Source: an uncultured Opitutia bacterium
GTDB taxonomy: Bacteria; Verrucomicrobiota; Verrucomicrobiia; Opitutales; UBA953
Direction: 5' to 3'
Length of the DNA stretch: 64,000 nucleotides
Assembly: GCA_903855995.1 (NCBI GenBank)
Contig: CAIOAN010000013.1
Span: 78,875-142,874, forward strand
The number at the start of each line of letters is the position of its first letter. The first letter of the stretch is position 1. The position numbers and the translations under genes were made by a program. The notes beneath the pieces are model-generated. The model saw nothing but the letters and a program-made list of their open reading frames with translations, had not been told where the DNA came from and made no database searches. Below, piece after piece: positions 1 through 64,000 of the stretch.

Positions 1-10
1 CACCTATCGG

Positions 11-448
11 TTGCAACCAGCCTCGTTCGCTCCCAAAGCGGACACCTGGGAGGAAGTCGAGTTCCAGCACCCGAAGGGACAAGGCAAGTTCCTCGTCCAC
101 ATCCTGAATACCGGTGCAAAGATCCGCCTGACCATCCTAGACCCAGCCACAATGGCGACCCTCCTCGCCTGCTCCTATGAGAACGGCGAGCTGAAACGCA
201 GCGGCATCGACCGAGAGATTCCCGACGCTCTCCCCCTCGCCCTCCTGCAGATTGCTACCTGGCCAGCCGACGCGGTGCAGGCCGGGCTGACGGGCAGTCT
301 GCGCATCGTCGCGGAGCCACATCGGCGAGTCCTCGAGGATCAACGCACCCCCGTCGCGGTCATCGAAGGATCCCCCTCTGGCCAACGCACCATCCGATTG
401 CCAAGCTACGGTGCCACCATCACCGTGCGAACCGCCCCCCAGCCATGA
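11..448 (+). CDS. hypothetical protein, first visible gene of the pigment/lipid cluster; possibly 5'-truncated by the window edge
   Basis: 145-aa ORF starting at TTG 11. The frame stays open back to nt 2. Its stop overlaps the ATG of the next gene (ATGA at 445-448). No motif I can name. Confidence 0.4.
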   Translation: MQPASFAPKADTWEEVEFQHPKGQGKFLVHILNTGAKIRLTILDPATMATLLACSYENGELKRSGIDREIPDALPLALLQIATWPADAVQAGLTGSLRIVAEPHRRVLEDQRTPVAVIEGSPSGQRTIRLPSYGATITVRTAPQP

Positions 449-1620
449 ACGCGCGCATCTTCATTCAGGCCTTTTCCAGCGTTTCCGCGATGGGTGGTGC
501 GCTTAATGCTCATGCGGAGGTCCTTCGCTCAGGCCAGAGCCCTGGAATGGGGCTCGCGACCACGTGGCGGAAAAAATCCGCCCCTGCTTTCGTCGGTGCC
601 GTCGAGGGCCAGTTCCCTTCCATCCGGAATAAGGAGCATGATACCAGGAATAATCGCATCCTCCAGGCCTCCCTGACGGCGATCGAAACCAACATTCAGA
701 CGACCATTGCGACCATCGGTCACTCGCGCTTCGCAATCGTCGCCGGGACAAGCACCTCTGGAATCGCCGAGGCGGAAGACGCTTTACTCTGCCGACCGCC
801 CGGCGAAATCAGCGATGACTATGAATATGCCAGGCAGGAGTTTGGCTCGCCGGCCGCTTTTCTCGCCGACCTGCTCGGCACCACGGGACCCTCCTTCGCT
901 CTGAGCACGGCCTGCACCTCGAGCTCCAACGCCTTCATCTCTGCGCGCCGCCTCCTGCGGCAAGGTGTGGCCGACGCGGTGCTCGTCGTGGGTGCCGATT
1001 CCCTCTGCCGCACGACCGTCGAGGGTTTCATTGCGCTCGAAGCCGTCGCAACCGACCGCTGCCAGCCGATGAGCGCGAACCGCAAAGGCATCAATATCGG
1101 GGAAGGTGCCAGCGTCTTCCTGCTCTCTCGGGAATCCGGGCCGCTCGAACTGTTGGGCGTAGGAGAAAGCTGCGACGCCTACCACCTTTCCTCCCCGGAT
1201 CCACAGGGCCGAGGTGCGGAGGCTGCCATGCGTGCCGCCCTGCACGATGCAGGGCTCGTCGCCACCGACATCGACTATGTCAATCTCCACGCAACTGGGA
1301 CGATTAAGAATGACCAGATGGAAAGCCTCGCTATGGCCAGAGTCTTCCCAGCCGGCGTCACCTGCAGCGGAACGAAACCTCTTACGGGCCACGCGCTCGG
1401 GGCCGCCGGCGCCATCGAAGCAGCGCTCTGCTGCGTCGCGATCACCGACAACATCATTCCTCCCCACATCTGGGATGGCCAGCCGGACCCAGACCTGCCG
1501 CCGCTCCGTCTCGCCGGCCTAGGACAGTGTTTCCCGCCGGCCGCGCGACGTATCTGCATGACGAACAATTTCGCCTTCGGCGGCAGCAACGTCAGCCTGA
1601 TCTTCAGCGCCACGCGATGA
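445..1620 (+). CDS. beta-ketoacyl-ACP synthase (FabB/FabF-like KS)
   Basis: 391 aa. Active-site Cys context LSTACTSSSNAF, His motifs NLHATGT and TGHALGAAG, C-terminal NNFAFGGSN. Confidence 0.9.
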   Translation: MNARIFIQAFSSVSAMGGALNAHAEVLRSGQSPGMGLATTWRKKSAPAFVGAVEGQFPSIRNKEHDTRNNRILQASLTAIETNIQTTIATIGHSRFAIVAGTSTSGIAEAEDALLCRPPGEISDDYEYARQEFGSPAAFLADLLGTTGPSFALSTACTSSSNAFISARRLLRQGVADAVLVVGADSLCRTTVEGFIALEAVATDRCQPMSANRKGINIGEGASVFLLSRESGPLELLGVGESCDAYHLSSPDPQGRGAEAAMRAALHDAGLVATDIDYVNLHATGTIKNDQMESLAMARVFPAGVTCSGTKPLTGHALGAAGAIEAALCCVAITDNIIPPHIWDGQPDPDLPPLRLAGLGQCFPPAARRICMTNNFAFGGSNVSLIFSATR

Positions 1621-2081
1621 CTGAGTTCCCGGCCATCGAGCATCTGATTCCGCATCGCGCACCGATGGTCTTCCTCGATCGTGTCTCGGAATTCACGACG
1701 ACGCGACTTGTCGCCCATTATCTTCCTCCGCTCGAGCATTGGTGCGGCGAACGCGGACTACCCTCGTTCATGGGCATCGAGATCATCGCCCAAGCCATCG
1801 CCGCCCACAATAGCCTGCATTCCCGACAAACGAACGCCAACGCCGCACCGTCGTTGGGTGTGCTCTTGGGAACTCGACGCTACGAGGCGACCCAGCCCTT
1901 CTTCCCCCTCGCCGAAGAAATCACCGTCGTGATCGAAGAGAAAATGCAGGATGCCTCCGGCTTCGGGGCCTTCGAAGGCGTGCTGTTTTCTGCGAGGCAG
2001 GTAAAACTCGCTTCGGCGACCGTAAAAGTCTTTCGCCCCGCTGATTTCAGTGCCTACATGACGTCCCCCCGCACCCCATGA
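1617..2081 (+). CDS. hotdog-fold 3-hydroxyacyl-ACP dehydratase (ApeP/FabZ-like)
   Basis: ATG at 1617 overlaps the KS stop (ATGA). N-terminus MTEFPAIEHLIPHRAPMVFLDRV is typical of cluster-associated hotdog dehydratases. The upstream part of the tracked ORF 1527..2081 overlaps the KS gene and is unlikely to be translated. Confidence 0.7.
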   Translation: MTEFPAIEHLIPHRAPMVFLDRVSEFTTTRLVAHYLPPLEHWCGERGLPSFMGIEIIAQAIAAHNSLHSRQTNANAAPSLGVLLGTRRYEATQPFFPLAEEITVVIEEKMQDASGFGAFEGVLFSARQVKLASATVKVFRPADFSAYMTSPRTP

Positions 2082-2806
2082 AGAACCGTCGCGTCCTCAT
2101 CACCGGCTCCAGCCGAGGCATCGGGAAGGCGATTGCCCTCCGATTAGCCCAGGACGGCTTCCATGTGACCATCCACTGTCGCGCCCGGCTCGAGGAGGCC
2201 GCCCAGACGGTCAGGGAAATTGAAACCTGCGGCGGCAAGGCTGACGTGCTCAGCTTCGACGTGCGCGACCTCGCCAAGGCGAAAGCCGAACTGGAATCTG
2301 CCATCACCGCTCATGGCGCCTACTGGGGCGTCGTGCTGAACGCCGGAATCATCCGGGACAATACCTTCGCCGTCATCGAGCCGCTCGACTGGAGCGAGGT
2401 CATCGATACTTCCCTGTCTGGCTTCTACAACGTGCTCCACCCGCTGGTCATGCCGATGGTTCGCCTGCGTGACGGCGGTCGGGTTGTGCTGCTTTCTTCG
2501 GTCGCGGGTGTAGCTGGTAACCGTGGCCAGACCAACTATAGCGCGGCGAAGGCCGGATTGATCGGCGCCGGCAAGGCCCTCGCGGTCGAATTGGCTCCGC
2601 GCGGTATCACCGTGAACTCGGTCGCCCCAGGGCTCATCGACACGGAGATGACAAAAGACGTCGATCGCTCCCATGTGCTCCCGGCGATCCCGATGGGACG
2701 CTCCGGCACGGTCGAAGAAGTCTCTGGCGTGGTCGCCTTCCTCTTCTCTCCGTCGGCGTCCTACGTGACCCGTCAGGTCATCGGCGTGAACGGAGGCCTG
2801 ATATGA
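2078..2806 (+). CDS. 3-oxoacyl-ACP reductase, SDR family (FabG-like)
   Basis: 242 aa. Rossmann motif ITGSSRGIGKAIA, NAG, catalytic YSAAKAG. Start overlaps the upstream stop. Confidence 0.9.
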   Translation: MKNRRVLITGSSRGIGKAIALRLAQDGFHVTIHCRARLEEAAQTVREIETCGGKADVLSFDVRDLAKAKAELESAITAHGAYWGVVLNAGIIRDNTFAVIEPLDWSEVIDTSLSGFYNVLHPLVMPMVRLRDGGRVVLLSSVAGVAGNRGQTNYSAAKAGLIGAGKALAVELAPRGITVNSVAPGLIDTEMTKDVDRSHVLPAIPMGRSGTVEEVSGVVAFLFSPSASYVTRQVIGVNGGLI

Positions 2807-4032
2807 GCCACCGCGTCGTCGTCACAGGCATGGGCGGCGTCACCGCCCTCGGCAGCGATTGGCCGACGATTGCGGCCAATCTGCACGCCCGCCGTAACGC
2901 CATCGTCCGTATCCCGGAGTGGGACATGTTCGAGAACATGAACACCCGACTCGGCGCCCCGGTCCCGGATTTCGCCGTGCCAGCCCACTGGCCGCGCAAG
3001 AACACCCGCTCCATGGGACGGGTCGCCCAGCTGGCCGTCCGCGCCACGGAACTCGCCCTCGCTGAGGCCGGTCTCAACGCCGACGTCACTATCAGGGATG
3101 GCCGAATGGGCGTGGCTTATGGTTCGTCCTTTGGCAGCATGGATCCGATTCGCCTCTGCGGCCACGCTCTCTCAACGGGGTCGACCAAGGGCATCACCTC
3201 GACGAGTTACCTGCAGGCGATGAGCCATACGACGGCGGTCAACATCGCCCTACACTTCGAGCTCAAAGGTCGCATCATCCCGACCAGTAGCGCCTGTTCC
3301 TCGGCGAGCCACGCCATTGGCTACTCCTATGAGGCGATTCGCAGCGGCCGCCAGACGATGATGGTCGCCGGCGGCTCCGAGGAATTCACGCCCGCCCACG
3401 CGCTCATCTTTGATACCCTCTTCGCGACGAGTACCCAGAACGAGACGCCCACCCTTACCCCTCGCCCGTTCGATCGTTCCCGTGATGGCCTCGTGGTCGG
3501 CGAGGGCGCCTGCACACTCGTACTTGAGGATCGCGAACATGCCTTGGCCCGCGGCGCCATCATCCATGCCGAGATCATTGGCTTCGGGACCAATTCCGAC
3601 GGCGCCCACGCCACGCAACCGACTTCTGCGACGATGGCCCGTTGCATCGAGATGGCCCTAGCTGACGCTGGACTATCAGCCGACGCCATCGGCTACGTGA
3701 GCGCCCACGGGACGGCGACCGACCGCGGCGACATCGCGGAAAGCCACGCAACCTCCCAGGTGCTGGGTGCCGCGATACCCATCAGTTCGATGAAGAGCTA
3801 CCTCGGTCACACCTTAGGAGCCTGTGGCTCGATCGAAGCATGGTGGGGCATCGAGATGATGAAACGCGGCTCCTTCGCCCCGACGCTTAACCTCGTCGAA
3901 CCCGACCCGGCTTGCGGCCTGCTCGACTACATCAAAGACGAAGACCGCGCCATCGAGACGGAGCATATCCTCAGTAACAATTTCGCCTTCGGAGGCATCA
4001 ATACCTCCCTAGTCTTCCGGCGGGTGCGCTAA
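2803..4032 (+). CDS. beta-ketoacyl-ACP synthase II-like (second KS)
   Basis: 409 aa. Motifs TSSACSSASHAIGY, SAHGTATDRGD, GHTLGACGS, NNFAFGGIN. Confidence 0.9.
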   Translation: MSHRVVVTGMGGVTALGSDWPTIAANLHARRNAIVRIPEWDMFENMNTRLGAPVPDFAVPAHWPRKNTRSMGRVAQLAVRATELALAEAGLNADVTIRDGRMGVAYGSSFGSMDPIRLCGHALSTGSTKGITSTSYLQAMSHTTAVNIALHFELKGRIIPTSSACSSASHAIGYSYEAIRSGRQTMMVAGGSEEFTPAHALIFDTLFATSTQNETPTLTPRPFDRSRDGLVVGEGACTLVLEDREHALARGAIIHAEIIGFGTNSDGAHATQPTSATMARCIEMALADAGLSADAIGYVSAHGTATDRGDIAESHATSQVLGAAIPISSMKSYLGHTLGACGSIEAWWGIEMMKRGSFAPTLNLVEPDPACGLLDYIKDEDRAIETEHILSNNFAFGGINTSLVFRRVR

Positions 4033-4034
4033 GT

Positions 4035-5576
4035 TCAGCCAGCCACCGGCACCTGCTTCGCACGCAGTCGACGGACGCAGGCCTCGATGATCACGTCTAA
4101 TTCCCGATCGACAGTCTGACGTCCATGCGCCCGCTCGGTTGCTTCGACCGTCTGACGCAAGGCTCGACCGGGTGCGGAAGCTCCGGCAAGCCGACTCCGC
4201 AACAACACACCCTGGCTCGCAGCCAGCAACATGGCTGCGACGACCTGTTCAGTGAGTTCCAGGATGCGTAGGCAATCGCGGGCGGCGATCGTCCCCATAC
4301 TGACCTTGTCCTGGTTATGGCACTCGGTCGAACGGGAGAAGGCAGTGGCGGGCATGGTCAGCTTGAGCGCCTCGGCGGTCCAAGCGGAACACGAGATCTG
4401 CAGTGCCTTAAAGCCGTGCTGTAACGCTTTGGCCCGACCAGTCTCTCCGACGAGATTCGCGGGTAGACCGTGGTTGTAACGGGCATCCACGAGCAAGGCC
4501 ATCTGGCGGTCCAACAAGTCGGCGACGCTCGCGACGGCGAGCTTCAGCCCGTCCATGGCGAAACCGACGTGACCACCATAGAAATGACCACCATGCAGAA
4601 TCCGGCCGCTCACTGGGTCGACCAAAGGATTATCGTTGGCGCTGTTGACCTCATTCTCGAGATCACGACGTACCCACGTCAGGGCATCCTCCAGCACGCC
4701 GATGACATGCGGGGCACAGCGGACAGAGTATCGATCTTGGATGCGACTATGCGACGCCCCCCGCTTGACCCCGAGGTCCGACCTCAGGCGAGCGGCAACG
4801 GCTTGCTGGCCAACATGTGGTTTAGCCGAGAACAAAACCTCGTCAAAGTGTTCGGGATTACCGTCGATGGCATAGCTCACCATCGCGGTAATACGGCTGG
4901 CTGCCCGGGAAAGGTATGCCGCCCGATCGAAGGCGAGGCACGCCAGTCCGGTCATCACGGCCGTTCCATTCATGAGCGCGAGGCCTTCCTTCGGCGCCAA
5001 GGTGATTGGCTGAAGACGGGCCGCCTTCAGCGCCGCCATGGAGCTCATAATCTTGCCCCCATGGCTGGCCCGTCGCTTGCCGGTCATGGTGGCGGCGACG
5101 TACGAAAGGGGCGTAAGGTCACCACTGGCTCCGACCGAACCTTCGCAAGGAATGCGCGGGAGAACGTCACGGTTCAACATGCCAGCAAGAAGTTCCAAAA
5201 GCTCAGGACGGACCCCAGAAAATCCCAGCGACAAAGAGTTCAGGCGACAGACCAACACAGCGCGCGTAGCGATGGCATCTAAGGGCGCGCCCGTCCCAAC
5301 GCCATGGTAGCGAATCAAGTTATCCGGCAAACCGGCCACAAGGTCGGCAGGGATCTCGGTCGTGCAGTTGTCGCCATAACCCGTGTTGACGCCGTAGACG
5401 CAATCTTCGTCGGCCAAGGCCTGTCGGAGAAATTCCGCGCCACGGATGATGCGCCGGCGATACGCTGCGGACTTCGGTAGGCCAATCGGCCGGTCGGCCA
5501 CCGCGATCGCAACGACGTCTTCGATACTCAGGCGTGACTGGCCGACGGTGACGGGAGATTTATTTGCGCGGGCCAT
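4035..5576 (-). CDS. aromatic amino-acid ammonia-lyase (HAL/TAL/PAL family, MIO cofactor)
   Basis: MIO-forming triad in GSVGASGDLTPLSYVA, family-typical length. I place the start at the internal Met (MARANKSP..., nt 5576). The longer ORF to 5645 would overlap the upstream gene by 86 nt. Start is uncertain. Confidence 0.85.
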   Translation of the reverse strand: MARANKSPVTVGQSRLSIEDVVAIAVADRPIGLPKSAAYRRRIIRGAEFLRQALADEDCVYGVNTGYGDNCTTEIPADLVAGLPDNLIRYHGVGTGAPLDAIATRAVLVCRLNSLSLGFSGVRPELLELLAGMLNRDVLPRIPCEGSVGASGDLTPLSYVAATMTGKRRASHGGKIMSSMAALKAARLQPITLAPKEGLALMNGTAVMTGLACLAFDRAAYLSRAASRITAMVSYAIDGNPEHFDEVLFSAKPHVGQQAVAARLRSDLGVKRGASHSRIQDRYSVRCAPHVIGVLEDALTWVRRDLENEVNSANDNPLVDPVSGRILHGGHFYGGHVGFAMDGLKLAVASVADLLDRQMALLVDARYNHGLPANLVGETGRAKALQHGFKALQISCSAWTAEALKLTMPATAFSRSTECHNQDKVSMGTIAARDCLRILELTEQVVAAMLLAASQGVLLRSRLAGASAPGRALRQTVEATERAHGRQTVDRELDVIIEACVRRLRAKQVPVAG

Positions 5577-7251
5577 GGGAAACAGGGGTTGGGCGGGGTT
5601 GCCAGAAATCGAAGAAGTTGAACCATTGCAGGGGATGTGCGACACAAAGTTGCTCTAACTTTGCCGCATAACGACGGGCAAGCTGGGCCAAGACTTCCGC
5701 CCGCTGCGCGCGCGGCAAAGAGATCTGGTCGGCGAATTTCTCGACGACTACCTTGTAGCCGCCGTTATGCCCAAGGCAGAAGAATAGATAGACCGGACAT
5801 TCCAGTGCGGCCGCAAGGACGAACGGACCACGGGGAAACTCGGCGGGGGCGCCCAAGAAATCGGCGGACACGGTCTGGCCGTTCTCACTCTGAGGTGTGC
5901 GGTCGCCGACGATCACGACGCATTCGCCACGATCGATAATCTCCCGGAGGCGTATTGCGGTCTCGGGACCAAAGCTACAGACATGAATGATATCCTGAGC
6001 GGAGGCGGGTGCCGCATCCTTAATAGTGCCCGTGAACTTGGCCGCGTGGGCAAAATGCACGACCGCGTGGAAGCCAGTAAAACCATAGCGGGCCGCGACG
6101 GCGCGCATCATCTCCAGATTGCCGAGATGTGCGCCGATAATCAGCGCACCGCGTCCGTTGGCTCGCGCCTCGCGCATCATGTCGATGTCTGGAAAATCCA
6201 ATTCGGCGATGAGCCATGGGTCGAGCCAGGCGGTCAGTTTATCATGAGCGGAAAAGCCGAATTTTAGAAATAGTCGATAGGCGTTCCACCAGCCAGGCCG
6301 CGGGGATTGTCCTTCGGTGAACTGATGCAATCGGCGGAGATAATCCAACGTGGCCCGCCGGGCGGTCCCGCCGGTAAGGAAGAAATAGGTGACGATGAGC
6401 GGAATAAGCGGGAGGGCCAGCCAGCGGCCGAAGCAGCGGTGCACCCAAGAGGTGAAGGCCAGACCCCAACGGGATCCGCGTTCCTTCGCCCGCGCCCAAT
6501 GCGTGCCTCGACGAGGTACCCCGCCGAGGCCAAAGGCGCGGCAGGCGAGATTCCACGGCATGGCGCAGGCTAGCCGCGTGTGCGTCCAGCTGATGAGGAC
6601 ATTATCGAGTAGGGGCTTGAAGTGGGACTTTCCGTCGACGGGATAAGTGACACGTACAGGCCGCCAGGCCATCGGCACGCCGCGCCAATGGAGGCGAACC
6701 ACAATCTCGATATCGAAGCTCATCCGGCTGGGTAGCGTTTGTTCGTCCAACAAAGCGCAGGTGGCCTCGAGGGGATAAAGCCGGAAACCGCACATGGAGT
6801 CTTTGATCTCGAAGGACATGGTCTCAACCCACACCCAAAAATGCGTGAGGTAACGGCCGAGTTTACGACCCATCGGAATCGATGCGTCGTAAACGGGATA
6901 CCCGCAGACCATCGTCTCCGGCGATTCCCGCCCTGCCGCGAAGAAGTCCTTGAGTACGGAGAGGTCGTGCTGACCGTCGGCGTCGACCTGCATGCCATGG
7001 CTAAAACCGGCCGACCGCGCGGCACGTAAGCCCGCCATCACGGCCCCACCCTTCCCGAGATTGATCGGCAGTACGACGAGCTTGACCAAAGGATTCTCCG
7101 CCGCGACCTGCGCGAGGATGGCGGCGTTCGGCGCATCGCTGGCGTCATCGACTAAGATGAGCGGCAAACCATGGGCGGAAAGCCGTGCCATCGTGCCGAC
7201 GGCCGCCGCGCTGTGGTTATAAGACGGGACGATGAAGCAAGGTTTATACAT
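5560..7251 (-). CDS. fusion protein: family-2 glycosyltransferase (N) + LpxL/HtrB-like lipid acyltransferase (C)
   Basis: N-terminal CFIVPSYNHSAA and LILVDDASD (GT2 signature), then membrane helices and a ~290-aa C-terminal acyltransferase-like region. The Met at 7251 gives a 6-nt gap to the upstream stop (7244). Confidence 0.65.
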   Translation of the reverse strand: MYKPCFIVPSYNHSAAAVGTMARLSAHGLPLILVDDASDAPNAAILAQVAAENPLVKLVVLPINLGKGGAVMAGLRAARSAGFSHGMQVDADGQHDLSVLKDFFAAGRESPETMVCGYPVYDASIPMGRKLGRYLTHFWVWVETMSFEIKDSMCGFRLYPLEATCALLDEQTLPSRMSFDIEIVVRLHWRGVPMAWRPVRVTYPVDGKSHFKPLLDNVLISWTHTRLACAMPWNLACRAFGLGGVPRRGTHWARAKERGSRWGLAFTSWVHRCFGRWLALPLIPLIVTYFFLTGGTARRATLDYLRRLHQFTEGQSPRPGWWNAYRLFLKFGFSAHDKLTAWLDPWLIAELDFPDIDMMREARANGRGALIIGAHLGNLEMMRAVAARYGFTGFHAVVHFAHAAKFTGTIKDAAPASAQDIIHVCSFGPETAIRLREIIDRGECVVIVGDRTPQSENGQTVSADFLGAPAEFPRGPFVLAAALECPVYLFFCLGHNGGYKVVVEKFADQISLPRAQRAEVLAQLARRYAAKLEQLCVAHPLQWFNFFDFWQPRPTPVSHGPRK

Positions 7252-9457
7252 GGAGCACAGATTGGCGGAGCAGCGCACCGGAGGCCTTGAGCTTGGCATC
7301 GTGGTCGTAACGGAAACGTACACCATCGGGACAGCGGGTCAACGTGAGCTCGAGCGTCTCCGCTGGATAAATGGCGGCGTTGAACTTAAGGTTATCGATC
7401 ACAGTAAATTCAGCCGAAACGCCTAGATAGGTTTCAGCAATTAAAGCAGCCCAATCGATGATTGTTACGCCGGGCAAGATCGGCAGGCCGGGGAAATGGC
7501 CGGCGAATATGGGTAACTCCGGAGGCACCTTAAGCGTGAGGCGCACGCCGTCTTCCAAACTTTGGTGGGCCAGCAACTGCGGCCAGCCGGCTGCGGCCGG
7601 GAAACCTTCGCTAGGCGGATCAAAGATCGCGCGCAAGGTCGCCTGCGTCGCCTTCCCCCGGGCGTCCGCCGGGAGCCGCGGGAGGAATTTCCATCGTCGG
7701 GGCGCAACGACGGCGTCATGTCGAACCAACAAGGCCGCCCGTAGCTCGGCGGCTAAGGCAATGTAATCGACCGTCGGTAACTCGCCGCGCGGCACGACAA
7801 TCGCAGCGAGCCGCGCATGGCCTTCAGGTTGGAAAATCACCGCGCGACGCACCGCGGGATGCGACTCGATGATGGCTTCGAGTTCCGGCAAGGATACTCG
7901 CCTTCCTTCGACCTTCGCGATGCGGTCGACGCGGCCGAGCAATTCAAACCGGCCGTCGCCGCCGATTCGGACAGCATCGGCGGTCAGCTCACCTCCCGGC
8001 GCGACGAACGGCGAGACGACGCGAAGCCGGGCGTCGACCCCGGCAGAGACCACGACGCCGGGCAAACTCTCCCAGGCCTCCCCACCCTTCTGCTGCCGCC
8101 GCCACGCGACGCCACCGGTCTCGGTACTTCCATAGATTTCCACCGGCGAACCCCATCGCATGGCGACCTCCGAACGGAGGAGGCTGCCAGAAGAGAAAAT
8201 GGCCTTCAGGGGAGCGAGGTCGGGGATGTCCTCCGCCGGCACACGTTCCAAGAGCGACGGACTGCTGACCAAGACGAAGTCCCCGCCGCGACGGAGGCAT
8301 GCTAGGACGGCATAGCCGTCTCCCAGCGGATCACACCGGAAGACCCGTCCTGACCAGAGCGGCCAAATGATCCGAAAGATGGTGCCGTAAATGAAGTGGT
8401 GGGGAACGGTGCCAATCACCTGTGCTGCCCCAAGCTGCCCGCCAAAGGCCGCCTCCATCGTCTCCGCCTCGCCGACCAAGGTGACGAAGGCGCGGGTGAC
8501 GCACTTCGGCTCACCGGAACTACCTGAGGTATGGAAAGAAATCCGCCCACCGTCAGCAGGTTGCCAGAATGACGCGGCTCCCGAGTGAGCAGCAACTTCC
8601 CCGCAGAAGACAGCCTTAGGGTGACGCGTCCGCAGCGAAGCCAGGGTCGCCGGCTGATGATTCTGCGGCACGACCGCATGCCGACCGCTCAGGCAAACGG
8701 CCAAGAGATCGACGGCGAACGGATAGCCCTCGGCTGCATCCATGATCCACTCTTGGACTGAGCTGGCGGCCACCGCGCGGGCCTTCGCCAGGACATCTTC
8801 GCGGAACTGACCGAGCGCGACGACCCGATCCCCGATGACACAGACCGACGCCTCGTCCGTACGCGCCGCGCCCAAAAGACGGCTCGTGAGAGCGGCGGTC
8901 TCGGCAGACGAGCCGCCCAGCAACACCCGCGATAAGTAGGGTCGCCCGAGACGCTCCCCGAAAACGAGCAAACCAATCAGCAAATAGGAGACGCCGCCAT
9001 TATAGAGGGCCCAGAGTCGGGCATCACCCCACCACACGGTGAAGGCGGCGAACGAGCCGTTCAGAAAGAAGAAACCGCACCAGACCTTCGTCAGGATGCG
9101 CGTGTAGCGGACGCCTTCTGCCGGCAGCTCGGGCTGCTCCAGCCGCGCCAGGCGCTCGATCGCCGTCGGGCCGCCGCGCAAGCTGCCCCCGAAATACATC
9201 AGTAGCCCGAGATTGACGACGATAGGATAGGTCATCGCCGCTTGGCGACTGTCGGAGATGAACACAAATGCTGCCAAAGCCGCCATCAGCACCGGCGCGA
9301 GGAGATCGGACCACGACGAGGACTTGCGCGACACAAAGAGCCCGCCCGCCATGCCGAGAAGCGGTAACGCCAGCCAATACGGCGGCAGAAGGAACACCAT
9401 TACGACTACCGCAAGCGACAGCAGAAAGGTCACCGCTGCGCCCGCCCGGCCCTTCAT
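7244..9457 (-). CDS. three-part protein: N-terminal membrane domain + AMP-dependent synthetase/ligase + C-terminal hotdog dehydratase
   Basis: 737 aa. Hydrophobic first ~170 aa, adenylation motif FHTSGSSGEPK, C-terminal FAGHFPGLPILPGV (FabA/FabZ-like). Confidence 0.75.
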   Translation of the reverse strand: MKGRAGAAVTFLLSLAVVVMVFLLPPYWLALPLLGMAGGLFVSRKSSSWSDLLAPVLMAALAAFVFISDSRQAAMTYPIVVNLGLLMYFGGSLRGGPTAIERLARLEQPELPAEGVRYTRILTKVWCGFFFLNGSFAAFTVWWGDARLWALYNGGVSYLLIGLLVFGERLGRPYLSRVLLGGSSAETAALTSRLLGAARTDEASVCVIGDRVVALGQFREDVLAKARAVAASSVQEWIMDAAEGYPFAVDLLAVCLSGRHAVVPQNHQPATLASLRTRHPKAVFCGEVAAHSGAASFWQPADGGRISFHTSGSSGEPKCVTRAFVTLVGEAETMEAAFGGQLGAAQVIGTVPHHFIYGTIFRIIWPLWSGRVFRCDPLGDGYAVLACLRRGGDFVLVSSPSLLERVPAEDIPDLAPLKAIFSSGSLLRSEVAMRWGSPVEIYGSTETGGVAWRRQQKGGEAWESLPGVVVSAGVDARLRVVSPFVAPGGELTADAVRIGGDGRFELLGRVDRIAKVEGRRVSLPELEAIIESHPAVRRAVIFQPEGHARLAAIVVPRGELPTVDYIALAAELRAALLVRHDAVVAPRRWKFLPRLPADARGKATQATLRAIFDPPSEGFPAAAGWPQLLAHQSLEDGVRLTLKVPPELPIFAGHFPGLPILPGVTIIDWAALIAETYLGVSAEFTVIDNLKFNAAIYPAETLELTLTRCPDGVRFRYDHDAKLKASGALLRQSVLHV

Positions 9458-9714
9458 TGCCCGGGGTCGGTTCCCTCCTCGAGCGAAACGATGATCATGA
9501 TGACGTCCTGCACCGTCCGGACGCCCTTGAATACCTCGGGTTTGATTTTTTTACCGGTCAAATCCTGCAGTTCGAGCACAAGGTCGACGGCGTCCAGACT
9601 GTCCAGACTTAGCTCCTCGTAGAGTTTGCAGGTCGGCATGACGTCTTCCGGCTTGATGCTGAAATTCTTAGCGAAGATCTCACGGATCTTCAACAAGGCT
9701 TCTTCTTGATTCAT
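9454..9714 (-). CDS. acyl carrier protein
   Basis: 86 aa, phosphopantetheine site LSLDSLDAVDLV. Confidence 0.8.
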   Translation of the reverse strand: MNQEEALLKIREIFAKNFSIKPEDVMPTCKLYEELSLDSLDAVDLVLELQDLTGKKIKPEVFKGVRTVQDVIMIIVSLEEGTDPGQ

Positions 9715-9975
9715 TTAAAAGGTTCGGCGGTCCGCGACGAAGGCGGCCAAAGTGTTGACGGAGGCGAAGTGCCGGCGGGGGTCGTCGCTCTCGGCGTCGA
9801 TCGAGATACCATAACGCTTGCGGATGGCGACCCCTAGCTCGATGGCGTCGATGGAGTCCAGGCCGAGCCCCTCGCCGAACAAAGGGGTATCTTCGCCGAT
9901 CGACTCCGGTGTCACCCCCTCCAAAGCCAGGGTGCTCACGATGAGCGTCTTGATTTCCTGATGAAGGGGAGTCAT
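9715..9975 (-). CDS. acyl carrier protein
   Basis: 86 aa, phosphopantetheine site LGLDSIDAIELG. Abuts the other ACP gene with no gap. Confidence 0.8.
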   Translation of the reverse strand: MTPLHQEIKTLIVSTLALEGVTPESIGEDTPLFGEGLGLDSIDAIELGVAIRKRYGISIDAESDDPRRHFASVNTLAAFVADRRTF

Positions 9976-10760
9976 GGGGCGGACCTGAAAAGGGTCTCTT
10001 TAGACATAAAAAATAACTCCAATTGGCGAGTTAATTTTCGGACCGCCATCGGCCTGACTTCGCCGTTCACCGCGTCGGCCCAAATCTCGGGCGGCATCGG
10101 CTCGAGGACAATCAACTCTAGCTCGAAACGTCGATCAGGGACATGATACCATGATTGCCCCTTGAGGAGGGAGTCGGGACGGCAGCGGATGATGACGGGG
10201 AGGATGGGCTTACCCGAGGCGAGCAATAAGTGTGCGGGGCCACGCTGGAAAACCATCGGCTGCCCTGGCGTCGTCCGAGTGCCCTCCGGGAAGATGATGA
10301 GCGGCTGGCCGGCCTCCATGGTCCGCCGGCAATCCTCGACGAGTCGATCAGGCTCGCCATTCTCGATGTAGCCTGCCGAACGGAGCGTACGACCAAGGGC
10401 TAACTTCCGGAACAAGGCCGACTTGATCACGCAGTTTGCCTGTGGGATCAAGCCCATGAGCACGACGACATCGATGAGGGTGGGGTGGTTCGCCAAGACG
10501 AGCACGCCTCCGGCGTCGCGTAGCCTCTCGACGCCATCCACCTTGAGGCGCATGCAACCGGTATGCTCAATGAGCCAAGTCATGAACCGAAAGAACTTCT
10601 GTACAAAGAAGCGGGTGCGTCGACGCAGGACCTGCTGATCACGCGTCAGGAGACAAAGCAAGGGCAGGAAACCGCAAGAAAGGCACAACGAACCAGACGT
10701 GAACATCAGGAAGCAGAATCCCGTGGCGAGGATTCGCCAGATTCGTCCTGCATTAAGCAT
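9972..10760 (-). CDS. lysophospholipid (PlsC-type) acyltransferase
   Basis: HX4D-type motif LANHPTLIDVV and FPEGTRT. Start placed at the Met at 10760 (cat at 10758-10760), overlapping the upstream stop (tta 10753-10755). The ORF to 10820 is the alternative. Confidence 0.75.
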   Translation of the reverse strand: MLNAGRIWRILATGFCFLMFTSGSLCLSCGFLPLLCLLTRDQQVLRRRTRFFVQKFFRFMTWLIEHTGCMRLKVDGVERLRDAGGVLVLANHPTLIDVVVLMGLIPQANCVIKSALFRKLALGRTLRSAGYIENGEPDRLVEDCRRTMEAGQPLIIFPEGTRTTPGQPMVFQRGPAHLLLASGKPILPVIIRCRPDSLLKGQSWYHVPDRRFELELIVLEPMPPEIWADAVNGEVRPMAVRKLTRQLELFFMSKETLFRSAP

Positions 10761-11430
10761 GCGGCTCCAGCCTCCAGGCACGGTGCGCCCGCGTCCAGCT
10801 GCCTCCTTCGCGCAAGGCACTGGCGAGCGCGGCTAAGGCGTGGCTTGCCGTTGGCTCCTCAGCGCTGTCTTGACTCAGGGAGTATTCCTTGCCGCCGGCG
10901 CCGACCAAGACGGCCAAGGCACGAATCGGCGTCGGATCGGGCACGCCATGCCTCAATAGCGCTGGCACCGGGGCGTCGGCGCAGATAAATAAGACCGGCT
11001 TACCAAGGTCAAGATGCGTGAGCGCGGCTTCCAGCAAGCCACACCAGCAGGACTCTTCGCCGGCCGACAACGCGACGGAAGGCGAAACATCCTTTCGCGC
11101 GATCGAATAGATGCCTGGCGTAGAATTAAGTACCGATAGAGCGAAGGACGCCGGGGATGGTCCGTCGACACTCTCCAGCCGGAGGCTCTCCATCAGACCC
11201 AAAGTCCGCGTGAGCTCGCCATGCTGGCTGGCATAGACGACCCGGACCGGACCGATGTCACCCGCACAGATATCCGCTACGGCCAACGCCGCCCTGCCCT
11301 GCGGGCTTAGCCGACGCCGCAGCAGTGGATCGACCGAATTAAGTTCGGGCAAAGCGTTTGCCGCGCCTTCCCAGTAATGCCAACGGACTACGGGAAACCG
11401 TAGACTCTGCAGAGACACCACAGAGCTCAC
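10753..11430 (-). CDS. KS-like protein without recognisable active-site Cys (chain-length-factor-like)
   Basis: 225 aa. Position and size match the short KS-like partner found in aryl-polyene clusters. No catalytic CxS/HGT motifs seen. Confidence 0.5.
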   Translation of the reverse strand: MSSVVSLQSLRFPVVRWHYWEGAANALPELNSVDPLLRRRLSPQGRAALAVADICAGDIGPVRVVYASQHGELTRTLGLMESLRLESVDGPSPASFALSVLNSTPGIYSIARKDVSPSVALSAGEESCWCGLLEAALTHLDLGKPVLFICADAPVPALLRHGVPDPTPIRALAVLVGAGGKEYSLSQDSAEEPTASHALAALASALREGGSWTRAHRAWRLEPHA

Positions 11431-11879
11431 GGTTGGACGGGTGTCTGTGAGCGGAGCGGATAATGGAGGAGCAACTCGGCGAAAACCGGATCCAGCTTGG
11501 TTTCGACGTGCTGGAACTTGGTCAACGCCAACCCGCCCTTCGCCCGCAAATGATACTCAGCGTGGCCGACGAGGTCGCTGCGGTGATGCACCCAGAACTC
11601 GGCTGACGAGAGATAGGTCGTCACATCCCATGAGCGTAAGGCCGTGTAGGTGACCACATACGCGTCACCGGCAGTATCCGATTCCTTGATCACCCTCGTG
11701 GCGATGCCTCGAGACTCGAAACTCTTTATTACGTAAGGCAGGAAACCATCCATCGTGACCTTCGGATTTTCCCGGACCAAGACTTCCTTCACACCGGGAG
11801 CCAGCGGCTCCACTGTCACTGAAGTGCAACCGACGGAGGCGAAAGCGACGAGCAGGCTGAGATAAGAAATGAGACGCAT
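11427..11879 (-). CDS. lipoprotein, unknown function
   Basis: Internal Met gives MRLISYLSLLVAFASVGCTS (signal peptide plus lipobox Cys). The longer ORF to 11963 would overlap the next gene. Confidence 0.5.
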   Translation of the reverse strand: MRLISYLSLLVAFASVGCTSVTVEPLAPGVKEVLVRENPKVTMDGFLPYVIKSFESRGIATRVIKESDTAGDAYVVTYTALRSWDVTTYLSSAEFWVHHRSDLVGHAEYHLRAKGGLALTKFQHVETKLDPVFAELLLHYPLRSQTPVQP

Positions 11880-11931
11880 GGTTAGAGAAGATTTGCGGGC
11901 GACGGGAGACACATTGCCGTTGACTTTACTA

Positions 11932-12285
11932 TTACCGAGTCCGGGTCGGTGCCACGTTACCACCGACAGCGACTCCGGCGATATAAACGATGGTAACTTT
12001 AAACTTACCAGGCGTCGCGGTGGTAGTATCCTCCTTGGTCTCGACGCCGTTCACTAGCTTGGTCACTGATTTACGCGAAGTCTTCGCAGCGGGGATGTAA
12101 ACCACCGTCTCCTTATTGCCGTCGACTGAAGTACTGACGGGCGCGCCAAACTCACGCACGACATCCGCCTTCGAGGCCTTTCGCGCTACCAGATCATCAA
12201 TAGTCTGGGCATACTGACGGTCATGATGATGACAGCCGACAAAAAGGAACATTATGACTAGGATGGCGAAGGGGCGTAAGCTCAT
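11932..12285 (-). CDS. lipoprotein, unknown function
   Basis: MSLRPFAILVIMFLFVGCHH gives a signal peptide plus lipobox. Confidence 0.5.
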   Translation of the reverse strand: MSLRPFAILVIMFLFVGCHHHDRQYAQTIDDLVARKASKADVVREFGAPVSTSVDGNKETVVYIPAAKTSRKSVTKLVNGVETKEDTTTATPGKFKVTIVYIAGVAVGGNVAPTRTR

Positions 12286-12366
12286 GGGCCCATAAAAAAC
12301 CCCTCGTCATTCCTTGCAAACTTTTAGCATATTTGACATTTAATATATTACGACCTACGGTCCGAC

Positions 12367-12984
12367 ATGCGTCCGAGGCGTGCCATCGGCTGGTTCTTAT
12401 TGCTTTATTCCATCGTCCCGCACGCCTGGGCCTCGCCCCCCGTCATGCTGGATGAAACGGCGTGTCGCGAGGCGTTCGCCGCAATCGAACGGCCTCCCTT
12501 GCTCCGGGCCGAATTCACCCAGGAGAAGACCCTGCCGGACGTCGCCCGGCCGCTCCGCGCTAAAGGCGAGCTACTTGTCTCCGCCGAACTGGGCGTAATC
12601 CTTCGCACCCTGAGTCCGGAGTTCGCCCGCTCGACTAAGGTCATGCCGCTTTCTCGACCGAACACCGACCGACCAGGCATCGAAGCCCGGATCAGCCGGA
12701 TGATCCGGGCCGTGCTCATCGGAGAATACGGTCCACTCGCCGAGTTCTTCTCCGCCAAAGGTCGCCGCGATGGTGCGCAACTCCACCTCACTCTCACACC
12801 GAAATCGGCCGAAGTCCGTTCGGCCCTCCAATCAATCGAACTGCGATTCGGGACCTACCTCGAACAGGTCGACATCAACGAAGCCGCCGGCAGCAAGGTG
12901 CGCCTGATGTTCTCCGGCTTCCGCCCGACGCCCGACCTCTCCGCCGACGAGCGACGTAGCTTTGCGGAAGCCGACGAGCGATGA
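12367..12984 (+). CDS. LolA-like outer-membrane lipoprotein carrier family protein
   Basis: 205 aa with a signal peptide. Sits immediately upstream of, and overlapping, the MMPL exporter, as in aryl-polyene clusters. Assignment rests mainly on context. Confidence 0.5.
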   Translation: MRPRRAIGWFLLLYSIVPHAWASPPVMLDETACREAFAAIERPPLLRAEFTQEKTLPDVARPLRAKGELLVSAELGVILRTLSPEFARSTKVMPLSRPNTDRPGIEARISRMIRAVLIGEYGPLAEFFSAKGRRDGAQLHLTLTPKSAEVRSALQSIELRFGTYLEQVDINEAAGSKVRLMFSGFRPTPDLSADERRSFAEADER

Positions 12985-15308
12985 TCCGCCACCACTGGCT
13001 CACCCTCTGGCTCCTCCTGCTCGGGGCTGTCGCCGCTTGGACCGCCCAACGTCTTAGCCAGGGACAAGCGGTGCGCTCCGACCTGCTCGCCCTGCTGCCC
13101 CGGGCTTCCGAACAGACGCCGGTCCAAGCCGCACTGGAACACCTAGCCGCCTCTGGCGCCAACCGCGCCTTCCTCCTCGTCTCGTCGCCAAACCTACCGG
13201 CCGCGATCGTCGCCACCGACGAGGTCGCCGCCTCGCTGCGCGACTCCGGGGCCTTCGCCAAGGTGATCGCCAAGCTGCCGCCCCCACAAGGCAAGGCGGT
13301 GCTGGCCTTCTTCCAGCACGCGGCTCCGATACTCGCGCCGACCCAGGCTACGGCCGACCTCCCTCGACGTTTCTTCGAACGGAGTTACGGGACCTTCTCC
13401 ACCACGGGCACGCTCAGCCTCGCCGACGACCCCTTTGGCTTCGCCGACGACCACCTCCGTTCCCTCCCTTGGCCGCAAGTGGCCCTCACCTGGCAGGATG
13501 GCTATCTTACCGCGAAAACGCCTGAGCACGTCTCCGTCCTCGTCATCCTTGAACTCCGACCCAACATCGGCGAATACACGGCGCAGCTGGCCGTGGCCAA
13601 AGCCGTCGACCAGGCCGAGCGCGACCTGCGCAGACGGATTCCAGCCGCCTCCGTGAACCGCCTGGGCGGGGTCTTCTACGCCGAAGCCGCCCAAACGGGC
13701 GCCCGCCACGACACCGATCTCATCAGCATAGGCTCGGTGCTCGGCGTCGTGCTCCTGATGCTGCTGGTCTTCCGCTCGATCGCTATGCTCGCCACCGCCC
13801 TCGCCAGCATCGCCGCCGGCGTCGTCGGCGGCACCGCCGCGGTGCTCCTCGTCTTTGGCGAAATCCATCTGCTCACCTTGGTCTTTGGCGTCAGCCTGAT
13901 CGGCGAGTCCGCCGACTACTCGATCCAATTAGTCTCCGCCAAGCTCTCGGACGATGAAGAGCGCGTCACGGGCTGGCTTGGACGCGTCCTTCCCGGGCTG
14001 GGCATGGCGCTGGGCACCAGTCTACTTGGCTACGCCGCGATGACGCTCGTCCCCCTGCCCTCGATCCGGCAGATTGCGGTCTTCGCCCTCACTGGCCTCG
14101 CCACGGCGTTCGCGACCGTCGTGCTGCTCGGCCCCACCGCGACCGGCGTCCTCCGCGGAGGTAAGGTCTCCGCTGTCTTCGGCGACCTGGCGGAGATGGT
14201 CCGCTCCCTCGGTCGCCGCCTTGGATCGAAGTCTGTTGCCGCCGGTGTGCTCGCCGTTGTCGTCGGCCTCTGCCTCGGCTCAACCATCCGGACGGACGAT
14301 GACGTCCGCAGCCTGATCAATCGCCCACCCGAACTTCTGCGCCAAGAAGCCGTCGTCACCCAGACGCTCGGCGCCGGCATGTCACCGCAGTTCATCCTGC
14401 TCCACCCGGCGGCCGGCACTGATGAAGCGTGCTTGCAGAAAGCCGAAGCTCTGCACGCACGTCTCGTCCGCTGCCGCGAGGCCGGTCAGCTCGGCGGCTG
14501 GATCTCACTGGCCAACCTGACCCCTTCAATCAGCCGACAGGAAGAAGCGCTCACCGCCTATCGACGCGAGCTCTCACGGGAAAGGACGGAACTGGAAACA
14601 GCGTTCAACGAGATCGGCTTTACCCCGAAGCCCGGATTCTGGACAGCCGAAGCAACTCCATTGTCGTTGAGCGACTTCATGGCCTTGCCGGAATCCACGC
14701 CGTTCCGTCACCTGCGCTTCCGGCATGAAGGTAAGTGGTGCCACCTCGTGACGTTACGTGACGTCACCGACTCTGACCAGGTCCGCACCACCCTTGCGGA
14801 CGAAGCGGACATCACCTTCGTGGACAAGGCGACGAGCATCAGCCGACTCCTAGCAGAAGTTCGCCGACCAGGCCCCCTCTGGATCGCCTTGGCCTTCCTC
14901 TTGGCGCTCTCCGTGCTCGCCACCCGCTACGGCGTGCGGCGCGGGGCGCTCCTCCTCCTCCCAACCGCGATCGGCGTGGCCTGGGCCCCCGTACTGGCCG
15001 CTTGGGTCGGCGTGCCTGCCTCAGTTTTCGGCCTCATGGCGCTCCTGCTCGTCCTCGGCGTCGGCGTGAATTACTCAATCTTCCTCTGGGAAGGCGGCGC
15101 CCGCTCGCGCTCAGCCCTCGCCGGGGTCATCGCCTCCTGCCTCACCACCCTCCTCTCCTTCGGGCTCCTCGCCTTCTGCTCCATGCCGGCCCTGAGCTGG
15201 CTGGGCACCACGCTCAGCTTTGGCATCCTGGTTTCCTTCCTGCTGACGCCCTTGGCCCTCAGTGCGCCGGCGCCGCACGCCGCCGACGCCGCCCCAGGCC
15301 CCCGTTGA
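12981..15308 (+). CDS. MMPL/RND-superfamily membrane exporter
   Basis: 775 aa with two blocks of ~5-6 hydrophobic helices separated by soluble loops. Typical exporter of this cluster type. Confidence 0.8.
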   Translation: MIRHHWLTLWLLLLGAVAAWTAQRLSQGQAVRSDLLALLPRASEQTPVQAALEHLAASGANRAFLLVSSPNLPAAIVATDEVAASLRDSGAFAKVIAKLPPPQGKAVLAFFQHAAPILAPTQATADLPRRFFERSYGTFSTTGTLSLADDPFGFADDHLRSLPWPQVALTWQDGYLTAKTPEHVSVLVILELRPNIGEYTAQLAVAKAVDQAERDLRRRIPAASVNRLGGVFYAEAAQTGARHDTDLISIGSVLGVVLLMLLVFRSIAMLATALASIAAGVVGGTAAVLLVFGEIHLLTLVFGVSLIGESADYSIQLVSAKLSDDEERVTGWLGRVLPGLGMALGTSLLGYAAMTLVPLPSIRQIAVFALTGLATAFATVVLLGPTATGVLRGGKVSAVFGDLAEMVRSLGRRLGSKSVAAGVLAVVVGLCLGSTIRTDDDVRSLINRPPELLRQEAVVTQTLGAGMSPQFILLHPAAGTDEACLQKAEALHARLVRCREAGQLGGWISLANLTPSISRQEEALTAYRRELSRERTELETAFNEIGFTPKPGFWTAEATPLSLSDFMALPESTPFRHLRFRHEGKWCHLVTLRDVTDSDQVRTTLADEADITFVDKATSISRLLAEVRRPGPLWIALAFLLALSVLATRYGVRRGALLLLPTAIGVAWAPVLAAWVGVPASVFGLMALLLVLGVGVNYSIFLWEGGARSRSALAGVIASCLTTLLSFGLLAFCSMPALSWLGTTLSFGILVSFLLTPLALSAPAPHAADAAPGPR

Positions 15309-15351
15309 AAACATTGGATAGGCGTGGTCTTTAATAAAAACATTACTAGTC

Positions 15352-15669
15352 ATGCGCCACCCCTTCGCCTTGTTTGGTGCCCTGCTCTCTATGTGCTTCG
15401 TCGGTTGCTCCGGCGGCCCGAGCCATATCGAAGGCATCTCCGAAGGCATGAACAAGGCAGACGTCGTCGCGGTGCTGGGCGAACCGCGCACGGCTTCGAC
15501 TGTCACGGGCTCCGAGTACCTGACCTTTAAGGTGTGGCGCAGCTTCTGGCGTCGGCAGCCCGGTAATTATCGCGACATTCACTACGTAAAGTTTACGGGC
15601 GGACGCGTGGTGGAGTACGGCGACATTCGGACCCTTCCCGAGAATATCCGTAGTCAGCTGAAGGAATGA
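15352..15669 (+). CDS. small lipoprotein (SmpA/OmlA/BamE-like)
   Basis: MRHPFALFGALLSMCFVGCSG lipobox, followed by GMNKADVVAVLGEP, which is typical of SmpA_OmlA-like domains. Confidence 0.55.
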   Translation: MRHPFALFGALLSMCFVGCSGGPSHIEGISEGMNKADVVAVLGEPRTASTVTGSEYLTFKVWRSFWRRQPGNYRDIHYVKFTGGRVVEYGDIRTLPENIRSQLKE

Positions 15670-16360
15670 ACGATCGGATCCTGTTGCAGCTGTCTAGTCA
15701 TCATCATCGTCCTGGGCCTCGCCTTCTTTGCCTTCGTCCCCCGCTGAGCCAGGTAGGGATGCGATGACATCGCATCCGCTGTATCCGGTAGGGTCGGGGC
15801 CGCGTCACGACATAGTTGTAGCTCACGGCTGTTCTTAGTTCTTGGTTCGTAGTTTTTGGTTATTTCAGGCCGCTGTATCGTGGTAGGGGTAGCACCGCGT
15901 GCTGCCCTAGCTGTATCAAGGTAGGGACGCGTCGGCGCACGCGTCCGCCTTGATCCACGGTCGCGACACCGTCGCGCCCCTACCACTCCCGCCACCTACC
16001 AACCGAAACGATACATTCACTCAAAGGGAAACCGGAAACCGGGATTAATGCTTCGGGCATGATTCATTCCAGGTGACGGGTGACGGCCACAGTGGTCAGC
16101 CTTTCGGGTGTCAGCCGTTCAGCCTTCAGCCGCCGGGTGCCGGGTGCCAGCTCCCGATGGCCGAACGGCCGATTCCTGAACTCCCGATGCCCGTGCCCGT
16201 CACGCGTCACCTGAATCGCTGCAGCTTTCTGATCAACCGAGCCTCTAAGCCGCGGGCCTCTCGTTTGAATCCCTTGCCAACGTGTCAACTTGCCAGCGTG
16301 CCCCTCGCGCAAGCGCGTGTCCCCTTGCGCTTATAGCGCAGGCCCCCATTCATAAGCGCC
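15670..16360. repeat. mosaic intergenic repeat block (left island border)
   Basis: GTAG-headed hairpins at 15752-15777, 15882-15910, 15920-15946 and 15959-15984. Stuttered words ggtgacgggtgacgg (16072-16086) and gggtgccgggtgcc (16135-16148). Inverted copy of the gaggcc..ggctcggttgatcag module at 16229-16260. Confidence 0.85.
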
Positions 16361-18250
16361 ATGTCCGCCCCTGCCCTCTCCAAATCTCTCTTCAAACTGG
16401 GGCTGTCGTGTCCGATCAAGCTGAAGCATGCGCTGGTCCGTCCGGCCCTGCCCCGTAAGTCCGATGAGGATGAGTACATGCAGATGCTCGCCCGCGGTGG
16501 CTACATGTTCGAGAAGCTGGTCCGCATCTACCACCCCGGCGAAGATATGTATGTGCCCAAGGAAAGCCATGCGGCCGCCTCGGCGCGGACGCTGGCCAAA
16601 ATCAAAGCGGGCGACTGCACCCTGCACGAGACGACCTTCACCCACGGCGACCTGATGGCCCGGACGGATATGATCCGCGTCCACGGCTCGTTCATGGACC
16701 TGATCGAAATCAAATCCGCCTCCGCCGAAGCCGATGCCCAGCTCGAGACAGAGGCGACCACCCTCAACACGAAAGCCTGGCAGCCGTACGTCATCGACCT
16801 CGCTTTCCAAGTCCATGTCGCCGGACTCGCCCTCAAGGCCGCCGGCATCGATAAGACGATTCGCGCCTGGTTCTACCTGCCGAACAAGAACGGCATCGCC
16901 AACGCCGAAGAATGCCGCGGGCTCTTCTCCATCACCGAACAAAGTTCCGGTGGCCGCCCCGAGGTCGTGTACAAAGGCAACGCCAAGGCCGGCGATGCCT
17001 CCTCCCTGATTGCGATCATCGACGCCACGGAAGCCGTCGCGAGCGCCCACCCGCAGGAACACTCGATCGCCGAGGCTACCGCTACCCTCAGTGGCTTTGC
17101 CGAAGGCCACCGCTGGCCAAGCCCAGAGCTCGGGCTGAAATGCAAGTCGTGCGAATTCAACGTCCCTGGCCAGACCTCTGGCTACGACCTCTGCTGGGGC
17201 ACCCAAGCCCGCGCCGAGCACCACCTCTTCACGCTCGGCTTCCTCGGTAATCTAGAGCGCGGCAATCCCGGCACAATCCAGCGCATCATTGCGCAGGCCG
17301 CTCCGCGCGCACCGCAGATTACCGACCTGCAAGACGATGACATCGTCGGCGACGGCAAATTGCAGCGCACCTGGAAACGTCAGATCATGGCCGTGCGCAC
17401 GGGACGTCCGTTCCTCTCGCCCGAACTTGCCAAGAACCCCGCCGGCCTAATGCGCTGCCTGCCCGAGCACTACCCGCTATTCTTCCTCGATTACGAAGGC
17501 ACGCGCTGGGCCCTGCCCTCCGCCCCAGGTTGCCGCCCCTACGGGCAAGTCGCCTTCCAATGGAGCTGCCACGTCATCGATAACCCGGGTGCCTCACCTC
17601 GGCACGTCGAGTGGCTCGACACTGAATCCGAGAACCCCAACGTCGGCTTCCTCGAATCCCTCCGCCGCGTCCTCGGCGAACAAGGCACCATCTACCACTG
17701 GTCCAGTTACGAGATCACAATCACCCAGGAACTCGCCGACGAAATTCGGGGCGACGCCTCCAAGGCCGACCTCGTCTCGTGGGTGGATCGCAATTGGGGA
17801 ACGCCCGGCAGCAAGAAGACCGCGGTGAAGAGTGAGCGCACCCTTGATCTCCTCGAGATCTCGCGCGGCCATTTCTATGACCCAGCCATGAAGGGCAGCC
17901 ACTCCATCAAAGCCGTCCTGCCTGTGATCTGGAAGAATCCCGCCATCCAGAAACTCTTCCCCAAGTACGCCGTCGACCAGCACGGTAAGGCCGTCAAGAA
18001 CCCGTACGAGGCCCTGCCCGCTCTCACCTTAGAGGATTCCGCCAAAGGCAGCCCCATCGACCTCACCCAGTTCGAGGCCATGGACATCGTCAAGAACGGT
18101 ACCGGCGCCATGCGTGCCTATGAGCATGTCCGCTATGGCCTCGCCGCTGGTCAGCCCGCCGAACGTAAAGCCATCCGCCGACAACTCATGCGCTACTGCG
18201 AACTCGACACCGCCGCCATGGTCATGATTTGGAAACATTGGTTGGGGTAA
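16361..18250 (+). CDS. DUF2779-family protein (Cas4-like PD-(D/E)XK nuclease N-half + DEDD-exonuclease-like C-half)
   Basis: 629 aa. Motifs LSKSLFKLGLSCPIKL, DLIEIKS, Cys cluster CKSCEF...LCW, then FFLDYEG and VAFQWSCH as in DUF2779 proteins. Confidence 0.7.
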   Translation: MSAPALSKSLFKLGLSCPIKLKHALVRPALPRKSDEDEYMQMLARGGYMFEKLVRIYHPGEDMYVPKESHAAASARTLAKIKAGDCTLHETTFTHGDLMARTDMIRVHGSFMDLIEIKSASAEADAQLETEATTLNTKAWQPYVIDLAFQVHVAGLALKAAGIDKTIRAWFYLPNKNGIANAEECRGLFSITEQSSGGRPEVVYKGNAKAGDASSLIAIIDATEAVASAHPQEHSIAEATATLSGFAEGHRWPSPELGLKCKSCEFNVPGQTSGYDLCWGTQARAEHHLFTLGFLGNLERGNPGTIQRIIAQAAPRAPQITDLQDDDIVGDGKLQRTWKRQIMAVRTGRPFLSPELAKNPAGLMRCLPEHYPLFFLDYEGTRWALPSAPGCRPYGQVAFQWSCHVIDNPGASPRHVEWLDTESENPNVGFLESLRRVLGEQGTIYHWSSYEITITQELADEIRGDASKADLVSWVDRNWGTPGSKKTAVKSERTLDLLEISRGHFYDPAMKGSHSIKAVLPVIWKNPAIQKLFPKYAVDQHGKAVKNPYEALPALTLEDSAKGSPIDLTQFEAMDIVKNGTGAMRAYEHVRYGLAAGQPAERKAIRRQLMRYCELDTAAMVMIWKHWLG

Positions 18251-18561
18251 ACCCCAACCGGGGACATGCTGGCATGGTGACACGGGGACAAGCGCTTACG
18301 CGAGGGGACATGCTGGCAAGTTGACACGTTGACAAGGGATACAGCGATACAAGCAAGAGGCCCAGAGGCTCGGTTGAACAGAAGAACATCTTCGGGTCAC
18401 AGGTCTCGGCAATCGGGTATCAAGTGCGGGTCTTCAGGTTCGGGTACGGGTGCGGGCCCTGAACCTGTACCTGCACCCGAACACCTGAACCCGGGACCTG
18501 ACGGCCGAGACCCGAGACCCGAAAATGAAGGCCTTACCGCTGATGCGACGTCATCGCCTCC
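18251..18561. repeat. mosaic intergenic repeat block
   Basis: Words gggacatgctggca (x2), ttgacacgttgaca, gaggcccagaggctcggttgaacag (18358-18381), and ggttcgggtacgggtgcggg followed by its near-inverse. Confidence 0.8.
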
Positions 18562-18885
18562 CTACCTTAGATCCAGTTTGAGCTTCAATCCGACGATGCG
18601 AGCGTAGGCCTGAATATCGCCAAGGCTGAGGTCGGCATCTTGGCTATCCTCGATCTTGGAAATCCGGCTCTGGCTGCAACGAAGCTTGGCGGCCATCTGC
18701 GCCTGGGTGAGTCCAGCGGCCACGCGGGCTAAGATCAATTGGTCGATCAGCTTGGTCTTAGCCGAAAGCTGCCGCACAGCGTCCGCAACCCGGCGATAGC
18801 CATGTCCGCGAAGCATCTCGTCGACGCTACGATAGGTACGCGCAGATGCGGCTGGACGGCGGGAGATGGTCTTAAGTGAGGCCAT
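18562..18885 (-). CDS. XRE-family HTH antitoxin (HigA-like)
   Basis: 107 aa. HTH LTQAQMAAKLRCSQSRISKIE. Lies 2 nt downstream of the putative toxin gene. Confidence 0.75.
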   Translation of the reverse strand: MASLKTISRRPAASARTYRSVDEMLRGHGYRRVADAVRQLSAKTKLIDQLILARVAAGLTQAQMAAKLRCSQSRISKIEDSQDADLSLGDIQAYARIVGLKLKLDLR

Positions 18886-18887
18886 GG

Positions 18888-19253
18888 TCAGGAATTAAGG
18901 GTACGGGCGATGGGCGAAAGGTGGGCGAGGTCTGCTTTCTGGGAGGATTTATCGCCAATGCCGAGCAGATGTAAGGTCCGGGTATCGGCTTGGGCATAAC
19001 AGTAGAGGCGGGTCTCCTGCAGGCGCCCTGCCCCGCCGCGCTGATCGATCGCGACCATGCCGTGCGGCTCCGGGTGGAGGAAGCCGGCCTGGATTGTCCG
19101 AGCGTGGGGACTGTTTGCGAGAAGGGTCATGGTGCGTTCAAGGTTACGAAGGACGGCCGAAAGTTCCGCTGGCCGCTTCTTCGCATACCAACGCAGGTCG
19201 CGCAGGTAGGCCGAGTGTGGCAAGAGAACCCAGCTTTGTTCATCAGGAGACAT
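18888..19253 (-). CDS. RelE/HigB/Gp49-like toxin
   Basis: ~121 aa from ATG 19253 (GTG at 19289 is the alternative). Small basic protein directly upstream of an XRE antitoxin, i.e. the HigBA gene order. Sequence similarity judged by eye only. Confidence 0.55.
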   Translation of the reverse strand: MSPDEQSWVLLPHSAYLRDLRWYAKKRPAELSAVLRNLERTMTLLANSPHARTIQAGFLHPEPHGMVAIDQRGGAGRLQETRLYCYAQADTRTLHLLGIGDKSSQKADLAHLSPIARTLNS

Positions 19254-19320
19254 AGTTATTCGTTTTTGGAATAAAGTCAAGGGAGCCACGTGCCTTCAAT
19301 GGACACGCAAGCCTTCGCCT

Positions 19321-19359
19321 TTCTAAACGAAAGGGGGCGGCTTCTTCCGAAGCCGCCCC
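19321..19359 (-). terminator. intrinsic-terminator-like hairpin
   Basis: 11-bp perfect stem ggggcggcttc/gaagccgcccc (19334-19344 / 19349-19359) with a ttcc loop. On the minus strand it is followed by ctttcgttt. Confidence 0.4.
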
Positions 19360-19755
19360 ACGACCAGCCGCCGAATCGGCATGGAGGGATGTAAGGAAAG
19401 ATTGAGACATCAGTGGTGGGGAATCAAGCGCGATGAAATCGACAATGCGCCGAAGACTTCGCCAGGAGAATCTCGATCCAAAGGGGTCTTCGTCCTACAT
19501 AATAGCTGAGGCATTACCTCCCCTGTCTCTCTGCATTCCCAACCGCTAACCGCCAACACCTGATACAGGTAGGGCTGGCCATCCTTGGCCGGCCGCGGTC
19601 GAGCAAGGATGCTCGCCCCTACCCAATGACCTAGGGACTTTTCCGGCTTGAGTGTACGCAGACATTCGACACATTGAATTACGCAATGGGGTCTGGCATG
19701 AAAGGTAGCCTCACCATGGGCGGCTTTCCGCAAGGATAGTCCAGACCTCGCCCCT
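19360..19755. repeat. mosaic intergenic repeat block
   Basis: cccaaccgctaaccgccaacacc (19538-19560), a long GGTAGGG...CCCTACC hairpin at 19568-19624, and a 43-nt element at 19630-19672 shared with 58528-58570. Confidence 0.8.
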
Positions 19756-20325
19756 TTACCTGCACCACCTAAGATTCGCTTCTAGGTGGTGCAGCCCTTT
19801 GGGGACATTACGCCAGCCTACCCGCCATGCATATGCATGGAAACCGACAACCATGTCAGCCACCTGTAACTGAGGACAGGCGTGCGATCTTTCCATACGG
19901 ACCTCCCGGACGCCCAAAGCGATTCTTATCTCCGAAGCGCGCAGCCGATCACGCTCGCCGTCGATGACAATCCTATCGGCTGCTTCGATGCGGTCGAAGG
20001 AGCCTAGACAAGAACGCATGACTTCCACCTCCGGTCGATAATTAGACCTTAGCACCACTCTCTGCTTATCCCAAATCGCCACTCGGTACGAACGGAGCAT
20101 CGGAGCCATGCTAGTCATGTAATCCATCCTGACGCCGATTGGCATCTTGGACCATTTGAACTCACCCCGCCAACCGAGACCTGCCCTCAGCCGTTCCTGC
20201 GCTGCGGCCAGACGCGCGGCTTCCGCTCCATCACGGCAACAAAGGATTCCCACGGCGAAATAGGACGAGCTGCCGGGCTCCATCGGCAGACCCGGATCGC
20301 CACTTTCATCACAGAATAACAGCAT
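19756..20325 (-). CDS. DUF3800-family protein
   Basis: 189 aa. N-terminal LLFCDESGD and C-terminal QLQVADMV, the hallmark ends of DUF3800. Confidence 0.65.
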   Translation of the reverse strand: MLLFCDESGDPGLPMEPGSSSYFAVGILCCRDGAEAARLAAAQERLRAGLGWRGEFKWSKMPIGVRMDYMTSMAPMLRSYRVAIWDKQRVVLRSNYRPEVEVMRSCLGSFDRIEAADRIVIDGERDRLRASEIRIALGVREVRMERSHACPQLQVADMVVGFHAYAWRVGWRNVPKGLHHLEANLRWCR

Positions 20326-20800
20326 ACACTATTGCCTAGATTGGAATCAGCCTGGGCAATCCGAGCGTACTGGTGTCTTCGCATCAGTACCTCCTAAGCA
20401 ATTCCCGCCACCTGCCACCCGGGGCTGCCACCCGCCACCCGAAGCGTTGCATCCCCCTGCCATTGCTTCGCAGCAGTTCACCATGCCAGCATGCCCGCGC
20501 GCTTGCGTGCTGCCTCCCTTGTCAACGCGTCAACGTGCCAGCCTGCCAGCTGATCTGCCTCTCTCTGTTCCACCGAGCCTCTGAGCCTCCGGGCCTCTTA
20601 TGTGTGCCCCATGTCCCCTTGCCCACATGTCCCCTCGCGGCTTCGCCGCGCTCTTGTCAACGTGTCAACTTGCCAGCCTGTCCCCTCGCGCAAGCGCGTA
20701 TGCCCCATGTCCCCTCGCGCAAGCGCTGTCCCCTCGCAACCTTTGGTCGCGTCGAGGTTCAGCGAGCCAATGGTACGGCCTGACCCCGTGTTCGGCCTCC
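20326..20800. repeat. mosaic intergenic repeat block
   Basis: GGTGGC-word array (inverse) at 20404-20446, inverse gaggcc module at 20571-20597, gtcaacgcgtcaacgtgcc and tgtcaacgtgtcaacttgccagc words, and 72-nt repeat copy 1 at 20727-20798. Confidence 0.85.
20727..20798 (+). repeat. direct repeat copy 1 (cassette border)
   Basis: tgtcccctcgcaacctttggtcgcgtcgagg..ttcagcga..ggtacggcctgaccccgtgttcggcc. Repeated at 22923-23003, and its 3' part also at 24457-24484. Confidence 0.8.
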
Positions 20801-20936
20801 GCTTTAAATATTAGTAATAGAGCAAATCATAAGGTCACTTTTCGTGATATACCAGCACCAGCGAATGCCTTATAAAGTAATGCAGAACGAATACTAATTT
20901 CATCGATTTACTTATTTTTTATACATAAAAACACCA

Positions 20937-22790
20937 ATGAGCGGTAACAAAAAACACTCGGGCAAGCGAACGCCTGACGAAATCCTGCGAGATGCCCGCA
21001 AGGAGGTTTCAAGAATCCTGTCGAAGGCCAGAAAAGCCTCGGCCGGTCCACCCCAGGCAAGCAGACCGAACCAGGAGCCTCGCTTCTTCCCTGGATGCAT
21101 ATTCGTGGTAATGTTATTTTGCGGGATTTTCTTGGGAGCCATGACATCGCCGAGGCTCCGGGACAAGCTAGCGAACTTCGCCAAAGATTTGGCGGGCCAA
21201 ACGGACGTTGGGACTAATCACGAGGTAGAAAAAATAGCCACACAGGGGGCTGCACCCGCCTTGGAAGCGGCCAACCAGCGTTCACCCAACGCGAGCTCGG
21301 TCGAGGCATACTTTCGCATGGGTAATGAATTATTCGCCTCCAGAATCATCACCAATGCCTCCACTCCGAAGAAGGCCCACACGCCTACGCCAGGCGAAGC
21401 TCCACACTACGGCCGTGGCAGTCTGATCGGCGTTATCCTTCGAAACGTTCGCAAGGGTGAACGCTACGATATTACAATCAGCGGCGACCGGTTCATCAAA
21501 GAATCCTCGGAAAGTATCTTGATTGAAAATGACGCACTGGTGGTCAATGCGCAACCCGCCCTTATTTACGATTATGAGGCAATCCGTAAGATCAATCAGA
21601 CCACAAGTTGCAACCTGACCTTTAAAGTGCGCCGAAGTGGCGAATTAGAATTTAAAAGCATCACAGCTACCTTGCAGCTCCATCAGATTAACGACTGCCC
21701 TCTTACCATGGGTGTGCGCAACCTACAGGCCGATGGCACGTTCAGCCACGTCCGTTCGAAAGATTTCCAGACGATAACAGGCTACGTAAATGAAAATCAC
21801 CCTTGGATTGATGCTCTCCTGCTGGAAGCGAGAGAAACCAATATTTGCGGTGAATTCGTAGGATACCAAAGCGGTACCGAGCAAGTATGGCCGCAGATAG
21901 ACGCAATCTGGAAAGCGTTAGAAAATCGCGGACTAGGTTATTCGAGCATAACGACTACCACCACCTCAACGCACCACGAATTCCAACATGTAAGATTCCT
22001 CGAGGATTCGTTGACCAACAAACAATCCAACTGCCTCGACGGTTCGGTACTCCTCGCATCAATACTGAGGAAAATCAGCCTAAACGTCAGCATCATGCTC
22101 GTCCCTGAACACGCCTATCTTATTGTCCACGACATGGATAATAAAAAGTTTCTTTACGCGATTGAGACAACGATGATTGGAAAAGCCGACCTGTATGCCG
22201 CCGTCAAGATGGCGACTGTCGATGAACCCTTCGCACTTTCAAAACTAGTGAATGACTCAAAAGATAAATACACGGGAGATGACTTCAGAATTATCAACAT
22301 TGCAAAGATGCGCGACGCAGGCACACAACCCATCTCCTTTGAAGGTTCGGCACAACCTCCCTCCATCCCAGTCTTCGCCACCCGCGATCAAATCGGAACT
22401 CCAGCTCAAATCGTCCGGCAACAGCGAATTATTTTAGCCCAAAAGATTCAGCAAAAAGTTAAAAGCCTTGTCGACCGCCTTGATTCGACCCGCGGTGGCA
22501 ATCCTTTCAACCTCAATGACCCCGGCTTCCAGATTGAGTCTTACGCATTGTTCTCGGAGATACGTCATCACCAAGGGGCATTCAATAAACTGCGCACCAC
22601 CCCTAGCCTAACACCCATCGGCATCGCACTTTCTGATCAACTATTATCAGAGCGCTACTCGAAGCACATTGCGACCCTACGCAACGTAACGCTCGATACG
22701 AATGACCAAATAAAGAAATCTGATATTTTACGCGCCGCCGACCTTGCCGATGCACTCTTCGGAATCGCATGCCTGCCGCTCGAGTATTGA
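20937..22790 (+). CDS. membrane-anchored transglutaminase-like (papain-fold) protein
   Basis: 617 aa with one N-terminal TM helix (FFPGCIFVVMLFCGIFLGA). Cys/His pair in SNCLDGSVLLASILRK ... VPEHAYLIV. Markedly AT-richer than its surroundings (one hand-counted 60-nt line gave 45% GC). Confidence 0.5.
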   Translation: MSGNKKHSGKRTPDEILRDARKEVSRILSKARKASAGPPQASRPNQEPRFFPGCIFVVMLFCGIFLGAMTSPRLRDKLANFAKDLAGQTDVGTNHEVEKIATQGAAPALEAANQRSPNASSVEAYFRMGNELFASRIITNASTPKKAHTPTPGEAPHYGRGSLIGVILRNVRKGERYDITISGDRFIKESSESILIENDALVVNAQPALIYDYEAIRKINQTTSCNLTFKVRRSGELEFKSITATLQLHQINDCPLTMGVRNLQADGTFSHVRSKDFQTITGYVNENHPWIDALLLEARETNICGEFVGYQSGTEQVWPQIDAIWKALENRGLGYSSITTTTTSTHHEFQHVRFLEDSLTNKQSNCLDGSVLLASILRKISLNVSIMLVPEHAYLIVHDMDNKKFLYAIETTMIGKADLYAAVKMATVDEPFALSKLVNDSKDKYTGDDFRIINIAKMRDAGTQPISFEGSAQPPSIPVFATRDQIGTPAQIVRQQRIILAQKIQQKVKSLVDRLDSTRGGNPFNLNDPGFQIESYALFSEIRHHQGAFNKLRTTPSLTPIGIALSDQLLSERYSKHIATLRNVTLDTNDQIKKSDILRAADLADALFGIACLPLEY

Positions 22791-22922
22791 TAGATTTTTT
22801 AGGCAGGCATGCCCGACAATGGGGTCTGACCCCATTATGAGTGGTGGCCAGAGTTTTTCTGGAGCTCGCTCGTGGTGTCAGTTCCTCCGGTCCTCGATTA
22901 CGCCCCGCGTCCCCGTGCCCAC

Positions 22923-23003
22923 GTGTCCCCTCGCGACCTTTGGTCGCGTTCAGGCAATTTTCGGTTCAGCGATCTAAAGGTACGGCCTGATCTCGTGTTC
23001 GGC
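22923..23003 (+). repeat. direct repeat copy 2 (cassette border)
   Basis: Same unit as 20727-20798 with a ~10-nt insertion. Contains the perfect hairpin cgcgacc-ttt-ggtcgcg. Confidence 0.8.
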
Positions 23004-23011
23004 CCCGCAGG

Positions 23012-23281
23012 TTAGAAATCCGTCCCGATCAGCAGATCGTAGGTAGCCTTGTTCTTCCTAATCTCGACTATGAGTGAGTCGGCTCGGCGACGAGCCAGCT
23101 CCTTTTGATCCGGCTTCAAGCGTCGAACCGCGTTAGAGACCATTTCTCCGAGGTACGAGTCTTCGCCGGCACCGAATTCCAAAGCGACGTAAGCCCAGAC
23201 TGCGGACTCAAATTCATTAGTGTCGCCTGTGGTGCCGTAAATCGCCGAAACGGCACGCATCGAGTAGTGGTCGCCCAGCAT
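23012..23281 (-). CDS. hypothetical small protein
   Basis: 89-aa ORF, no recognisable motif. Confidence 0.3.
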   Translation of the reverse strand: MLGDHYSMRAVSAIYGTTGDTNEFESAVWAYVALEFGAGEDSYLGEMVSNAVRRLKPDQKELARRRADSLIVEIRKNKATYDLLIGTDF

Positions 23282-23319
23282 CGCCGCGCGTACAAATACA
23301 AAGCAGGACGTAGATGTAT

Positions 23320-24471
23320 GGGGTCAGGCCGTTACCGACTCTGATTGATACTAAATCTGCCTGAAAGGCCTGAGTTTGGTATCAGTCATCAGGAGTAACG
23401 GCCTGACCCCTTGGATTAGGGCATAGCCCCTGAAGGGTAACCTGTTTGGATTTACCGACGTATTCATGGCAACAGGAGTCATGCCCCGATCAAAGCGAAC
23501 GCTCTCCAACCAAGGCCTCTATCATGTCTATAACCGAGCGGAGCTCGGCCAGCCCATCTTCGAGTCAGACGGCGCCAAGGCCGTCTTCCTTGAGACCATC
23601 CTCCAGGTGAGCGAGACGCTGGCTTGGGAACTCCATGCCTATGCGATCATGACCAACCATTTCCATTTGGCGTTAACGACGCCCCAGGCGGATATCGAAA
23701 TAGGCATGCATGCCCTCCTTTCGGCCTTCGCGAACAAGCACCGTACCTTCCGAGGGTCGATCGGACACGTCTTCCAATCCCGTTACAGAGCAGACCACTA
23801 CCCTCTCGGCCAGCTTGCCGGAGACAAAGTCGACTATGTCCACTACAACCCAGTCGCGGCAGGAATCGTATCCCTGGATGAACTTCGGCATTACCCATGG
23901 AACAGTTACCGACTGGTCTGGCAGCCCGCACTTCGCGGCCGACTGACGATCGGGCCGATGCTGGGAGCATTGTACGGACTCAAAGACGATCCTGACGGCT
24001 GGCACGCATACGAAGAAAGACTGCGCCTGCGAATGGCATCGGCCGAACGTAGCCTCACCGATGACGAGCTTTTCGGTTTGGCGCGTAAGACCAAAGCCGG
24101 GGCACTGCCCGAAGCGGTCGGTCTACCCGTACGTGCCGGGATGACATCCGACGGCCACCGACAGGAACGTGCCGCCGAACAAGAGCGTATCCTAGGCGAA
24201 GCGCTCGCCGCCGCCGGTATCCTGCCGGAGGATCTACCTGGCCTCGGCAAGAGTGCCGGCGTTAAGGTCGCGGTAGCGCAGGCCATCCAGGCGCGTACCT
24301 TGGCGAGTTCGGCATGGTTGGCCAAGGCACTGCACCTCGGCAGCGCCGCCAACGTGCGCAAACTTCTACGCCAAGCCAAGGGGTCAGGCCGTTACTGAAT
24401 CTGCCTGATACCAAATCCGCACTATATCTATGCGTTTAGTATCAGTACCTGACGAGTAACGGCCTGACCCC
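23320..24471 (+). mobile_element. RAYT/IS200-like unit: Y1 transposase gene bracketed by two copies of a ~91-nt hairpin element
   Basis: Hairpin copies at 23320-23410 and 24380-24471, in the same orientation. Each has perfect 16-nt arms ggggtcaggccgttac / gtaacggcctgacccc. The second copy overlaps the last codons of the gene. Confidence 0.7.
23466..24398 (+). CDS. REP-associated tyrosine transposase (RAYT) / IS200-like Y1 transposase with C-terminal HTH-like tail
   Basis: 310 aa. Motifs LYHVYNRA, HUH motif in AYAIMTNHFHLAL, catalytic Tyr context VFQSRY. Confidence 0.8.
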   Translation: MATGVMPRSKRTLSNQGLYHVYNRAELGQPIFESDGAKAVFLETILQVSETLAWELHAYAIMTNHFHLALTTPQADIEIGMHALLSAFANKHRTFRGSIGHVFQSRYRADHYPLGQLAGDKVDYVHYNPVAAGIVSLDELRHYPWNSYRLVWQPALRGRLTIGPMLGALYGLKDDPDGWHAYEERLRLRMASAERSLTDDELFGLARKTKAGALPEAVGLPVRAGMTSDGHRQERAAEQERILGEALAAAGILPEDLPGLGKSAGVKVAVAQAIQARTLASSAWLAKALHLGSAANVRKLLRQAKGSGRY

Positions 24472-24517
24472 GTGTTCGGCCTCCTTGATGTAAAAGCCTG
24501 GTCCAACCTAGATCTGG

Positions 24518-25273
24518 CTATTCAAAAAGCATGTCACCAAGGCCACCTGCAGGCGATTCGGTAGTTTCATCATAACCGGGAATGCTAAAGCCACTCTCGT
24601 CATCCCCGTCTTCGGTCCAGCGAAGGTTACGTTCTAAGTCCTTATCAACCTCGGGAACATCAGGAAGATCTTTGAGTCGATCATAGGGCTCTGCGTCGTC
24701 GTCGGCATTATCCTGAGCATCATCCTGCGAGCCGTCTTCCCGACACGCGGCACTCGCTTCAAGCCATTCACCCGTATGATCTATCACATCATGCGCTTCA
24801 TCGGGCTCAAAGGGACCAACAAGTTCGTCATCACGACCGTCAGTGTAGACCTTGCGGGTAAACTTTAATTCAAGGAAATCGTCATAGACATCATGCGTGC
24901 GAATATAGACCGTATCCAGAGTGACAAACGTCGCGCCAACCGAATCAAGTAACGCGAGTTCGTATGATTCCGGGAAAAGCTGAAGAGTTCGAGGCAGGTT
25001 GTCGAAAAGGCTGTTCGAGAAATAGAGATACTGGTTAGCATCCATTCCAAGGTCGGTATCGCTATCATCGAGTTCCCGGCTGCCGAAAAAAGTCCTTAAT
25101 CTTTGAATATCGACGAACCGCCGGGTCTTCCGCTGGGACACGTCGCTCGCATCAAAGAATTCCTGCCAAACCTCCTCATCAGCCCAGTCCCACACTTCTT
25201 CTTCGCACACGGCCTCTACCAGAGCCTTTTTCTGCTCTGGGTAACTGAGAGACATCCAACGCTCAGGGGTCAT
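24518..25273 (-). CDS. strongly acidic hypothetical protein
   Basis: 251 aa, very D/E-rich throughout (e.g. DGSQDDAQDNADDDAEPYD). Divergent from the DUF262 gene with a 60-nt spacer. Confidence 0.55.
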   Translation of the reverse strand: MTPERWMSLSYPEQKKALVEAVCEEEVWDWADEEVWQEFFDASDVSQRKTRRFVDIQRLRTFFGSRELDDSDTDLGMDANQYLYFSNSLFDNLPRTLQLFPESYELALLDSVGATFVTLDTVYIRTHDVYDDFLELKFTRKVYTDGRDDELVGPFEPDEAHDVIDHTGEWLEASAACREDGSQDDAQDNADDDAEPYDRLKDLPDVPEVDKDLERNLRWTEDGDDESGFSIPGYDETTESPAGGLGDMLFE

Positions 25274-25333
25274 CCAAAACGCACAGTGCGGTTAATCAAT
25301 TGACCCTACAAGAATCGTTTTTAATAAAACAAC

Positions 25334-27139
25334 ATGCCCCTCGACGCCAAAGTCATCAGCCTCGAACAACTCCTGCTCAAGTACCCTTGCCTGGACGTGC
25401 CGAACTACCAACGCACCTTCAAATGGACGGAGGAAAAGATCACGACCACCTTTCAGGACATCCTTAACGGCCTGGACTTCACCGGCAGCGGGGACAATCG
25501 AGGACACTTCCTCGGCTCCGTGGTCATCTGCAAAGACCCTACCAACAATAAAATCGACCTCGTGGATGGCCAGCAGCGCCTGACCACGCTCACCATCATG
25601 CTGTGGAGCCTGGCAAAACTTGCCGATAAACAAACTCTTGAGAAAGCCAGTCGGACCATCCTACAAGCCGACCGACTGAATCCACGCATCCTGCACAAAG
25701 CGGGCAATAAAGAGCTCTGCAGCGATCGGGACGCTTATCGCGAAGTGGCCACGAAACTCGAAGTGAACCATAGTCCCGAAGCCGGCGACGCTGATGACGA
25801 GGGCGTCATCCAACGAAACGCCAGCTGGCATGCTGCGTTAGTAGACACTCCGATCTATAAGGCTGGCGCCTGCCTGGATGATCTAGCCGCGAGAGCCTGC
25901 GACGCCTATCTGCGCGACACGAATACCACCTCTCGCAGTAAAGCTGCGTCCGAAATCTACGCGCGACTCTCCGAGGGCGTCAAACTCATCATCATCGAGA
26001 CAGACCAGAGAAAGGAAGGCATGCGCGTCTTTGCGTCCATTAATGCAGGAGGAACTCCGCTACAAACGTGGGAACTCATCATGAGCGCATTTTACACTCA
26101 CGGACCGGACCCTAAGCAACAATCGCTCGTTGAACTGACCTTCGAGAGCGACCGCCATTCGATATCCAAGATCTTAGGCAACGACAACGAAGACTCTACG
26201 GTGAACAACGGATTGCGCACGTTCTGGCTGTCCACCCGTCGATTCGCCCGAATGGACGATCTTTTTAACGAATTCAACGAGACCTTAGCCAAGAGCACGG
26301 ATCCAAAGAAGACCCACTCTGACCTACTCAAACAAATCCTATTCAGCGTGCCGCTCCTCAAGGCATTTGATACCGCACCAAACACAGTCGAGAATGCAGT
26401 CGCTGAGAAGACTTACTCTTTCGCGAGTCTTTACCCGTTAACCGTCGCGATGAAGGATAAACTCGCCCGGCCGATCCTATTGAGCGTATTGCTTCGATTG
26501 AACAAGGACCCGAAGGCCGCCGACGACGCGCTCCGTCGCGTAAGTTTCGCCCTCGAACGAGCCCGTATGAAGCTCATCATCTGCAAATACGGCGCGAATT
26601 TCATCGAGAAGCCTTACTCACAGCTCGCAGTTGAGATCTACAAAGGGAAACACTCCGAAGACCCCGAGGTAATCGAGGAGAAGGTCTACCAATTCCTGCG
26701 GGACATCAAGGGATTCCCCGCCCAGGATGAGTTTGAGGCCGCATTCCAACGCTACGCACCTTCCGGCAGGGACCAAAAACTACCCAAACTGATCGCTATC
26801 CGCCTCCAGGACGCGCTGCGAAACCCCGATAAGATCCCCTTCCTCTATCTGAGCACCCCGAAGAAATCCGAAGACTCTTTCAAACTCGTGAAAGGTCTGA
26901 GTTTTGACGCCGACGCTAGTGACTATGAGGCCAAAAAGCTTGGCTTTAAAAGCTCCGCCAACCTTCAGGCGATCGGCGGCTCACTAGGCAACCTCTTCAT
27001 GGCCGACCCTGAAACCATGGAAATCGATCATCGCATCGAATTCAATGGAAAGACCGAAGTCGCCGACCTAGGAGAAGATGCGATGACGGAAAGACGCGAT
27101 ATGCTGGCAGATCTCGCCGCTCGCATCTGGCACTTTTGA
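25334..27139 (+). CDS. DUF262 (ParB-like nuclease/NTPase) domain protein, GmrSD/SspE-related N-terminus
   Basis: 601 aa. Motifs VPNYQRTFKW and LVDGQQRLTTL. The C-terminus keeps only GSLGNLFMAD. I cannot find the EH..P part of a DUF1524 HNH-like motif. Confidence 0.8.
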   Translation: MPLDAKVISLEQLLLKYPCLDVPNYQRTFKWTEEKITTTFQDILNGLDFTGSGDNRGHFLGSVVICKDPTNNKIDLVDGQQRLTTLTIMLWSLAKLADKQTLEKASRTILQADRLNPRILHKAGNKELCSDRDAYREVATKLEVNHSPEAGDADDEGVIQRNASWHAALVDTPIYKAGACLDDLAARACDAYLRDTNTTSRSKAASEIYARLSEGVKLIIIETDQRKEGMRVFASINAGGTPLQTWELIMSAFYTHGPDPKQQSLVELTFESDRHSISKILGNDNEDSTVNNGLRTFWLSTRRFARMDDLFNEFNETLAKSTDPKKTHSDLLKQILFSVPLLKAFDTAPNTVENAVAEKTYSFASLYPLTVAMKDKLARPILLSVLLRLNKDPKAADDALRRVSFALERARMKLIICKYGANFIEKPYSQLAVEIYKGKHSEDPEVIEEKVYQFLRDIKGFPAQDEFEAAFQRYAPSGRDQKLPKLIAIRLQDALRNPDKIPFLYLSTPKKSEDSFKLVKGLSFDADASDYEAKKLGFKSSANLQAIGGSLGNLFMADPETMEIDHRIEFNGKTEVADLGEDAMTERRDMLADLAARIWHF

Positions 27140-27144
27140 GGAAG

Positions 27145-28845
27145 TCAGCCAATCATCATCTTGGAGATCGATTCCATCGCGGCCTGGTCGGCCATGATTG
27201 TAAGACTCACCTTAGGTCGAGTCGCTGCGACATAGAACAGAGGGTCGTCCTTCTCGATCCGGCCTTTGACGTTGTAGATGATGACTGCAGCCGCCTCCAT
27301 ACCTTTGAATTTCCTGACTGTGGTATAGCGAATGACGTTCTTCCTGCCAGAGGTTGTCCAACCAAAGGCCGCCAAGCCTGCAATCTTCTTTGCCCCGGCA
27401 AGCGTTTCGTTGGCTCCTGAGTAATCCAGAATCACTATGTCTTCTGCCTTAAAACCCTTTTTGATCAAACCGCTGACAGCCGCCTCAAGTTCGGCGAAGC
27501 GACCGATGTCGTCGGAAGACTTATAAAGATGCGACTTAACCACATGCCCAGGGATATCAGAAGGTATCGCGGGATTACTGGTAGCGTTATTGGCAAACTC
27601 AGCGATGTGCGAGCTATTGCGCACGTTACGCTTCAAGCGGTAAGCAACTTGGCTCGGGGGTTCAAAGGCACCCTCAGCATATTTGACGAGCGATTGACCG
27701 CGATCTTCGAACCACACCCACTCTCCGGCAGCCCATCCGCCTTTGAGTAAACACCCTAGCGCGGCACATAAGACGGGTTGAGCACGAAGGTCCTGCCCCT
27801 CGTCGATGATCAGCGAGTCGAATGCTCCTTCAGGATTGGCCACCAACCAGGATTGGAGATCACGGAGACAGCCGGCATGGTCCCCTGGGTTGGCCTTAAG
27901 TACAGGGGAATACTCCCGCAGCAGCGAATGCACCGTACCGATGAAAGATCGACCTGGCTTCATCTTTAACATGTTCATCGCCGACAAATGATCAGCCAAA
28001 TGGACATTAAAACAGACAAGCGCCACACGGTGGTTCTCGTCTTGTGACAACAGGGAATGAAGACGCGTTTCGGCGATCAAGGTCTTCCCAGTCCCCGCAG
28101 GGCCGTGAACCAAGAGCCGGGGAATCCCCTCCATACCCCAGAGCGCATCACCTTGTTCGGTCGTCAGACGGACCAACTCGCCGTCGGTAGCCTGGATTGC
28201 CGATGTCATCGAGGGAATCGAGTTAAAGTTAGGCCGGAAGCAATCAACCAGAGCCGCATATTCAGACTGACTTAGGCCAACCGGGGCTGACCGACCCTTA
28301 CCTACGGCCAATTCCTCATCCTTTCTCAGAATAAAATCTGCCATTTCTAGCAGTGCGACTTTAGTACCAGTTTCGTCGATTCTTGCTCGGTCGCAAATCA
28401 TCTCCATAGGCCATGAGTTAGGCGAAACTTGACCATGCGGAATAATGCAATCTGGGAAAAAACATCCCCAGCCGTGAGCTACCTTATTCAGCAGCTCTTC
28501 AGCCCCAGGTCGAGTTAGCGCCAACTTTTTCAGGGCATGCCACGCGCTTTCGGCCTGCTGGTAAGGAGATTCCTTCTTACGATTAATTTCACCGTGGCGG
28601 TTCTTGAAGCACCACTCCCCTGCCTCGGCATAGACTTCGCCTCCTTTGACCTCGATCACCATGATGACTCTGGGAGATATGAGCAAGAAGTCCGCCTCAC
28701 CAGAACGCTTGTAAGCATGCTGATGAACATAGACGGAGTGCAGCACAGCCCATTCATCTGAGAGCCCTTTAAGGACTCGATAAAGGGTACACTCTGCTTC
28801 GCTCTTCTTGAAGTCAGGGGGGATATCCGGGAAGAATTTTGCCAT
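27145..28845 (-). CDS. NERD-domain + SF1 (UvrD/AAA_30-like) helicase
   Basis: 566 aa. NERD core SGEADFLLISPRVIMVIEVKGG, Walker A VHGPAGTGKT, Walker B LIIDEGQDL, C-terminal FKGMEAAAVIIYNV ... YVAATRPK. Confidence 0.8.
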   Translation of the reverse strand: MAKFFPDIPPDFKKSEAECTLYRVLKGLSDEWAVLHSVYVHQHAYKRSGEADFLLISPRVIMVIEVKGGEVYAEAGEWCFKNRHGEINRKKESPYQQAESAWHALKKLALTRPGAEELLNKVAHGWGCFFPDCIIPHGQVSPNSWPMEMICDRARIDETGTKVALLEMADFILRKDEELAVGKGRSAPVGLSQSEYAALVDCFRPNFNSIPSMTSAIQATDGELVRLTTEQGDALWGMEGIPRLLVHGPAGTGKTLIAETRLHSLLSQDENHRVALVCFNVHLADHLSAMNMLKMKPGRSFIGTVHSLLREYSPVLKANPGDHAGCLRDLQSWLVANPEGAFDSLIIDEGQDLRAQPVLCAALGCLLKGGWAAGEWVWFEDRGQSLVKYAEGAFEPPSQVAYRLKRNVRNSSHIAEFANNATSNPAIPSDIPGHVVKSHLYKSSDDIGRFAELEAAVSGLIKKGFKAEDIVILDYSGANETLAGAKKIAGLAAFGWTTSGRKNVIRYTTVRKFKGMEAAAVIIYNVKGRIEKDDPLFYVAATRPKVSLTIMADQAAMESISKMMIG

Positions 28846-28854
28846 AAAATGAAA

Positions 28855-30603
28855 TCAGGAGATAAAGCCTTCGATACCCGCGCCTCCGGTAAGGAGGGTG
28901 CGATCTAGTAAGGCGTTGAATAGTTCGCAGGATGTTTCGGGCAGCAGGCCGCAACAATGACAGGCGGCTAGATTCATACCCTCGGTACCCTGCCCTTGCT
29001 CAGGCGAAGTCTCCGAGCATAGCGGGTCGTTGGAACACCACTTGGCGGCCTCCAGAGCCTTGTCGAGCAGGCCTGCCAGGCGTTCGGGGCTGCCCTGACG
29101 GACTAAGCCACCGAGACTGCCTTCGGAGTCTGAGGATGAGGTGTAAATCAAGATGCCTAAGCGCTGCTGACCCTCCTCAGCACCCTTCAGGCAGTATAGG
29201 CGCTCACGAATGGATGAAGCAGAATAGCCGGACTCCATCGCGAGCTCGTTGATCAGCATATGAGACAAGGTATGAAGCACGATCACCTGCGGCGAAGCCG
29301 GCAACTCTGTTCGCTGAATGATCCGGCTATCCTTGGCCTTGTGCAGGACATGCTTAAGACGGGTTTCCAACGCTGCCTTATTCTTGGCAACCCAATCGTT
29401 CATATGCTGTGACTTGAACTCCAGGAAGATTCCTTCGCCGCGAACCTCATTGGCAGGTAGCCATTTTTTCCCATCCGCCTCAAGCTTCAGTTCGCGGATA
29501 AGATTATCATCAAGAGGATATTCGATTCGACTGAAACCTACCTGGGCTGTGACCATGCGAAGTCGCTTAACCAAAGTAACCGACTTAAGCCAATGGGCAT
29601 GCTGTTCAGGGACGACGTCAATCTTCTCAGCCATGAATTGGTCACGGAACGTGCCACTCTGAGGCGGGCGAGAAAGCGCCGCAAATTCGTCGATCTTGAT
29701 GTCAATGTCTGCCTCCTGGCCGGAAACCTCGGCACGCTTCTTTTGAAGTGCTTCGGTTAGTTCAGCGGGAGTAAGATTATGCTTAGGAGCAAGGTGAGTT
29801 ACATTAAGGCGAAAAAGGTCATCGGCGGGATCCAGATCCTTAAACATCCCCCAAAGGGCGTTCGCCACCATGTGAACATGCCCAGAATACGGCGGGATGG
29901 AGACGGCGCTCTCCCGGATCGGGAAGTAAACATTCGTAGCACCACGCTGGAGCACCTTAACAGTCTGACCACATTCCTCCTTCTCTCCCGCCACCCTCCA
30001 TGGAGTACCCCCCTGGCAGCCGTTCATGTCGACGCTCTTTAGAGCTGCTGGCATGAGGACATCGCCCAGATCCCGGGAAGACCCACATTGACAGACTACG
30101 CGCATATCCGCGAAGGACGTGGAATTATTCGTCGAAACCAAGGTAAGTTTACCATTCCCCTCCGGGGTGCTACACGGCCGATCTGTGTGCGCCCAACGGA
30201 ACCACGGAAAATCATCGATGTGTCCCGCCGGACAGGCGACTACAATACGCGAGGGGAGTAACTGCTGGCCGGCACAATTCCGTCCAGGGCATTTCTTAAC
30301 GCTCTGAATGGGGCCAAAGTCAGCAAGCTTAGCCAGGGCGTTGCATGATGGGCAGTAAGCCCAAGATGGGAAGCGGCGGGCCGGTACCGAGGCGGAGGTG
30401 ACAAACTTGTCATCAGCAGGGACTGGAGTCAGCAGCCGGTCCACCTTGAGGCGACGCACTAGTCGCGGCTCTTCAACCTCCATGAGCTTAGAGGAATCCC
30501 AACTGCTTTCGGAAATCATCAGCGACATCCCCGGCGCGTCAAAAATCGCACCGATACCGAAGGTCTCGGTCAGTTGCGGACGGCGAATCTTAATGGTGCT
30601 CAT
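28855..30603 (-). CDS. DUF1998-domain protein (DrmB-like)
   Basis: Start at the Met at 30603 (MSTIKIRRPQLTETFG). Zinc-ribbon Cys pairs CPSCN...CPGRNC, HIDDFPW, and the C-terminal DUF1998 signature ACHCCGLLPETSCELFNALLDRTLL. Confidence 0.75.
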   Translation of the reverse strand: MSTIKIRRPQLTETFGIGAIFDAPGMSLMISESSWDSSKLMEVEEPRLVRRLKVDRLLTPVPADDKFVTSASVPARRFPSWAYCPSCNALAKLADFGPIQSVKKCPGRNCAGQQLLPSRIVVACPAGHIDDFPWFRWAHTDRPCSTPEGNGKLTLVSTNNSTSFADMRVVCQCGSSRDLGDVLMPAALKSVDMNGCQGGTPWRVAGEKEECGQTVKVLQRGATNVYFPIRESAVSIPPYSGHVHMVANALWGMFKDLDPADDLFRLNVTHLAPKHNLTPAELTEALQKKRAEVSGQEADIDIKIDEFAALSRPPQSGTFRDQFMAEKIDVVPEQHAHWLKSVTLVKRLRMVTAQVGFSRIEYPLDDNLIRELKLEADGKKWLPANEVRGEGIFLEFKSQHMNDWVAKNKAALETRLKHVLHKAKDSRIIQRTELPASPQVIVLHTLSHMLINELAMESGYSASSIRERLYCLKGAEEGQQRLGILIYTSSSDSEGSLGGLVRQGSPERLAGLLDKALEAAKWCSNDPLCSETSPEQGQGTEGMNLAACHCCGLLPETSCELFNALLDRTLLTGGAGIEGFIS

Positions 30604-30611
30604 CTGGGTAA

Positions 30612-33600
30612 TTATCTGGAAAGGACTGAGATACCACACATCGCATCGACGTTGCGCATCTGGTTCATCGTGGGGAATTCGTTAGTGGGCTCGGTAAGTA
30701 ATGCGGTCTGCGCCTCAAAAGACACCAAAAGGTTACCGGCCGCGTCAGCGTTTCCAGAATACCAAAGACCTGCGGTGTACTCGGCCACCTTACCCGCCCA
30801 ACGATCAATGATCGAATCCAGATGCCGCTCGATGTCCTCGGCTTCCGAGGGGTCCTGGCGCGTGAAGCGGTCAAGCAGGTAAGCCCTGATGGCTTGAACC
30901 TCAGGCATACTAGGATCGAAGGCCCCCGCCCCCTTAGGTCCGGCAAGGGCTCTAACAGTATGGCGGGCGATAATGACGAAGGCTGCATGGAGTGCACGCT
31001 CACGAGCACGAGAGGCAAAAGGAGTTACACTGGTGGCCTCGACCTCGGCGTAGAAGCTTCCGTGATAGCGCTGAAAATGCTCGTAGAATGATCGATCTCG
31101 GGAGCGGTTCGGACTGTAGAGCATGAAAACGAGGCCGGGATACTTACGGCCTACTCGGCTGGAAGCTTGAATATACTCGGCCGTGGTCTTGGGCTGTCCG
31201 AGCATGAACATCAGGCTGAGTCGTGGGATATCTAGGCCAACCGAGATCATGTTCGAGCACAGCACCGAGTCGACGGCCGTGCCAGCATCGAGACTGTTGC
31301 CCAATTGGGAGCGCGTGGAGACGAGACCCTGTTCATCGACTCGGCTGGTAAGTTCAAGAGGGCTAGCGGGATTGCGGGCGCCCTTTGAACTGGGAAGGCT
31401 GCCCAAGGCCTGAATCAAGGAGCGCACATCGTCCTGCACCCTCACGATAGCACCGCCAAGGTCACGCAAGCTACAGAAGTAGCCGACCGTGGTCCAATAG
31501 GGATCCTTTACCGCAGGAGCAGCGTCAAGTTCCTTGGCGCCCTGTAACATCACGCCTGCCGACTTGATCATGATACCCTGGGTCGTCTTGTTAGCACCGA
31601 ACATACCCACGTAACGTCGCGATTTTGTCACACCTGCAGCTCCGCTCAGTTCACGAGCGAAGAAGGAGTCGCGCGAGTCGATATAGGGAGGAGGAAACTG
31701 GATGACTTCACGGTCAAACAGATTGATGACTTGGCGGCCCGCATTTCGGATGGTCGCGGTTGACGCGATCACCTTCGGCCGGACTCCGTCAGCGGACTCG
31801 CATAGCTTATCGATGGCGGCCTCATAGAGGCCTGAGATTGTGCCCAGAGGTCCGCTCACCAGATGCAACTCATCTTGGATCACCAGATCAGGCTTCATGT
31901 TCGCACCGTCGGTAGCGAACAAGTTTCCCGCTTCCTGCCTGAACGCGAGTTGAGCAAACTTATCAAGCGTACCGATGATCAATGATGGCCGAGCCGCGAA
32001 CACCTCGTCATCCGCGACATGGACTGGAATATCGTTTTTGAAATCGCACGCCTGATTCGGACAGGGCAAGGCGATACGCTTTAAACGCATCTCAACACGG
32101 TAATTGGCTGGCGTGATCGTCGTGTTACACCAAGGACAAGACACCAGCTTACAAGGACTGCCCTTGCCGTCCATGGGCATCCCGCGCTGGACGTTATTCA
32201 AAGCCTTCCTGGCTTCGTCGAAATTATTTGGGGTCGAACCACCGCCCACATACATACCGATGCTGATCTTGGGGGTTCCTCGAAGTCGTGCGTGAGTATT
32301 TCGCACATGTTCAGCAGCACAGATCATGCGTGAAGCACGGACAAACTGATCTACCGTAAGAAGGCGAAGCGTGTAACGCATCATCACGGCGACACCGCCG
32401 GCAGAAGCCGCCCCGCCAAGCGGCTTAAGGCGACGATAGAATAGTGTGAATGCGGTCAGAAGAAGGTAGGCCTCCGTCTTGCCGCCGCCCGTCGGGAACC
32501 ACAGCAAGTCACACAGTTTACGATCCGAACCTTGGCGGTTCGTAATACTCGTCAGACATTGCAGGACAAACGCGAGCTGGAACGGACGCCAATTGCATTC
32601 GGCAACCGGCTTAGCCTGGGTCTCGTCGTAGGGCACGCCTGCAGCCTTGTCTCGCTCCCATTCCGAGCGTCGCATGACCTCAAGCATCACCTTATTCGCC
32701 AAGGTGAAGGCGAGAAGTGCGTCCGCATCGCCGCGTAGGGCTTCAATTCCAGCCGAGATCCGAGCAACTGAAGACGTGCAGCGGGCATACTGCGCATCCG
32801 CGACATCGCGGAACTCTTCCGGGACCCCACCGCTCCGAGTAGCACGCGTCTCCTCGATCCATGCGGCATACTTAGCGGGAATCTCGGAAAGCAAAGCGAG
32901 CGCAGCAACCGTGTCATCGGCGGCCAACACACCCATGTTAAGATTGGCCGTGCGATCCGTAGGCGCCACGAGCGGCAAGACGTCCGCATACGGCAGGAAC
33001 TCTGCCCTAATCTTGCTTGGGGCGAGCTCGCCGGGCAGCCAGGATGCCGCGCAGCCATGGCCGATGGCGTATTCCTTGCTGTGTAGGTGAAGCAGCAGGG
33101 CTTCCTTACGGTCGGCATCCATGCCGGTAATCCCGCGAGAGGGACGTTCCACGAAGACCCCAGCTGAAAGGGAAACCTCCATGTTCACCTGGAAGAAGGA
33201 CAGCCTCGTCACATTGACGTGATTACCAGAGTCGCTGAAAAGGCTATTCACCAATGAAACCGTGACAGTGCGTGTGCCGTCTACCGGCTCTCGGACTAAT
33301 ACGCGCAGGACGGCATCGGAGGGCATTCCATCCTTTTGCAGGTATGACTCGCTTCCAGCCGACCCACAGGGCACGTCGAAGGAAAATGCCATAGGCTCTC
33401 GCGTCCAGGAGCAGTCACGACCATCGGCAGAGGATTCCCCTTGCCGATAACGGCCGAAGCCACCCGCGACCTTGATCATCAGGATATCGGCAGGCACCGT
33501 GAACGTGATACCACAGCTAGATTGCTTGCGGATCTTATTGGAGGCCTCACGAGCGGCCCCATCACCGGACCCTTCGTCGGGGCCATCATACTTCTCACCA

Positions 33601-33806
33601 TGCCCGGTCTCGGTCACCTCGCTCGCATCGGGCGGCAGGTCGTCCGGAAGTTGCGGGTAGAGCGTACCCGTGAGGTATTCATTGCTCGGCTTGAAACGAC
33701 GGGTGAGCGAGATGATCTCGGCTTCGCCTTCGGCTGGACCCACCAGGTGCTTACGGAAATAGGCAAGAAGTTCGTCCCGACATTCGGAGGCGTTCTGTAG
33801 AGGCAT
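30612..33806 (-). CDS. large SF2 DEAD/DEAH-type helicase with ~430-aa unknown N-terminal region (DrmA-like)
   Basis: 1064 aa. Motif I LWFPTGGGKTEAYL, motif II VIQDELHLVSGPLG, motif VI QASSRVGR. Immediately upstream of the DUF1998 gene. Confidence 0.75.
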   Translation of the reverse strand: MPLQNASECRDELLAYFRKHLVGPAEGEAEIISLTRRFKPSNEYLTGTLYPQLPDDLPPDASEVTETGHGEKYDGPDEGSGDGAAREASNKIRKQSSCGITFTVPADILMIKVAGGFGRYRQGESSADGRDCSWTREPMAFSFDVPCGSAGSESYLQKDGMPSDAVLRVLVREPVDGTRTVTVSLVNSLFSDSGNHVNVTRLSFFQVNMEVSLSAGVFVERPSRGITGMDADRKEALLLHLHSKEYAIGHGCAASWLPGELAPSKIRAEFLPYADVLPLVAPTDRTANLNMGVLAADDTVAALALLSEIPAKYAAWIEETRATRSGGVPEEFRDVADAQYARCTSSVARISAGIEALRGDADALLAFTLANKVMLEVMRRSEWERDKAAGVPYDETQAKPVAECNWRPFQLAFVLQCLTSITNRQGSDRKLCDLLWFPTGGGKTEAYLLLTAFTLFYRRLKPLGGAASAGGVAVMMRYTLRLLTVDQFVRASRMICAAEHVRNTHARLRGTPKISIGMYVGGGSTPNNFDEARKALNNVQRGMPMDGKGSPCKLVSCPWCNTTITPANYRVEMRLKRIALPCPNQACDFKNDIPVHVADDEVFAARPSLIIGTLDKFAQLAFRQEAGNLFATDGANMKPDLVIQDELHLVSGPLGTISGLYEAAIDKLCESADGVRPKVIASTATIRNAGRQVINLFDREVIQFPPPYIDSRDSFFARELSGAAGVTKSRRYVGMFGANKTTQGIMIKSAGVMLQGAKELDAAPAVKDPYWTTVGYFCSLRDLGGAIVRVQDDVRSLIQALGSLPSSKGARNPASPLELTSRVDEQGLVSTRSQLGNSLDAGTAVDSVLCSNMISVGLDIPRLSLMFMLGQPKTTAEYIQASSRVGRKYPGLVFMLYSPNRSRDRSFYEHFQRYHGSFYAEVEATSVTPFASRARERALHAAFVIIARHTVRALAGPKGAGAFDPSMPEVQAIRAYLLDRFTRQDPSEAEDIERHLDSIIDRWAGKVAEYTAGLWYSGNADAAGNLLVSFEAQTALLTEPTNEFPTMNQMRNVDAMCGISVLSR

Positions 33807-33837
33807 TTATAAAATAAATAGAAAACGTACTACCAAC

Positions 33838-35670
33838 TCAAGGCCAGACCGCCTTGGCTAAGCCTTCGATCTCGACGTAACACCAGAGCAGACTGGCAGC
33901 CACTTCGGGCGGAAGGCCTTCCATCGATTCACAGTCACCAGGAGTGGTCGTATAGATACCCCGCACCCAGCAGCCCTCCAGTCGGACCGGGAGAGGGAAA
34001 TCCTTGCCCCACCCCTGGATTGATTGACGGGTCGCCTGGAGATCCCGGGAAAACCACGACGACATCTCCCCCACCTTTAGCCCCGATGAGCGATGAATCA
34101 TCGAATAGATAGCGGCCGCGCCCTCTTCCCTAGACGGTCCGAGCACTAGATCGACGATTTCCCCACGATTGCAGAGTTCCGTCAACTTTGACTGTGCTGA
34201 AGCAGCGGCTTCCAGGGAGGGGAACCTCACGAATGACACCGGATCGACATCACCCTGAACCCCGACCTCGAAGGCCTTGATCCCCATACCGCTGCCCATA
34301 TACATGCACTCTGCCCATCGATCGCTCTTCTTGGATTTACGAAGCAAAGGGGCTACCCCGCCATCTATTCTGAAATTTCTGACCTTAGCCCGTGACATAC
34401 CTACGAACCGCATACGCTGATAATACCCAGGGGTAGGCTCTTCCTGGCCCTTCCATGGCACGTAATCGACGTACGCGACCTCATCGAACTCACGGCCCTT
34501 CGAACGATGGATAGTAGAAAAAACGATCGGGTTGTAAGACCTGTCGGGGGCGGGAAGCGGCACAAACTGTTGGGCACGATTCAGGGCAATCACGATATCC
34601 CGGACCTTCGGATTATTCTTCCCACTAAAACAAGCGCGCCTCAAAGCAAGATGGGCGTCAGCAGCGGAAACGCCGGAAGGAAGCCGTAAGCTCAGCTCCC
34701 CTTCCAGGAGTTCCAGGTTGATTTCTGTAGCCTGAGGTTTCCCGAATAACAGCCGCCCCACCCAGGCAGGATGGGCCCAGTCACGCTCCCCTCGGGCGAT
34801 GACGACGGCTTCGCCGGCCAGGATAGATCGGCTAGCGGAAAGTAAGATCTGACCATTATTCGGACAGACCACGGCGCGGGATTGGCCGCGATCAGGGGTC
34901 GGCCAGGAAAGAGCCGCCAACGAGCCGCCAGCCTGGGATTGCGCCAGGGCGGAGTCCAAACCCGCCTTGGCTGCTTCGTGCTCCCCATCGACCAAAGAAG
35001 CCCAAGGGAGCGTGCAGAGCTCGACTAAGCTCGGGTCGCTTGAGCGGTAGTAGTTGTTAAGTCTATGAATCTGGACTGCCGAAGGTAGCTCGCGACACTC
35101 GAAAACGTTCAGCATTTCAAGCGAAGTGGTCAGGGCATCGTTGTCTAGCAGGCTGAAGTCATAGATCGCCTGAGCTGAATCTGCGAAAACCGTGAATCCA
35201 GCCTGAGGCATCTGGCCGAACAGTGTCGTCATCATGTCCGCCCGAGGGCCGATGATGTCCTGTGCTTCGTCGACTAATACGTGCTTATACTGAGTCACAC
35301 CGCAAGCATCGGGATCGTCTTCAAGGTCACGAATAGCGCGGATGACACGCTCATCATAGGTGCCTGTGTTTTCACCACTTGCCTGCTGAAGCACCAAGCT
35401 CGCAAAAGAATCGAGGGTGCGGATCGTGACCGCCGCGGCATTCGACTGTTCGTCCAGTAGCCCGATACGGCGCTTCAGTTCGTCCCGGGCGGCCCGGGAG
35501 AACGAAAGCACCAGCAACTCGCCTGGCAAGCACTGCCCCGAGTCGACGAGTTGGGCAATACGTGAGACCAGGACGTGGGTCTTCCCCCGGCCAGGACCTG
35601 CCTGCACGACGATATTGGCGTCAATCGGGGCATCGACGACCGCTTGCTGCTCGGAGTCTAGGGGCATCAT
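33838..35670 (-). CDS. UvrD/Rep-type SF1 helicase with ~170-aa unknown C-terminal domain
   Basis: 610 aa. Motifs VQAGPGRGKTHVL, HVLVDEAQD, TIHRSKGREFD, FVGMSRAK. Confidence 0.8.
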   Translation of the reverse strand: MMPLDSEQQAVVDAPIDANIVVQAGPGRGKTHVLVSRIAQLVDSGQCLPGELLVLSFSRAARDELKRRIGLLDEQSNAAAVTIRTLDSFASLVLQQASGENTGTYDERVIRAIRDLEDDPDACGVTQYKHVLVDEAQDIIGPRADMMTTLFGQMPQAGFTVFADSAQAIYDFSLLDNDALTTSLEMLNVFECRELPSAVQIHRLNNYYRSSDPSLVELCTLPWASLVDGEHEAAKAGLDSALAQSQAGGSLAALSWPTPDRGQSRAVVCPNNGQILLSASRSILAGEAVVIARGERDWAHPAWVGRLLFGKPQATEINLELLEGELSLRLPSGVSAADAHLALRRACFSGKNNPKVRDIVIALNRAQQFVPLPAPDRSYNPIVFSTIHRSKGREFDEVAYVDYVPWKGQEEPTPGYYQRMRFVGMSRAKVRNFRIDGGVAPLLRKSKKSDRWAECMYMGSGMGIKAFEVGVQGDVDPVSFVRFPSLEAAASAQSKLTELCNRGEIVDLVLGPSREEGAAAIYSMIHRSSGLKVGEMSSWFSRDLQATRQSIQGWGKDFPLPVRLEGCWVRGIYTTTPGDCESMEGLPPEVAASLLWCYVEIEGLAKAVWP

Positions 35671-35780
35671 CCCACTTCATACTTTTCTTAAGAACGCACA
35701 AGGGGGAAGTAACTGGCCAGTGGAACTCGCAGGAATAAGGCAATCCATGAGCTTGACGGCAGCTATCCAGGTGGCAGCTT

Positions 35781-37181
35781 ATGGGCATGCCCAAAACCTT
35801 CATCGACCTCTTCGCCGGCATCGGCGGGTTCCATTGGGCGTTGAAGGGCCTCGGCTACGACTGCCTGCTAGCCGTCGAGAAAGACGAGGCTGCCCAAGAG
35901 ATTTACGGGAGGAACTTCAAAGAAAAAATCCGAAAAGGTAAGTCGACCCTCAATAAACTCATCGGAGACATTCGTTCACTTACAAGGAGCAACCCAGAGG
36001 ACGAAGACACAGAAATCATGCCCCACAAAATCGCCGCTAGATTTAAAGATGAGTTTAAAATCGAAGTAGGAGATGTCGGAGTAATCTGCGGAGGCTTCCC
36101 CTGCCAGCCCTTCTCTAAATCTGGGGCCCAAAAGGGCGACAAGGATGCAACCCGAGGAACGCTTTTCCATGACATCTTACTACTTACGGAAGCCCTTAAG
36201 CCTGAATACCTAATCCTGGAGAATGTGCGCAACTTTGCCGGAGACAATCACAAGCACACACTAGAAATCATCGTCAGCAGAATCGAGACCTTAGGTTATG
36301 ACATAGAGAAGAAACCAATCACACTATCACCCCACCAGCTTCCTGAAAACAAGGGAAGCCCGCAAGTCCGAGACCGGGTCTTCATCCTAGCTCGCAAGAA
36401 AGAACTGAAGTCAGGTGCTGCGCCAATCGAAGTCGCTAAACACATCGATTTCATAAAAAAAGAGGATAAGCCAAACTGGGACGCCAGTTCAATCTTAGGA
36501 GCACGCGCAAGCGATAAGTATAAACTGAGCAAAGCAGAGAAATCCTGGCTGAGAATCTGGGAGGAGTTCCTCAAACTGACCCACGACATCGAGCTGCCAG
36601 GACACCCTATATGGTCCGATGTTTTTGGCAATCCTCCCGTGATCACTGATGAGATGCCAGAGTGGGAAAGAAATTTCCTCAAAGGTAATCACAAGTTATA
36701 CCTGAAACTCACCAAGGACCCTAAACGCCGCAAAGCAATCGGGGGCTGGCTAGCCAAACTCCACAAAGAAAGGAAGAATTCCGAAGGAGAATTTGTCAGA
36801 ATCATTCCGACCTCACGCAGAAAATTCGAGTGGCAGGCAAACCGCGCCTTCAAAGACGGCGAAAAAAGGACCTTGAAGAGACTTCTGATCCAGTTCCGGC
36901 CAAGCGGAATTCGCGTTAAGCCTGCGACCCACTACCCTGCCCTGGTCGCTATGACTCAAACCACTATTGTTGGCCCATTGGCGGGATCAAAAAAACCCAG
37001 GCCAGACTATAGATACATAACGCCCAAGGAGGCGGCCAAGCTCCAAGGCATGTACCATATTAAATTTGGACGACAGGCTGATACCTTGAGTTACAAACAG
37101 TTAGGAAACGCGGTGAATGTCAAAGTCATCAAATACCTGGCGGAGAGGCTTACGGGCGCAGTTCCCTGCGAAACTCCATAG
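35781..37181 (+). CDS. DNA (cytosine-5)-methyltransferase
   Basis: 466 aa. Motif I FIDLFAGIGGF, motif IV GGFPCQPFS, motif VI LILENVRNF, motif X QLGNAV. Confidence 0.9.
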   Translation: MGMPKTFIDLFAGIGGFHWALKGLGYDCLLAVEKDEAAQEIYGRNFKEKIRKGKSTLNKLIGDIRSLTRSNPEDEDTEIMPHKIAARFKDEFKIEVGDVGVICGGFPCQPFSKSGAQKGDKDATRGTLFHDILLLTEALKPEYLILENVRNFAGDNHKHTLEIIVSRIETLGYDIEKKPITLSPHQLPENKGSPQVRDRVFILARKKELKSGAAPIEVAKHIDFIKKEDKPNWDASSILGARASDKYKLSKAEKSWLRIWEEFLKLTHDIELPGHPIWSDVFGNPPVITDEMPEWERNFLKGNHKLYLKLTKDPKRRKAIGGWLAKLHKERKNSEGEFVRIIPTSRRKFEWQANRAFKDGEKRTLKRLLIQFRPSGIRVKPATHYPALVAMTQTTIVGPLAGSKKPRPDYRYITPKEAAKLQGMYHIKFGRQADTLSYKQLGNAVNVKVIKYLAERLTGAVPCETP

Positions 37182-37791
37182 CCTGGATGCCACGGAGGTG
37201 CAGGATTTTGTGGCAAGAAGGGCACACGGCGACGAACTCCTTGGCCGACGGCAAACGGCTAACAGACTTAAGGTAGGCCATGGTACAATGTGCCTCGAGT
37301 ACGGGGTGGCCTAACCGCACCCCAGGGCTATCGCCGCAGCAGTAGCAGGCGGCATCAATCCCAAGATCAGGCCCCGCGGGAGGCTCGCGCTCGGTCCTCA
37401 GATGTCCGGCCAAGCCAGCACGGCCTAGCTGAGAGTTGGGCAAGTCCGCCCCTTCCTGGACCACCACTGCCCGAAAAGAGTCAAACCTAGCCAAGATTGC
37501 ATCAAACCAGCGATTCGTGACACGGGCCCCACGGGCAGTCATGGTGCGTTCGTCAAAAGGAATGGCCGTATAATTACAGATCAGCTGGCATAAGCCAACC
37601 TTGTCCCGGATGCCGGCCAGCTCCCCGGGGACTCCGACGGCCTGGGCCACTTCCCGGAAGAACTCCTTGGTCACCTGTCCACCCCGGGAGACATGGCCCG
37701 CTTTGACGGTGATGCCGAGCAAGTCAGCCAGGACAACCAGTCGGGTGCGGGGGCGTTCTTTCCTCATTCTCGTAGAACCACCCTGCCCCAT
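37150..37791 (-). CDS. HNH-type endonuclease-like protein (C-terminal Cys4/HNH module), N-terminal domain unknown
   Basis: 213 aa. Motifs CYCCG ... LEAHC ... CPSCHKILH. GC visibly higher than either neighbour (hand-counted line 67% against 42% in the methylase). Its 3' end overlaps the methylase 3' end by 32 nt, convergent. Confidence 0.5.
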   Translation of the reverse strand: MGQGGSTRMRKERPRTRLVVLADLLGITVKAGHVSRGGQVTKEFFREVAQAVGVPGELAGIRDKVGLCQLICNYTAIPFDERTMTARGARVTNRWFDAILARFDSFRAVVVQEGADLPNSQLGRAGLAGHLRTEREPPAGPDLGIDAACYCCGDSPGVRLGHPVLEAHCTMAYLKSVSRLPSAKEFVAVCPSCHKILHLRGIQAMEFRRELRP

Positions 37792-37857
37792 ATCTTATAT
37801 TAGACAATATCTTTACAGCCCCCTTAGGCGGGATAGACAGGAACACCCCATACACCC

Positions 37858-39480
37858 ATGAGCGAACCGCTTGAATCTGGCAGCATCGATGCTCGCCCAG
37901 ACGCCGGCATTTTTAATGTCATCCGGCACCTCAATTATAAGGCGCAGTACGCGTTCGCCGAATATATTGATAATTCCATTAGTAGTTTCGAGGAGAACAA
38001 GGAAGCGCTCCTCGAACTCGACTCTAGTTATAAGCTGCGAATCGATATCGAGGTAGGCCCTGAGGAGATCAGGATCAAGGACAACGCAGGCGGCATTCCC
38101 CGCGAACAATACGCCCGCGCCTTCAAGACCGCCGAACGTCCGCCTGACCCCAAGAAAGGTCTCAATGAGTTCGGTATGGGCATGAAGACCGCCTCCATCT
38201 GGCTTTCCAGCCATTGGACCGTCATCTCGAACGCTTTGGATGAAAATGAAACTGGAACCGTCATTTTCGACGTCCAGCAGATGATCGATACGAAGACCAC
38301 CATCATCAAGCCGTCCTGGAAAACCAAGCCGAACGCCAAACACCACGGCACGACGATCATCCTGAAGGAGCTAAATCGGCGGATCGCCTCCCTGCCCTCC
38401 ATCAAAGAGCATCTGGGTGAAATCTACCGCGGCTACCTTCGCAGCAAACTTGTAGACATCCGTATCTATCGGACTGGTGACAGCGAGAACGACCCCGAGA
38501 GCATCGTTGCCTTCGAGGAAATGAACCCCCTCGTAGCTAAAGCCGCCTACCCGAACGGCCCCAAGGGCGAAGTCACCTGGAAAAAGGACGTCAAGTTCAC
38601 GCTGCCCGGCGGACAGACGGTCTCTGGCAATGCGATGGTCCTAGAAAAAGGCAGCACCGGCAAGGCAGGCCTCTACCTATTCCGACGCAAACGCCTGATC
38701 ATTGGAGCCAGCGACTCTTACCGCCCTTTCGAAATCTTCGGCCGTTCGACCACCTTCCCCTACCAGCGTATCTACGGAGAACTTCACCTGGACGGCTTCG
38801 AAGTCACCCACACCAAGGACGACATCATTTGGGGATCCAATGGGGACGACGAAGAAACCTTCATCAAGGAGGTGAAGAAAGCCCTGCAGGAGGGTGGACT
38901 CGACCTGCTCATGCAGGCCATGAATCACCGCGCAAAGAATATCGAGGAAAAGGATAAACTCCGCCTTAAGGTCGAAAAAGAAAACGAGGAGATTGAAAAT
39001 GAGATCGTCAAAAAGAAGGAAGGCCTGACTGACTTCACTGACGACGACCTCCTTCCAAGCGAGGAAGAAACAAAAACCGGAAAGGATAACCCTCAAGAAC
39101 TGGCTCCGACCTTTGAAGTCGAAAAAATCGGCGCGAGGGAATTTAGTTTCCCCATCGAAGGCACTCATTGGCATTTCCTTATTTCCGTTGAAAAGAACAG
39201 TGCCGACACCGCGCTGTTCAAGACCTCTGCCAAGCGCGAGACGGATCGTGAAGGAAACAGCAAGGTTAACTGCAAGATCACCATCAACGCCAACAACCGT
39301 TTCGCCCTCAACTACCTCAATCGAAACGAAGAGTTCTACGAAGTTATCCTACGCTTCGCCGTATCGAGCTCATTCGCCAAGGCACGTTGCGATCAGGCCG
39401 GCCTTGAGTATACCAATGCCTTCCTCCGCTACATGAACGAAAGCCTCACCCTGCTCGACGGTAGCAACAAGAATTCCTAA
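37858..39480 (+). CDS. GHKL-superfamily ATPase (HATPase_c_3 / MORC-like)
   Basis: 540 aa. N-box AEYIDNSISS, G1 IKDNAGGI, G2 NEFGMGMKTAS. Confidence 0.8.
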   Translation: MSEPLESGSIDARPDAGIFNVIRHLNYKAQYAFAEYIDNSISSFEENKEALLELDSSYKLRIDIEVGPEEIRIKDNAGGIPREQYARAFKTAERPPDPKKGLNEFGMGMKTASIWLSSHWTVISNALDENETGTVIFDVQQMIDTKTTIIKPSWKTKPNAKHHGTTIILKELNRRIASLPSIKEHLGEIYRGYLRSKLVDIRIYRTGDSENDPESIVAFEEMNPLVAKAAYPNGPKGEVTWKKDVKFTLPGGQTVSGNAMVLEKGSTGKAGLYLFRRKRLIIGASDSYRPFEIFGRSTTFPYQRIYGELHLDGFEVTHTKDDIIWGSNGDDEETFIKEVKKALQEGGLDLLMQAMNHRAKNIEEKDKLRLKVEKENEEIENEIVKKKEGLTDFTDDDLLPSEEETKTGKDNPQELAPTFEVEKIGAREFSFPIEGTHWHFLISVEKNSADTALFKTSAKRETDREGNSKVNCKITINANNRFALNYLNRNEEFYEVILRFAVSSSFAKARCDQAGLEYTNAFLRYMNESLTLLDGSNKNS

Positions 39481-39481
39481 C

Positions 39482-41620
39482 ATGACCTACGACCCGAAAC
39501 CTGGCGAGCTGACGGCGATTTTCCGCAAGGGGATTGATATCCCGGAAAATCAGAAGGACATCCTCGTCGAAGAATCCCTGAAAGTAATCAAGGCGGCGGG
39601 CCCTTCGTCACCCGGGCGCCAAAACGTCGGCCTTGTCGTCGGCTACGTCCAGAGCGGCAAGACCATGAGCCTGACCTGCGTGTCCTCACTGGCACGCGAC
39701 AACGGCTACGGCCACATCATTATCCTCTGCGGGGTTACCAACGAACTTTTCGCCCAGAACATGAAGCGGGTCGAGGATGACCTCATCCTCCCAAGCAAGA
39801 AGAACTTCTTGGCCAAAGATAACCCAAAGAAAACAGAGGCTGACTTTTATCGCGGAAAATTCCGTCTCTGGAAATCATCGAAGGGAAAGAATGCTACCGT
39901 TGTAACGTTCCTGCTGAAGCACTCCAACCACATCAACAATCTGGCTACACTACTTCACAACGTGGGCAAAGACGCTGAAGGGATACCCACCTTGGTGATC
40001 GACGACGAGGCACATATGGCCGGCCTCAACACCTCCTTTAGCAAAGAAGAGGAAAGCAACGTCTACAAGGCGCTCAAGAACCTGCGCTCCAAGCTCCCCG
40101 ACTACGCCTACCTCCAATATACAGCCACTCCGCAGGCCCCGCTGCTCGTTCACGTAGCCGACTGCGTAAGCCCTGAGTTCGCCGTCGTGTTGACACCTGG
40201 TGATGGCTATGTCGGCGGACGTCAATTCTTCCCGGAGAAGTCCAACAAGGAACTCATCATCGACATCCCTGAAAAGGAGTTACCTGAATCGAAGAACCCC
40301 GATCTGCCCAATTCTCCGCCTGCCAGCTTTAAGGAAGCCCTCCAACTGTTCCTCGTCGGCGTGGCCGATAACCTGGCAAAAGATCAGCGCGACACCGAGC
40401 GTTCGATGCTCATCCACCCCCACAAGGAGACGAAATGGCATTGGCGCTACAGTGAACTCACCAAAGACTACCTCAACTTCGCTTACGAAACGCTTACTTA
40501 TGATGACGAAGACGACAAAGCGGCGCTCATCAAGGAATTCAGCAAAGCTTACAAGGAACTGAAGAAAACTTGCAAGAACCTGAGCGGCTACGACGATATC
40601 GTCGCGTCGTTGCCTGAGGCCATCGAGCACGCGAAGTCCGGGATCATCGTCGTCAATTCGACCAACAAGGAAAAGATCCAGTGGACGATCGCCAACATCC
40701 TGATCGGTGGCGAGATTCTCGGCGTAGGCTTCACCGTCAAAGGACTGACGATCAGTTACATGCTACGGACCTCGCCCAAAGGCCAGATTGACTCCATGCA
40801 ACAGCGAGCCCGCTTCTTCGGCTATCGCGGCAAAGATCTGAGTTTGACACGCGTCTACCTCTCCGAAGAGACCCATGCGGCTTTCCGTGACTACGTTAAG
40901 CACGAAGAAGGCACCCGCGAAGAATTGAAGAAGATGCAGAAAGCCGGAAAATCACTCAAGGAGTGGCGTCGCCATTTCTTGATCCGGGCCGGCATGCAAT
41001 TAACTCGTAAGAACATACAATCGCTGCTGACCCAAACCTCCGACCTTGCCAAGATTACTTACCCGATGCATCCCTTTGTAAAGTTCGAGGAGCATAACCC
41101 CGCGCACCTGAATCTGCTCGAAGAAGTAGAAAAAAAATGGGGGCTAAAACTGGATAATGCTACGAAAAAGAACTGGACGGAAGCTCAGCAGCATCTCTCC
41201 GGTTACATTGATGCTAACGTTGTCCTCGATGATATAATTGCTAAGTTCAACTGGAGTCATGAAAACGACGGTGCAAGATGGGATGCTAGTTTTTATCTCC
41301 TAAAACTAATGATCGAAGAAGGAATAAAAGACGGGAAGAAAATGGAGTTCAAAGTCATGGTCATGCGACCCTCTGAACGAGGACAGGGTGAACGTGGAGT
41401 AACTAATGGAACATGGGGCCTCCTACAGGGCCGCAGCCCTTCCAATGGCTATCCCGGTGACAACTCCATGGCCGATCCTGAAGTCACTACAATCCAGCTC
41501 CACTGCTACACCTTCAGGCACGGACGTAGCGATGACGTGATTGGAAGAAACATTGTTGTGCCCATCATCATTCCGGCCAAGCGGGATTCGAAGACCATGC
41601 AATTAATCATGCAGGCTTAA
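39482..41620 (+). CDS. Z1-domain P-loop protein
   Basis: 712 aa. Motifs GYVQSGKTMS and LVIDDEAH. Starts 1 nt after the GHKL stop. Confidence 0.75.
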   Translation: MTYDPKPGELTAIFRKGIDIPENQKDILVEESLKVIKAAGPSSPGRQNVGLVVGYVQSGKTMSLTCVSSLARDNGYGHIIILCGVTNELFAQNMKRVEDDLILPSKKNFLAKDNPKKTEADFYRGKFRLWKSSKGKNATVVTFLLKHSNHINNLATLLHNVGKDAEGIPTLVIDDEAHMAGLNTSFSKEEESNVYKALKNLRSKLPDYAYLQYTATPQAPLLVHVADCVSPEFAVVLTPGDGYVGGRQFFPEKSNKELIIDIPEKELPESKNPDLPNSPPASFKEALQLFLVGVADNLAKDQRDTERSMLIHPHKETKWHWRYSELTKDYLNFAYETLTYDDEDDKAALIKEFSKAYKELKKTCKNLSGYDDIVASLPEAIEHAKSGIIVVNSTNKEKIQWTIANILIGGEILGVGFTVKGLTISYMLRTSPKGQIDSMQQRARFFGYRGKDLSLTRVYLSEETHAAFRDYVKHEEGTREELKKMQKAGKSLKEWRRHFLIRAGMQLTRKNIQSLLTQTSDLAKITYPMHPFVKFEEHNPAHLNLLEEVEKKWGLKLDNATKKNWTEAQQHLSGYIDANVVLDDIIAKFNWSHENDGARWDASFYLLKLMIEEGIKDGKKMEFKVMVMRPSERGQGERGVTNGTWGLLQGRSPSNGYPGDNSMADPEVTTIQLHCYTFRHGRSDDVIGRNIVVPIIIPAKRDSKTMQLIMQA

Positions 41621-41667
41621 ATGCAACCCAAGCTCCTCAACCTTTAACACAAAGCCTATTATAAGAC

Positions 41668-42597
41668 ATGAGATTTGAAGACCGCATCAAGTCCTTGCCC
41701 GACATTCGACAGCAAGAAGGTCTTCTATGGTTCCATGAAAGGAGCGGCAAAGAAGTTGAAGTAAGTTTCCCAATGAAAACTAGCGGAGGGGTTTTCCTAG
41801 CCACCCAAGCAGCTGGCATCCATAAACCAGATTTCAGTGAGTACGTGCTCAGCATTCGCTCATCTTCAGGCAAAGGAGCAACCGAACTATACTCAGACAA
41901 GGCGCCAGTTTTCGAGGAGGATGGCTCATGGACATACCTATATAGACACGAGATACGAGGTGATGCCGACCCAGCAACTATATGGCGTAACAAAGCACTA
42001 CTTAAAAACATGCAAGACGCCGTGCCCGTCGCAGTCATCCTACAGCGCAGTGTTGGGGTTTATCAGATCCTAGGACTCGCCTATGTCGCAGACTACAATC
42101 AGAAAACTGGCTATTTTTTCCTGATAGGCAGACCGGCAGAAAGTAGCGTTAAATCGAACTATCCAGACAGCACCGGGGAAACCGTGGACTTCGAGGCAGA
42201 CACCCGGAAATTCCAAGAGATTCGCCAAGCAGTTCGTCAAGGCCAAGCCAAGTTCCGCATTGATCTACTAGACGCCTACGGTGCCCGTTGCTCGGCCACC
42301 GACTACGACGTCCGGGAAGGCCTAGAAGCAGCACACATAAGACCTTACCGCGGAGCCCATACGAATGAAACACGAAATGGCATCCTACTCCGGGCCGATA
42401 TCCATAACCTGTTTGATTATGGGATTGTCGGGATTGACCCCGACGCCTTGAAAGTTGTGCTGAACCAGCATGCCAGAGGGTCCAAGTATGAACAACTTCA
42501 TGGACAGCAGTTGCGGCTTCCAGATGACACTACATGCCATCCTGATCGTGAACTACTGGAACGGCACCTGAAGTTGCATGGGATAAGCTTGAACTGA
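41668..42597 (+). CDS. SRA/YDG-like (modified-base reader-like) N-domain fused to an HNH_2-type nuclease
   Basis: 309 aa. N-half has AAGIHKP ... LSIRSS ... LYSD ... WTYLY ... NKALLKNMQDAVPVAVI, resembling degenerate SRA blocks. C-half has GLEAAHIRPY ... NGILLRADIHNLFD. Confidence 0.65.
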   Translation: MRFEDRIKSLPDIRQQEGLLWFHERSGKEVEVSFPMKTSGGVFLATQAAGIHKPDFSEYVLSIRSSSGKGATELYSDKAPVFEEDGSWTYLYRHEIRGDADPATIWRNKALLKNMQDAVPVAVILQRSVGVYQILGLAYVADYNQKTGYFFLIGRPAESSVKSNYPDSTGETVDFEADTRKFQEIRQAVRQGQAKFRIDLLDAYGARCSATDYDVREGLEAAHIRPYRGAHTNETRNGILLRADIHNLFDYGIVGIDPDALKVVLNQHARGSKYEQLHGQQLRLPDDTTCHPDRELLERHLKLHGISLN

Positions 42598-42635
42598 TCC
42601 ATAGACGCAAAACTTAGTCGGCCCCCAGACATTAA

Positions 42636-42650
42636 CCATCATCTAGATGG
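42636..42650. promoter_or_regulatory. operator-like palindrome upstream of the second methylase
   Basis: ccatc-atcta-gatgg, including the perfect 10-bp palindrome catctagatg (42640-42649), ~70 nt upstream of ATG 42719. Same half-sites as 43976-44001. Confidence 0.35.
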
Positions 42651-42718
42651 TAAAGTGATTAATTGTGTTCGACAAACGGCATCGAGAAACATAGTGTTCA
42701 GGCGTTCACCATACTTTC

Positions 42719-43966
42719 ATGGACAGCGTACCTTCTTACCTTACTCCCACCCTGCCCTGGGATCAGTTCGCCCTGGATGATCTGGCAACGCTAACCCACA
42801 AAGCCCACCAACCCAAGTTCTTCAAGGAGGAGTTCGTGACGGAAGCCGGCGAAAGCGAGACCCCTGCTCCATTCGCCAAACTGAAGCCAGCCTTCAAAGA
42901 GAAGCCGACGACGACATTCACGTTCATCGACCTCTTCGCAGGCATCGGAGGTTTCCGTGTGGCCGGGCAACACGTCATGGGCTCATGCGTCTTCACTAGC
43001 GAATGGGACAAGTATGCACGCCGGGCATACTTCATGAACTTTGGCCAAGTACCGTTCGGTGATATCACCCAGTTCACCAAGTCGGCCGAAGCCTTAAATC
43101 GCATCCCACCTCATGACGTTCTGTGTGGAGGCTTCCCCTGCCAGGCCTTCAGCATCTCCGGGAAGCAAGAGGGCTTCAAGGACCCACGCGGCACGCTGTT
43201 CTTCGAGATCTACAAGATCGCGAAGCATCACAGACCCAAGGTGCTCTTCCTTGAGAACGTTAAAAACTTCGCCCGTCACGACAACGGCAACACGTTCAGG
43301 ACGATTAGGCACCACCTCGAGAAGAAAATGGCCGAAGAAACGAACGGCGAAGTCAGCTATCGCGTCTCGCACGCCGTGCTTAATGCGAGCGACTTCGGAG
43401 CCTCGACCAAGCGTGAGCGAATCTACCTGGTAGCCGTACGTAGCGACCTGGCAGACGATGAATTCAAGTGGTCCGAGTGGCTGGATCTCTTCGGTAAGTT
43501 AAATAAGCGTAAGAACATCAAACCGCGCTATCTCCATGAAGACATCCAGCCCAACGCTGAGATCGACAAGGGACTCTTGAACAAGCTGACGCTCAAGCGT
43601 GACGACTTCGAGTACGGCAAGCGCAACCTGCCCGAAGCCACGAAGCCACTTCGGATCGGCATCATGGGCAAGGGCGGCCAGGGGGAACGCATCTACTCGA
43701 CGAATGGACACGCCATCACCTTCTCGGCATACGGCGGCGGCGCGGCCTCAAAGACCGGCGCCTACTACGTCGATGGTCGGGTCCGTAAGCTGACTCCCAC
43801 AGAATGCGCCAGGGCTATGGGCTTCCATGGCATGAACGTGAACACCGGAGACGTCCCCCTGCTCCAGCGCTATAAGCAGTTCGGTAACAGCGTGGTGGTC
43901 AACGTCGTTGAAGCTATCTTCGCCGAGATCAAGCGCCACTGGCTACCCGATCCGAAGAGGCGTTGA
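42719..43966 (+). CDS. DNA (cytosine-5)-methyltransferase (second copy, different lineage)
   Basis: 415 aa. Motifs FIDLFAGIGGF, GGFPCQAFSISGK, LFLENVKNF, QFGNSV. Has a ~60-aa N-terminal extension. Confidence 0.9.
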   Translation: MDSVPSYLTPTLPWDQFALDDLATLTHKAHQPKFFKEEFVTEAGESETPAPFAKLKPAFKEKPTTTFTFIDLFAGIGGFRVAGQHVMGSCVFTSEWDKYARRAYFMNFGQVPFGDITQFTKSAEALNRIPPHDVLCGGFPCQAFSISGKQEGFKDPRGTLFFEIYKIAKHHRPKVLFLENVKNFARHDNGNTFRTIRHHLEKKMAEETNGEVSYRVSHAVLNASDFGASTKRERIYLVAVRSDLADDEFKWSEWLDLFGKLNKRKNIKPRYLHEDIQPNAEIDKGLLNKLTLKRDDFEYGKRNLPEATKPLRIGIMGKGGQGERIYSTNGHAITFSAYGGGAASKTGAYYVDGRVRKLTPTECARAMGFHGMNVNTGDVPLLQRYKQFGNSVVVNVVEAIFAEIKRHWLPDPKRR

Positions 43967-43975
43967 CTGAGCAAT

Positions 43976-44001
43976 CCATCTAGGAAGAATCAACTAGATG
44001 G
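43976..44001. promoter_or_regulatory. inverted repeat overlapping the start codon of the 540-aa gene
   Basis: ccatctag-N10-ctagatgg. The ATG at 43998 lies inside the right arm. Confidence 0.35.
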
Positions 44002-45620
44002 AGGATAAAGAAAGTAACGCCAAGAAAGGTTCTGATGCCGTCGATGAGCTCATACAGCTCCTTAAAGCGGGTGACCCTGCCCTGCTGCTGGCATGCTACA
44101 GCATCATTAAAGTCCTTGATCCAGAAATGCCAAAAAACTGGGGCCCTGCCGTTGAGCGAATCAGCAAGGTCACAGGAAAACTTAAAAGTGACATACAAGT
44201 GTCGTTCACGGGTACTAAAGTTACGCTCGCCATCGCAGTAATCAGCGCAGGAACAGGCGGAGGTAATCAAGTAGAACGAAAGCCTGTAGACGACTATCGG
44301 ACGGACCAAGGACTGCCCGACGACCTCATACGGATACTGAAATTGTTCACCGGCGCCACGAAGCCTAACGAAGTGGCTCAGACTGAATTCGTAAAGAACG
44401 CCGACCTAACCAAAGGCCATGCCTACTTCAGGGACCTCAGCCGTGAGAATAAGGTGAAGCTGATTCGCTATCTCCGAACCCACCGGAACACCCTGGTTGA
44501 ACGCGCCCTCCTCGGCAGGGGCGACGCGATCATCGTGGATGGCAAGAAGGTGGGCGTAGACCACGTCAACCTCTTCGCCTTTTACGACAAGCAAAAGCCG
44601 GCTGACAAGGCATGGAGTTACGTCGCAGCAAGCGATGTTATCCAGTCCGTGTTCACTACCGACGTCCAGCCCTCCAGCCGCGGTGAACGTCAGATTCAGA
44701 TCGGACACGGAATCACCCTGAAGCGGTATGGGGGCAGCCTATTCACCGGAGATACCTCGATCAAAGATCACCTTCAGATTCAGATTAGCCCAAGGAAAGT
44801 ATTGGCGGAGTCTACGGACTGGCACCGGTTCAGGGCATTGACCGAGCACCTTTCCTTCGAGATCGATGACAAGCTCTCCAACGCTCAATCTGAAGCGGCA
44901 CACAGAGGATTAGAGGCCGAACAGGCCCTTATCGAAAAGATCAACCGACATGATCCAGACTGCCTGTGGATCGTGGAGGAATGCTGCGAAACTGAGGGGT
45001 ACGGTAATTTCAAAGCGAAGAAACCCGGAAACAGGGAGAAACCTGACGTACTTATTTACGATGACCCATCTAACATCCTAGCGATGAAGGGCATCTCGAT
45101 GAAAACTTACAAGCCGGAGGTTTCATTCAGCCAGGCAAACCGGGGGTCCCTCGAGACATACGTAGAGGAACTAGGCATGTCCTATGGGGTCGCGGAAACC
45201 CTCAGGGCCTTCGTCGTGAAGAACCATAAAGGTGAGCGAACCATGCTCAACGAGGCTCCCGTATCGGCACAAGATGAGCTGCTTAGATTCTTCCAGCTTT
45301 ACCAACGACAGATCATCTCTCACGTACTGCGGGGCAAAGCTAAAGGGGTGCTAAAAGCAGACTGGCTACTGCTGCATGAGACGATAAATGAAGATTGGAT
45401 AAGCAAGGTTGGCAACCGGGACTACTGGCATCTCTACCCCATGGCCACCGTCATTGATTGCTGCTGCACCGAAGCCCCATCGATAACGAAAGCAGGCAAC
45501 ATGATCCTAGGACTTGGCCTAACCCTGCAACGCAAGGGCGGCGACGGCGGGGCGAAGTCTGCTAACGACCTACAATTTAAGCTGAATCCAAAGTTGATTC
45601 ATGAGGCTTTGAGAAATTAA
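43998..45620 (+). CDS. hypothetical protein with internal duplication; candidate restriction partner of the adjacent methylase
   Basis: 540 aa. The two halves end in similar blocks (GHGITLKRYGG...DHLQIQISPRKV and GLGLTLQRKGG...NDLQFKLNPKLI). There is a weak PD..(D/E)xK-like stretch EKPDVLIYDD...GISMKTYK. No family recognised. Confidence 0.55.
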   Translation: MEDKESNAKKGSDAVDELIQLLKAGDPALLLACYSIIKVLDPEMPKNWGPAVERISKVTGKLKSDIQVSFTGTKVTLAIAVISAGTGGGNQVERKPVDDYRTDQGLPDDLIRILKLFTGATKPNEVAQTEFVKNADLTKGHAYFRDLSRENKVKLIRYLRTHRNTLVERALLGRGDAIIVDGKKVGVDHVNLFAFYDKQKPADKAWSYVAASDVIQSVFTTDVQPSSRGERQIQIGHGITLKRYGGSLFTGDTSIKDHLQIQISPRKVLAESTDWHRFRALTEHLSFEIDDKLSNAQSEAAHRGLEAEQALIEKINRHDPDCLWIVEECCETEGYGNFKAKKPGNREKPDVLIYDDPSNILAMKGISMKTYKPEVSFSQANRGSLETYVEELGMSYGVAETLRAFVVKNHKGERTMLNEAPVSAQDELLRFFQLYQRQIISHVLRGKAKGVLKADWLLLHETINEDWISKVGNRDYWHLYPMATVIDCCCTEAPSITKAGNMILGLGLTLQRKGGDGGAKSANDLQFKLNPKLIHEALRN

Positions 45621-45654
45621 TGGACATTATAGACATGAGTGATTGATTTAAAAA

Positions 45655-47187
45655 ATGCCCCAGCCTGATACCAAAACCAGGAATGTATGGATCCTAAAGA
45701 ACAACGGATCAACACCTGAGCAAATTAAGGCCATGGTAGACAAAGGCCGATACGAATTGGACATAGGGCCTTACTACGGTGCCTCAAATCCATTGGATTT
45801 TGAGAATAAACGTGAAGAGTTCATCTCTGCTTGCAATAAAATCGCCCAAGAAGATCGAAACAAATCTAATTCGAAAACATACTTTGGACGTCAACAGTGG
45901 GACCTCTGCTGGGCAGTTAAGCCAGGCGACCGCGTTGTCCTCGTCGACCGAGCCGGCAAAAAGTGGAAAGGTTCATACATAGTCTCAAAGGGTACAGTTG
46001 TCGGGAACTATAGGTGCGAGCAGTCAGACGTCGGCTTTCGACATACGATCGATGTCCAATGGGACGGCAACTTCACCGAGATCGCAAAAGAATCAGACGG
46101 CTTCGAGATGAACATGCTCATGGTAATTGATGCTACCAATGATGCTGAACTCCTTAAACGCATCGGCGAAGCCGAACCAATCTCAAACAAAAAATATACT
46201 CCAATGTCTAAGCCCTTAAAACCACGTCCTGCAGCCAGATTCAAAGGCCCACTTAATATTATACTTTGCGGGCCTCCGGGAACGGGGAAGACATATAACA
46301 CGATCAATAAGTCAGTGGCACTATGTCACAGCAAAGATGACCCGGAGTGGGCCATGCCCTCAGACGACAAGCGTGATGAGTTGGAACGTGAGTTTCAAAA
46401 TCTTATAAATGAAGGACGTATAGAGTTCGTTACGTTTCACCAATCCTACGACTACGCCGACTTCATACAAGGCATCCGCCCGAGCCTAGACAGTGGAACC
46501 GTGACCTTTAATCACGTACCGGGTCCGCTTAAGCGTATCGCTGACAGAGCAGCCGAAAGCTACGATTCTACAACAGGACCAAAGCCTTACGTCCTTATCA
46601 TCGATGAAATAAACCGAGGGAATATTTCTAAGGTGTTCGGCGAACTCATCACTTTGGTCGAAGAAGATAAACGTGGCGTTAACGGCTATGAAGGCGGTCT
46701 GTCGATCTCGTTACTAAATCCAAACACACCTGGAGAGCGCTTCCATCTGCCACCCAACCTCTACATCATCGGAACACTCAATACCGCAGACAGGTCAATC
46801 CAAAGGCTGGATTCCGCCATGCGTAGACGCTTCGACTTTGAGGAAGTGATGCCAAATCCCGACAAACTTAGCGCGAACCCCTTGCTCGTCGACTTCCTCA
46901 AGACCCTCAACAACCGACTCAGGAAAGCACGACCAGATTCGGGGTGCCTAGTCGGTCACGCTTGGCTCATGGATAAGAATGGGAATGGCCTAACAATCGA
47001 CCAAGACATCTGTCGTGCGCTTAATAACAAAGTCATCCCGCTGCTTCGCGAATGGTTCTGGGACCAGTCGGATGAACTGAGAGAGGATATTCTCAACAAC
47101 GCCAGCCAATGCTACAACGGCGATGACCTTAAAAAGCTCACCGAAAGCGACCTCAAGGGGTTCCTTGAAACCTTCAAGAATACCTGA
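45655..47187 (+). CDS. mcrB: McrB-like AAA+ GTPase subunit of a type IV (modification-dependent) restriction system
   Basis: 510 aa. Motifs LCGPPGTGKTY, LIIDEINRGNISKVFGEL, IIGTLNTADRS. Has a ~200-aa N-terminal DNA-reader-like domain. Confidence 0.85.
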   Translation: MPQPDTKTRNVWILKNNGSTPEQIKAMVDKGRYELDIGPYYGASNPLDFENKREEFISACNKIAQEDRNKSNSKTYFGRQQWDLCWAVKPGDRVVLVDRAGKKWKGSYIVSKGTVVGNYRCEQSDVGFRHTIDVQWDGNFTEIAKESDGFEMNMLMVIDATNDAELLKRIGEAEPISNKKYTPMSKPLKPRPAARFKGPLNIILCGPPGTGKTYNTINKSVALCHSKDDPEWAMPSDDKRDELEREFQNLINEGRIEFVTFHQSYDYADFIQGIRPSLDSGTVTFNHVPGPLKRIADRAAESYDSTTGPKPYVLIIDEINRGNISKVFGELITLVEEDKRGVNGYEGGLSISLLNPNTPGERFHLPPNLYIIGTLNTADRSIQRLDSAMRRRFDFEEVMPNPDKLSANPLLVDFLKTLNNRLRKARPDSGCLVGHAWLMDKNGNGLTIDQDICRALNNKVIPLLREWFWDQSDELREDILNNASQCYNGDDLKKLTESDLKGFLETFKNT

Positions 47188-48698
47188 TGAGGGATAGAAC
47201 CCCCATCCGCGCGTACGAGAACGAGTCGCTAGACATCGTCACCAGAGATCCCGACAGGGAAAAAAAACAGATAACCCAAGACGAAGCAGAAGCGATTGAA
47301 GCTCTCGTTGAAGTCGAGGAACTTGACATCAACGAGAGTAAGTGGGCACGCCGTACGAGAGGTAATAAGCTAAAACTTGGCCAATACGTAGGCCTAATCA
47401 CCGTTGGTGACCTGTCCGTCGAGATACGAGCCAAAGTAGAAAAAGAGTCGGAGAACGGCCCCAAGACCGACCTGAATAGCCTCATCAGCTTGTTCCTTGC
47501 AGACTCAGACAAAACCGTGTTCAGCGCAAAATCCTATGAACACAAAGGCGACCAGGAGCCGGAAATATTTAAGTATCTTGTCAGGAATTTTTTCGAAAGA
47601 GTAAACGTTAGCTTAAATTTCGGACTACGAAGCGAATACCACACCCAAGAAGAAGTCCGGAACAACTTCAAAGGACGAATCAATTTTCCTAAATATGCAC
47701 TAACAGTCGGAAGAGAGCCCACCCAACTGCCATGCATTTTTGACGAATTCTCACAAGACACGCTACACAACCAAATCATCAAACAAGCAGTACTTACCCT
47801 AAGCAGGCAAAAGATCATCATGCGGTCTAATCGCAAACTATGGACTTCTGCCGCAGGAATACTCGACCAGCTAGATCATGTCTCCGACACTAACTTCAGT
47901 TACGCTGACATTTCAGGGGAAGAAGCGGATAGCCTAGGACAAAATCACTCAGTTATCCTGGATTTCGCCAAAAGGGTTATAGCGGGAAACTCCCCGTTCA
48001 TCCGCAGTAAAGATATAGGAAGAAAGATGGGGTTCACCATGGTATGGGAGATGTCTGCAATCTACGAAAAGGCCATTGGCACTAAGCTGAGGGAATACGT
48101 GAAAACAAAAATTCATCCGGACTGCGAGGTAGTCCTTCAGGGAAAACTGGGAAAAGACAAAGAACGACTAGCTCCTGGGCACACTAGCTGGAACTCATAC
48201 CTAACACACTCCACGCAGGAACAAAACTTCGCGAAGGAAGACACACCGCAACCCGGCGTATTCCGTCTAAAGCCGGACATCATGATCCTTTCTCCCAAGA
48301 ATGAAGTATTGGCAGTTCTTGATACGAAATGGAAAAACTATTCAGGGTCTGAAACCATAAGGGCTCGTAGACGCCTAAAGCGACGCAAGGCTGATCATGA
48401 AGAAATTACTTACAAGAATGTCTCAAAAGAAGACGCCTATCAGATGCTATCCTACGCATGCGCTAAGAAATCTGGAAAAGGTAGCCCAGAGCCCTTGGTC
48501 GGGCTACTGTTCCCTTCGCTCAGCTCAACAACGCCTGAAGAGTTGTATTTCACTAATCTCAATTCCAGGCTACAACTATGCTGGGTACCGGTGACAAGAG
48601 ACGGATTAGCCAATTTCGATCTTGAAAGTATCCTAGGTGCTAAAGCCATAAAAGAGCTTCGTTCCAGAGCTGGGATAAAGGCACAGCAAGCACCCTAA
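47187..48698 (+). CDS. mcrC: McrC-like PD-(D/E)XK nuclease subunit
   Basis: 503 aa. ATGA overlap with mcrB. Nuclease motif KPDIMIL...AVLDTKWK. Confidence 0.75.
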   Translation: MRDRTPIRAYENESLDIVTRDPDREKKQITQDEAEAIEALVEVEELDINESKWARRTRGNKLKLGQYVGLITVGDLSVEIRAKVEKESENGPKTDLNSLISLFLADSDKTVFSAKSYEHKGDQEPEIFKYLVRNFFERVNVSLNFGLRSEYHTQEEVRNNFKGRINFPKYALTVGREPTQLPCIFDEFSQDTLHNQIIKQAVLTLSRQKIIMRSNRKLWTSAAGILDQLDHVSDTNFSYADISGEEADSLGQNHSVILDFAKRVIAGNSPFIRSKDIGRKMGFTMVWEMSAIYEKAIGTKLREYVKTKIHPDCEVVLQGKLGKDKERLAPGHTSWNSYLTHSTQEQNFAKEDTPQPGVFRLKPDIMILSPKNEVLAVLDTKWKNYSGSETIRARRRLKRRKADHEEITYKNVSKEDAYQMLSYACAKKSGKGSPEPLVGLLFPSLSSTTPEELYFTNLNSRLQLCWVPVTRDGLANFDLESILGAKAIKELRSRAGIKAQQAP

Positions 48699-48832
48699 CC
48701 AAACATCAGGGGCATGGCTAGTTGGGCTTGAATCTATCAAATAGACCCAGTATGGATAATATTTGAGTCATTTAGGATGGTGGGGATTGCAGACGGTTAC
48801 TTGTCCGGTAGACCAGAGGCACCCCATTCACA

Positions 48833-51787
48833 ATGTCCGCCAAGCCTCCCTTCCCTTCACGAGTCTTTTGCGGCTGGAGCGGTCCTATCGCTGACGAGGC
48901 GTCGGCCAAGCTGGTCGAGTTGCTGGCCTCCCAAGGGCAATGGCGCAAGGGCCAGGTGATCGACCTCGAGAAGCACCTGCTTCTCGTACCCACGAAACTG
49001 GCGGCTCGTCTCCTGGGTGAGTCACTGGCCAAGCTGGCGATGGCCCAGGCTGAGAGCGGCCTAATGCTTCCGCGCATCGAGACGCCCGAGCAGTTCCTGA
49101 ACTGGGGCGACTCCCAGCTGGAGGTAGCCGGCGGCTCGGACGAGCTGTTGGCCTGGATCAAGGTGCTGACCGGAACCAGCCGTCGCACCCTGAAGGCGCT
49201 TTTCCCGGCAGCCTCCGACGACATGCCCATGGACGGCAACTTCACCTTCGAAGAAGCCAAGAAGTTCGGAGAACAGCTTAACGAGCTCCGCAACCAATTG
49301 GGGGCAGCGGGCCATTCATTCGGAACGGTCAAGAGCGACCGCGAACCGGCTCGCTGGACGCAACTCGCAGCACTTGAGCAGCAATACATCAACAACCTGG
49401 AAGCGCTTGGGCTTACCGACCACAACCAACTGCGCGCCAATCTGGCTAAGGGTGAAGAAGGAGGCCCAGAATGCATCGAACATATCTGGGTCATCGGCAT
49501 CCCTGACCCTGACCTCCTATTGGTTCAGGCCCTCGACAATCTGAAGGAGACCATCGGAGTCACCTACATGATCGGGGCGGATGAATCCGTCTCCGATGGC
49601 TTCGACGACCAAGGGCGGCCGATTCCGGCCTTCTGGAAGAACCGTGAGGTCGATTGGCCTGAGTTCCAGTCCTGCGTACACCTGGCCTCCGACCCTAATG
49701 ACAGCTTCCTCAAGCTCCGACGGCTGATCGGCGGTAAGGTTCCGCAGTCGGGCGTTCTCGCGATCTGCGCCTGCGATCGGCAAAAGGACTCCCCCAAGGT
49801 GGAGAATCTGGTCAAAGATATGGGGGGGAGCGCGATCAACCCTCTAGGGCGAGCCCATGGTGAACACCCCCTTCATCACGCTCTACGTGCCTGGGCGGAT
49901 TGCCTCAAAGGCGGCGACCTAGACTTCCAGGCCCTTCGCCATGCGACCACGATCCCGATGGTCCACAACTTCATCACCGGCGGCGACAAGCCAGAGCACT
50001 TTACCGAAAGTAACAGACTCCTCGACATGCTGGACCAGGATATCCTACGCTTGCCCGCCAGCGAGTTGATCAGGTGGCTCCCTACTCGACCGGAAACAGG
50101 TGATGACCGCGCTAATAAACATATCAAGAAGAGCAACCAGGTCGTACCGTACCTGAAGAAGGCCCTAGAAAAGCGTCAGGCCCATCTCGCCCTCGGATGG
50201 CGAGAGGCCCTAGGAACTACCCTCGAAGACCTCATCGGCAAGGAAGGCATCGACTGGAAGGACGAGGCATCCGCCTTCATGGGAGATGTCGCTGAGCACC
50301 TCGAGAACACCGCACAAGAACTCGAAGCGGCCCTCTCTGGCCAAGGCCTGGAACTCGGGTCGGCAGAAGCCATTAAACTTACCCTTGAGACGGCGGGCGA
50401 GAAGCGCCACCGCCCCAAGCGTGACACTAAGTCGGTCAATATCCCTGGCTGGATCGAATCGACTTGGGAACCCGTACCTCACCTAATCCTGCTCGGACTC
50501 AACGATCACCTCATCCCGAAGACACCTCACGCTCACCCATTCCTCCCAGGTAAGCTCAGGGAGGCACTGGGATTACCCAGCAGCGACACCATCTTCGCGA
50601 CAGCCTGCTATAACCTCGAGCAGCTTTGGCGCCGACGAGTCGGCAAAGGTCGGCTCGACATCATCGTCCTGCAGAAGGACCAGAACTCTGAGCCGCTACG
50701 GCCTTCTCGCATCCTGTTCACGGGTAGCAGCCAGTCCCTCACCGCTAAGGTGACCAAGCTATTTGACGACGCCCCTGAGTCGGAAGCCAAGCCGTACTGG
50801 GAGATCCCCAATGAGCATAAGCTCATCCCCAAGGCCGACCCGGCGACCGTCGAACGAATCAAGTCGAAGATGAATGCCACGTCTTTCTCAGCCTACCTGG
50901 AAGACCCAGCGAATTTCTGGCTCTCCAAGGTCGTCGGTCTCTCCGAGGAGGAACACGACGGCGGCGAAATGAGTTCCGCTGGTTTCGGCAACATGATTCA
51001 CGCGGTCATGGAAGCCTTTGCACGACCACATCTTGGCAAAGAACGCAAAGGAGAACCCGTTGACGCTCTCACCGAAGAACTTCTTGGTGATTTCGCGCGA
51101 CTCATCGATGGACACGTCACCGAGAAGTTCGGTGGCCATCCAGAAGAATCAGTCCTTTTACAAAAAGCCACCGCACTAGCGCGCCTGGGGGCGTTCGCCC
51201 CGATACAGGCTGGACTCTGGGCCGAAGGCTGGGTGATCAACTCCGTGGAAGCTAGTCTGCTCGATACGAAAGTAGGCGAAATGAACATCGGCGGGCGGTA
51301 CGATCGCCTAGACTACCGCATAGTAGGCGAAAAGAAAGAATGGCGCGTCTATGATTACAAAACCTCCCGCGAGGCGAAGACCATCACGAATGCCCACTAC
51401 GGGAAGCCACCCGACGGTGCGCAGGATTTTCTCTTCAAACCGCCAGGCAGCGAATCCGAGCTCCAAGCACGCTGGCGGAATATGCAGATGCCCGTCTATT
51501 ACGAGTGCCTGAAGCGTGAGCTAAATCTAGACGAGAATTCCAGCCTTACTCCCTGCTACATTTCGCTACCTGAAGATCTTACCAAGACCCAGATTAGCGA
51601 TTGGAATGACTACCCTGCCTTCCATCCGGAAGCCTTGAAAGTGCTAAAGGAAATCATCCACCGAATCCGTGAGGCCAAGGCCACTGACATGGCGCCATCA
51701 AGAGACGGTGCTAAATATTCGGCCATTCCCTCCATGGCAAAACGCTCCATGGATACCTATCTCCACACCGACCTCCTCGGAAACTAA
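48833..51787 (+). CDS. AddB/RexB-like PD-(D/E)XK nuclease subunit (no Walker A seen)
   Basis: 984 aa. C-terminal nuclease motif GRYDRLDY ... WRVYDYKTS. Directly precedes the AddA-like gene, matching the addB-addA order. Confidence 0.65.
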   Translation: MSAKPPFPSRVFCGWSGPIADEASAKLVELLASQGQWRKGQVIDLEKHLLLVPTKLAARLLGESLAKLAMAQAESGLMLPRIETPEQFLNWGDSQLEVAGGSDELLAWIKVLTGTSRRTLKALFPAASDDMPMDGNFTFEEAKKFGEQLNELRNQLGAAGHSFGTVKSDREPARWTQLAALEQQYINNLEALGLTDHNQLRANLAKGEEGGPECIEHIWVIGIPDPDLLLVQALDNLKETIGVTYMIGADESVSDGFDDQGRPIPAFWKNREVDWPEFQSCVHLASDPNDSFLKLRRLIGGKVPQSGVLAICACDRQKDSPKVENLVKDMGGSAINPLGRAHGEHPLHHALRAWADCLKGGDLDFQALRHATTIPMVHNFITGGDKPEHFTESNRLLDMLDQDILRLPASELIRWLPTRPETGDDRANKHIKKSNQVVPYLKKALEKRQAHLALGWREALGTTLEDLIGKEGIDWKDEASAFMGDVAEHLENTAQELEAALSGQGLELGSAEAIKLTLETAGEKRHRPKRDTKSVNIPGWIESTWEPVPHLILLGLNDHLIPKTPHAHPFLPGKLREALGLPSSDTIFATACYNLEQLWRRRVGKGRLDIIVLQKDQNSEPLRPSRILFTGSSQSLTAKVTKLFDDAPESEAKPYWEIPNEHKLIPKADPATVERIKSKMNATSFSAYLEDPANFWLSKVVGLSEEEHDGGEMSSAGFGNMIHAVMEAFARPHLGKERKGEPVDALTEELLGDFARLIDGHVTEKFGGHPEESVLLQKATALARLGAFAPIQAGLWAEGWVINSVEASLLDTKVGEMNIGGRYDRLDYRIVGEKKEWRVYDYKTSREAKTITNAHYGKPPDGAQDFLFKPPGSESELQARWRNMQMPVYYECLKRELNLDENSSLTPCYISLPEDLTKTQISDWNDYPAFHPEALKVLKEIIHRIREAKATDMAPSRDGAKYSAIPSMAKRSMDTYLHTDLLGN

Positions 51788-51791
51788 GCCC

Positions 51792-54700
51792 ATGAGCACT
51801 CCCCTCTCCCATCGATTCGGCTCCGAGGTCGTCCGTGCGTGCGCCGGTGCGGGCAAGACCACACGGCTTTCCAAACGGATCATCAAACTCCTAGTCAACG
51901 ACGTCCCTCCTGAGGAGATCATCGCCCTGACCTTCACCCGGGCAGCCGCCGGTGAATTCGTAGCCCGCCTACTCAAGATGCTAGCAGGTGGGGCAAGCAG
52001 CCCCGAAGGAGCCGCCAAGCTCGCCAAGGAACTAGAACTCCCCCCCAAGCGGGCGAACGGCGAACCATGGGGTCAGACATTCTTTCAGGAAAAACTAAAA
52101 CTGACCCTGATGTCCGTCAACCGGATGACCCTAGGCACACTGGACAGTTTCTTTGCAAAAATCGTGAACAACAACCCAACCGAACTCGGTCTGGATGTAG
52201 GACAGGTCAAGACCTCTAGCGAACTAGACGGACCGGCCATCCGCGCCCAAATCACTAAGTTCGCGATGGAACAAGTATATCAGCGCGACCGTCAGGCGAT
52301 CAAAGACCGACTCTCTGAACTCAAACTTGGCAAGGAATCCGCAACCCCGCTGGAGAACTTCAAGGCATTAGTCGAAGAGCTCCACGAGACCTTCCTACTG
52401 GCCAATTCCCCAGAAATCTGGGGCATGCGCCAAAGCATCTGGCCACAGGGTTCGCTCCTTTTCGATAAACCGACGGAAGAGAAAAGCCGAGAAGCCTTCG
52501 CACACATGAAAGCCTGGATAGCGGCATTGAAGCACGAAAGAAAGTTCTCCATCACTCTTTTTAGAAATCACATCAAAGGACTCGAAGAAGCCGGGGAGCG
52601 GGGAGTAGTTAGCAAGACGATAGCCGATAACTACTTTAAATACTATACCGGGCTTGCGAACGCCAAATCAGGTGCCGGCTCAAGTTACACCCACACCCAT
52701 CACGAATCTGGCGACCACACCCAGGAAGTAGACGGCGATACGTGTGCGGCCTACAAGGTATGCATTCGGCATGCTTTATCAGTGTATTTTGAAGGAAAGT
52801 CTAACCAGACACAGTCCGCCTATTCGCTACTCCACACTTATGACCTCTTTTACCGCGATGAACTGCGCAAGTCGGGGCAGCTCGGCTTTAGCGATTACAT
52901 CAACCTACTGCTTAGCCTGCCACCTGACCGTAAACTCGATCTCGAGTACCGCCTTGACTGCAAGTTCCGGCATTGGCTCTTCGACGAGTTCCAGGACACC
53001 AGTAGCCGACAGTGGAAAGTCCTGAATAACTATCTCACCGAAGGCACAAAGCATAAGGATGAATGGTCCACGACTTACTTCGTAGGCGACCCTAAGCAAA
53101 GTATCTTCAGTTGGCGCGGAGGAAACCCAAAACTTCTCGGTCAACGTGAGGCGAAAACACGGGATGAATATGGTGACGATGCCATCATTCCTCTTAAAAA
53201 GACCTTTCGATGTGCCGTGCCGATTGTCGACATGGTCAACGAGCTCTTAGGCCAACCGACCCAGCTCGACAGCATCTTACCTGCGACATCCAAGATCACT
53301 TGGATGAGCAACTTCGAACCACATGAAAGCGCCGTCCAGACGGAGAAAGAGAAAGGTGAAGCCTTTTGGGTCCGCTTAGCGGAGTCGGAGGACAGCTCCT
53401 TGACGCTGGAAGCGCAGTCAAAGTGGATCGTCGAAAACCTCAAAAGCTCCGGCCTCACCGAAGGGCGTTACCTGCGTCCTGGATTTACCTGTGCCATCCT
53501 TGTTTCCCAAAACGGGCAGGCCGCGAAAATCGCTGACATCATCCGTGCAAACGGCCTGGAAGCCGCTGACGAGGCTGACACGCCTATCGCCATGGACAAC
53601 CCCTTCACCGCTGGCTTCGTGGGCATCCTGCGTAACTGTGCCCACCCCGACGACAGTCTATCCAAAGGCTTGGCGAATATGTCTCCCACCGCTAATGCAT
53701 ATGTGGAGAAGGCTGGGGGCTGGGAGGCATGTCGAACCAAGGTCGCCGAACTGTTTTATGCCAAAGGGGCGGCTGAAACACTTCGAGAGCTGACCAAGGA
53801 CGTCTCCCTAAGCGAAGGAGATAAAGCGCCCGAATCGGCAGCTAACTCATGGAAATTCCTGCGCATGAGGCTGCGACAACTCCTGACCCTCGGCGCCCAA
53901 TACGATGAACAAGGCGAACGAGATCTCAGGGGGGCCGCAGACTACATCGCGAATAGCTCCTTGCGCGATAGTGCGGACCCAACCGCGATCCAGGTGCTGA
54001 CAACCCATCGATCTAAAGGCCTGCAATACACGGCTGTCTACCTTCCCTGCCTAAACAGCGGGTATCACTACTTCGGACGGGAAGAGAATCAAGCCCCGCT
54101 GATTCTCGATGACCCCGAGACCTTTGAGCCTAAGTGGATCCTACACCGCCCAGCTAAGCATATACGTCAACTTGACGACGAGTTCCTCAAGGCACAGCGC
54201 ATCGAACAGTCGGACGAAGCCTACGAAGCACTCTGCAAGCTATACGTCGGGATGACCCGCGCGGAGCGACGCCTAGTGCTGATTACGGAAACTCCCGGTG
54301 AAAATAACAGCCCAACGAAAGAGGATCAGTACGACTATGCCAAAATGATCGAGAAGATACTCGGCTCCAAGACAACTCAGCCTATCCCTGAAAACACTAT
54401 CGTCAGGCATTATGGAGATTCATCTTGGATCTCACTCCTCGAAACATCGGTGCGCACAACTAGCGCAGCTGAAGAGAACGACGGCCCGAAGGTTGAATTC
54501 ACTCCAGTCGAATCGCCCTTGAAGTTCCTACCTTCTGACAAGGAACCCACCACTTCTGATAAGGAACCCACCAAGCGGTACCCCTTCCGATCCCGAACCA
54601 AGGTAGACCTTACGAAACCTAAGGGGAAGGACATCGGAAACGTCATCCACGCCCTCATGGAGCCCCTGGAATGGGACGTCCAAGGCTTCCTCCTAGACCT

Positions 54701-55091
54701 CCAGGCAAAGGCGCCTGGGAAGGCAACTGAGGCCCTGCATCAACAAGCCAAGGCCATCATCGAGGGCTGCCTGAAGTCCAAGTCGGTCGCCGCAGCCCTT
54801 TCAGCCAAGCCGGAAGGCGGCACCCTGCTCAAAGAGCGTAAGTTCTCCCTGATGATCGAGTCAGGACAGGTCCTGACCGGTAACGCTGACCGCATCCACC
54901 TCGTTCCTGGCAAGTCCGCCGTCATCTTCGATTACAAGTCGGACACTTGCGGCCTCGAGGAGCTCAAGGCCAAACATGCCCGCCAGATGAGCATGTACCG
55001 TACCGCCACCTCTCGCATCTGGGGAATACCCGAAGACAAGATTCAGTGCTTCCTGATTCACGTGCGCAAGGGGGAGCTGGTGGAGTGCTGA
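51792..55091 (+). CDS. AddA/RecB-like UvrD-family helicase with C-terminal PD-(D/E)XK nuclease
   Basis: Start at ATG 51792 (MSTPLSHRFG), 4 nt after the AddB-like stop. Motifs ACAGAGKTTRL, LFDEFQDTS, TTHRSKGLQY, YVGMTRAERRL, nuclease NADRIHL...AVIFDYKSD. Confidence 0.8.
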   Translation: MSTPLSHRFGSEVVRACAGAGKTTRLSKRIIKLLVNDVPPEEIIALTFTRAAAGEFVARLLKMLAGGASSPEGAAKLAKELELPPKRANGEPWGQTFFQEKLKLTLMSVNRMTLGTLDSFFAKIVNNNPTELGLDVGQVKTSSELDGPAIRAQITKFAMEQVYQRDRQAIKDRLSELKLGKESATPLENFKALVEELHETFLLANSPEIWGMRQSIWPQGSLLFDKPTEEKSREAFAHMKAWIAALKHERKFSITLFRNHIKGLEEAGERGVVSKTIADNYFKYYTGLANAKSGAGSSYTHTHHESGDHTQEVDGDTCAAYKVCIRHALSVYFEGKSNQTQSAYSLLHTYDLFYRDELRKSGQLGFSDYINLLLSLPPDRKLDLEYRLDCKFRHWLFDEFQDTSSRQWKVLNNYLTEGTKHKDEWSTTYFVGDPKQSIFSWRGGNPKLLGQREAKTRDEYGDDAIIPLKKTFRCAVPIVDMVNELLGQPTQLDSILPATSKITWMSNFEPHESAVQTEKEKGEAFWVRLAESEDSSLTLEAQSKWIVENLKSSGLTEGRYLRPGFTCAILVSQNGQAAKIADIIRANGLEAADEADTPIAMDNPFTAGFVGILRNCAHPDDSLSKGLANMSPTANAYVEKAGGWEACRTKVAELFYAKGAAETLRELTKDVSLSEGDKAPESAANSWKFLRMRLRQLLTLGAQYDEQGERDLRGAADYIANSSLRDSADPTAIQVLTTHRSKGLQYTAVYLPCLNSGYHYFGREENQAPLILDDPETFEPKWILHRPAKHIRQLDDEFLKAQRIEQSDEAYEALCKLYVGMTRAERRLVLITETPGENNSPTKEDQYDYAKMIEKILGSKTTQPIPENTIVRHYGDSSWISLLETSVRTTSAAEENDGPKVEFTPVESPLKFLPSDKEPTTSDKEPTKRYPFRSRTKVDLTKPKGKDIGNVIHALMEPLEWDVQGFLLDLQAKAPGKATEALHQQAKAIIEGCLKSKSVAAALSAKPEGGTLLKERKFSLMIESGQVLTGNADRIHLVPGKSAVIFDYKSDTCGLEELKAKHARQMSMYRTATSRIWGIPEDKIQCFLIHVRKGELVEC

Positions 55092-55095
55092 TGTC

Positions 55096-56814
55096 ATGGC
55101 TAAAATTTACCCAGAGAAGTACGTCGGAAAAGATGGATCGGAAAAGCGGTTCTTCGAAAAGCTGCGCGGGCTTAACTCCACCCAATGGACTTTCTTTCAC
55201 TCGGTTGATATTGCCAGACATTCGGAGAAAAGGTCCGGTGAGATTGATTTCATCGCCGTATCAAGAACCGCCCTGTTCACCCTTGAGGTAAAGGGAGGAC
55301 GAATCAGCAGGACTGCTGGCGCATGGTACGCAAACGGCCAGGAGATGGAGGAGAGCCCGGTCAAGCAAGCCATCCAGAACTACCATGCATTTGATAAGTA
55401 CCTCAAGAGGTCGAAACTGCCCCGGCTACCCGGAGGCCACTGCTGCGTCTGGCCGGATGTCGCTTTTGAAACGACCACAGGAGAGTGGGAGAAAACGTGC
55501 ATCATCGATAAAGGAGGTAGCGAAATGCTCTTCGATTCCCTGCAAAAGGCAGAGAATCACTTTCGGGATGAGGCAACACGGCTTAGAAGATCAACTCCTA
55601 CCCTTTCCGAGGAAGAATATAGCCGGCTTTGTGGCGCAATCCTACCCGACATCGTACAGCATGTATCAACGAGCCAGGCCCTAGCACGAGATAAGGTGGA
55701 GCTCTTACACCTTAGCCAATCCCAGCTTGGTGTGCTCGATAGAATTGAAGGCAATCCGCGAATGGTCATCTCTGGCCCCGCGGGATCTGGAAAAACCATC
55801 CTTGCGTACGAAGCCTGTAAAAGGATTTTGCGTGAGAATCCTCAATGGAAAGGAGCTTTCGTCTGCCAATCCAACTTCCTGGCGAAAGACATCGATCGAC
55901 GTTACCAGGAGGACAAACTACATGAGCGCCTACTGATTCTTACCCTAGAGTCATTAGCACCATTTTATATTATAAACGGACTCGGCATAGACATGCATGC
56001 TGCCGGAGAAAGCAAGCAACCGATTGAAGTGCGTTTCGTAGGGCACGGACACGCACCAAACCAAACAGCTGGCATCAATTCAAAAAATCTCTTGGATTTC
56101 GTAGTGATTGACGAAGGACAAGACATCAGGAAATGCCCTATATTCCTTACGATGCTCAATTCATGCATCAAAAAGGGCCTGAGCGATTGCAGGCTTATGT
56201 GGTTCCAAGATCTCGACCAAAGTATCGCCGAAAAGTTGGCTCCCAGCTCTCATAAAAAAATGTATCGCGACATCATCGACCCCGACCCGTTAGCCAATTG
56301 CTTTCATTACAAACTTGATCCAATTAATTACAGAAACCCAACCGAGATAGCCAATGTATCCGCCAAGCTGATCGGCCTAAAAACAAAGTCATCATTCAAC
56401 GGAAACATCACGACCTGCATCAAGTTAGTCAAAAGTCAGGAGCCACTCAGCGAACTCAGTAATTTAGTTAAAGAGCTAACCGGAAAAGATGTACCCGATT
56501 CAGATATTGTCGTCGTATCTGTGACCGGCGAATCGTCCAAACGAATCGAGCAAGGCCTAAGGGTATGGGGTAAACTTCTTGCGTACGATACAGAAGAATA
56601 TGACCGATTGGCTCCAAGGATACACCCCAAAGACACCATCCTGTGGTCCAGACTCATCGACATAAAAGGTCGTGAATTCCCAGTCGTAATCCTTATCGAC
56701 TTGCCCGAATTCAAAGACGCTTTTGATAAATATCTGATGTATGTGGCGATGACCCGCGCCAATAGTTTGCTAATTGCGGTTGGATCGGAATCCCAACTTA
56801 GACCACTTACTTAA
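55096..56814 (+). CDS. NERD-domain + SF1 helicase (paralog of 27145..28845)
   Basis: 572 aa. Motifs SGEIDFIAVSRTALFTLEVKGG, ISGPAGSGKT, VVIDEGQDI, IKGREFPVVILID ... YVAMTRA. Starts 4 nt after the AddA-like stop. Confidence 0.8.
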   Translation: MAKIYPEKYVGKDGSEKRFFEKLRGLNSTQWTFFHSVDIARHSEKRSGEIDFIAVSRTALFTLEVKGGRISRTAGAWYANGQEMEESPVKQAIQNYHAFDKYLKRSKLPRLPGGHCCVWPDVAFETTTGEWEKTCIIDKGGSEMLFDSLQKAENHFRDEATRLRRSTPTLSEEEYSRLCGAILPDIVQHVSTSQALARDKVELLHLSQSQLGVLDRIEGNPRMVISGPAGSGKTILAYEACKRILRENPQWKGAFVCQSNFLAKDIDRRYQEDKLHERLLILTLESLAPFYIINGLGIDMHAAGESKQPIEVRFVGHGHAPNQTAGINSKNLLDFVVIDEGQDIRKCPIFLTMLNSCIKKGLSDCRLMWFQDLDQSIAEKLAPSSHKKMYRDIIDPDPLANCFHYKLDPINYRNPTEIANVSAKLIGLKTKSSFNGNITTCIKLVKSQEPLSELSNLVKELTGKDVPDSDIVVVSVTGESSKRIEQGLRVWGKLLAYDTEEYDRLAPRIHPKDTILWSRLIDIKGREFPVVILIDLPEFKDAFDKYLMYVAMTRANSLLIAVGSESQLRPLT

Positions 56815-57497
56815 AAGTAAACGATAGCGCCCGGCGGATGCGATGTCATCGCATCCCTACCTATTGAAATTTCTGCCACCTGCCACCCGAGGCTGCCACC
56901 AGCCACCTGGAATGAATGCAATCAGTGCATGACGTAGTCCTGTCCCTGCCCTGCGTCCACCGTGCGGCGGCCTGGTTTCGCAGCGGTTCACCATGCCAGC
57001 AGATCCCCGCACGACCTAAGGTCGTGGCAGTGTCTGTTGATTTCTATTACGATTTTGCTCGACAGAATGAGAAGCTTCTGATGTACTGTCTTCCTCTGAG
57101 ATAACCAATGCCGAGCACTTGCCGTCGGGGCACCTAATCGAACCGACGGCCGCTTAAGCGACTCAGAAAGCGTGGTAAAACCACGCGGGGCCACTCTGTT
57201 CCGCCGATCCAAACCGGCATCACAGCTCCCCGGGGGCAGTCATGCCCGCATGGCTCAAGTTGACCAGTTGATCAGAGGCCCGGAGGCCCAGAACGCGAAA
57301 AACGACCTAAAACAACGAACTAAGAACTAAGAACAGCCAGAGCAACTAGGGCAGCACGCGGTGCTGCCCCTACCCTGCACGGCTAAGCCGCGAGCGGTTA
57401 GCGGTAAGCGGTTAGCGGTTGGGAACGTCGCGAGACAAAGACCCAACGAACCAAGAACTAAGAACATTTTAACAAAGAACACCTTTTCTTAACCTTT
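56815..57497. repeat. mosaic intergenic repeat block with a ~190-nt unique core (57040-57230)
   Basis: Hairpin plus CCCTACC at 56836-56861, GGTGGC-word array (inverse) at 56873-56910, a module at 56928-57003 shared with 63329-63405, 57270-57294, 57346-57375, and gcggttagcggtaagcggttagcggtt at 57394-57420. Confidence 0.85.
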
Positions 57498-58223
57498 ATG
57501 CACAACAACCCCACACTGCCACCCACCAAACTCGTCCTGCGCACCTACACGACCGACCTCCCGGCCGACGCGGTGAAGCGCAAACTCCAGGAGCTGGTCG
57601 AGAAATCCGCGCTCTTCAACACGTCGTTCCTCAACGGGGAATGGGACGAGGACACCCGCATCGGCGGCCTGGACCTGCACGGCGACATCATCATCCGCCA
57701 TCGAACGGAACGTGCCCAGCGCGAGCTGACGATCGAACACCGGGCCGGCGATGACCCTCTAGTAGTCGAGATCGTGTCCACATTGGGCAAAGCGCTGACG
57801 CGCCGCGCCACCCTCCCCGTCCCGGGCCTGAACCGCCCCAAGGGCATGGCCTACTTCTTCGAGATGATTCAGGGCAACCCCCTAAAGTCCAAGGTCCTCG
57901 TCACGGACGCCGTGGTCGAATCCGCCCATGACTTGCGCTTCGAGGATTACCGCGCAGCCCGCCGAGCGCTGGATTTTCTCGCTAAACTCCGGACGATCAA
58001 GCGCACCTACGATGATCAAGACAGGCACACCCAGACGCAGTATCACCTGGCGAACATCAAGCACCCTGACCCAAAGGTCTGCCTGTTCGAGGGCAAGAAG
58101 CTCTTCCTGCGGAATCAGATCGTGGTGAAGCCGGATCTCGACGGCCCGCACCTGACGATGCACTTCACGCGGCTGGCTAAGGGGAAGATATTGGTGGGGT
58201 GGGCCGAGGAGACGCCGTTCTGA
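57498..58223 (+). CDS. unknown-family protein, paralog A
   Basis: 241 aa. Shares conserved blocks with 59627..60355: PPTKL, RIGGL, GDIIIRHRT, EHRAGD, GMAYFFEMI, DAVxExAHDLxFxDYRxAR, PKVCL, HFxxL, VGWxEE. Confidence 0.65.
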   Translation: MHNNPTLPPTKLVLRTYTTDLPADAVKRKLQELVEKSALFNTSFLNGEWDEDTRIGGLDLHGDIIIRHRTERAQRELTIEHRAGDDPLVVEIVSTLGKALTRRATLPVPGLNRPKGMAYFFEMIQGNPLKSKVLVTDAVVESAHDLRFEDYRAARRALDFLAKLRTIKRTYDDQDRHTQTQYHLANIKHPDPKVCLFEGKKLFLRNQIVVKPDLDGPHLTMHFTRLAKGKILVGWAEETPF

Positions 58224-58661
58224 GGCGCTAGAAGCGCCGAAGAACCACTAGTTGACCGGTTGATCAGTTGGCCGGTTGGCCAGAGCAAGACGAACTAGAG
58301 GCACAGAGGCTCAGAGGCTCGGTTGACCAGACCATGCGAGAGTATCGAGTATGGAGTATTGAGTGTAGGGGGAGGCAGCGCTAGGCGTGTTCTTTGTTTT
58401 TTGTTCTTGGTTCATGGTTCGTTGTTTATTGCAGCGGTCTCTAGGTAGGGACGGCGGAGCCGCGAGGTGGAAGCGGTTGGCGGGAGAGACATAGCTGTAT
58501 CGAGGTAGGGACAGTACCACGTGCTGTCCTAGGGACTTTTCCGGCTTGAGTGTAAGCGGATATCGGACACTCTTTAGTCATCGGTCGAGAGGCCGATGAG
58601 AAAGGTCCCTCCTCGGTGACAAGAGCTCTCGGGAGCTCTTCCGTCAGGATAGCTGAGGAGG
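58224..58661. repeat. mosaic intergenic repeat block
   Basis: gttgaccggttgatcagttggccggttggcc, 58298-58330 (gaggc..ggctcggttgaccag), gagtatcgagtatggagtattgagt, gttcttggttcatggttcg, GTAG hairpins at 58444-58467 and 58504-58534, and the 43-nt element at 58528-58570. Confidence 0.85.
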
Positions 58662-59261
58662 TCAACCTTCACCGATCACCGCAAGGTGCACGATGGGATT
58701 ACCCAAGGCCTCAATGGGCCTGGTGTCTTGGCTAACAATCTGACGCCAGACCGCCCACGTGCAGTAATCGGCAATCTGCAGTTCGAGACTGGAAGCAGAC
58801 GAATGGAAGTGAACCGTGCGATGTCCTGCGCCCTGACGGACGGCCTTCATGATGGCCTTGCGAGAACGCTGCAAAGGCACGCGATCGGCATATACGGGAC
58901 AATCGCCGGAGGCCGGCTGCGATAACGACAAGACCAACTTGAAGAGGTCGACGTAAACCTGAGACAAATCCTCAGGCGGCTTAGTGCAGGTCGACTTATC
59001 CAAGACGATTGCGAAGACCTGGGAACCAGCACCCGAAGCCGCCAAACGACGCATGAAAGCCCCTCGGACGAATGGGGTATTGGCGCTCGCATGGAATGAC
59101 TCGATATCATGCCCCTGCGCATTTAGCTCATAGCGCAGACAAGACAGTTCACCGGAGCGGATGGCGCTGATATCCAGCAAGATTGCGCAGACCATCAGGA
59201 ACGGGGTCCCTTTTCCGGTGAAATCGAAGTTTCCTGCTTCATCTAGGAATAGACATTTCAT
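58662..59261 (-). CDS. DUF3800-family protein (second copy)
   Basis: 199 aa. N-terminal CLFLDEAGN and C-terminal LELQIADYC. Confidence 0.6.
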   Translation of the reverse strand: MKCLFLDEAGNFDFTGKGTPFLMVCAILLDISAIRSGELSCLRYELNAQGHDIESFHASANTPFVRGAFMRRLAASGAGSQVFAIVLDKSTCTKPPEDLSQVYVDLFKLVLSLSQPASGDCPVYADRVPLQRSRKAIMKAVRQGAGHRTVHFHSSASSLELQIADYCTWAVWRQIVSQDTRPIEALGNPIVHLAVIGEG

Positions 59262-59626
59262 GACGGGTATTCGAAGAGGCTTCGCCTCGACCTCAAATCG
59301 CCAAAGGCCTCAGAACGGGCATAGAGGGTGACCACTAAGAAAGGTAGGGGCGCGACGGTGTCGCGACCGGGGGTAAGGCTCTTTGAGGTCGCAATATGCG
59401 ACCACAAAAGGGATCCGGACGGACGCGTCGCCGACGTGTCCCTACCCAATGCAGCTAGGGCAGCACGCGGTGCTGCCCCTACCTCGATGCAGCGGATGCA
59501 ATGTCATCGCATCCCTACCCGATGCAATCCCTGCCACCTGCCACCCGAGGCCGCCACCTGCCACCTGAAACGGGTAACTGGCCTACTTGACAGTTGGTCA
59601 AGTGCGGGCAAATCGGCGCCCGAACC
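59262..59626. repeat. mosaic intergenic repeat block: cluster of four GTAG-headed hairpins plus a GGTGGC-word array
   Basis: Hairpins at 59343-59368 (GGTAGGG first), 59421-59447, 59455-59483 and 59494-59520 (each ending CCCTACC). Word array at 59529-59572. Confidence 0.85.
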
Positions 59627-60355
59627 ATGCAACCGCCTACCTCGATTCCCCCGACGAAGCTCCAGATTCGCGCCTATGATTGTAAATTGACCGCCCGGAA
59701 GGTGAAACTGGGGCTGGAAAAGCTGGTGGAGTCCTCCCCGGCCTTCAATGAGTCCTGGCTGCTGGGGGAATATGACATCGGCTCCCGCATCGGCGGCCTG
59801 GGGCAATACGGGGATATCATCATCCGCCACCGCACGGTGATGCGCGGCAAGCATGAGCTGACGGTCGAGCACCGCGCGGGCGACGAAGCCATGGCCCTCG
59901 AGATCGAGGCGGCCTTCGCCAAGGAGCTGACCCCGAAGGAGCCGCGTATGGCCCCGGGCAAGAAGCGCCCGGAAGGGATGGCCTATTTCTTCGAGATGAT
60001 CCGTACCTCGACGCTGAAGAACAAGGTGCTCATCGCGGACGCGGTCCTCGAGGAAGCCCATGACCTGTGCTTCGACGATTATCGCGAGGCCCGGGCCAAG
60101 CTCGAGTTCCTGAGCATGGTCCCGCGTCTCGGCGTCCTCCACACCAGCCTGGATGAGCGCATCCAGAAGGCCTACCGGGAAGCCAATCAGGTCCACGCCT
60201 GCCCGAAGGTCTGCCTCTACCAAGGCAAGAAGATCGCCCTGCCCCACCGGATGGTGGCGATCTCGGTGAAGCATGACTACATCCTGACCCTACATTTCGC
60301 CAAGCTGCCCGGATGCAAGATCGTGGTGGGATGGGTGGAGGAGAGGCAGTTCTGA
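59627..60355 (+). CDS. unknown-family protein, paralog B
   Basis: 242 aa from ATG 59627 (MQPPTSIPPTKL, aligned to the paralog A start). The tracked ORF starts at 59594. Confidence 0.65.
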   Translation: MQPPTSIPPTKLQIRAYDCKLTARKVKLGLEKLVESSPAFNESWLLGEYDIGSRIGGLGQYGDIIIRHRTVMRGKHELTVEHRAGDEAMALEIEAAFAKELTPKEPRMAPGKKRPEGMAYFFEMIRTSTLKNKVLIADAVLEEAHDLCFDDYREARAKLEFLSMVPRLGVLHTSLDERIQKAYREANQVHACPKVCLYQGKKIALPHRMVAISVKHDYILTLHFAKLPGCKIVVGWVEERQF

Positions 60356-60755
60356 CGCGCCGAAGGCGCCGAAGAACCATTAGTTGACCCGTTGACCAGT
60401 TGGCCGGTTGGCCGGAACGGACAACTAGCTGGCCGGTTGACAAGTTGACAGGTGGACAAGGGAGGCAGCGCGGCGGAGCCGCGACAAGATGAGAGGCCCG
60501 GAGGCTCAGAGGCTCGGTTGATCAGAGGAGAGACACCGTTTCGGGTGGCGGGTGGCAGCCCCAGGGCTCGGGTGGCGGGTGGCAGCCTTATCCGTTCCGC
60601 CCTCGATTCAGCCCTCAACGCTGTCATCGACTCAGTGATCCACCTGGTATCAGCCCAACCGCCAACCGCTAACCGCCAACACCACCTTACTATTTATTAG
60701 TGTCATTATACTGAATGAGGTTTGCCACGTTTTCGGGTTTGGGCAGAATGGGGTC
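60356..60755. repeat. mosaic intergenic repeat block
   Basis: gttgacccgttgaccagttggccggttggcc, ggccggttgacaagttgacaggtggacaaggg, 60491-60525 (gagaggcccggaggctcagaggctcggttgatcag), GGTGGC-word array at 60537-60587, cccaaccgccaaccgctaaccgccaacacc at 60655-60684. Confidence 0.85.
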
Positions 60756-61217
60756 ATGAGCAAAACCAAGACCCTGAAAGGTGAGAAAATGTACAAGCGG
60801 GCTTACGCCTTAGCCCAGAAGGCCCACGCCGGCCAGACCCGCAAAGACAAGAAGACGCCCTACTTCGAGCACGTGAAGGAAGTCGCTTCGCGTGTCAGCG
60901 GCTGGGACCTGAAGACGGTCGCCATCCTGCACGACACGATCGAAGACACCAAAGTTACCGCCCAGTCCCTCCTCGACGAAGGCTTCCCGGAGCAGATCGT
61001 CGCCGCGGTCGTGGCGCTGACCAAGCCGAAGGACTGCAAGGACTACATCGGAGAAGTCCGCCGTAAAGTCCTCCCCAACAAGCTGGCACGGGTCGTCAAG
61101 ATCTCGGACAACTACGCAAACATGCGTGACCGCGTGAGCGAATGGCCCAAGAGCGCCAAGGCCCGCAAGAAGCTCCACGAGTACGCCAGCTCAATCGCCT
61201 TGCTGACGAAGAAGTGA
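60756..61217 (+). CDS. small HD-domain protein, RelA/SpoT-hydrolase-like (small alarmone hydrolase type)
   Basis: 153 aa. Motifs AHAGQTRKDKKTPYFEH and AILHDTIEDT. Confidence 0.75.
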   Translation: MSKTKTLKGEKMYKRAYALAQKAHAGQTRKDKKTPYFEHVKEVASRVSGWDLKTVAILHDTIEDTKVTAQSLLDEGFPEQIVAAVVALTKPKDCKDYIGEVRRKVLPNKLARVVKISDNYANMRDRVSEWPKSAKARKKLHEYASSIALLTKK

Positions 61218-61289
61218 GGAAGGGGCGCGACGATCTCGCTACCGGGGTGAGGGTTGAGGGACACGGGCGGATGCGATGTCATCGCATCC

Positions 61290-61655
61290 CTACCTGGCGG
61301 CGGATCGGAGGAGGCGGAGGAGTTCGGGGAAGCGTCCGTGGAAGGAAAATCCTTGGACGCGGAGGCGACGACGGCCGGCGATGATGTCGGCGGACCAGAA
61401 CGGGCCGTCGACCATCACGGCCTGATCTTCCAGCTGCGGCTCACGCGCCCAATCCCAGAGGCGCGCCTCGGTGGCGAGCTGCTGGAAGCGCCGCCAGTGC
61501 GACTGGCCAAACGGTCGCGAACCGGCGCAGCCATAGAGGGGATGCCGGCAGGCGAGATCGCCGTGGAGAACGCCCGCAGCAGCATCCAAGTGTATCTGCG
61601 GCCCAGAGGGCCTGCCCTCTCCCTCCCAGAACGTGATTTCGATTTTGTTTTTCAT
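61290..61655 (-). CDS. hypothetical protein
   Basis: 121-aa high-GC ORF starting 11 nt from the tRNA-like gene. No motif recognised. Confidence 0.35.
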   Translation of the reverse strand: MKNKIEITFWEGEGRPSGPQIHLDAAAGVLHGDLACRHPLYGCAGSRPFGQSHWRRFQQLATEARLWDWAREPQLEDQAVMVDGPFWSADIIAGRRRLRVQGFSFHGRFPELLRLLRSAAR

Positions 61656-61666
61656 TCTAAAAGGGG

Positions 61667-61737
61667 TTGGCCCTGCGGGATTCGAACCCGCGACTTGCGG
61701 ATTATGAGCCCGCTCTTACCGGCTGAGCTAAGGGCCT
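61667..61737 (-). tRNA. tRNA-Met(CAU)-like gene, possibly atypical or degenerate
   Basis: The reverse complement reads AGGCCCT TA GCTC AGCCGGTAA GAGC GGG CTCATAA TCC GCAAGTC GCGGG TTCGAAT CCCGC AGGGCCA A. D-arm, T-arm (GGTTCGAATCC) and anticodon loop CTCATAA are perfect. Only 3 nt lie between the D-stem and the anticodon loop, which is ~3 nt short of canonical, and positions 1:72 would be A.A. No encoded CCA. Confidence 0.65.
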
Positions 61738-61928
61738 GGAAATTGGAGGGCTCGAGGGCCAGAGGGCTGGAGGGAGGTAAATGAGAGGCCCGGAGGCTCA
61801 GAGGCTCGGTTGATCAGAAGAAAGACAGCGTTTCGGGTGGCAGGTGGCGGCCTCAGGTGGCGGGTGGCGGGAAACTTCGAGCTAGAGGCCCGGTGGCTCC
61901 GTTGATCCGCGGGCAGGAAACCAGAGAA
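61738..61928. repeat. mosaic intergenic repeat block
   Basis: ggagggctcgagggccagagggctggaggg words, 61783-61817 (gaggcc module), GGTGGC-word array at 61829-61871. Confidence 0.8.
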
Positions 61929-61963
61929 GTAAAAAATTAAGAAGGGGTGAGATTAGCCCCTTC
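61929..61963 (-). terminator. rho-independent terminator (minus strand)
   Basis: Stem gaagggg/ccccttc (61941-61947 / 61957-61963) with a 9-nt loop. On the minus strand it is followed by ttaatttttt. Confidence 0.6.
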
Positions 61964-62806
61964 AACGCTGACCTTTCACCGGATTAGGTCTTCCAAAGAC
62001 GGCAGTGGAAGACTTCCCGATTTATCCACGTCCGCGGTTTGCACCTGCGGCGTAGCCAGCACGACTGCCTTTTTAAAGATGTGGCGATTCATCTATGCAC
62101 GACCCGCTACTCAAACCTGGATTCCCCGTCTGCCTTGCGAGCAGCTAGACGCGCTAGCGTCTCCGTGTTCACCGTGTTTAACGGTCCTCGTCTTGCGGAC
62201 GAGAACGCGGCTGAGTTCACCGAAGTGCCCAGCATTAAGTCGCTTTCGCGGATCGTTGGTAACGACGTTGCGTTTTGATATCCACTAAAGGACAAGGCGC
62301 TACCCCTGCCGACTTGAATAGCAAACCAATGGAGATGCGCGTTACCTGCGGTTCGAATTCCTTTTGAGAACCCGAATGCCACACACCTCCTGTAGGGACC
62401 CGACGGCCCCCCACGGAATCGCAAGTTCGCGTGACCCGGTTACCCGGACCCCGTCCACTCTCGATCTGGCCTGACGCCCTCGGCTTCCGCCTCGAACGTC
62501 CGACCTTGGCTTCGATCTCAATCCTAGAAGTCTAGTTGCGCGCAGTGGTCGTCACTAACGTTACCGCACTTGCTACGAAGTCATCCTCGCAAGGCTTTGC
62601 GCACCTTCTTCAAACCTAGTTCCGCCGCAGCGAAACTCTCAGATCGGCCAGTGCTTAGTCGTCCGGCCATCACAGCCTGGCGCAGTCCTATTGGAGGATA
62701 CTGCTTTCACCACCTCACGGTGGCATATCTTATGGACCCTAAGCGGCCCGTTGTTTGTCGCCCGGCGTTTGAGATGATCGCGTGCAGGGCTATGTTAAAT
62801 GAACAG
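61929..62806 (-). ncRNA. candidate ~0.9-kb structured non-coding RNA (class unknown)
   Basis: No convincing ORF on either strand. The minus strand has a promoter-like TTGACA-17-CATATT at one end and the terminator at the other. Many short perfect stems are capped by GNRA or UUCG loops when read on the minus strand (ccacc-GTGA-ggtgg, cgc-GAAA-gcg, cac-TTCG-gtg). Confidence 0.35.
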
Positions 62807-62812
62807 GACCTG

Positions 62813-62841
62813 AATATGGTGTTAACAGTTATTTATGTCAA
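62813..62841 (-). promoter_or_regulatory. sigma70-like promoter candidate for the ncRNA
   Basis: On the minus strand, TTGACA (62841-62836), a 17-nt spacer, then CATATT (62818-62813). It sits inside the only AT-rich patch of this region. Confidence 0.3.
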
Positions 62842-62884
62842 ATTATAGTTATGTTAGCAGTCGTAAAGTGTTGGTGTGTAATGA

Positions 62885-63477
62885 AATAAATTTTAATAGA
62901 TAGTTGGCGGGGGACCAGACCGAGGTAGTGCAAAAGTGGGAGGCAACGTTTCGGGTGGCGGGTGGCAGCCTCGGGAAGCGGGTGGCGGGAGAGACAGCGC
63001 TAGGCGTGTTCTTCGTTCTTGGTTCATTGTTTTTTGCAGCGGTCTAGAGGTAGGGCGTGGCTCTCCGAGCCCGCCGTTGAGCGCTGAGAGAAAGTGCGAG
63101 AGTATCGAGTGTGGAGTATCGAGTATAGGCGGCGAGCTACGCAGCGTTGGTCCGCGAACGGACGGCTGGGGACAGCCGTCCCTACCGGCGAAGGCGGAGC
63201 CTTCGAGGGGACACGTGGGCATGGTGACATGGGGGCAAGGTGCGTAAGCGAGGGCCGCACGCCCCTACCCGTAACAGGTGGAAGCGGTTGGCAGTTAGCA
63301 GTTGGGAATACAAACGAGGCAGCTAGGGCATGACGTAGTCCTGCCCCTACCCTACAGCCACCATGCGGCGGCCGCGGCTTCGCAGCAGATCACCATGCCA
63401 GCAGTTCCCCCACGCGACATGGGGTCAGACACGTTCAGGATTCCGAACGAAGTCAGACCCCGTCGCGCGGCGTGGCG
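62885..63477. repeat. mosaic intergenic repeat block
   Basis: GGTGGC-word array at 62947-62989, gttcttcgttcttggttcattg, GTAG hairpins at 63049-63075, 63160-63186 and 63323-63352, gagtatcgagtgtggagtatcgagtat, and a module at 63329-63405 shared with 56928-57003. Confidence 0.85.
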
Positions 63478-63834
63478 TCAGGCTTTCTTCACGTAACACG
63501 CCTTGAGGCCGATCTGGGCGCCGTCGATTTTGCAATCGATCTCGTGATCGCCGTCGACGAGGCGAATGTTCTTGGCCTTGGTGCCGCCCTTGAGCGTGCC
63601 GGCGCTGCCGCGCAGTTTGAGATCTTTGATGAGGACGACGGTATCGCCGTCGGCTAGGACGGACCCGTTGGCATCCTTGACGACGCGAGGGCCGTCTGCA
63701 GCCGGAGCGCCCTCCCCTAGCTCCGCCGCGGTCTTTTCCCATTCATGCCCGCAGGTCGCGCATTCCCAGATGGTGGCGTGCGAGATGATTTCGGTCATCG
63801 TGCATTCGGGGCAAGGGGAAGGCATTGGGGACAT
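63478..63834 (-). CDS. phnA: PhnA/YjdM zinc-ribbon protein
   Basis: Start at an internal Met (MSPMPSPCPEC). Motifs CPEC...WECATCGHEW, VVKDANGSVLADGDTV, IRLVDGDHEIDCKIDG, closely like E. coli PhnA. The longer tracked ORF runs into repeats. Confidence 0.85.
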   Translation of the reverse strand: MSPMPSPCPECTMTEIISHATIWECATCGHEWEKTAAELGEGAPAADGPRVVKDANGSVLADGDTVVLIKDLKLRGSAGTLKGGTKAKNIRLVDGDHEIDCKIDGAQIGLKACYVKKA

Positions 63835-64000
63835 GCTGGCATGGTGAACGGCTGCGAAGCAGAGGCAAGGGGCGTAAGTGGGCAAAGTGCAAAGGTGAAC
63901 TCGCGTGGAACGCGAGAGGGGGCAAGTGGGCACGGTGACACGGGGACAAGGGAGGCAAAGCGGCGGAGTCGCGACAAGATGAGAGGCCCGGAGGCTCAGA
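63835..64000. repeat. mosaic intergenic repeat block (cut by window end)
   Basis: ggggacatgctggcatggtga (as at 18262), ggcaagtgggca words, and acaagggaggcaaagcggcggagtcgcgacaagatgagaggcccggaggctcaga (as at 60460-60510). Confidence 0.8.

Follow-up and report, generated by a model that had tools for sequence, protein, structure and literature searches.

Opitutus terrae was reported to be strongly enriched in REP sequences with a GTAG head (Di Nocera et al. 2013, PMC3733652), and the same work describes REP dimers lying inside longer palindromes in Anabaena, Thermomicrobium and Halothiobacillus. A second kind of extragenic repeat, the intergenic heptanucleotide, is known from cyanobacteria as STRR (Calothrix and Nostoc), from Xanthomonas as GGGAATC and from Nostoc as GGGGA(C/T)T (PMC4692102), and the Beggiatoaceae carry TAACTGA repeats of this kind (PMC4679880). 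In Xanthomonas the heptamers lie 28 nt from the end of the upstream gene as against 160 nt from the next start, and they are reported at locations more conserved than control spacers (PMC4692102). REP/RAYT repeats and intergenic heptamers have each been known but treated separately; in the genome examined here the two are parts of one ordered and polar architecture.

A further set of small modular repeats, or MITEs, comprises Neisseria NIME/dRS3, the Correia elements and pneumococcal BOX. The repeats described below are similarly small, non-coding, modular and present in high copy, with inverted arms and mosaic intergenic regions, but their arms consist of tandem short words rather than unique sequence, and no defined terminal inverted repeat with target-site duplication was identified, no obvious duplication being seen at the outer ends of the complete elements inspected. 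We argue that the repeat-filled spacers of this uncultured freshwater Opitutae genome are probably a mosaic akin to BIMEs and REPINs, composed of selfish palindromic repeats whose arms are heptamers or octamers and which are distributed throughout the genome and the genus. The window referred to below is the whole 64,000-nt stretch of DNA that was analysed.

Results and Discussion

The spacer at 60356-60755 separates a 253-aa gene from a gene for an HD-domain protein. Directly 3' of the former, next to its stop codon, lies a small GC hairpin, GCGCC-GAA-GGCGC (60357-60374, plus strand; a 9-mer in two copies), whose counterpart follows the paralogous gene at 58224-58240 and also occurs in the orthologous spacers of three other genomes; it is likely the gene's own 3' hairpin rather than a mobile module. 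On the same strand there follow two arrays of the octamer word GTTGRCNN ('A', 60383-60460; 4.1 units at 60383-60415 and 3.1 at 60436-60460), a module of three GAGGCYCN octamers ('B', 60488-60528) that ends in GGTTGATCAG and whose part at 60491-60525 has an identical copy at 61783-61817, and an arm ('C', 60537-60587, array part 60544-60584) in which CGTTTC precedes two pairs of GGTGGC heptamers set around an RGCCYCR-type linker. This C arm is a solo left arm with no partner. On the minus strand, immediately ahead of the HD-domain gene's promoter, CCAACCG is repeated 3.7 times ('D', AGCGGTT on the other strand; 60655-60684), a site that is occupied by a GAGTAT ('E') array in two orthologous spacers. 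A promoter-like TGTCATTATACT and the 5' leader of the HD-domain gene complete the spacer (60690-60755, plus strand). Fully 72% of the spacer matches at least three other loci. Folded singly it performs no better than shuffled sequence (z = -1.4), because it contains solo arms and no complete palindrome.

The same parts recur elsewhere in the window in other combinations. A second B and C unit on the plus strand (61781-61871) is 90% identical over 91 nt to 60489-60579 and has its C arm at 61836-61868; additional C arms are found at 62954-62986 and, inverted, at 20407-20439, 56875-56907 and 59533-59565. The first of these belongs to a plus-strand group (62935-63127) that continues with a GTTCTTN array ('F', 63008-63031) and an E array (word GAGTATN, 63100-63126). 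E arrays, of 3.6 to 3.9 units, occur there and at 58340-58364; F arrays are at 15831, 58388 and 63008 and are inverted at 57311-57334 and 57442-57465; four units of the D word AGCGGTT stand at 57393-57420, and its inverse, CCAACCG, forms arrays at 19539-19557 and, within the spacer described above, at 60655-60680; B modules are also present at 58296-58330 and 63981-64000 and, inverted, at 20565-20599; and GGTGACG is repeated 2.1 times at 16072-16086. Downstream of the 241-aa paralog, solo arms run in the order A, B, E, F on the plus strand (58251-58433) and are followed by a GTAG-REP hairpin at 58505-58529. On the minus strand, 20404-20690 holds the inverted C arm, A arrays and the B module already mentioned, and at 18260-18386 (plus strand) 'K' words of the GGGGACA/GGTGACA type, as two copies of a 44-nt unit, grade into A words ahead of a B module.

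REP hairpins are intermingled with these arrays. Four of them, with the F array 15831-15854 in between, occupy 15748-15984, and four more, within 59343-59572, are clustered ahead of the inverted C arm 59533-59565. At 56834-56912 (minus strand) a GTAG-REP hairpin of the GGATGCGATGTCATCGCATCC type and a C arm stand together as right-hand halves, with 87% identity to 59492-59570; the same stem type flanks a RAYT gene on contig C7. At 57270-57465 a B module is followed by a REP hairpin and an AGCGGTT array that lie between two inverted copies of a GTTCTTN array, an arrangement that looks like an insertion into an F array. The words and modules listed in the first-pass annotation of this DNA were recovered at, or a few bases from, the positions given there, save for an inverted copy of the GAGGCC module placed at 16229-16260, which was missing from the module matches returned for the window. 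Apart from a GOLLD RNA and a tRNA, no Rfam family was found in the window.

On the scale of the whole genome, Tandem Repeats Finder returned 258 rows of period 7 and 210 of period 8, as against 84 and 70 in shuffled sequence. By word class, the arrays in the genome and in shuffles number 124 and 6 (C), 52 and 1 (B), 42 and 0 (E), 37 and 4 (D), 41 and 6 (A) and 20 and 3 (F), and there are 69 full C arms genome-wide. Non-coding DNA, which at about 264 kb makes up roughly 10% of the genome, contains 262 of the 316 arrays (83%), a density roughly 44 times that in coding DNA; the annotation of the modules as non-coding is supported. Among the period-7 rows, 137 are intergenic in about 243 kb and 121 coding in about 2.4 Mb, such that head-to-tail 7-nt repeats of the STRR kind are over-represented in intergenic DNA. 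Single words within genes are near compositional expectation (observed/expected 0.8-1.2). A similar density in coding regions or in random high-GC sequence of the genome had been named at the outset as the outcome that would reduce the words to a matter of composition, and in view of the single-word result the words were not refuted on that ground. Nor are the modules CRISPRs, as the annotation had also held: there is no fixed repeat/spacer period, and units of 7-8 nt adjoin one another without spacers in 2-7 copies.

The arrays are short (median 3.1 units, maximum 7.1) and imperfect, with neighbouring heptamers identical in only 29% of cases. The variable base is never the same in adjacent units of the GAGTATN (E; 0 of 39) and GCGGTTN (D; 0 of 15) arrays, a pattern that suggests constraint, or else a real periodicity of 14 nt, rather than neutral junk. 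About a fifth (21%) of non-coding DNA matches at least one other locus, and multi-module blocks of 90-300 nt are common to different loci at 75-96% identity. These data bear directly upon the notion that the arrays are a compositional or slippage artefact, a local stutter like that of microsatellites, which a GC-rich genome would have produced anew in every spacer. In many bacteria heptanucleotides are the most abundant long SSRs, for which polymerase slippage is one proposed cause (Mrazek 2007, as cited in PMC4679880 and PMC4692102), and the differences in unit number between species resemble the products of slippage. However, one limited vocabulary is used at hundreds of loci and in many species, its arms stand in ordered, polar and mirrored sets, and neither the shortness of the arrays nor the absence of identical neighbours from the E and D classes is what such stutter would leave. 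An artefact is already contradicted by the shuffles (0-6 arrays per class where 20-124 are observed), by recurrence across species, by the shared blocks and by polarity, and we regard it as extremely improbable.

In each block of stuttered words a 7- or 8-mer is repeated imperfectly in tandem, in 2-5 copies, and the block makes up a single arm of a long, imperfect palindrome. The complete element has outer arms (A, B or K), inner arms (E, C, F or D) and an inverted GTAG-REP doublet at its apex, all in mirrored layers. Inverted pairs of the same class less than 600 nt apart are convergent rather than divergent in ratios of 34:0 (C), 6:0 (A), 4:0 (D), 10:3 (B) and 111:15 (REP). With H denoting the GTAG-REP hairpin, layer strings such as B>A>H><H<A<B and C>H><H<C are seen, and the matrix of adjacencies is strongly asymmetric. 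The conserved order of modules noted in the annotation holds genome-wide: B precedes C in a ratio of 7:0, E precedes C by 8:1, and the hairpin follows E (8:0), A (9:1), B (7:1) and D (6:0). Complete elements fold as single long hairpins at -64 to -195 kcal/mol. Empty C><C palindromes of 42-100 nt coexist with filled ones that enclose a REP doublet, and in genome G005 a heptamer palindrome of about 190 nt is present in two copies, one of which has an additional palindrome of about 85 nt exactly at its apex.

The central hairpins have the character of REPs. About 339 GTAG-hairpin candidates were found, compared with 93 in shuffles; 259 are intergenic, and they fall into several stem families of up to 15 copies. 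REP doublet units of about 125-150 nt are common to different contigs at 75-86% identity. As in published REP, BIME and REPIN systems with RAYTs, a GTAG head is joined to a GC-rich hairpin of 20-30 nt, inverted doublets of the REPIN kind predominate, and the location is extragenic, for the most part on the 3' side of genes and between convergent ones. Three genes for RAYTs (REP-associated tyrosine transposases) lie outside the window; they encode 166-190 aa and score 73.7-87 bits on NF047646, where one of them passes the cut-off of 80. The H-x-H (HUH) motif and the tyrosine are invariant in all three proteins, and the REPs that lie inverted on either side of a given gene share a stem type particular to that gene.

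The word arrays differ from REPs in that they have no GTAG, are not themselves self-complementary hairpins and are absent from the flanks of the three RAYT genes; as such, it is the hairpin modules and the RAYT flanks that have the features of REPs. The arrays instead form concentric ordered layers around a REP doublet, or stand alone, and such layers are absent from the REP, BIME and REPIN descriptions with which we compared them. E. coli BIMEs likewise cluster REPs into mosaics with other motifs, and a mosaic of REPs and recurrent non-REP motifs in preferred order is what we observe, but E. coli has short linkers where mirrored tandem-word arms are found here, and no sequence homology was found or expected. 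Across the genus, the presence of RAYTs and the abundance of arrays are only loosely linked, in genomes that are not independent of one another. The window itself encodes a 310-aa distant RAYT relative (23466-24398, plus strand; NF047646, 50.4 bits against the cut-off of 80), which was rejected as the driver: its score is below the family cut-off, it has unrelated inverted repeats of its own (23320-23417 and 24373-24446), and the words of the 60356-60755 spacer are absent from its flanks. The three short RAYTs are putatively the better drivers, and for the REP cores only.

Relative to described heptanucleotide SSRs, the arrays share a period of 7 (here also 8), an almost wholly intergenic location nearer to the end of the upstream gene, lineage-specific words and length variation between relatives. 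They differ in that at least 8-10 different words are used in one genome in place of a single one, and in that the arrays are short, imperfect and mirrored in fixed order with REP hairpins at the centre. A further difference from the Xanthomonas repeats is that orthologous spacers are hypervariable. Between one conserved convergent gene pair, the spacer is 30 nt in G006 (a plain hairpin) and 59 nt in G041 (one REP), whereas in 20 other species it measures 126-1128 nt with differing sets of modules. Among four orthologous versions of 60356-60755 (G000, G005, G049 and L039), only the stop-proximal hairpin and the promoter and leader are common to all. Since orthologous spacers swap word sets or have none, no given gene needs a given word, and this swapping argues against any locus-specific role.

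Of 18 species sampled from the genus, 12-16 have the same words, which are almost never seen in 12 other families of the order, and several species of the genus are almost without arrays. G019, from another Opitutales family, has the same architecture in other words, including palindromes with (ATTCAAA)n arms. Species differ at the level of units, C arms by half an arm and D arrays by 3 versus 4 units. In this collection of one genome per species, no single clean insertion between very close strains, with defined ends or a target duplication, was caught, and transposition of the word arms is putative. Among viral contigs, the full C-arm pattern matched one unrelated contig of 34% GC, and the GAGTAT pattern matched 43, several with matches 21 nt apart.

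A role for the arrays as generic host cis-elements under selection was also considered, as RNA or DNA signals in 3'-UTRs or between genes, be they hairpin terminators, mRNA stabilisers, insulators or multimeric binding sites with about 7 nt per subunit, for which a cold-shock-domain or OB-fold protein would be a putative binder. There is published precedent, as reviewed in PMC4679880, where CspB is described as binding heptamer direct repeats with one protein per heptamer and a regulatory role is given as proposed for TAACTGA. In each word the 6 constant positions show strong conservation between species in which the flanking genes share only 80-90% identity, and the avoidance of identical neighbours in E and D arrays would also be in keeping with selection. 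Arms are located a median of 50-130 nt after a co-oriented stop codon, and downstream of co-oriented genes the solo arms show a strong preference for the G-rich orientation; solo B arms, for example, always follow the end of a co-oriented gene (++ 14, +- 11, -+ 5, -- 0). Random decay does not predict such a bias, which may reflect RNA-level selection. Convergent gene pairs are enriched in REP doublets (72, compared with 21 between divergent genes), and the region has no excess of canonical T-tract terminators (5 against an expected 6.9), such that hairpins without T-tracts might serve as terminators.

The turnover of orthologous spacers, down to the 30-nt and 59-nt versions, and the species that do almost without arrays nonetheless weigh against a general cis-acting function. 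Moreover, partner C arms show no greater agreement where the sequence varies than do random arms (63% vs 67%), and this lack of covariation gives no sign of actively maintained pairing. In 30 complete palindromes the top strand folds more strongly in 18 and G-T pairs number 256 vs 227; as both strands fold about equally, strand-specific folding provides no evidence for RNA-level selection. On balance we consider a host cis-element unlikely, and prefer to view the arrays as components of the palindromic mosaic.

The modules had been proposed as a property of a genomic island, filling nearly every spacer from 15.7 to 64 kb and bracketing almost every cargo gene. The first of these ideas did not survive a genome-wide search, in which the repeats were found on 11 of 13 contigs and also between conserved core genes. 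The spacers of 15.7-20.9 and 56.8-64 kb are indeed filled, but there are no modules in those between 20.9 and 56.8 kb, where a compositionally foreign, low-GC defence block is without any of the words. Genes adjacent to arrays have normal GC (median 0.625 vs 0.622) and a slightly better codon fit, and an association with foreign genes was accordingly rejected. The bracketing of cargo is similarly at odds with the data: arms are convergent only within spacers (<600 nt), while beyond 600 nt and across genes the two kinds of pair, convergent and divergent, are about equally frequent. Arms therefore do not enclose genes, and gene-carrying composite elements were also dismissed. An integron was discarded in the absence of IntI, the best match to TIGR02249 being Xer-like at 80 bits against a cut-off of 265. 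Like attC sites in cassette arrays, the modules are imperfect palindromes between genes, small accessory genes included; unlike them, they are not single co-oriented elements, one per gene, and they have no GTTRRRY core, enclose no genes and come with no integrase.

These observations also constrain a reading of the arrays as recombination devices, whether as portable homology, as Chi- or attC-like sites for cassette exchange, or as protection of palindromes after breakage. The X> <X polarity would be the orientation for Chi-type sites to act on a break at the apex, and AGCGG in the D word and GGTGG in the C word resemble known Chi cores. Spacers with modules are also sites of change in gene content, as in L014, where an extra open reading frame is embedded among the modules, and in the case of the two genes that flank 60356-60755, which no more than about 6 of the 60 species sampled were found to have; deletions apparently bounded by repeated CCCTACC motifs would fit as well. 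However, a Chi-like site was abandoned as the main reading because the words are neither over-represented (0.8-1.2) nor co-oriented in coding DNA, being commoner on the antisense strand, and the words are many and in part AT-rich. Coupled with the absence of an integrase, the failure of arms to enclose genes, the native composition of array-adjacent genes and the array-free defence block, this leads us to consider a recombination device very unlikely.

Conclusions

Being part of a genome-wide palindromic family built around REP hairpins, the word arms look like resident selfish DNA and not island borders. Observed directly are the polarity with which arms pair, the layer order and the coexistence of empty and filled palindromes, as are three RAYT genes each with its own REP type and the wholesale turnover of orthologous spacers between sister species. 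From these it is reasonable to postulate that the mosaics grow as one hairpin element inserts into the apex of another, with RAYTs moving the REP cores, that they may change in length by slippage of whole word units, and that deletion between repeated motifs could reduce them to solo arms such as those of 60356-60755. The elements would be tolerated mainly 3' of genes as resident selfish or neutral DNA with no locus-specific role.

A bolder possibility, which we judge rather unlikely, is that the 7/8-nt arrays are a distinct class of functional element, present in many phyla, with arms that are built or read in steps of 7-8 nt by machinery acting on single-stranded DNA or RNA and that serve as landing pads for REP doublets or are mobilised with them. 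Were this the case, polarity, the grammar of layers, the rule that adjacent units must differ and the preference of solo arms for the sense strand would all be functional signatures, and one principle, of mirrored heptamer arrays set around GC hairpins in lineage-specific words, would hold across phyla, which would explain the long-noted excess of intergenic heptanucleotides.

Under the favoured reading of a BIME/REPIN-like mosaic, there are practical consequences as well. The elements break metagenome assemblies, contigs of the sister genomes often ending in a copy; they give rise to long open reading frames that are spurious; and they are liable to be taken for the borders of an island. As regards the defence island, the finding is a negative one but of use, in that the repeats are resident and the foreign block is still free of them. 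Finally, if the coupling of word arms and REP hairpins is mechanistic, it would offer an explanation, open to testing, of why 7-nt repeats are in excess in the spacers of bacteria, and would allow very recent changes to be traced in the genomes of uncultured freshwater Verrucomicrobiota.

Enrichment and genomic distribution of the word arrays

The first-pass annotation described spacers assembled from stuttered short words, and this observation is confirmed: the words and modules it listed were recovered in place (apart from an inverted gaggcc copy listed at 16229-16260, which was not among the matches returned by our module scans), and the reported order of gaggcc followed by GGTGGC corresponds to one 91-nt unit present in two copies at 90% identity. 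The genome was scanned whole (2.66 Mb, 13 contigs, ~62% GC), and Tandem Repeats Finder returned 258 rows of period 7 and 210 of period 8, versus 84 and 70, respectively, in the locally shuffled genome. We distinguished six classes of word, each by a core of 6-7 nt that recurs every 7 or 8 nt, and their whole-genome array counts (observed versus shuffled) were 124 and 6 for GGTGGC (class C), 52 and 1 for GAGGCYC (B), 42 and 0 for GAGTAT (E), 41 and 6 for GTTGRC (A), 37 and 4 for GCGGTT (D), and 20 and 3 for GTTCTT (F). The arrays are indeed non-coding for the most part, with 262 of 316 falling in non-coding DNA, which makes up ~10% of the genome. Single words within genes occur only at compositional expectation, so the outcome that would have marked the arrays as a compositional artefact was not observed. 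Overall, 21% of the intergenic sequence has a match at one or more other loci. Many spacers also hold a further palindromic element of ~80 nt, CAAAGGGAGACCGGGAACCGGA ... TCCGGTCTCCGGTTTCCCTTTGAG (e.g. 16022-16043; also at loci L013, L033 and L034), and a GTGCAAAGGTGCAAA word family recurs in spacers as well; both were absent from the earlier list.

The modules had been regarded as the property of an island and as possible borders of its cassettes. They are instead present on 11 of the 13 contigs, in hotspots, and the dense array region runs far past the window, up to ~300 kb on its contig, C13. The claim that nearly every spacer between 15.7 and 64 kb carries them holds for 15.7-20.9 kb and 56.8-64 kb, which are filled, whereas no modules were found in the spacers of the 20.9-56.8 kb block. 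This block encodes functions in defence and DNA processing (a GmrSD-type endonuclease, NERD and UvrD helicases, an MrfA-type Zn-binding-domain protein and a PD-(D/E)XK nuclease), with GC mostly at 47-58%. Genes adjacent to arrays are native in both GC (0.625 versus 0.622) and codon fit, which is slightly better than that of other genes, and the test for an association of the arrays with foreign genes was negative. With arrays genome-wide, arms that do not enclose genes, and no integron integrase found when one was looked for, the cassette-border reading is not supported; pattern searches for viral carriers of the arrays revealed no clear carrier, the matches being uninformative. Amid the repeat modules lie a full-length GOLLD RNA (61944-62391, minus strand; Rfam RF02032, 179.8 bits, gathering score 150) and, adjoining it, a tRNA-Met (CAT) at 61665-61737, also on the minus strand.

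Arrays as arms of palindromes

The arrays form palindrome arms of defined polarity and order, with doublets of GTAG-tagged REP hairpins (H) at the centre. Writing left and right arms as > and <, recurrent module strings include B>A>H><H<A<B, C>H><H<C<C and B>H><H<B, and complete elements, of 100-440 nt, each fold into a single long hairpin. Among same-class inverted pairs less than 600 nt apart, convergent arrangements outnumber divergent ones by 34:0 for C, 6:0 for A, 4:0 for D, 10:3 for B and 111:15 for H. Across genes, convergent and divergent same-class arm pairs are about equal in number, which rules out arms as gene enclosures. The order of neighbours is similarly asymmetric, with B then C at 7:0, E then C at 8:1, E then H at 8:0, A then H at 9:1, B then H at 7:1, D then H at 6:0 and C then H at 18:8. 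Read from the outside inward, the layers are A/B (and the GGGGACA/GGTGACA-type class K), E, C and the REP doublet, an order that is descriptive and derived from the same data. The C><C palindromes occur both empty, at 42-100 nt, and filled, with a REP doublet inside. Tests for arm covariation and for strand-specific folding were negative, and a Chi-like explanation was rejected as the principal one on negative word statistics in coding DNA.

The spacer at 60356-60755 separates a gene of unknown family (253 aa) from an HD-domain gene. It comprises a small stop-proximal hairpin (60357-60374), two GTTGRCNN octamer arrays (60383-60415 and 60436-60460), a GAGGCYCN octamer module terminating in GGTTGATCAG (60488-60528), a GGTGGC heptamer arm (60537-60587), a less repetitive stretch of ~70 nt, an inverted AGCGGTT heptamer array (60655-60684) and, at its right-hand end, a promoter-like TGTCATTATACT with a 5' leader (60690-60755). 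Fully 72% of this spacer matches at least three other loci. Because it is made of solo left arms (arrays with no mirrored partner) and one right arm, it folds no better than shuffled sequence (z = -1.4).

REP hairpins and their transposases

The genome holds ~339 GTAG-hairpins versus 93 in shuffles, of which 259 are intergenic, and these belong to several stem families; GTAG REPs are also highly enriched in Opitutus terrae (PMC3733652). Three short genes for REP-associated tyrosine transposases (RAYTs) were located at C10:42913-43485, C7:324466-324972 and C13:144391-144891, the last ~1.5 kb past the window end. Against NCBIfam NF047646 (cut-off 80 bits) the three score 73.7-87 bits, one of them above the cut-off, and H-x-H and Tyr are invariant among them. 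Each lies between inverted GTAG-REPs of its own, different stem family, which points to three REP/RAYT pairs existing in parallel within a single genome of 2.66 Mb. The REP type of the C7 gene is that of the window hairpins at 15752, 56836, 59494 and 61269. The hairpin modules belong to the GTAG-REP/RAYT system. No word arrays were found in the flanks of the three RAYT genes. The RAYT-like gene inside the window (310 aa, 23466-24398) is related more distantly and has a long C-terminal extension, and its inverted repeats (23320-23417 and 24373-24446; GGGGTCAGGCCGTTAC...GATAC) are unrelated to GTAG REPs.

Turnover and range among relatives

Modules are gained, lost and swapped faster than species diverge. 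At a first locus (C3:117776-118004), the genes on either side are conserved, convergent and 80-93% identical within the genus, and the element between them is B>H><H<B. The orthologous spacer is a plain hairpin of 30 nt in one relative (G006) and a single REP of 59 nt in another (G041), and in 20 other species it spans 126-1128 nt, with B, D or K outer arms and quite different contents. Alignable versions differ in half a C arm, in a single D unit, in a block between two CCCTACC tails, or in one whole side that has been replaced. One of the 20 longer versions, L014 (G040 C5), has an extra open reading frame; its spacer has grown to 1128 nt and includes, amid modules, ~450 nt of non-repeat sequence that is possibly a small gene.

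Both genes flanking the 60356-60755 spacer were found in only ~6 of 60 sampled species. The four readable versions of this spacer measure 400, 865, ~300 and 421 nt, and have nothing in common beyond the stop-proximal hairpin and promoter/leader. One ortholog (G049) carries a complete E>H><H<E palindrome, another (L039) only a right-hand E arm where our genome has the D array, and a third (G005) two copies of a ~190-nt heptamer palindrome, one with another palindrome inserted at its apex. The leader that precedes the HD-domain (HD_4) gene (~60 nt, 60690-60755; GAGGTTTGCCAnGTTTTCGGnTTnnGGCAGnATG) is kept in four species while the remaining spacer is replaced (orthologs L039, L045 and L046), and could be a small regulatory leader. 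L039 (CALETE010000025.1) is labelled 'uncultured Alphaproteobacteria'; as it carries an ortholog of the 253-aa gene (76% identity) together with the HD-domain gene and repeat words seen here, it is probably a mis-binned Opitutae contig.

The arrays are lineage-specific. Within the genus, GGTGGCNGGTGGC occurs in 16 and GAGTATNGAGTAT in 12 of 18 sampled species (reversed-pattern controls 0-2), and 12 other families of the order essentially lack the words. Many array copies in the fragmented sister genomes lie at contig ends. Around the RAYT genes of G019, from another Opitutales family, the sampled regions display the same architecture in other words, such as mirrored (ATTCAAA)4 ... (TTTTGAA)4 arms about inner hairpins (L080/L081), AT-rich words in a 61%-GC genome. 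A genome of a third family (G030, 36-39% GC) contains long perfect heptamer microsatellites, including a perfect (GTAGGTT)19 at L074 13831-13966. As the G019 family uses the same architecture with other words, the architecture is, judging by these loci, wider than the vocabulary.

Proposed origin and relation to known repeats

It is reasonable to postulate that the elements grow as hairpins insert into the apex of other hairpins, the apex being a typical target of single-strand HUH transposases. REP dimers within hairpin apexes are known from other phyla (PMC3733652, section 7). RAYTs are plausible movers of the REP cores only. Length would change through slippage of whole units, and deletion between repeated motifs would leave solo arms behind.

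Pure decay does not explain two further features. Just past the end of a co-oriented gene, solo arms strongly favour the G-rich orientation; by flanking gene orientation, solo B arms number 14 (++), 11 (+-), 5 (-+) and 0 (--), at a median of 84 nt past the stop. In addition, adjoining units never share their variable base, genome-wide, in 39 GAGTATN comparisons (0/39, expected fraction 0.33; e.g. 58340-58364) or 15 GCGGTTN comparisons (0/15, expected fraction 0.5; e.g. 57393-57420), and the strict A/G alternation of the D arrays at this position suggests a true 14-nt period. Because of these two features we retain, as an unlikely alternative to insertion and decay, that the arrays serve as functional RNA or protein-binding arrays. 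On most contigs the sign of GC skew runs counter to the direction in which most genes point. The sense strand is rich in C, and within genes G-rich words occur more often antisense, whereas the solo intergenic arms place the G-rich word on the sense strand.

The arrays resemble known intergenic heptanucleotide repeats, namely STRR, the GGGAATC repeats of Xanthomonas (PMC4692102) and the TAACTGA repeats of Beggiatoaceae (PMC4679880), and they share with the Xanthomonas repeats a position nearer to the upstream gene (PMC4692102). However, the combination particular to this genome, namely the use of many different words, arrays that are short and imperfect, layers that are mirrored and ordered, and an apex occupied by REP doublets, is not described in the accounts of REPs and heptamer repeats cited here (PMC3733652, PMC4692102, PMC4679880). 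The arrays and REP hairpins of this organism are thus repeats of known kinds, in a form that is new to the cited descriptions.

Follow-up and report, generated by a model that had tools for sequence, protein, structure and literature searches.

The segment at 61929-62841 of the analysed DNA, a 64,000-nucleotide stretch from an uncultured Opitutia bacterium (the window hereafter), is very probably a stand-alone GOLLD RNA gene (Rfam RF02032). The full-length GOLLD gene lies on the minus strand at 61931-62808, with a predicted product of ~875 nt. GOLLD RNAs are among the largest bacterial non-coding RNAs, and most work on them has concerned phages or prophages. They are said to have been reported by Weinberg et al. 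in 2009. The RNA class is already known, and this locus adds a family member in an unusual, non-phage chromosomal setting.

An initial annotation of the window had proposed a candidate large structured RNA with its own promoter and terminator at exactly these coordinates and had pointed to GOLLD and ROOL as RNAs of this kind, and both the limits of the segment and the type of RNA proved correct: the segment scores above the curated Rfam threshold for GOLLD and shows covariation in 22-24 relatives.

Assignment to the GOLLD family

The Rfam search proposed by the initial annotation returned GOLLD over the full length of the model. In a scan of the whole window with Rfam 15, RF02032 matched 61944-62391 (-) with 179.8 bits (E 6.6e-49), compared with a gathering score (GA) of 150 bits, and the match is not truncated, covering model positions 1-416 of 416. 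Because seven sampled GOLLD loci from several phyla, all verified with Rfam, score 157-223 bits, the score of the window copy is typical for the family. The RF02032 model describes only the conserved GOLLD 3′ domain, and the 5′ half of the RNA lies outside it; with a 5′ domain of 417 nt, the total of ~875 nt agrees with the GOLLD length of ~700-850 nt or more.

Only two matches in the whole window reached the gathering score, GOLLD and a tRNA at 61667-61737, and scanning 61500-63100 with a relaxed cut-off (E <= 1) yielded nothing further but antisense-tRNA noise. The size of the RNA, its many GNRA-like loops and its position next to a tRNA are general features that would also suit another class of large RNA, namely ROOL, OLE, HEARO/omega RNA, raiA or a group I/II intron. 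Because none of these gave an Rfam match at E <= 1, we consider them excluded, and the probability that the segment belongs to one of them is negligible.

To obtain relatives, we used a degenerate pattern derived from conserved 3′-domain motifs, which retrieved 73 loci in GTDB species representatives and >120 in IMG/VR; an alignment to the window over the full ~870 nt was obtained only for Verrucomicrobiota/Opitutales metagenome-assembled genomes (MAGs; L045, L008, L035 and L050) at ~70% identity. A 5′-domain motif specific to the clade yielded 57 further metagenome loci, ten of which are 94-97% identical to the window GOLLD. The resulting homologue set consists of 61 loci from Verrucomicrobiota/Opitutales MAGs and freshwater metagenomes, with identities from ~60% to 97%. 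By sequence, the 5′ domain is detectable only in Verrucomicrobiota, a few Bacteroidota and one viral contig.

Domain architecture and covariation

Covariation shows that the RNA folds into a 5′ domain and a 3′ domain that are joined via a hairpin with a CAAAA loop and a poorly conserved linker (Table 1). For the 5′ domain, RNAalifold returned 104 pairs from 22 sequences, in which 98.3% of the cells are standard pairs; 37 of the 104 pairs show compensatory changes, compared with 13.4 +/- 2.6 after column shuffling and 2-8 when partners were slid. For the 3′ domain, the Rfam consensus structure was transferred to 22 relatives through the window row, which gave 85% paired cells and compensatory changes in 37 of 98 pairs (shuffles, 18.7 +/- 2.5; slid partners, 5-9). 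In the window sequence itself, 86 of the 98 Rfam pairs are canonical and 12 are non-canonical as aligned by Infernal. The ~875-nt RNA as a whole also folds better than shuffled sequences (MFE z = -3.28, 20 shuffles).

Seven short stems had been listed in the initial annotation, and five of them correspond to helices supported by covariation: ccacc-GTGA-ggtgg, cac-TTCG-gtg, ttctcgtc-cgcaa-gacgagga, gtcttcca..ttggaagac and ccgcagg-tgcaaa-ccgcgg. The remaining two, cgc-GAAA-gcg and cgcaa-agcc-ttgcg, are unsupported because their bases covary with other partners.

The loop of the first 3′-domain hairpin (CAAAA, 62362-62366 (-)) is invariant. The linker that follows, ~65 nt in length, contains no tRNA according to ARAGORN and is 32-40% identical in relatives with 70% overall identity, compared with 61-74% in the structured parts. 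In comparisons with the close relatives L207 and L203, identity falls from 96-98% in both structured domains to 87-89% in the linker and 78-88% in the flanking genes. Because the structured domains are more similar than the linker and the flanks, we conclude that the element is under purifying selection with the known GOLLD architecture.

The segment had been described as free of ORFs, which does not hold literally, as ORFs of 113, 105 and 92 aa exist on its two strands; the description stands in that none of the three has a Pfam match and none stays open in the relatives. A decayed or unrecognised protein gene or an antisense ORF, such as the 113-aa frame at 61947-62288(+), would have in its favour these reading frames and a weak phase imbalance of the variable sites (160/191/175; chi-square p = 0.028). 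However, the phase counts show no marked third-position pattern, every frame is interrupted by stops in most relatives, 499 of 568 indels (88%) are not a multiple of 3 and would shift the frame, and within helices the substitutions are compensatory. We therefore regard a coding origin as exceedingly improbable. The initial annotation had named codon-like substitutions and a lack of conservation in relatives as observations that would speak against a structured RNA; the changes are instead compensatory in both domains, and the region is conserved.

Table 1. Features of the GOLLD locus in the window (positions of the whole stretch).
Feature	Position	Strand	Basis
-35-like hexamer TTGACA	62836..62841	-	promoter scan; position in ~20 relatives
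-10-like hexamer CATATT	62813..62818	-	promoter scan; relatives
Predicted GOLLD transcript	61931..62808	-	ends inferred from homology limits, Rfam match and folding
GOLLD 5′ domain, ~20 helices	62392..62808	-	RNAalifold, 22 non-redundant sequences
5′-domain hairpin loop CCAAU	62690..62694	-	pairs with AUUGG, 62326-62330
Loop GGCGG	62487..62491	-	pairs with CCGUC, 62402-62406
CCGUC, loop of last 5′-domain hairpin	62402..62406	-	partner of 62487-62491
GOLLD conserved 3′ domain, ~450 nt	61944..62391	-	RF02032 match; mapped Rfam structure
First 3′-domain hairpin (P14, env-38 nomenclature)	62330..62391	-	Rfam match; relatives
Pseudoknot strand GGUAACG, internal loop of first 3′-domain hairpin	62340..62346	-	covariation
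AUUGG, linker start	62326..62330	-	partner of 62690-62694 loop
Variable linker	62265..62329	-	identity drop in relatives
Pseudoknot strand CGUUACC, 3′ flank of linker	62258..62264	-	covariation
Terminal hairpin GAAGGGG-CUAAUCUCA-CCCCUUC (P27/L27) followed by UUAAUUUUUU	61931..61963	-	Rfam consensus; folding; relatives
tRNA, anticodon CAU	61665..61737	-	ARAGORN Met(CAT); Rfam 61667-61737

Predicted transcript ends

The predicted limits of the RNA rest on homology: four relatives (L203, L241, L236 and L198) align with 95.7% identity over exactly 61939-62808, with no alignment outside. Upstream of this start lies the promoter-like site that the initial annotation had singled out, TTGACA-17-CATATT (62841-62813, -), which matches the consensus at 10 of 12 positions and is the best of three such sites in the region, compared with 0.6 +/- 0.8 in shuffled sequences. 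Its 17-nt spacer contains the palindrome TGTTAACA, and CATATT ends ~5-8 nt ahead of the start of RNA homology.

The position of this predicted promoter is kept in ~20 stand-alone relatives, which carry TTGCAT, TTGCAC or TTGACA, a spacer of 16-17 nt and TATAAC, TATCAC or CATATT in an A+T-rich upstream region, at a constant distance from the conserved start CCUGUUCAUUU / CAGUUCUUU. In seven relatives that lack the promoter, a different, second GOLLD ends ~10 nt upstream instead. We propose that a sigma-70-like promoter drives transcription of the minus strand with a start near 62808-62805, which fits because the -10 hexamer ends at 62813.

At the other end, the initial annotation had recognised an intrinsic terminator, and the hairpin (61963-61941, 9-nt loop, -11.2 kcal/mol) and the U-tract, UUAAUUUUUU, which continues to 61931, are indeed present. 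The same hairpin is also the conserved last hairpin of GOLLD: the Rfam consensus at this position is GguGUAaUCUCAgcC, the window loop CUAAUCUCA matches the consensus GUAaUCUCA, and the loop is near-invariant among relatives. A terminator scanner missed it because its loop limit is 8 nt. Many relatives share the U-tract that follows in the window, and it is missing where a tRNA or a second GOLLD directly follows. The terminal hairpin of GOLLD, together with the U-tract, thus probably doubles as an intrinsic terminator at which transcription would stop, giving the ~875-nt product.

Long-range pairings

A scan of alignment columns for complementary runs outside the nested structure indicated that at least three long-range pairings exist in this GOLLD. 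Together they comprise 17 pairs, 99.3% paired and 8 of 17 with compensatory changes, counts that overstate the significance because the pairings were discovered and counted on one and the same alignment.

The first is a pseudoknot of 7 bp between the internal loop of the first 3′-domain hairpin and the 3′ flank of the linker, which is 100% paired and covaries at 3 positions. A shuffle test on the single sequence was not significant on its own. The pairing recurs at this position with unrelated complementary sequences in env-38 (UGAUAGAC/GUCUAUCA) and in L031, L075, L017 and L059, which span four other phyla or viral contigs, and the Rfam consensus is likewise complementary there. Judged from the aligned sequences, the pseudoknot is therefore independently supported, by its positional recurrence beside the covariation within the clade.

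In the second pairing, a loop of the 5′ domain binds the start of the linker; it occurs in the three states CCAAU/AUUGG, CCAAC/GUUGG and CUGAC/GUCAG. The third, the loop-loop pairing GGCGG/CCGUC, is 97.5% paired with 2 pairs doubly changed, and by analogy its placement resembles that of the inter-chain kissing loop B4 of env-38 (residues 253-257/410-414).

Comparison with GOLLD and ROOL cages

The GOLLD RNAs with solved structures form protein-free cages of 10-14 chains in which the 3′ domains constitute rings and the 5′ domains caps, and the linker lies inside and is disordered (PMC12286853, PMC12990946). The env-38 GOLLD is a 14-mer cage (PDB 9MEE; PMC12286853), and that of Streptococcus agalactiae is a 12-mer (PDB 9L0R).

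With these two the window RNA has in common the large 5′ domain, the CAAAA-loop hairpin and the variable linker, and it shares with the solved GOLLDs the pseudoknot between the hairpin internal loop and the linker flank, CGCAA-type loops and the terminal UAAUCUCA loop. The A-rich hairpin loop, the pseudoknot and the terminal loop are conserved tertiary elements of GOLLD, all of which were found here. In env-38, A447 and A448 of the P14 loop form the inter-chain A-minor bridge B6 (PMC12286853, Supplementary Table 2).

Because the A-rich B6 loop, the CGCAA-type loops and a B4-like loop-loop pairing are kept, the same assembly is likely by analogy; most likely, the window RNA would assemble by itself, with no protein, into a closed cage of dihedral symmetry. 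The equatorial rings would then be built from its 3′ domains and the caps from its 5′ domains, with the linker facing the interior. Solved GOLLDs contain 10, 12 or 14 chains, and the helices on which this number depends are different in the window RNA.

There are also differences. Whereas env-38 is A+U-rich, the window GOLLD is G+C-rich (55% G+C), and the L21a loop of env-38, CGCAA, is replaced by CUAGCG in the equivalent hairpin. Among relatives, the loops at this hairpin include CUAG, UUAA and UCGA as well as non-palindromic ones; self-kissing via a palindromic loop at this site was considered and dropped because there are too few distinct loops. A helix-level comparison with P1-P13 provided positional analogies only, as the env-38 sequence that we compared comprises 816 of 833 nt and the offsets drift; in this sequence, counterparts of L20 and of the B7 kissing loop were not identified. 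In comparison with the solved GOLLDs, the window copy has its own predicted promoter and terminator, one adjacent tRNA and a linker free of tRNA.

The GOLLDs in tRNA arrays of Mycobacterium (Morgado et al. 2020, as cited in PMC12286853 and PMC12990946) are, as far as these citing accounts go, likewise cellular and tied to tRNA, and the copy of M. alsense (L017) scores 221 bits with RF02032. They lie within arrays of >10 tRNAs and their linker contains a tRNA, in contrast to the single flanking tRNA and tRNA-free linker of the window. ROOL likewise belongs to the large ornate RNAs, occurs near tRNA islands and forms RNA-only cages with an internal linker (PMC12286853), but its sequence and fold are unrelated to those of the window RNA, and Rfam gave no ROOL match here.

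Chromosomal neighbourhood

The host of the window GOLLD is probably a freshwater bacterium of the Verrucomicrobiota/Opitutales. One locus (L251) represents the window sequence (99.99%) and extends it rightwards with yjdM, hypothetical genes, a sulfatase gene and a TGT-family gene; there are no phage genes in this extension and none within ~10 kb of the GOLLD. The taxonomic placement of the host rests on the nearest GOLLD relatives in GTDB, which are Verrucomicrobiota/Opitutales, and on neighbours typical of PVC bacteria, such as sulfatase and PSCyt/PSD proteins.

To the left, the gene order is tRNA(CAU), a doubtful ORF of 121 aa, a 153-aa HD protein, a 242-aa protein with a paralogue, and a DUF3800 gene. 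The HD protein is closest to a (p)ppApp hydrolase (PDB 7smg, 4.6e-18) and represents a small alarmone hydrolase. Conserved neighbours were considered as possible partners and set aside. The 242-aa family has 125 homologues; it lacks a Pfam match, and its AlphaFold model (pLDDT 88) lacks a fold match in the PDB (TM < 0.3). Because the 121-aa ORF occurs in only two homologous clusters and is less conserved at the amino-acid than at the nucleotide level, it may not be a real gene.

A defence island extends from ~58.4 kb down to ~20 kb, left of the GOLLD, and contains GmrSD, two NERD helicases, McrBC, two Dcm-linked restriction modules and a UvrD/PD-(D/E)XK pair. A strain that is 99.7% identical (L252) diverges from the window at 58422 and one that is 97.6% identical (L254) at 60543; from these divergence points, the island varies between strains, and the GOLLD, the tRNA and the HD gene do not.

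Prophage cargo was considered as an explanation and rejected. GOLLDs typically are phage- or prophage-borne (PMC12286853), and phage residence is frequent in the family without defining it; at this locus it was not found. With the element as blastn query, 50,697 phage records gave no match, a PHROG scan of 10 neighbours produced one strong match, to the HD hydrolase (phrog_990), and one weak match to a family of unknown function, the neighbours to the right are yjdM, sulfatase and TGT genes and those to the left defence or hypothetical genes, and the clade-specific 5′-domain motif is absent from IMG/VR. In this lineage, the GOLLD gene occupies a conserved place in the chromosome and is subject to purifying selection.

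Alternatively, the locus could be the dead remnant of a GOLLD-tRNA array that an old prophage or mobile island brought in, with neither expression nor function left. The usual phage association of GOLLDs would suit this reading, as would the single tRNA in the window where relatives have 2-4, and the adjoining island hotspot. This is very unlikely given the identity of 96-98% in the structured regions compared with 78-89% in the linker and flanks, the maintained compensatory changes, the conserved promoter geometry and the match to all Rfam model positions, all of which favour the intact GOLLD gene.

The locus is also variable among genomes that are equally related to the window. The flanks of L201, L202, L208 and L199 are 87-88% identical to those of the window, as are those of L207 (88%), yet the GOLLD of the former four is merely 70% identical to that of the window and is followed by tRNA-Leu and tRNA-Arg. 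In L203, a tRNA-Ser occupies this downstream position, where the window has only repeat DNA. Two GOLLD alleles, ~70% identical, thus share one locus, and because both the alleles and the tRNAs differ, the segment between tRNA(CAU) and yjdM behaves as a replaceable GOLLD(+tRNA) cassette.

Linkage to tRNA genes and possible function

As the initial annotation had pointed out, a tRNA gene adjoins the GOLLD on the same strand, with tRNA(CAU) located 194 nt downstream. It is probably a tRNA-Ile2 rather than a tRNA-Met, judging from its sequence: its best matches in E. coli are annotated as tRNA-Ile. Every GOLLD-tRNA unit in the clade ends with a homologue of this tRNA. The GOLLDs of relatives are accompanied by 1-18 tRNAs, as opposed to the single adjacent one in the window, and those of this lineage by 1-3 further tRNAs or by a second GOLLD in tandem, which are predicted to share its transcript. 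A Met-type tRNA also adjoins env-38 (PMC12286853).

This arrangement raises the question of whether GOLLD and the tRNA are made as one precursor, with GOLLD at its 5′ end and serving the expression, processing or delayed release of tRNA(CAU). In L045, L213 and L200, tRNAs follow within 2-100 nt without a U-tract, and in L203 the tRNA-Ser begins 8 nt past the GOLLD; some other GOLLDs have a tRNA within the linker, and 'inhibited storage' of an embedded tRNA has been proposed (PMC12990946). The window RNA, however, ends in a hairpin with a U6 tract, the tRNA begins only after ~190 nt of repeat DNA, and the linker holds no tRNA, which makes a precursor rather unlikely here. Because such a precursor would be compatible with cage formation, it is a variant of the stand-alone GOLLD gene and not an alternative to it.

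For the stand-alone gene, the constant linkage to tRNA genes points, speculatively, to a function connected with tRNA or translation; one could speculate that, under stress or when phages attack, the cage sequesters, stores or shields tRNA or ribosomal components. The locus reveals neither a new RNA class nor the function of GOLLD, and the invariable tRNA linkage is the sole lead to the latter.

A bolder and doubtful idea, to which we give slightly less credence than to the precursor, is that GOLLD was domesticated in freshwater Verrucomicrobiota as a host gene, a swappable GOLLD(+tRNA) cassette whose cage serves the cell and not a phage. The cassette would be situated between the tRNA(CAU) gene and yjdM, near the small alarmone hydrolase and the defence-island hotspot. 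If this were true, the cage might protect or buffer tRNA or the translation machinery under phage attack, and divergent alleles would be exchanged by recombination.

As judged from sequence comparison, the locus offers a clean chromosomal case of GOLLD with transcript ends bounded by homology. Natural variants are available in the form of the 61 loci, the two divergent alleles at one locus and the tandem GOLLD-GOLLD arrangements in relatives, a series that could be used for the covariation-guided mapping of contacts within and between chains and for asking whether the host benefits from the RNA. Modular REP-like repeats flank the GOLLD at 61781-61871 and 62899-62989; we speculate that they might mediate the exchange of the cassette.

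Architecture and possible exchange of GOLLD-tRNA units

At L045, L050, L222, L231, L216, L213 and L235, which are GOLLD loci from outside the window, two different GOLLD RNAs are encoded in tandem, with sub-type A followed ~10 nt on by sub-type B and then by tRNAs. Neither a promoter nor a U-tract was found between the two genes at these loci, which implies that a single di-GOLLD-tRNA transcript would be produced. The regions equivalent to window positions 61287-63887 have flanks that are ~87-88% similar to those of the window both in L201, L202, L208 and L199 and in L207 and L218, whereas GOLLD identity to the window is ~70% in the former and 96-97% in the latter, and the number of tRNAs following GOLLD differs between these sets. 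Because equally similar flanks enclose different GOLLD alleles and tRNA counts, this pattern suggests that the GOLLD cassette was replaced at a fixed locus.

Each GOLLD-tRNA unit in the clade of the window GOLLD is closed by a homolog of tRNA(CAU), the tRNA gene downstream of the window GOLLD. The closest E. coli genes to this tRNA (81%) are annotated as tRNA-Ile and are present in 44 of 5426 genomes, and position 1-72 is mismatched; it is probably a lysidine-type tRNA-Ile2. For the neighbouring 121-aa ORF, homologous clusters number just two, and its amino acid sequence is less well conserved (82-84% identity) than the nucleotide sequence of the region (87-88%). This ORF may not be a genuine gene, and the conserved DNA may serve some other role.

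The variable linker of the GOLLD RNA is free of tRNAs in the window but carries a tRNA in L138, L017, L059 and L063 (see table). The L059 GOLLD (222.9 bits) lies on a 5.5-kb 'archaeal' contig that is probably mis-binned or viral.

The predicted GOLLD promoter and its surroundings

The predicted promoter of the window GOLLD contains the palindrome TGTTAACA (62819-62835). At ~20 loci, this palindrome or the related AACTGTGAC or CTGTTAACA is conserved inside the GOLLD promoter or immediately before it, and it may be an operator for a regulator.

The HD protein is similar to small alarmone ((p)ppApp/(p)ppGpp) hydrolases (PDB 7smg, 4.6e-18; phrog_990, 7e-38). Homologs with 38-51% amino acid identity occur close to GOLLD at many Verrucomicrobiota loci, and one viral contig, L075, encodes a weak homolog (33%). 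The 241/242-aa family, represented by two paralogs that are 48% identical to each other, is narrow (125 homologs); in Verrucomicrobiota its members repeatedly lie close to GOLLDs of either sub-type (L207, L215, L220 and L023). It has no Pfam match, and its AlphaFold model, although confident (pLDDT 88), matched no fold in the PDB.

Intergenic repeats that are short and modular form a mosaic across window positions 56800-64000, where they lie in both orientations beside nearly all genes; GAGGCCCGGAGGCTCAGAGGCTCGG and GGTGGCGGGTGGC are among their motifs, and direct copies stand on either side of the GOLLD gene. To the left, a large defence island spans 20000-58422. The portion left of 58422 is missing from L252, a strain 99.7% identical to the window, and G+C content falls to ~0.50-0.55 within the island.

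Features of the window and tRNAs within the linkers of other GOLLDs
Feature	Position	Strand	Location
GmrSD	25334-27139		defence island
NERD-helicases (two)	27145-28845; 55096-56814		defence island
MZB/helicase pair	28855-33806		defence island
Dcm+HATPase+Z1+HNH	35781-42597		defence island
Dcm + HinP1I-like gene	42719-45620		defence island
McrBC	45655-48698		defence island
PD-(D/E)XK+UvrD	48833-55091		defence island
241/242-aa paralogs (two)	57498-58223; 59627-60355	+	
HD protein, 153 aa	60756-61217	+	
121-aa ORF	61290-61655	-	beside tRNA(CAU)
tRNA(CAU), Met(CAT) by ARAGORN	61665-61737	-	
Intergenic repeats (examples)	60489-60579; 61781-61871; 62899-62989		
Linker tRNA	L138 1425-1496		viral contig
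Linker tRNA	L017 1953-2025		Mycobacterium
Linker tRNA	L059 4820-4892		contig binned as Archaeoglobaceae
Linker tRNA	L063 3503-3572		Bifidobacteriaceae MAG
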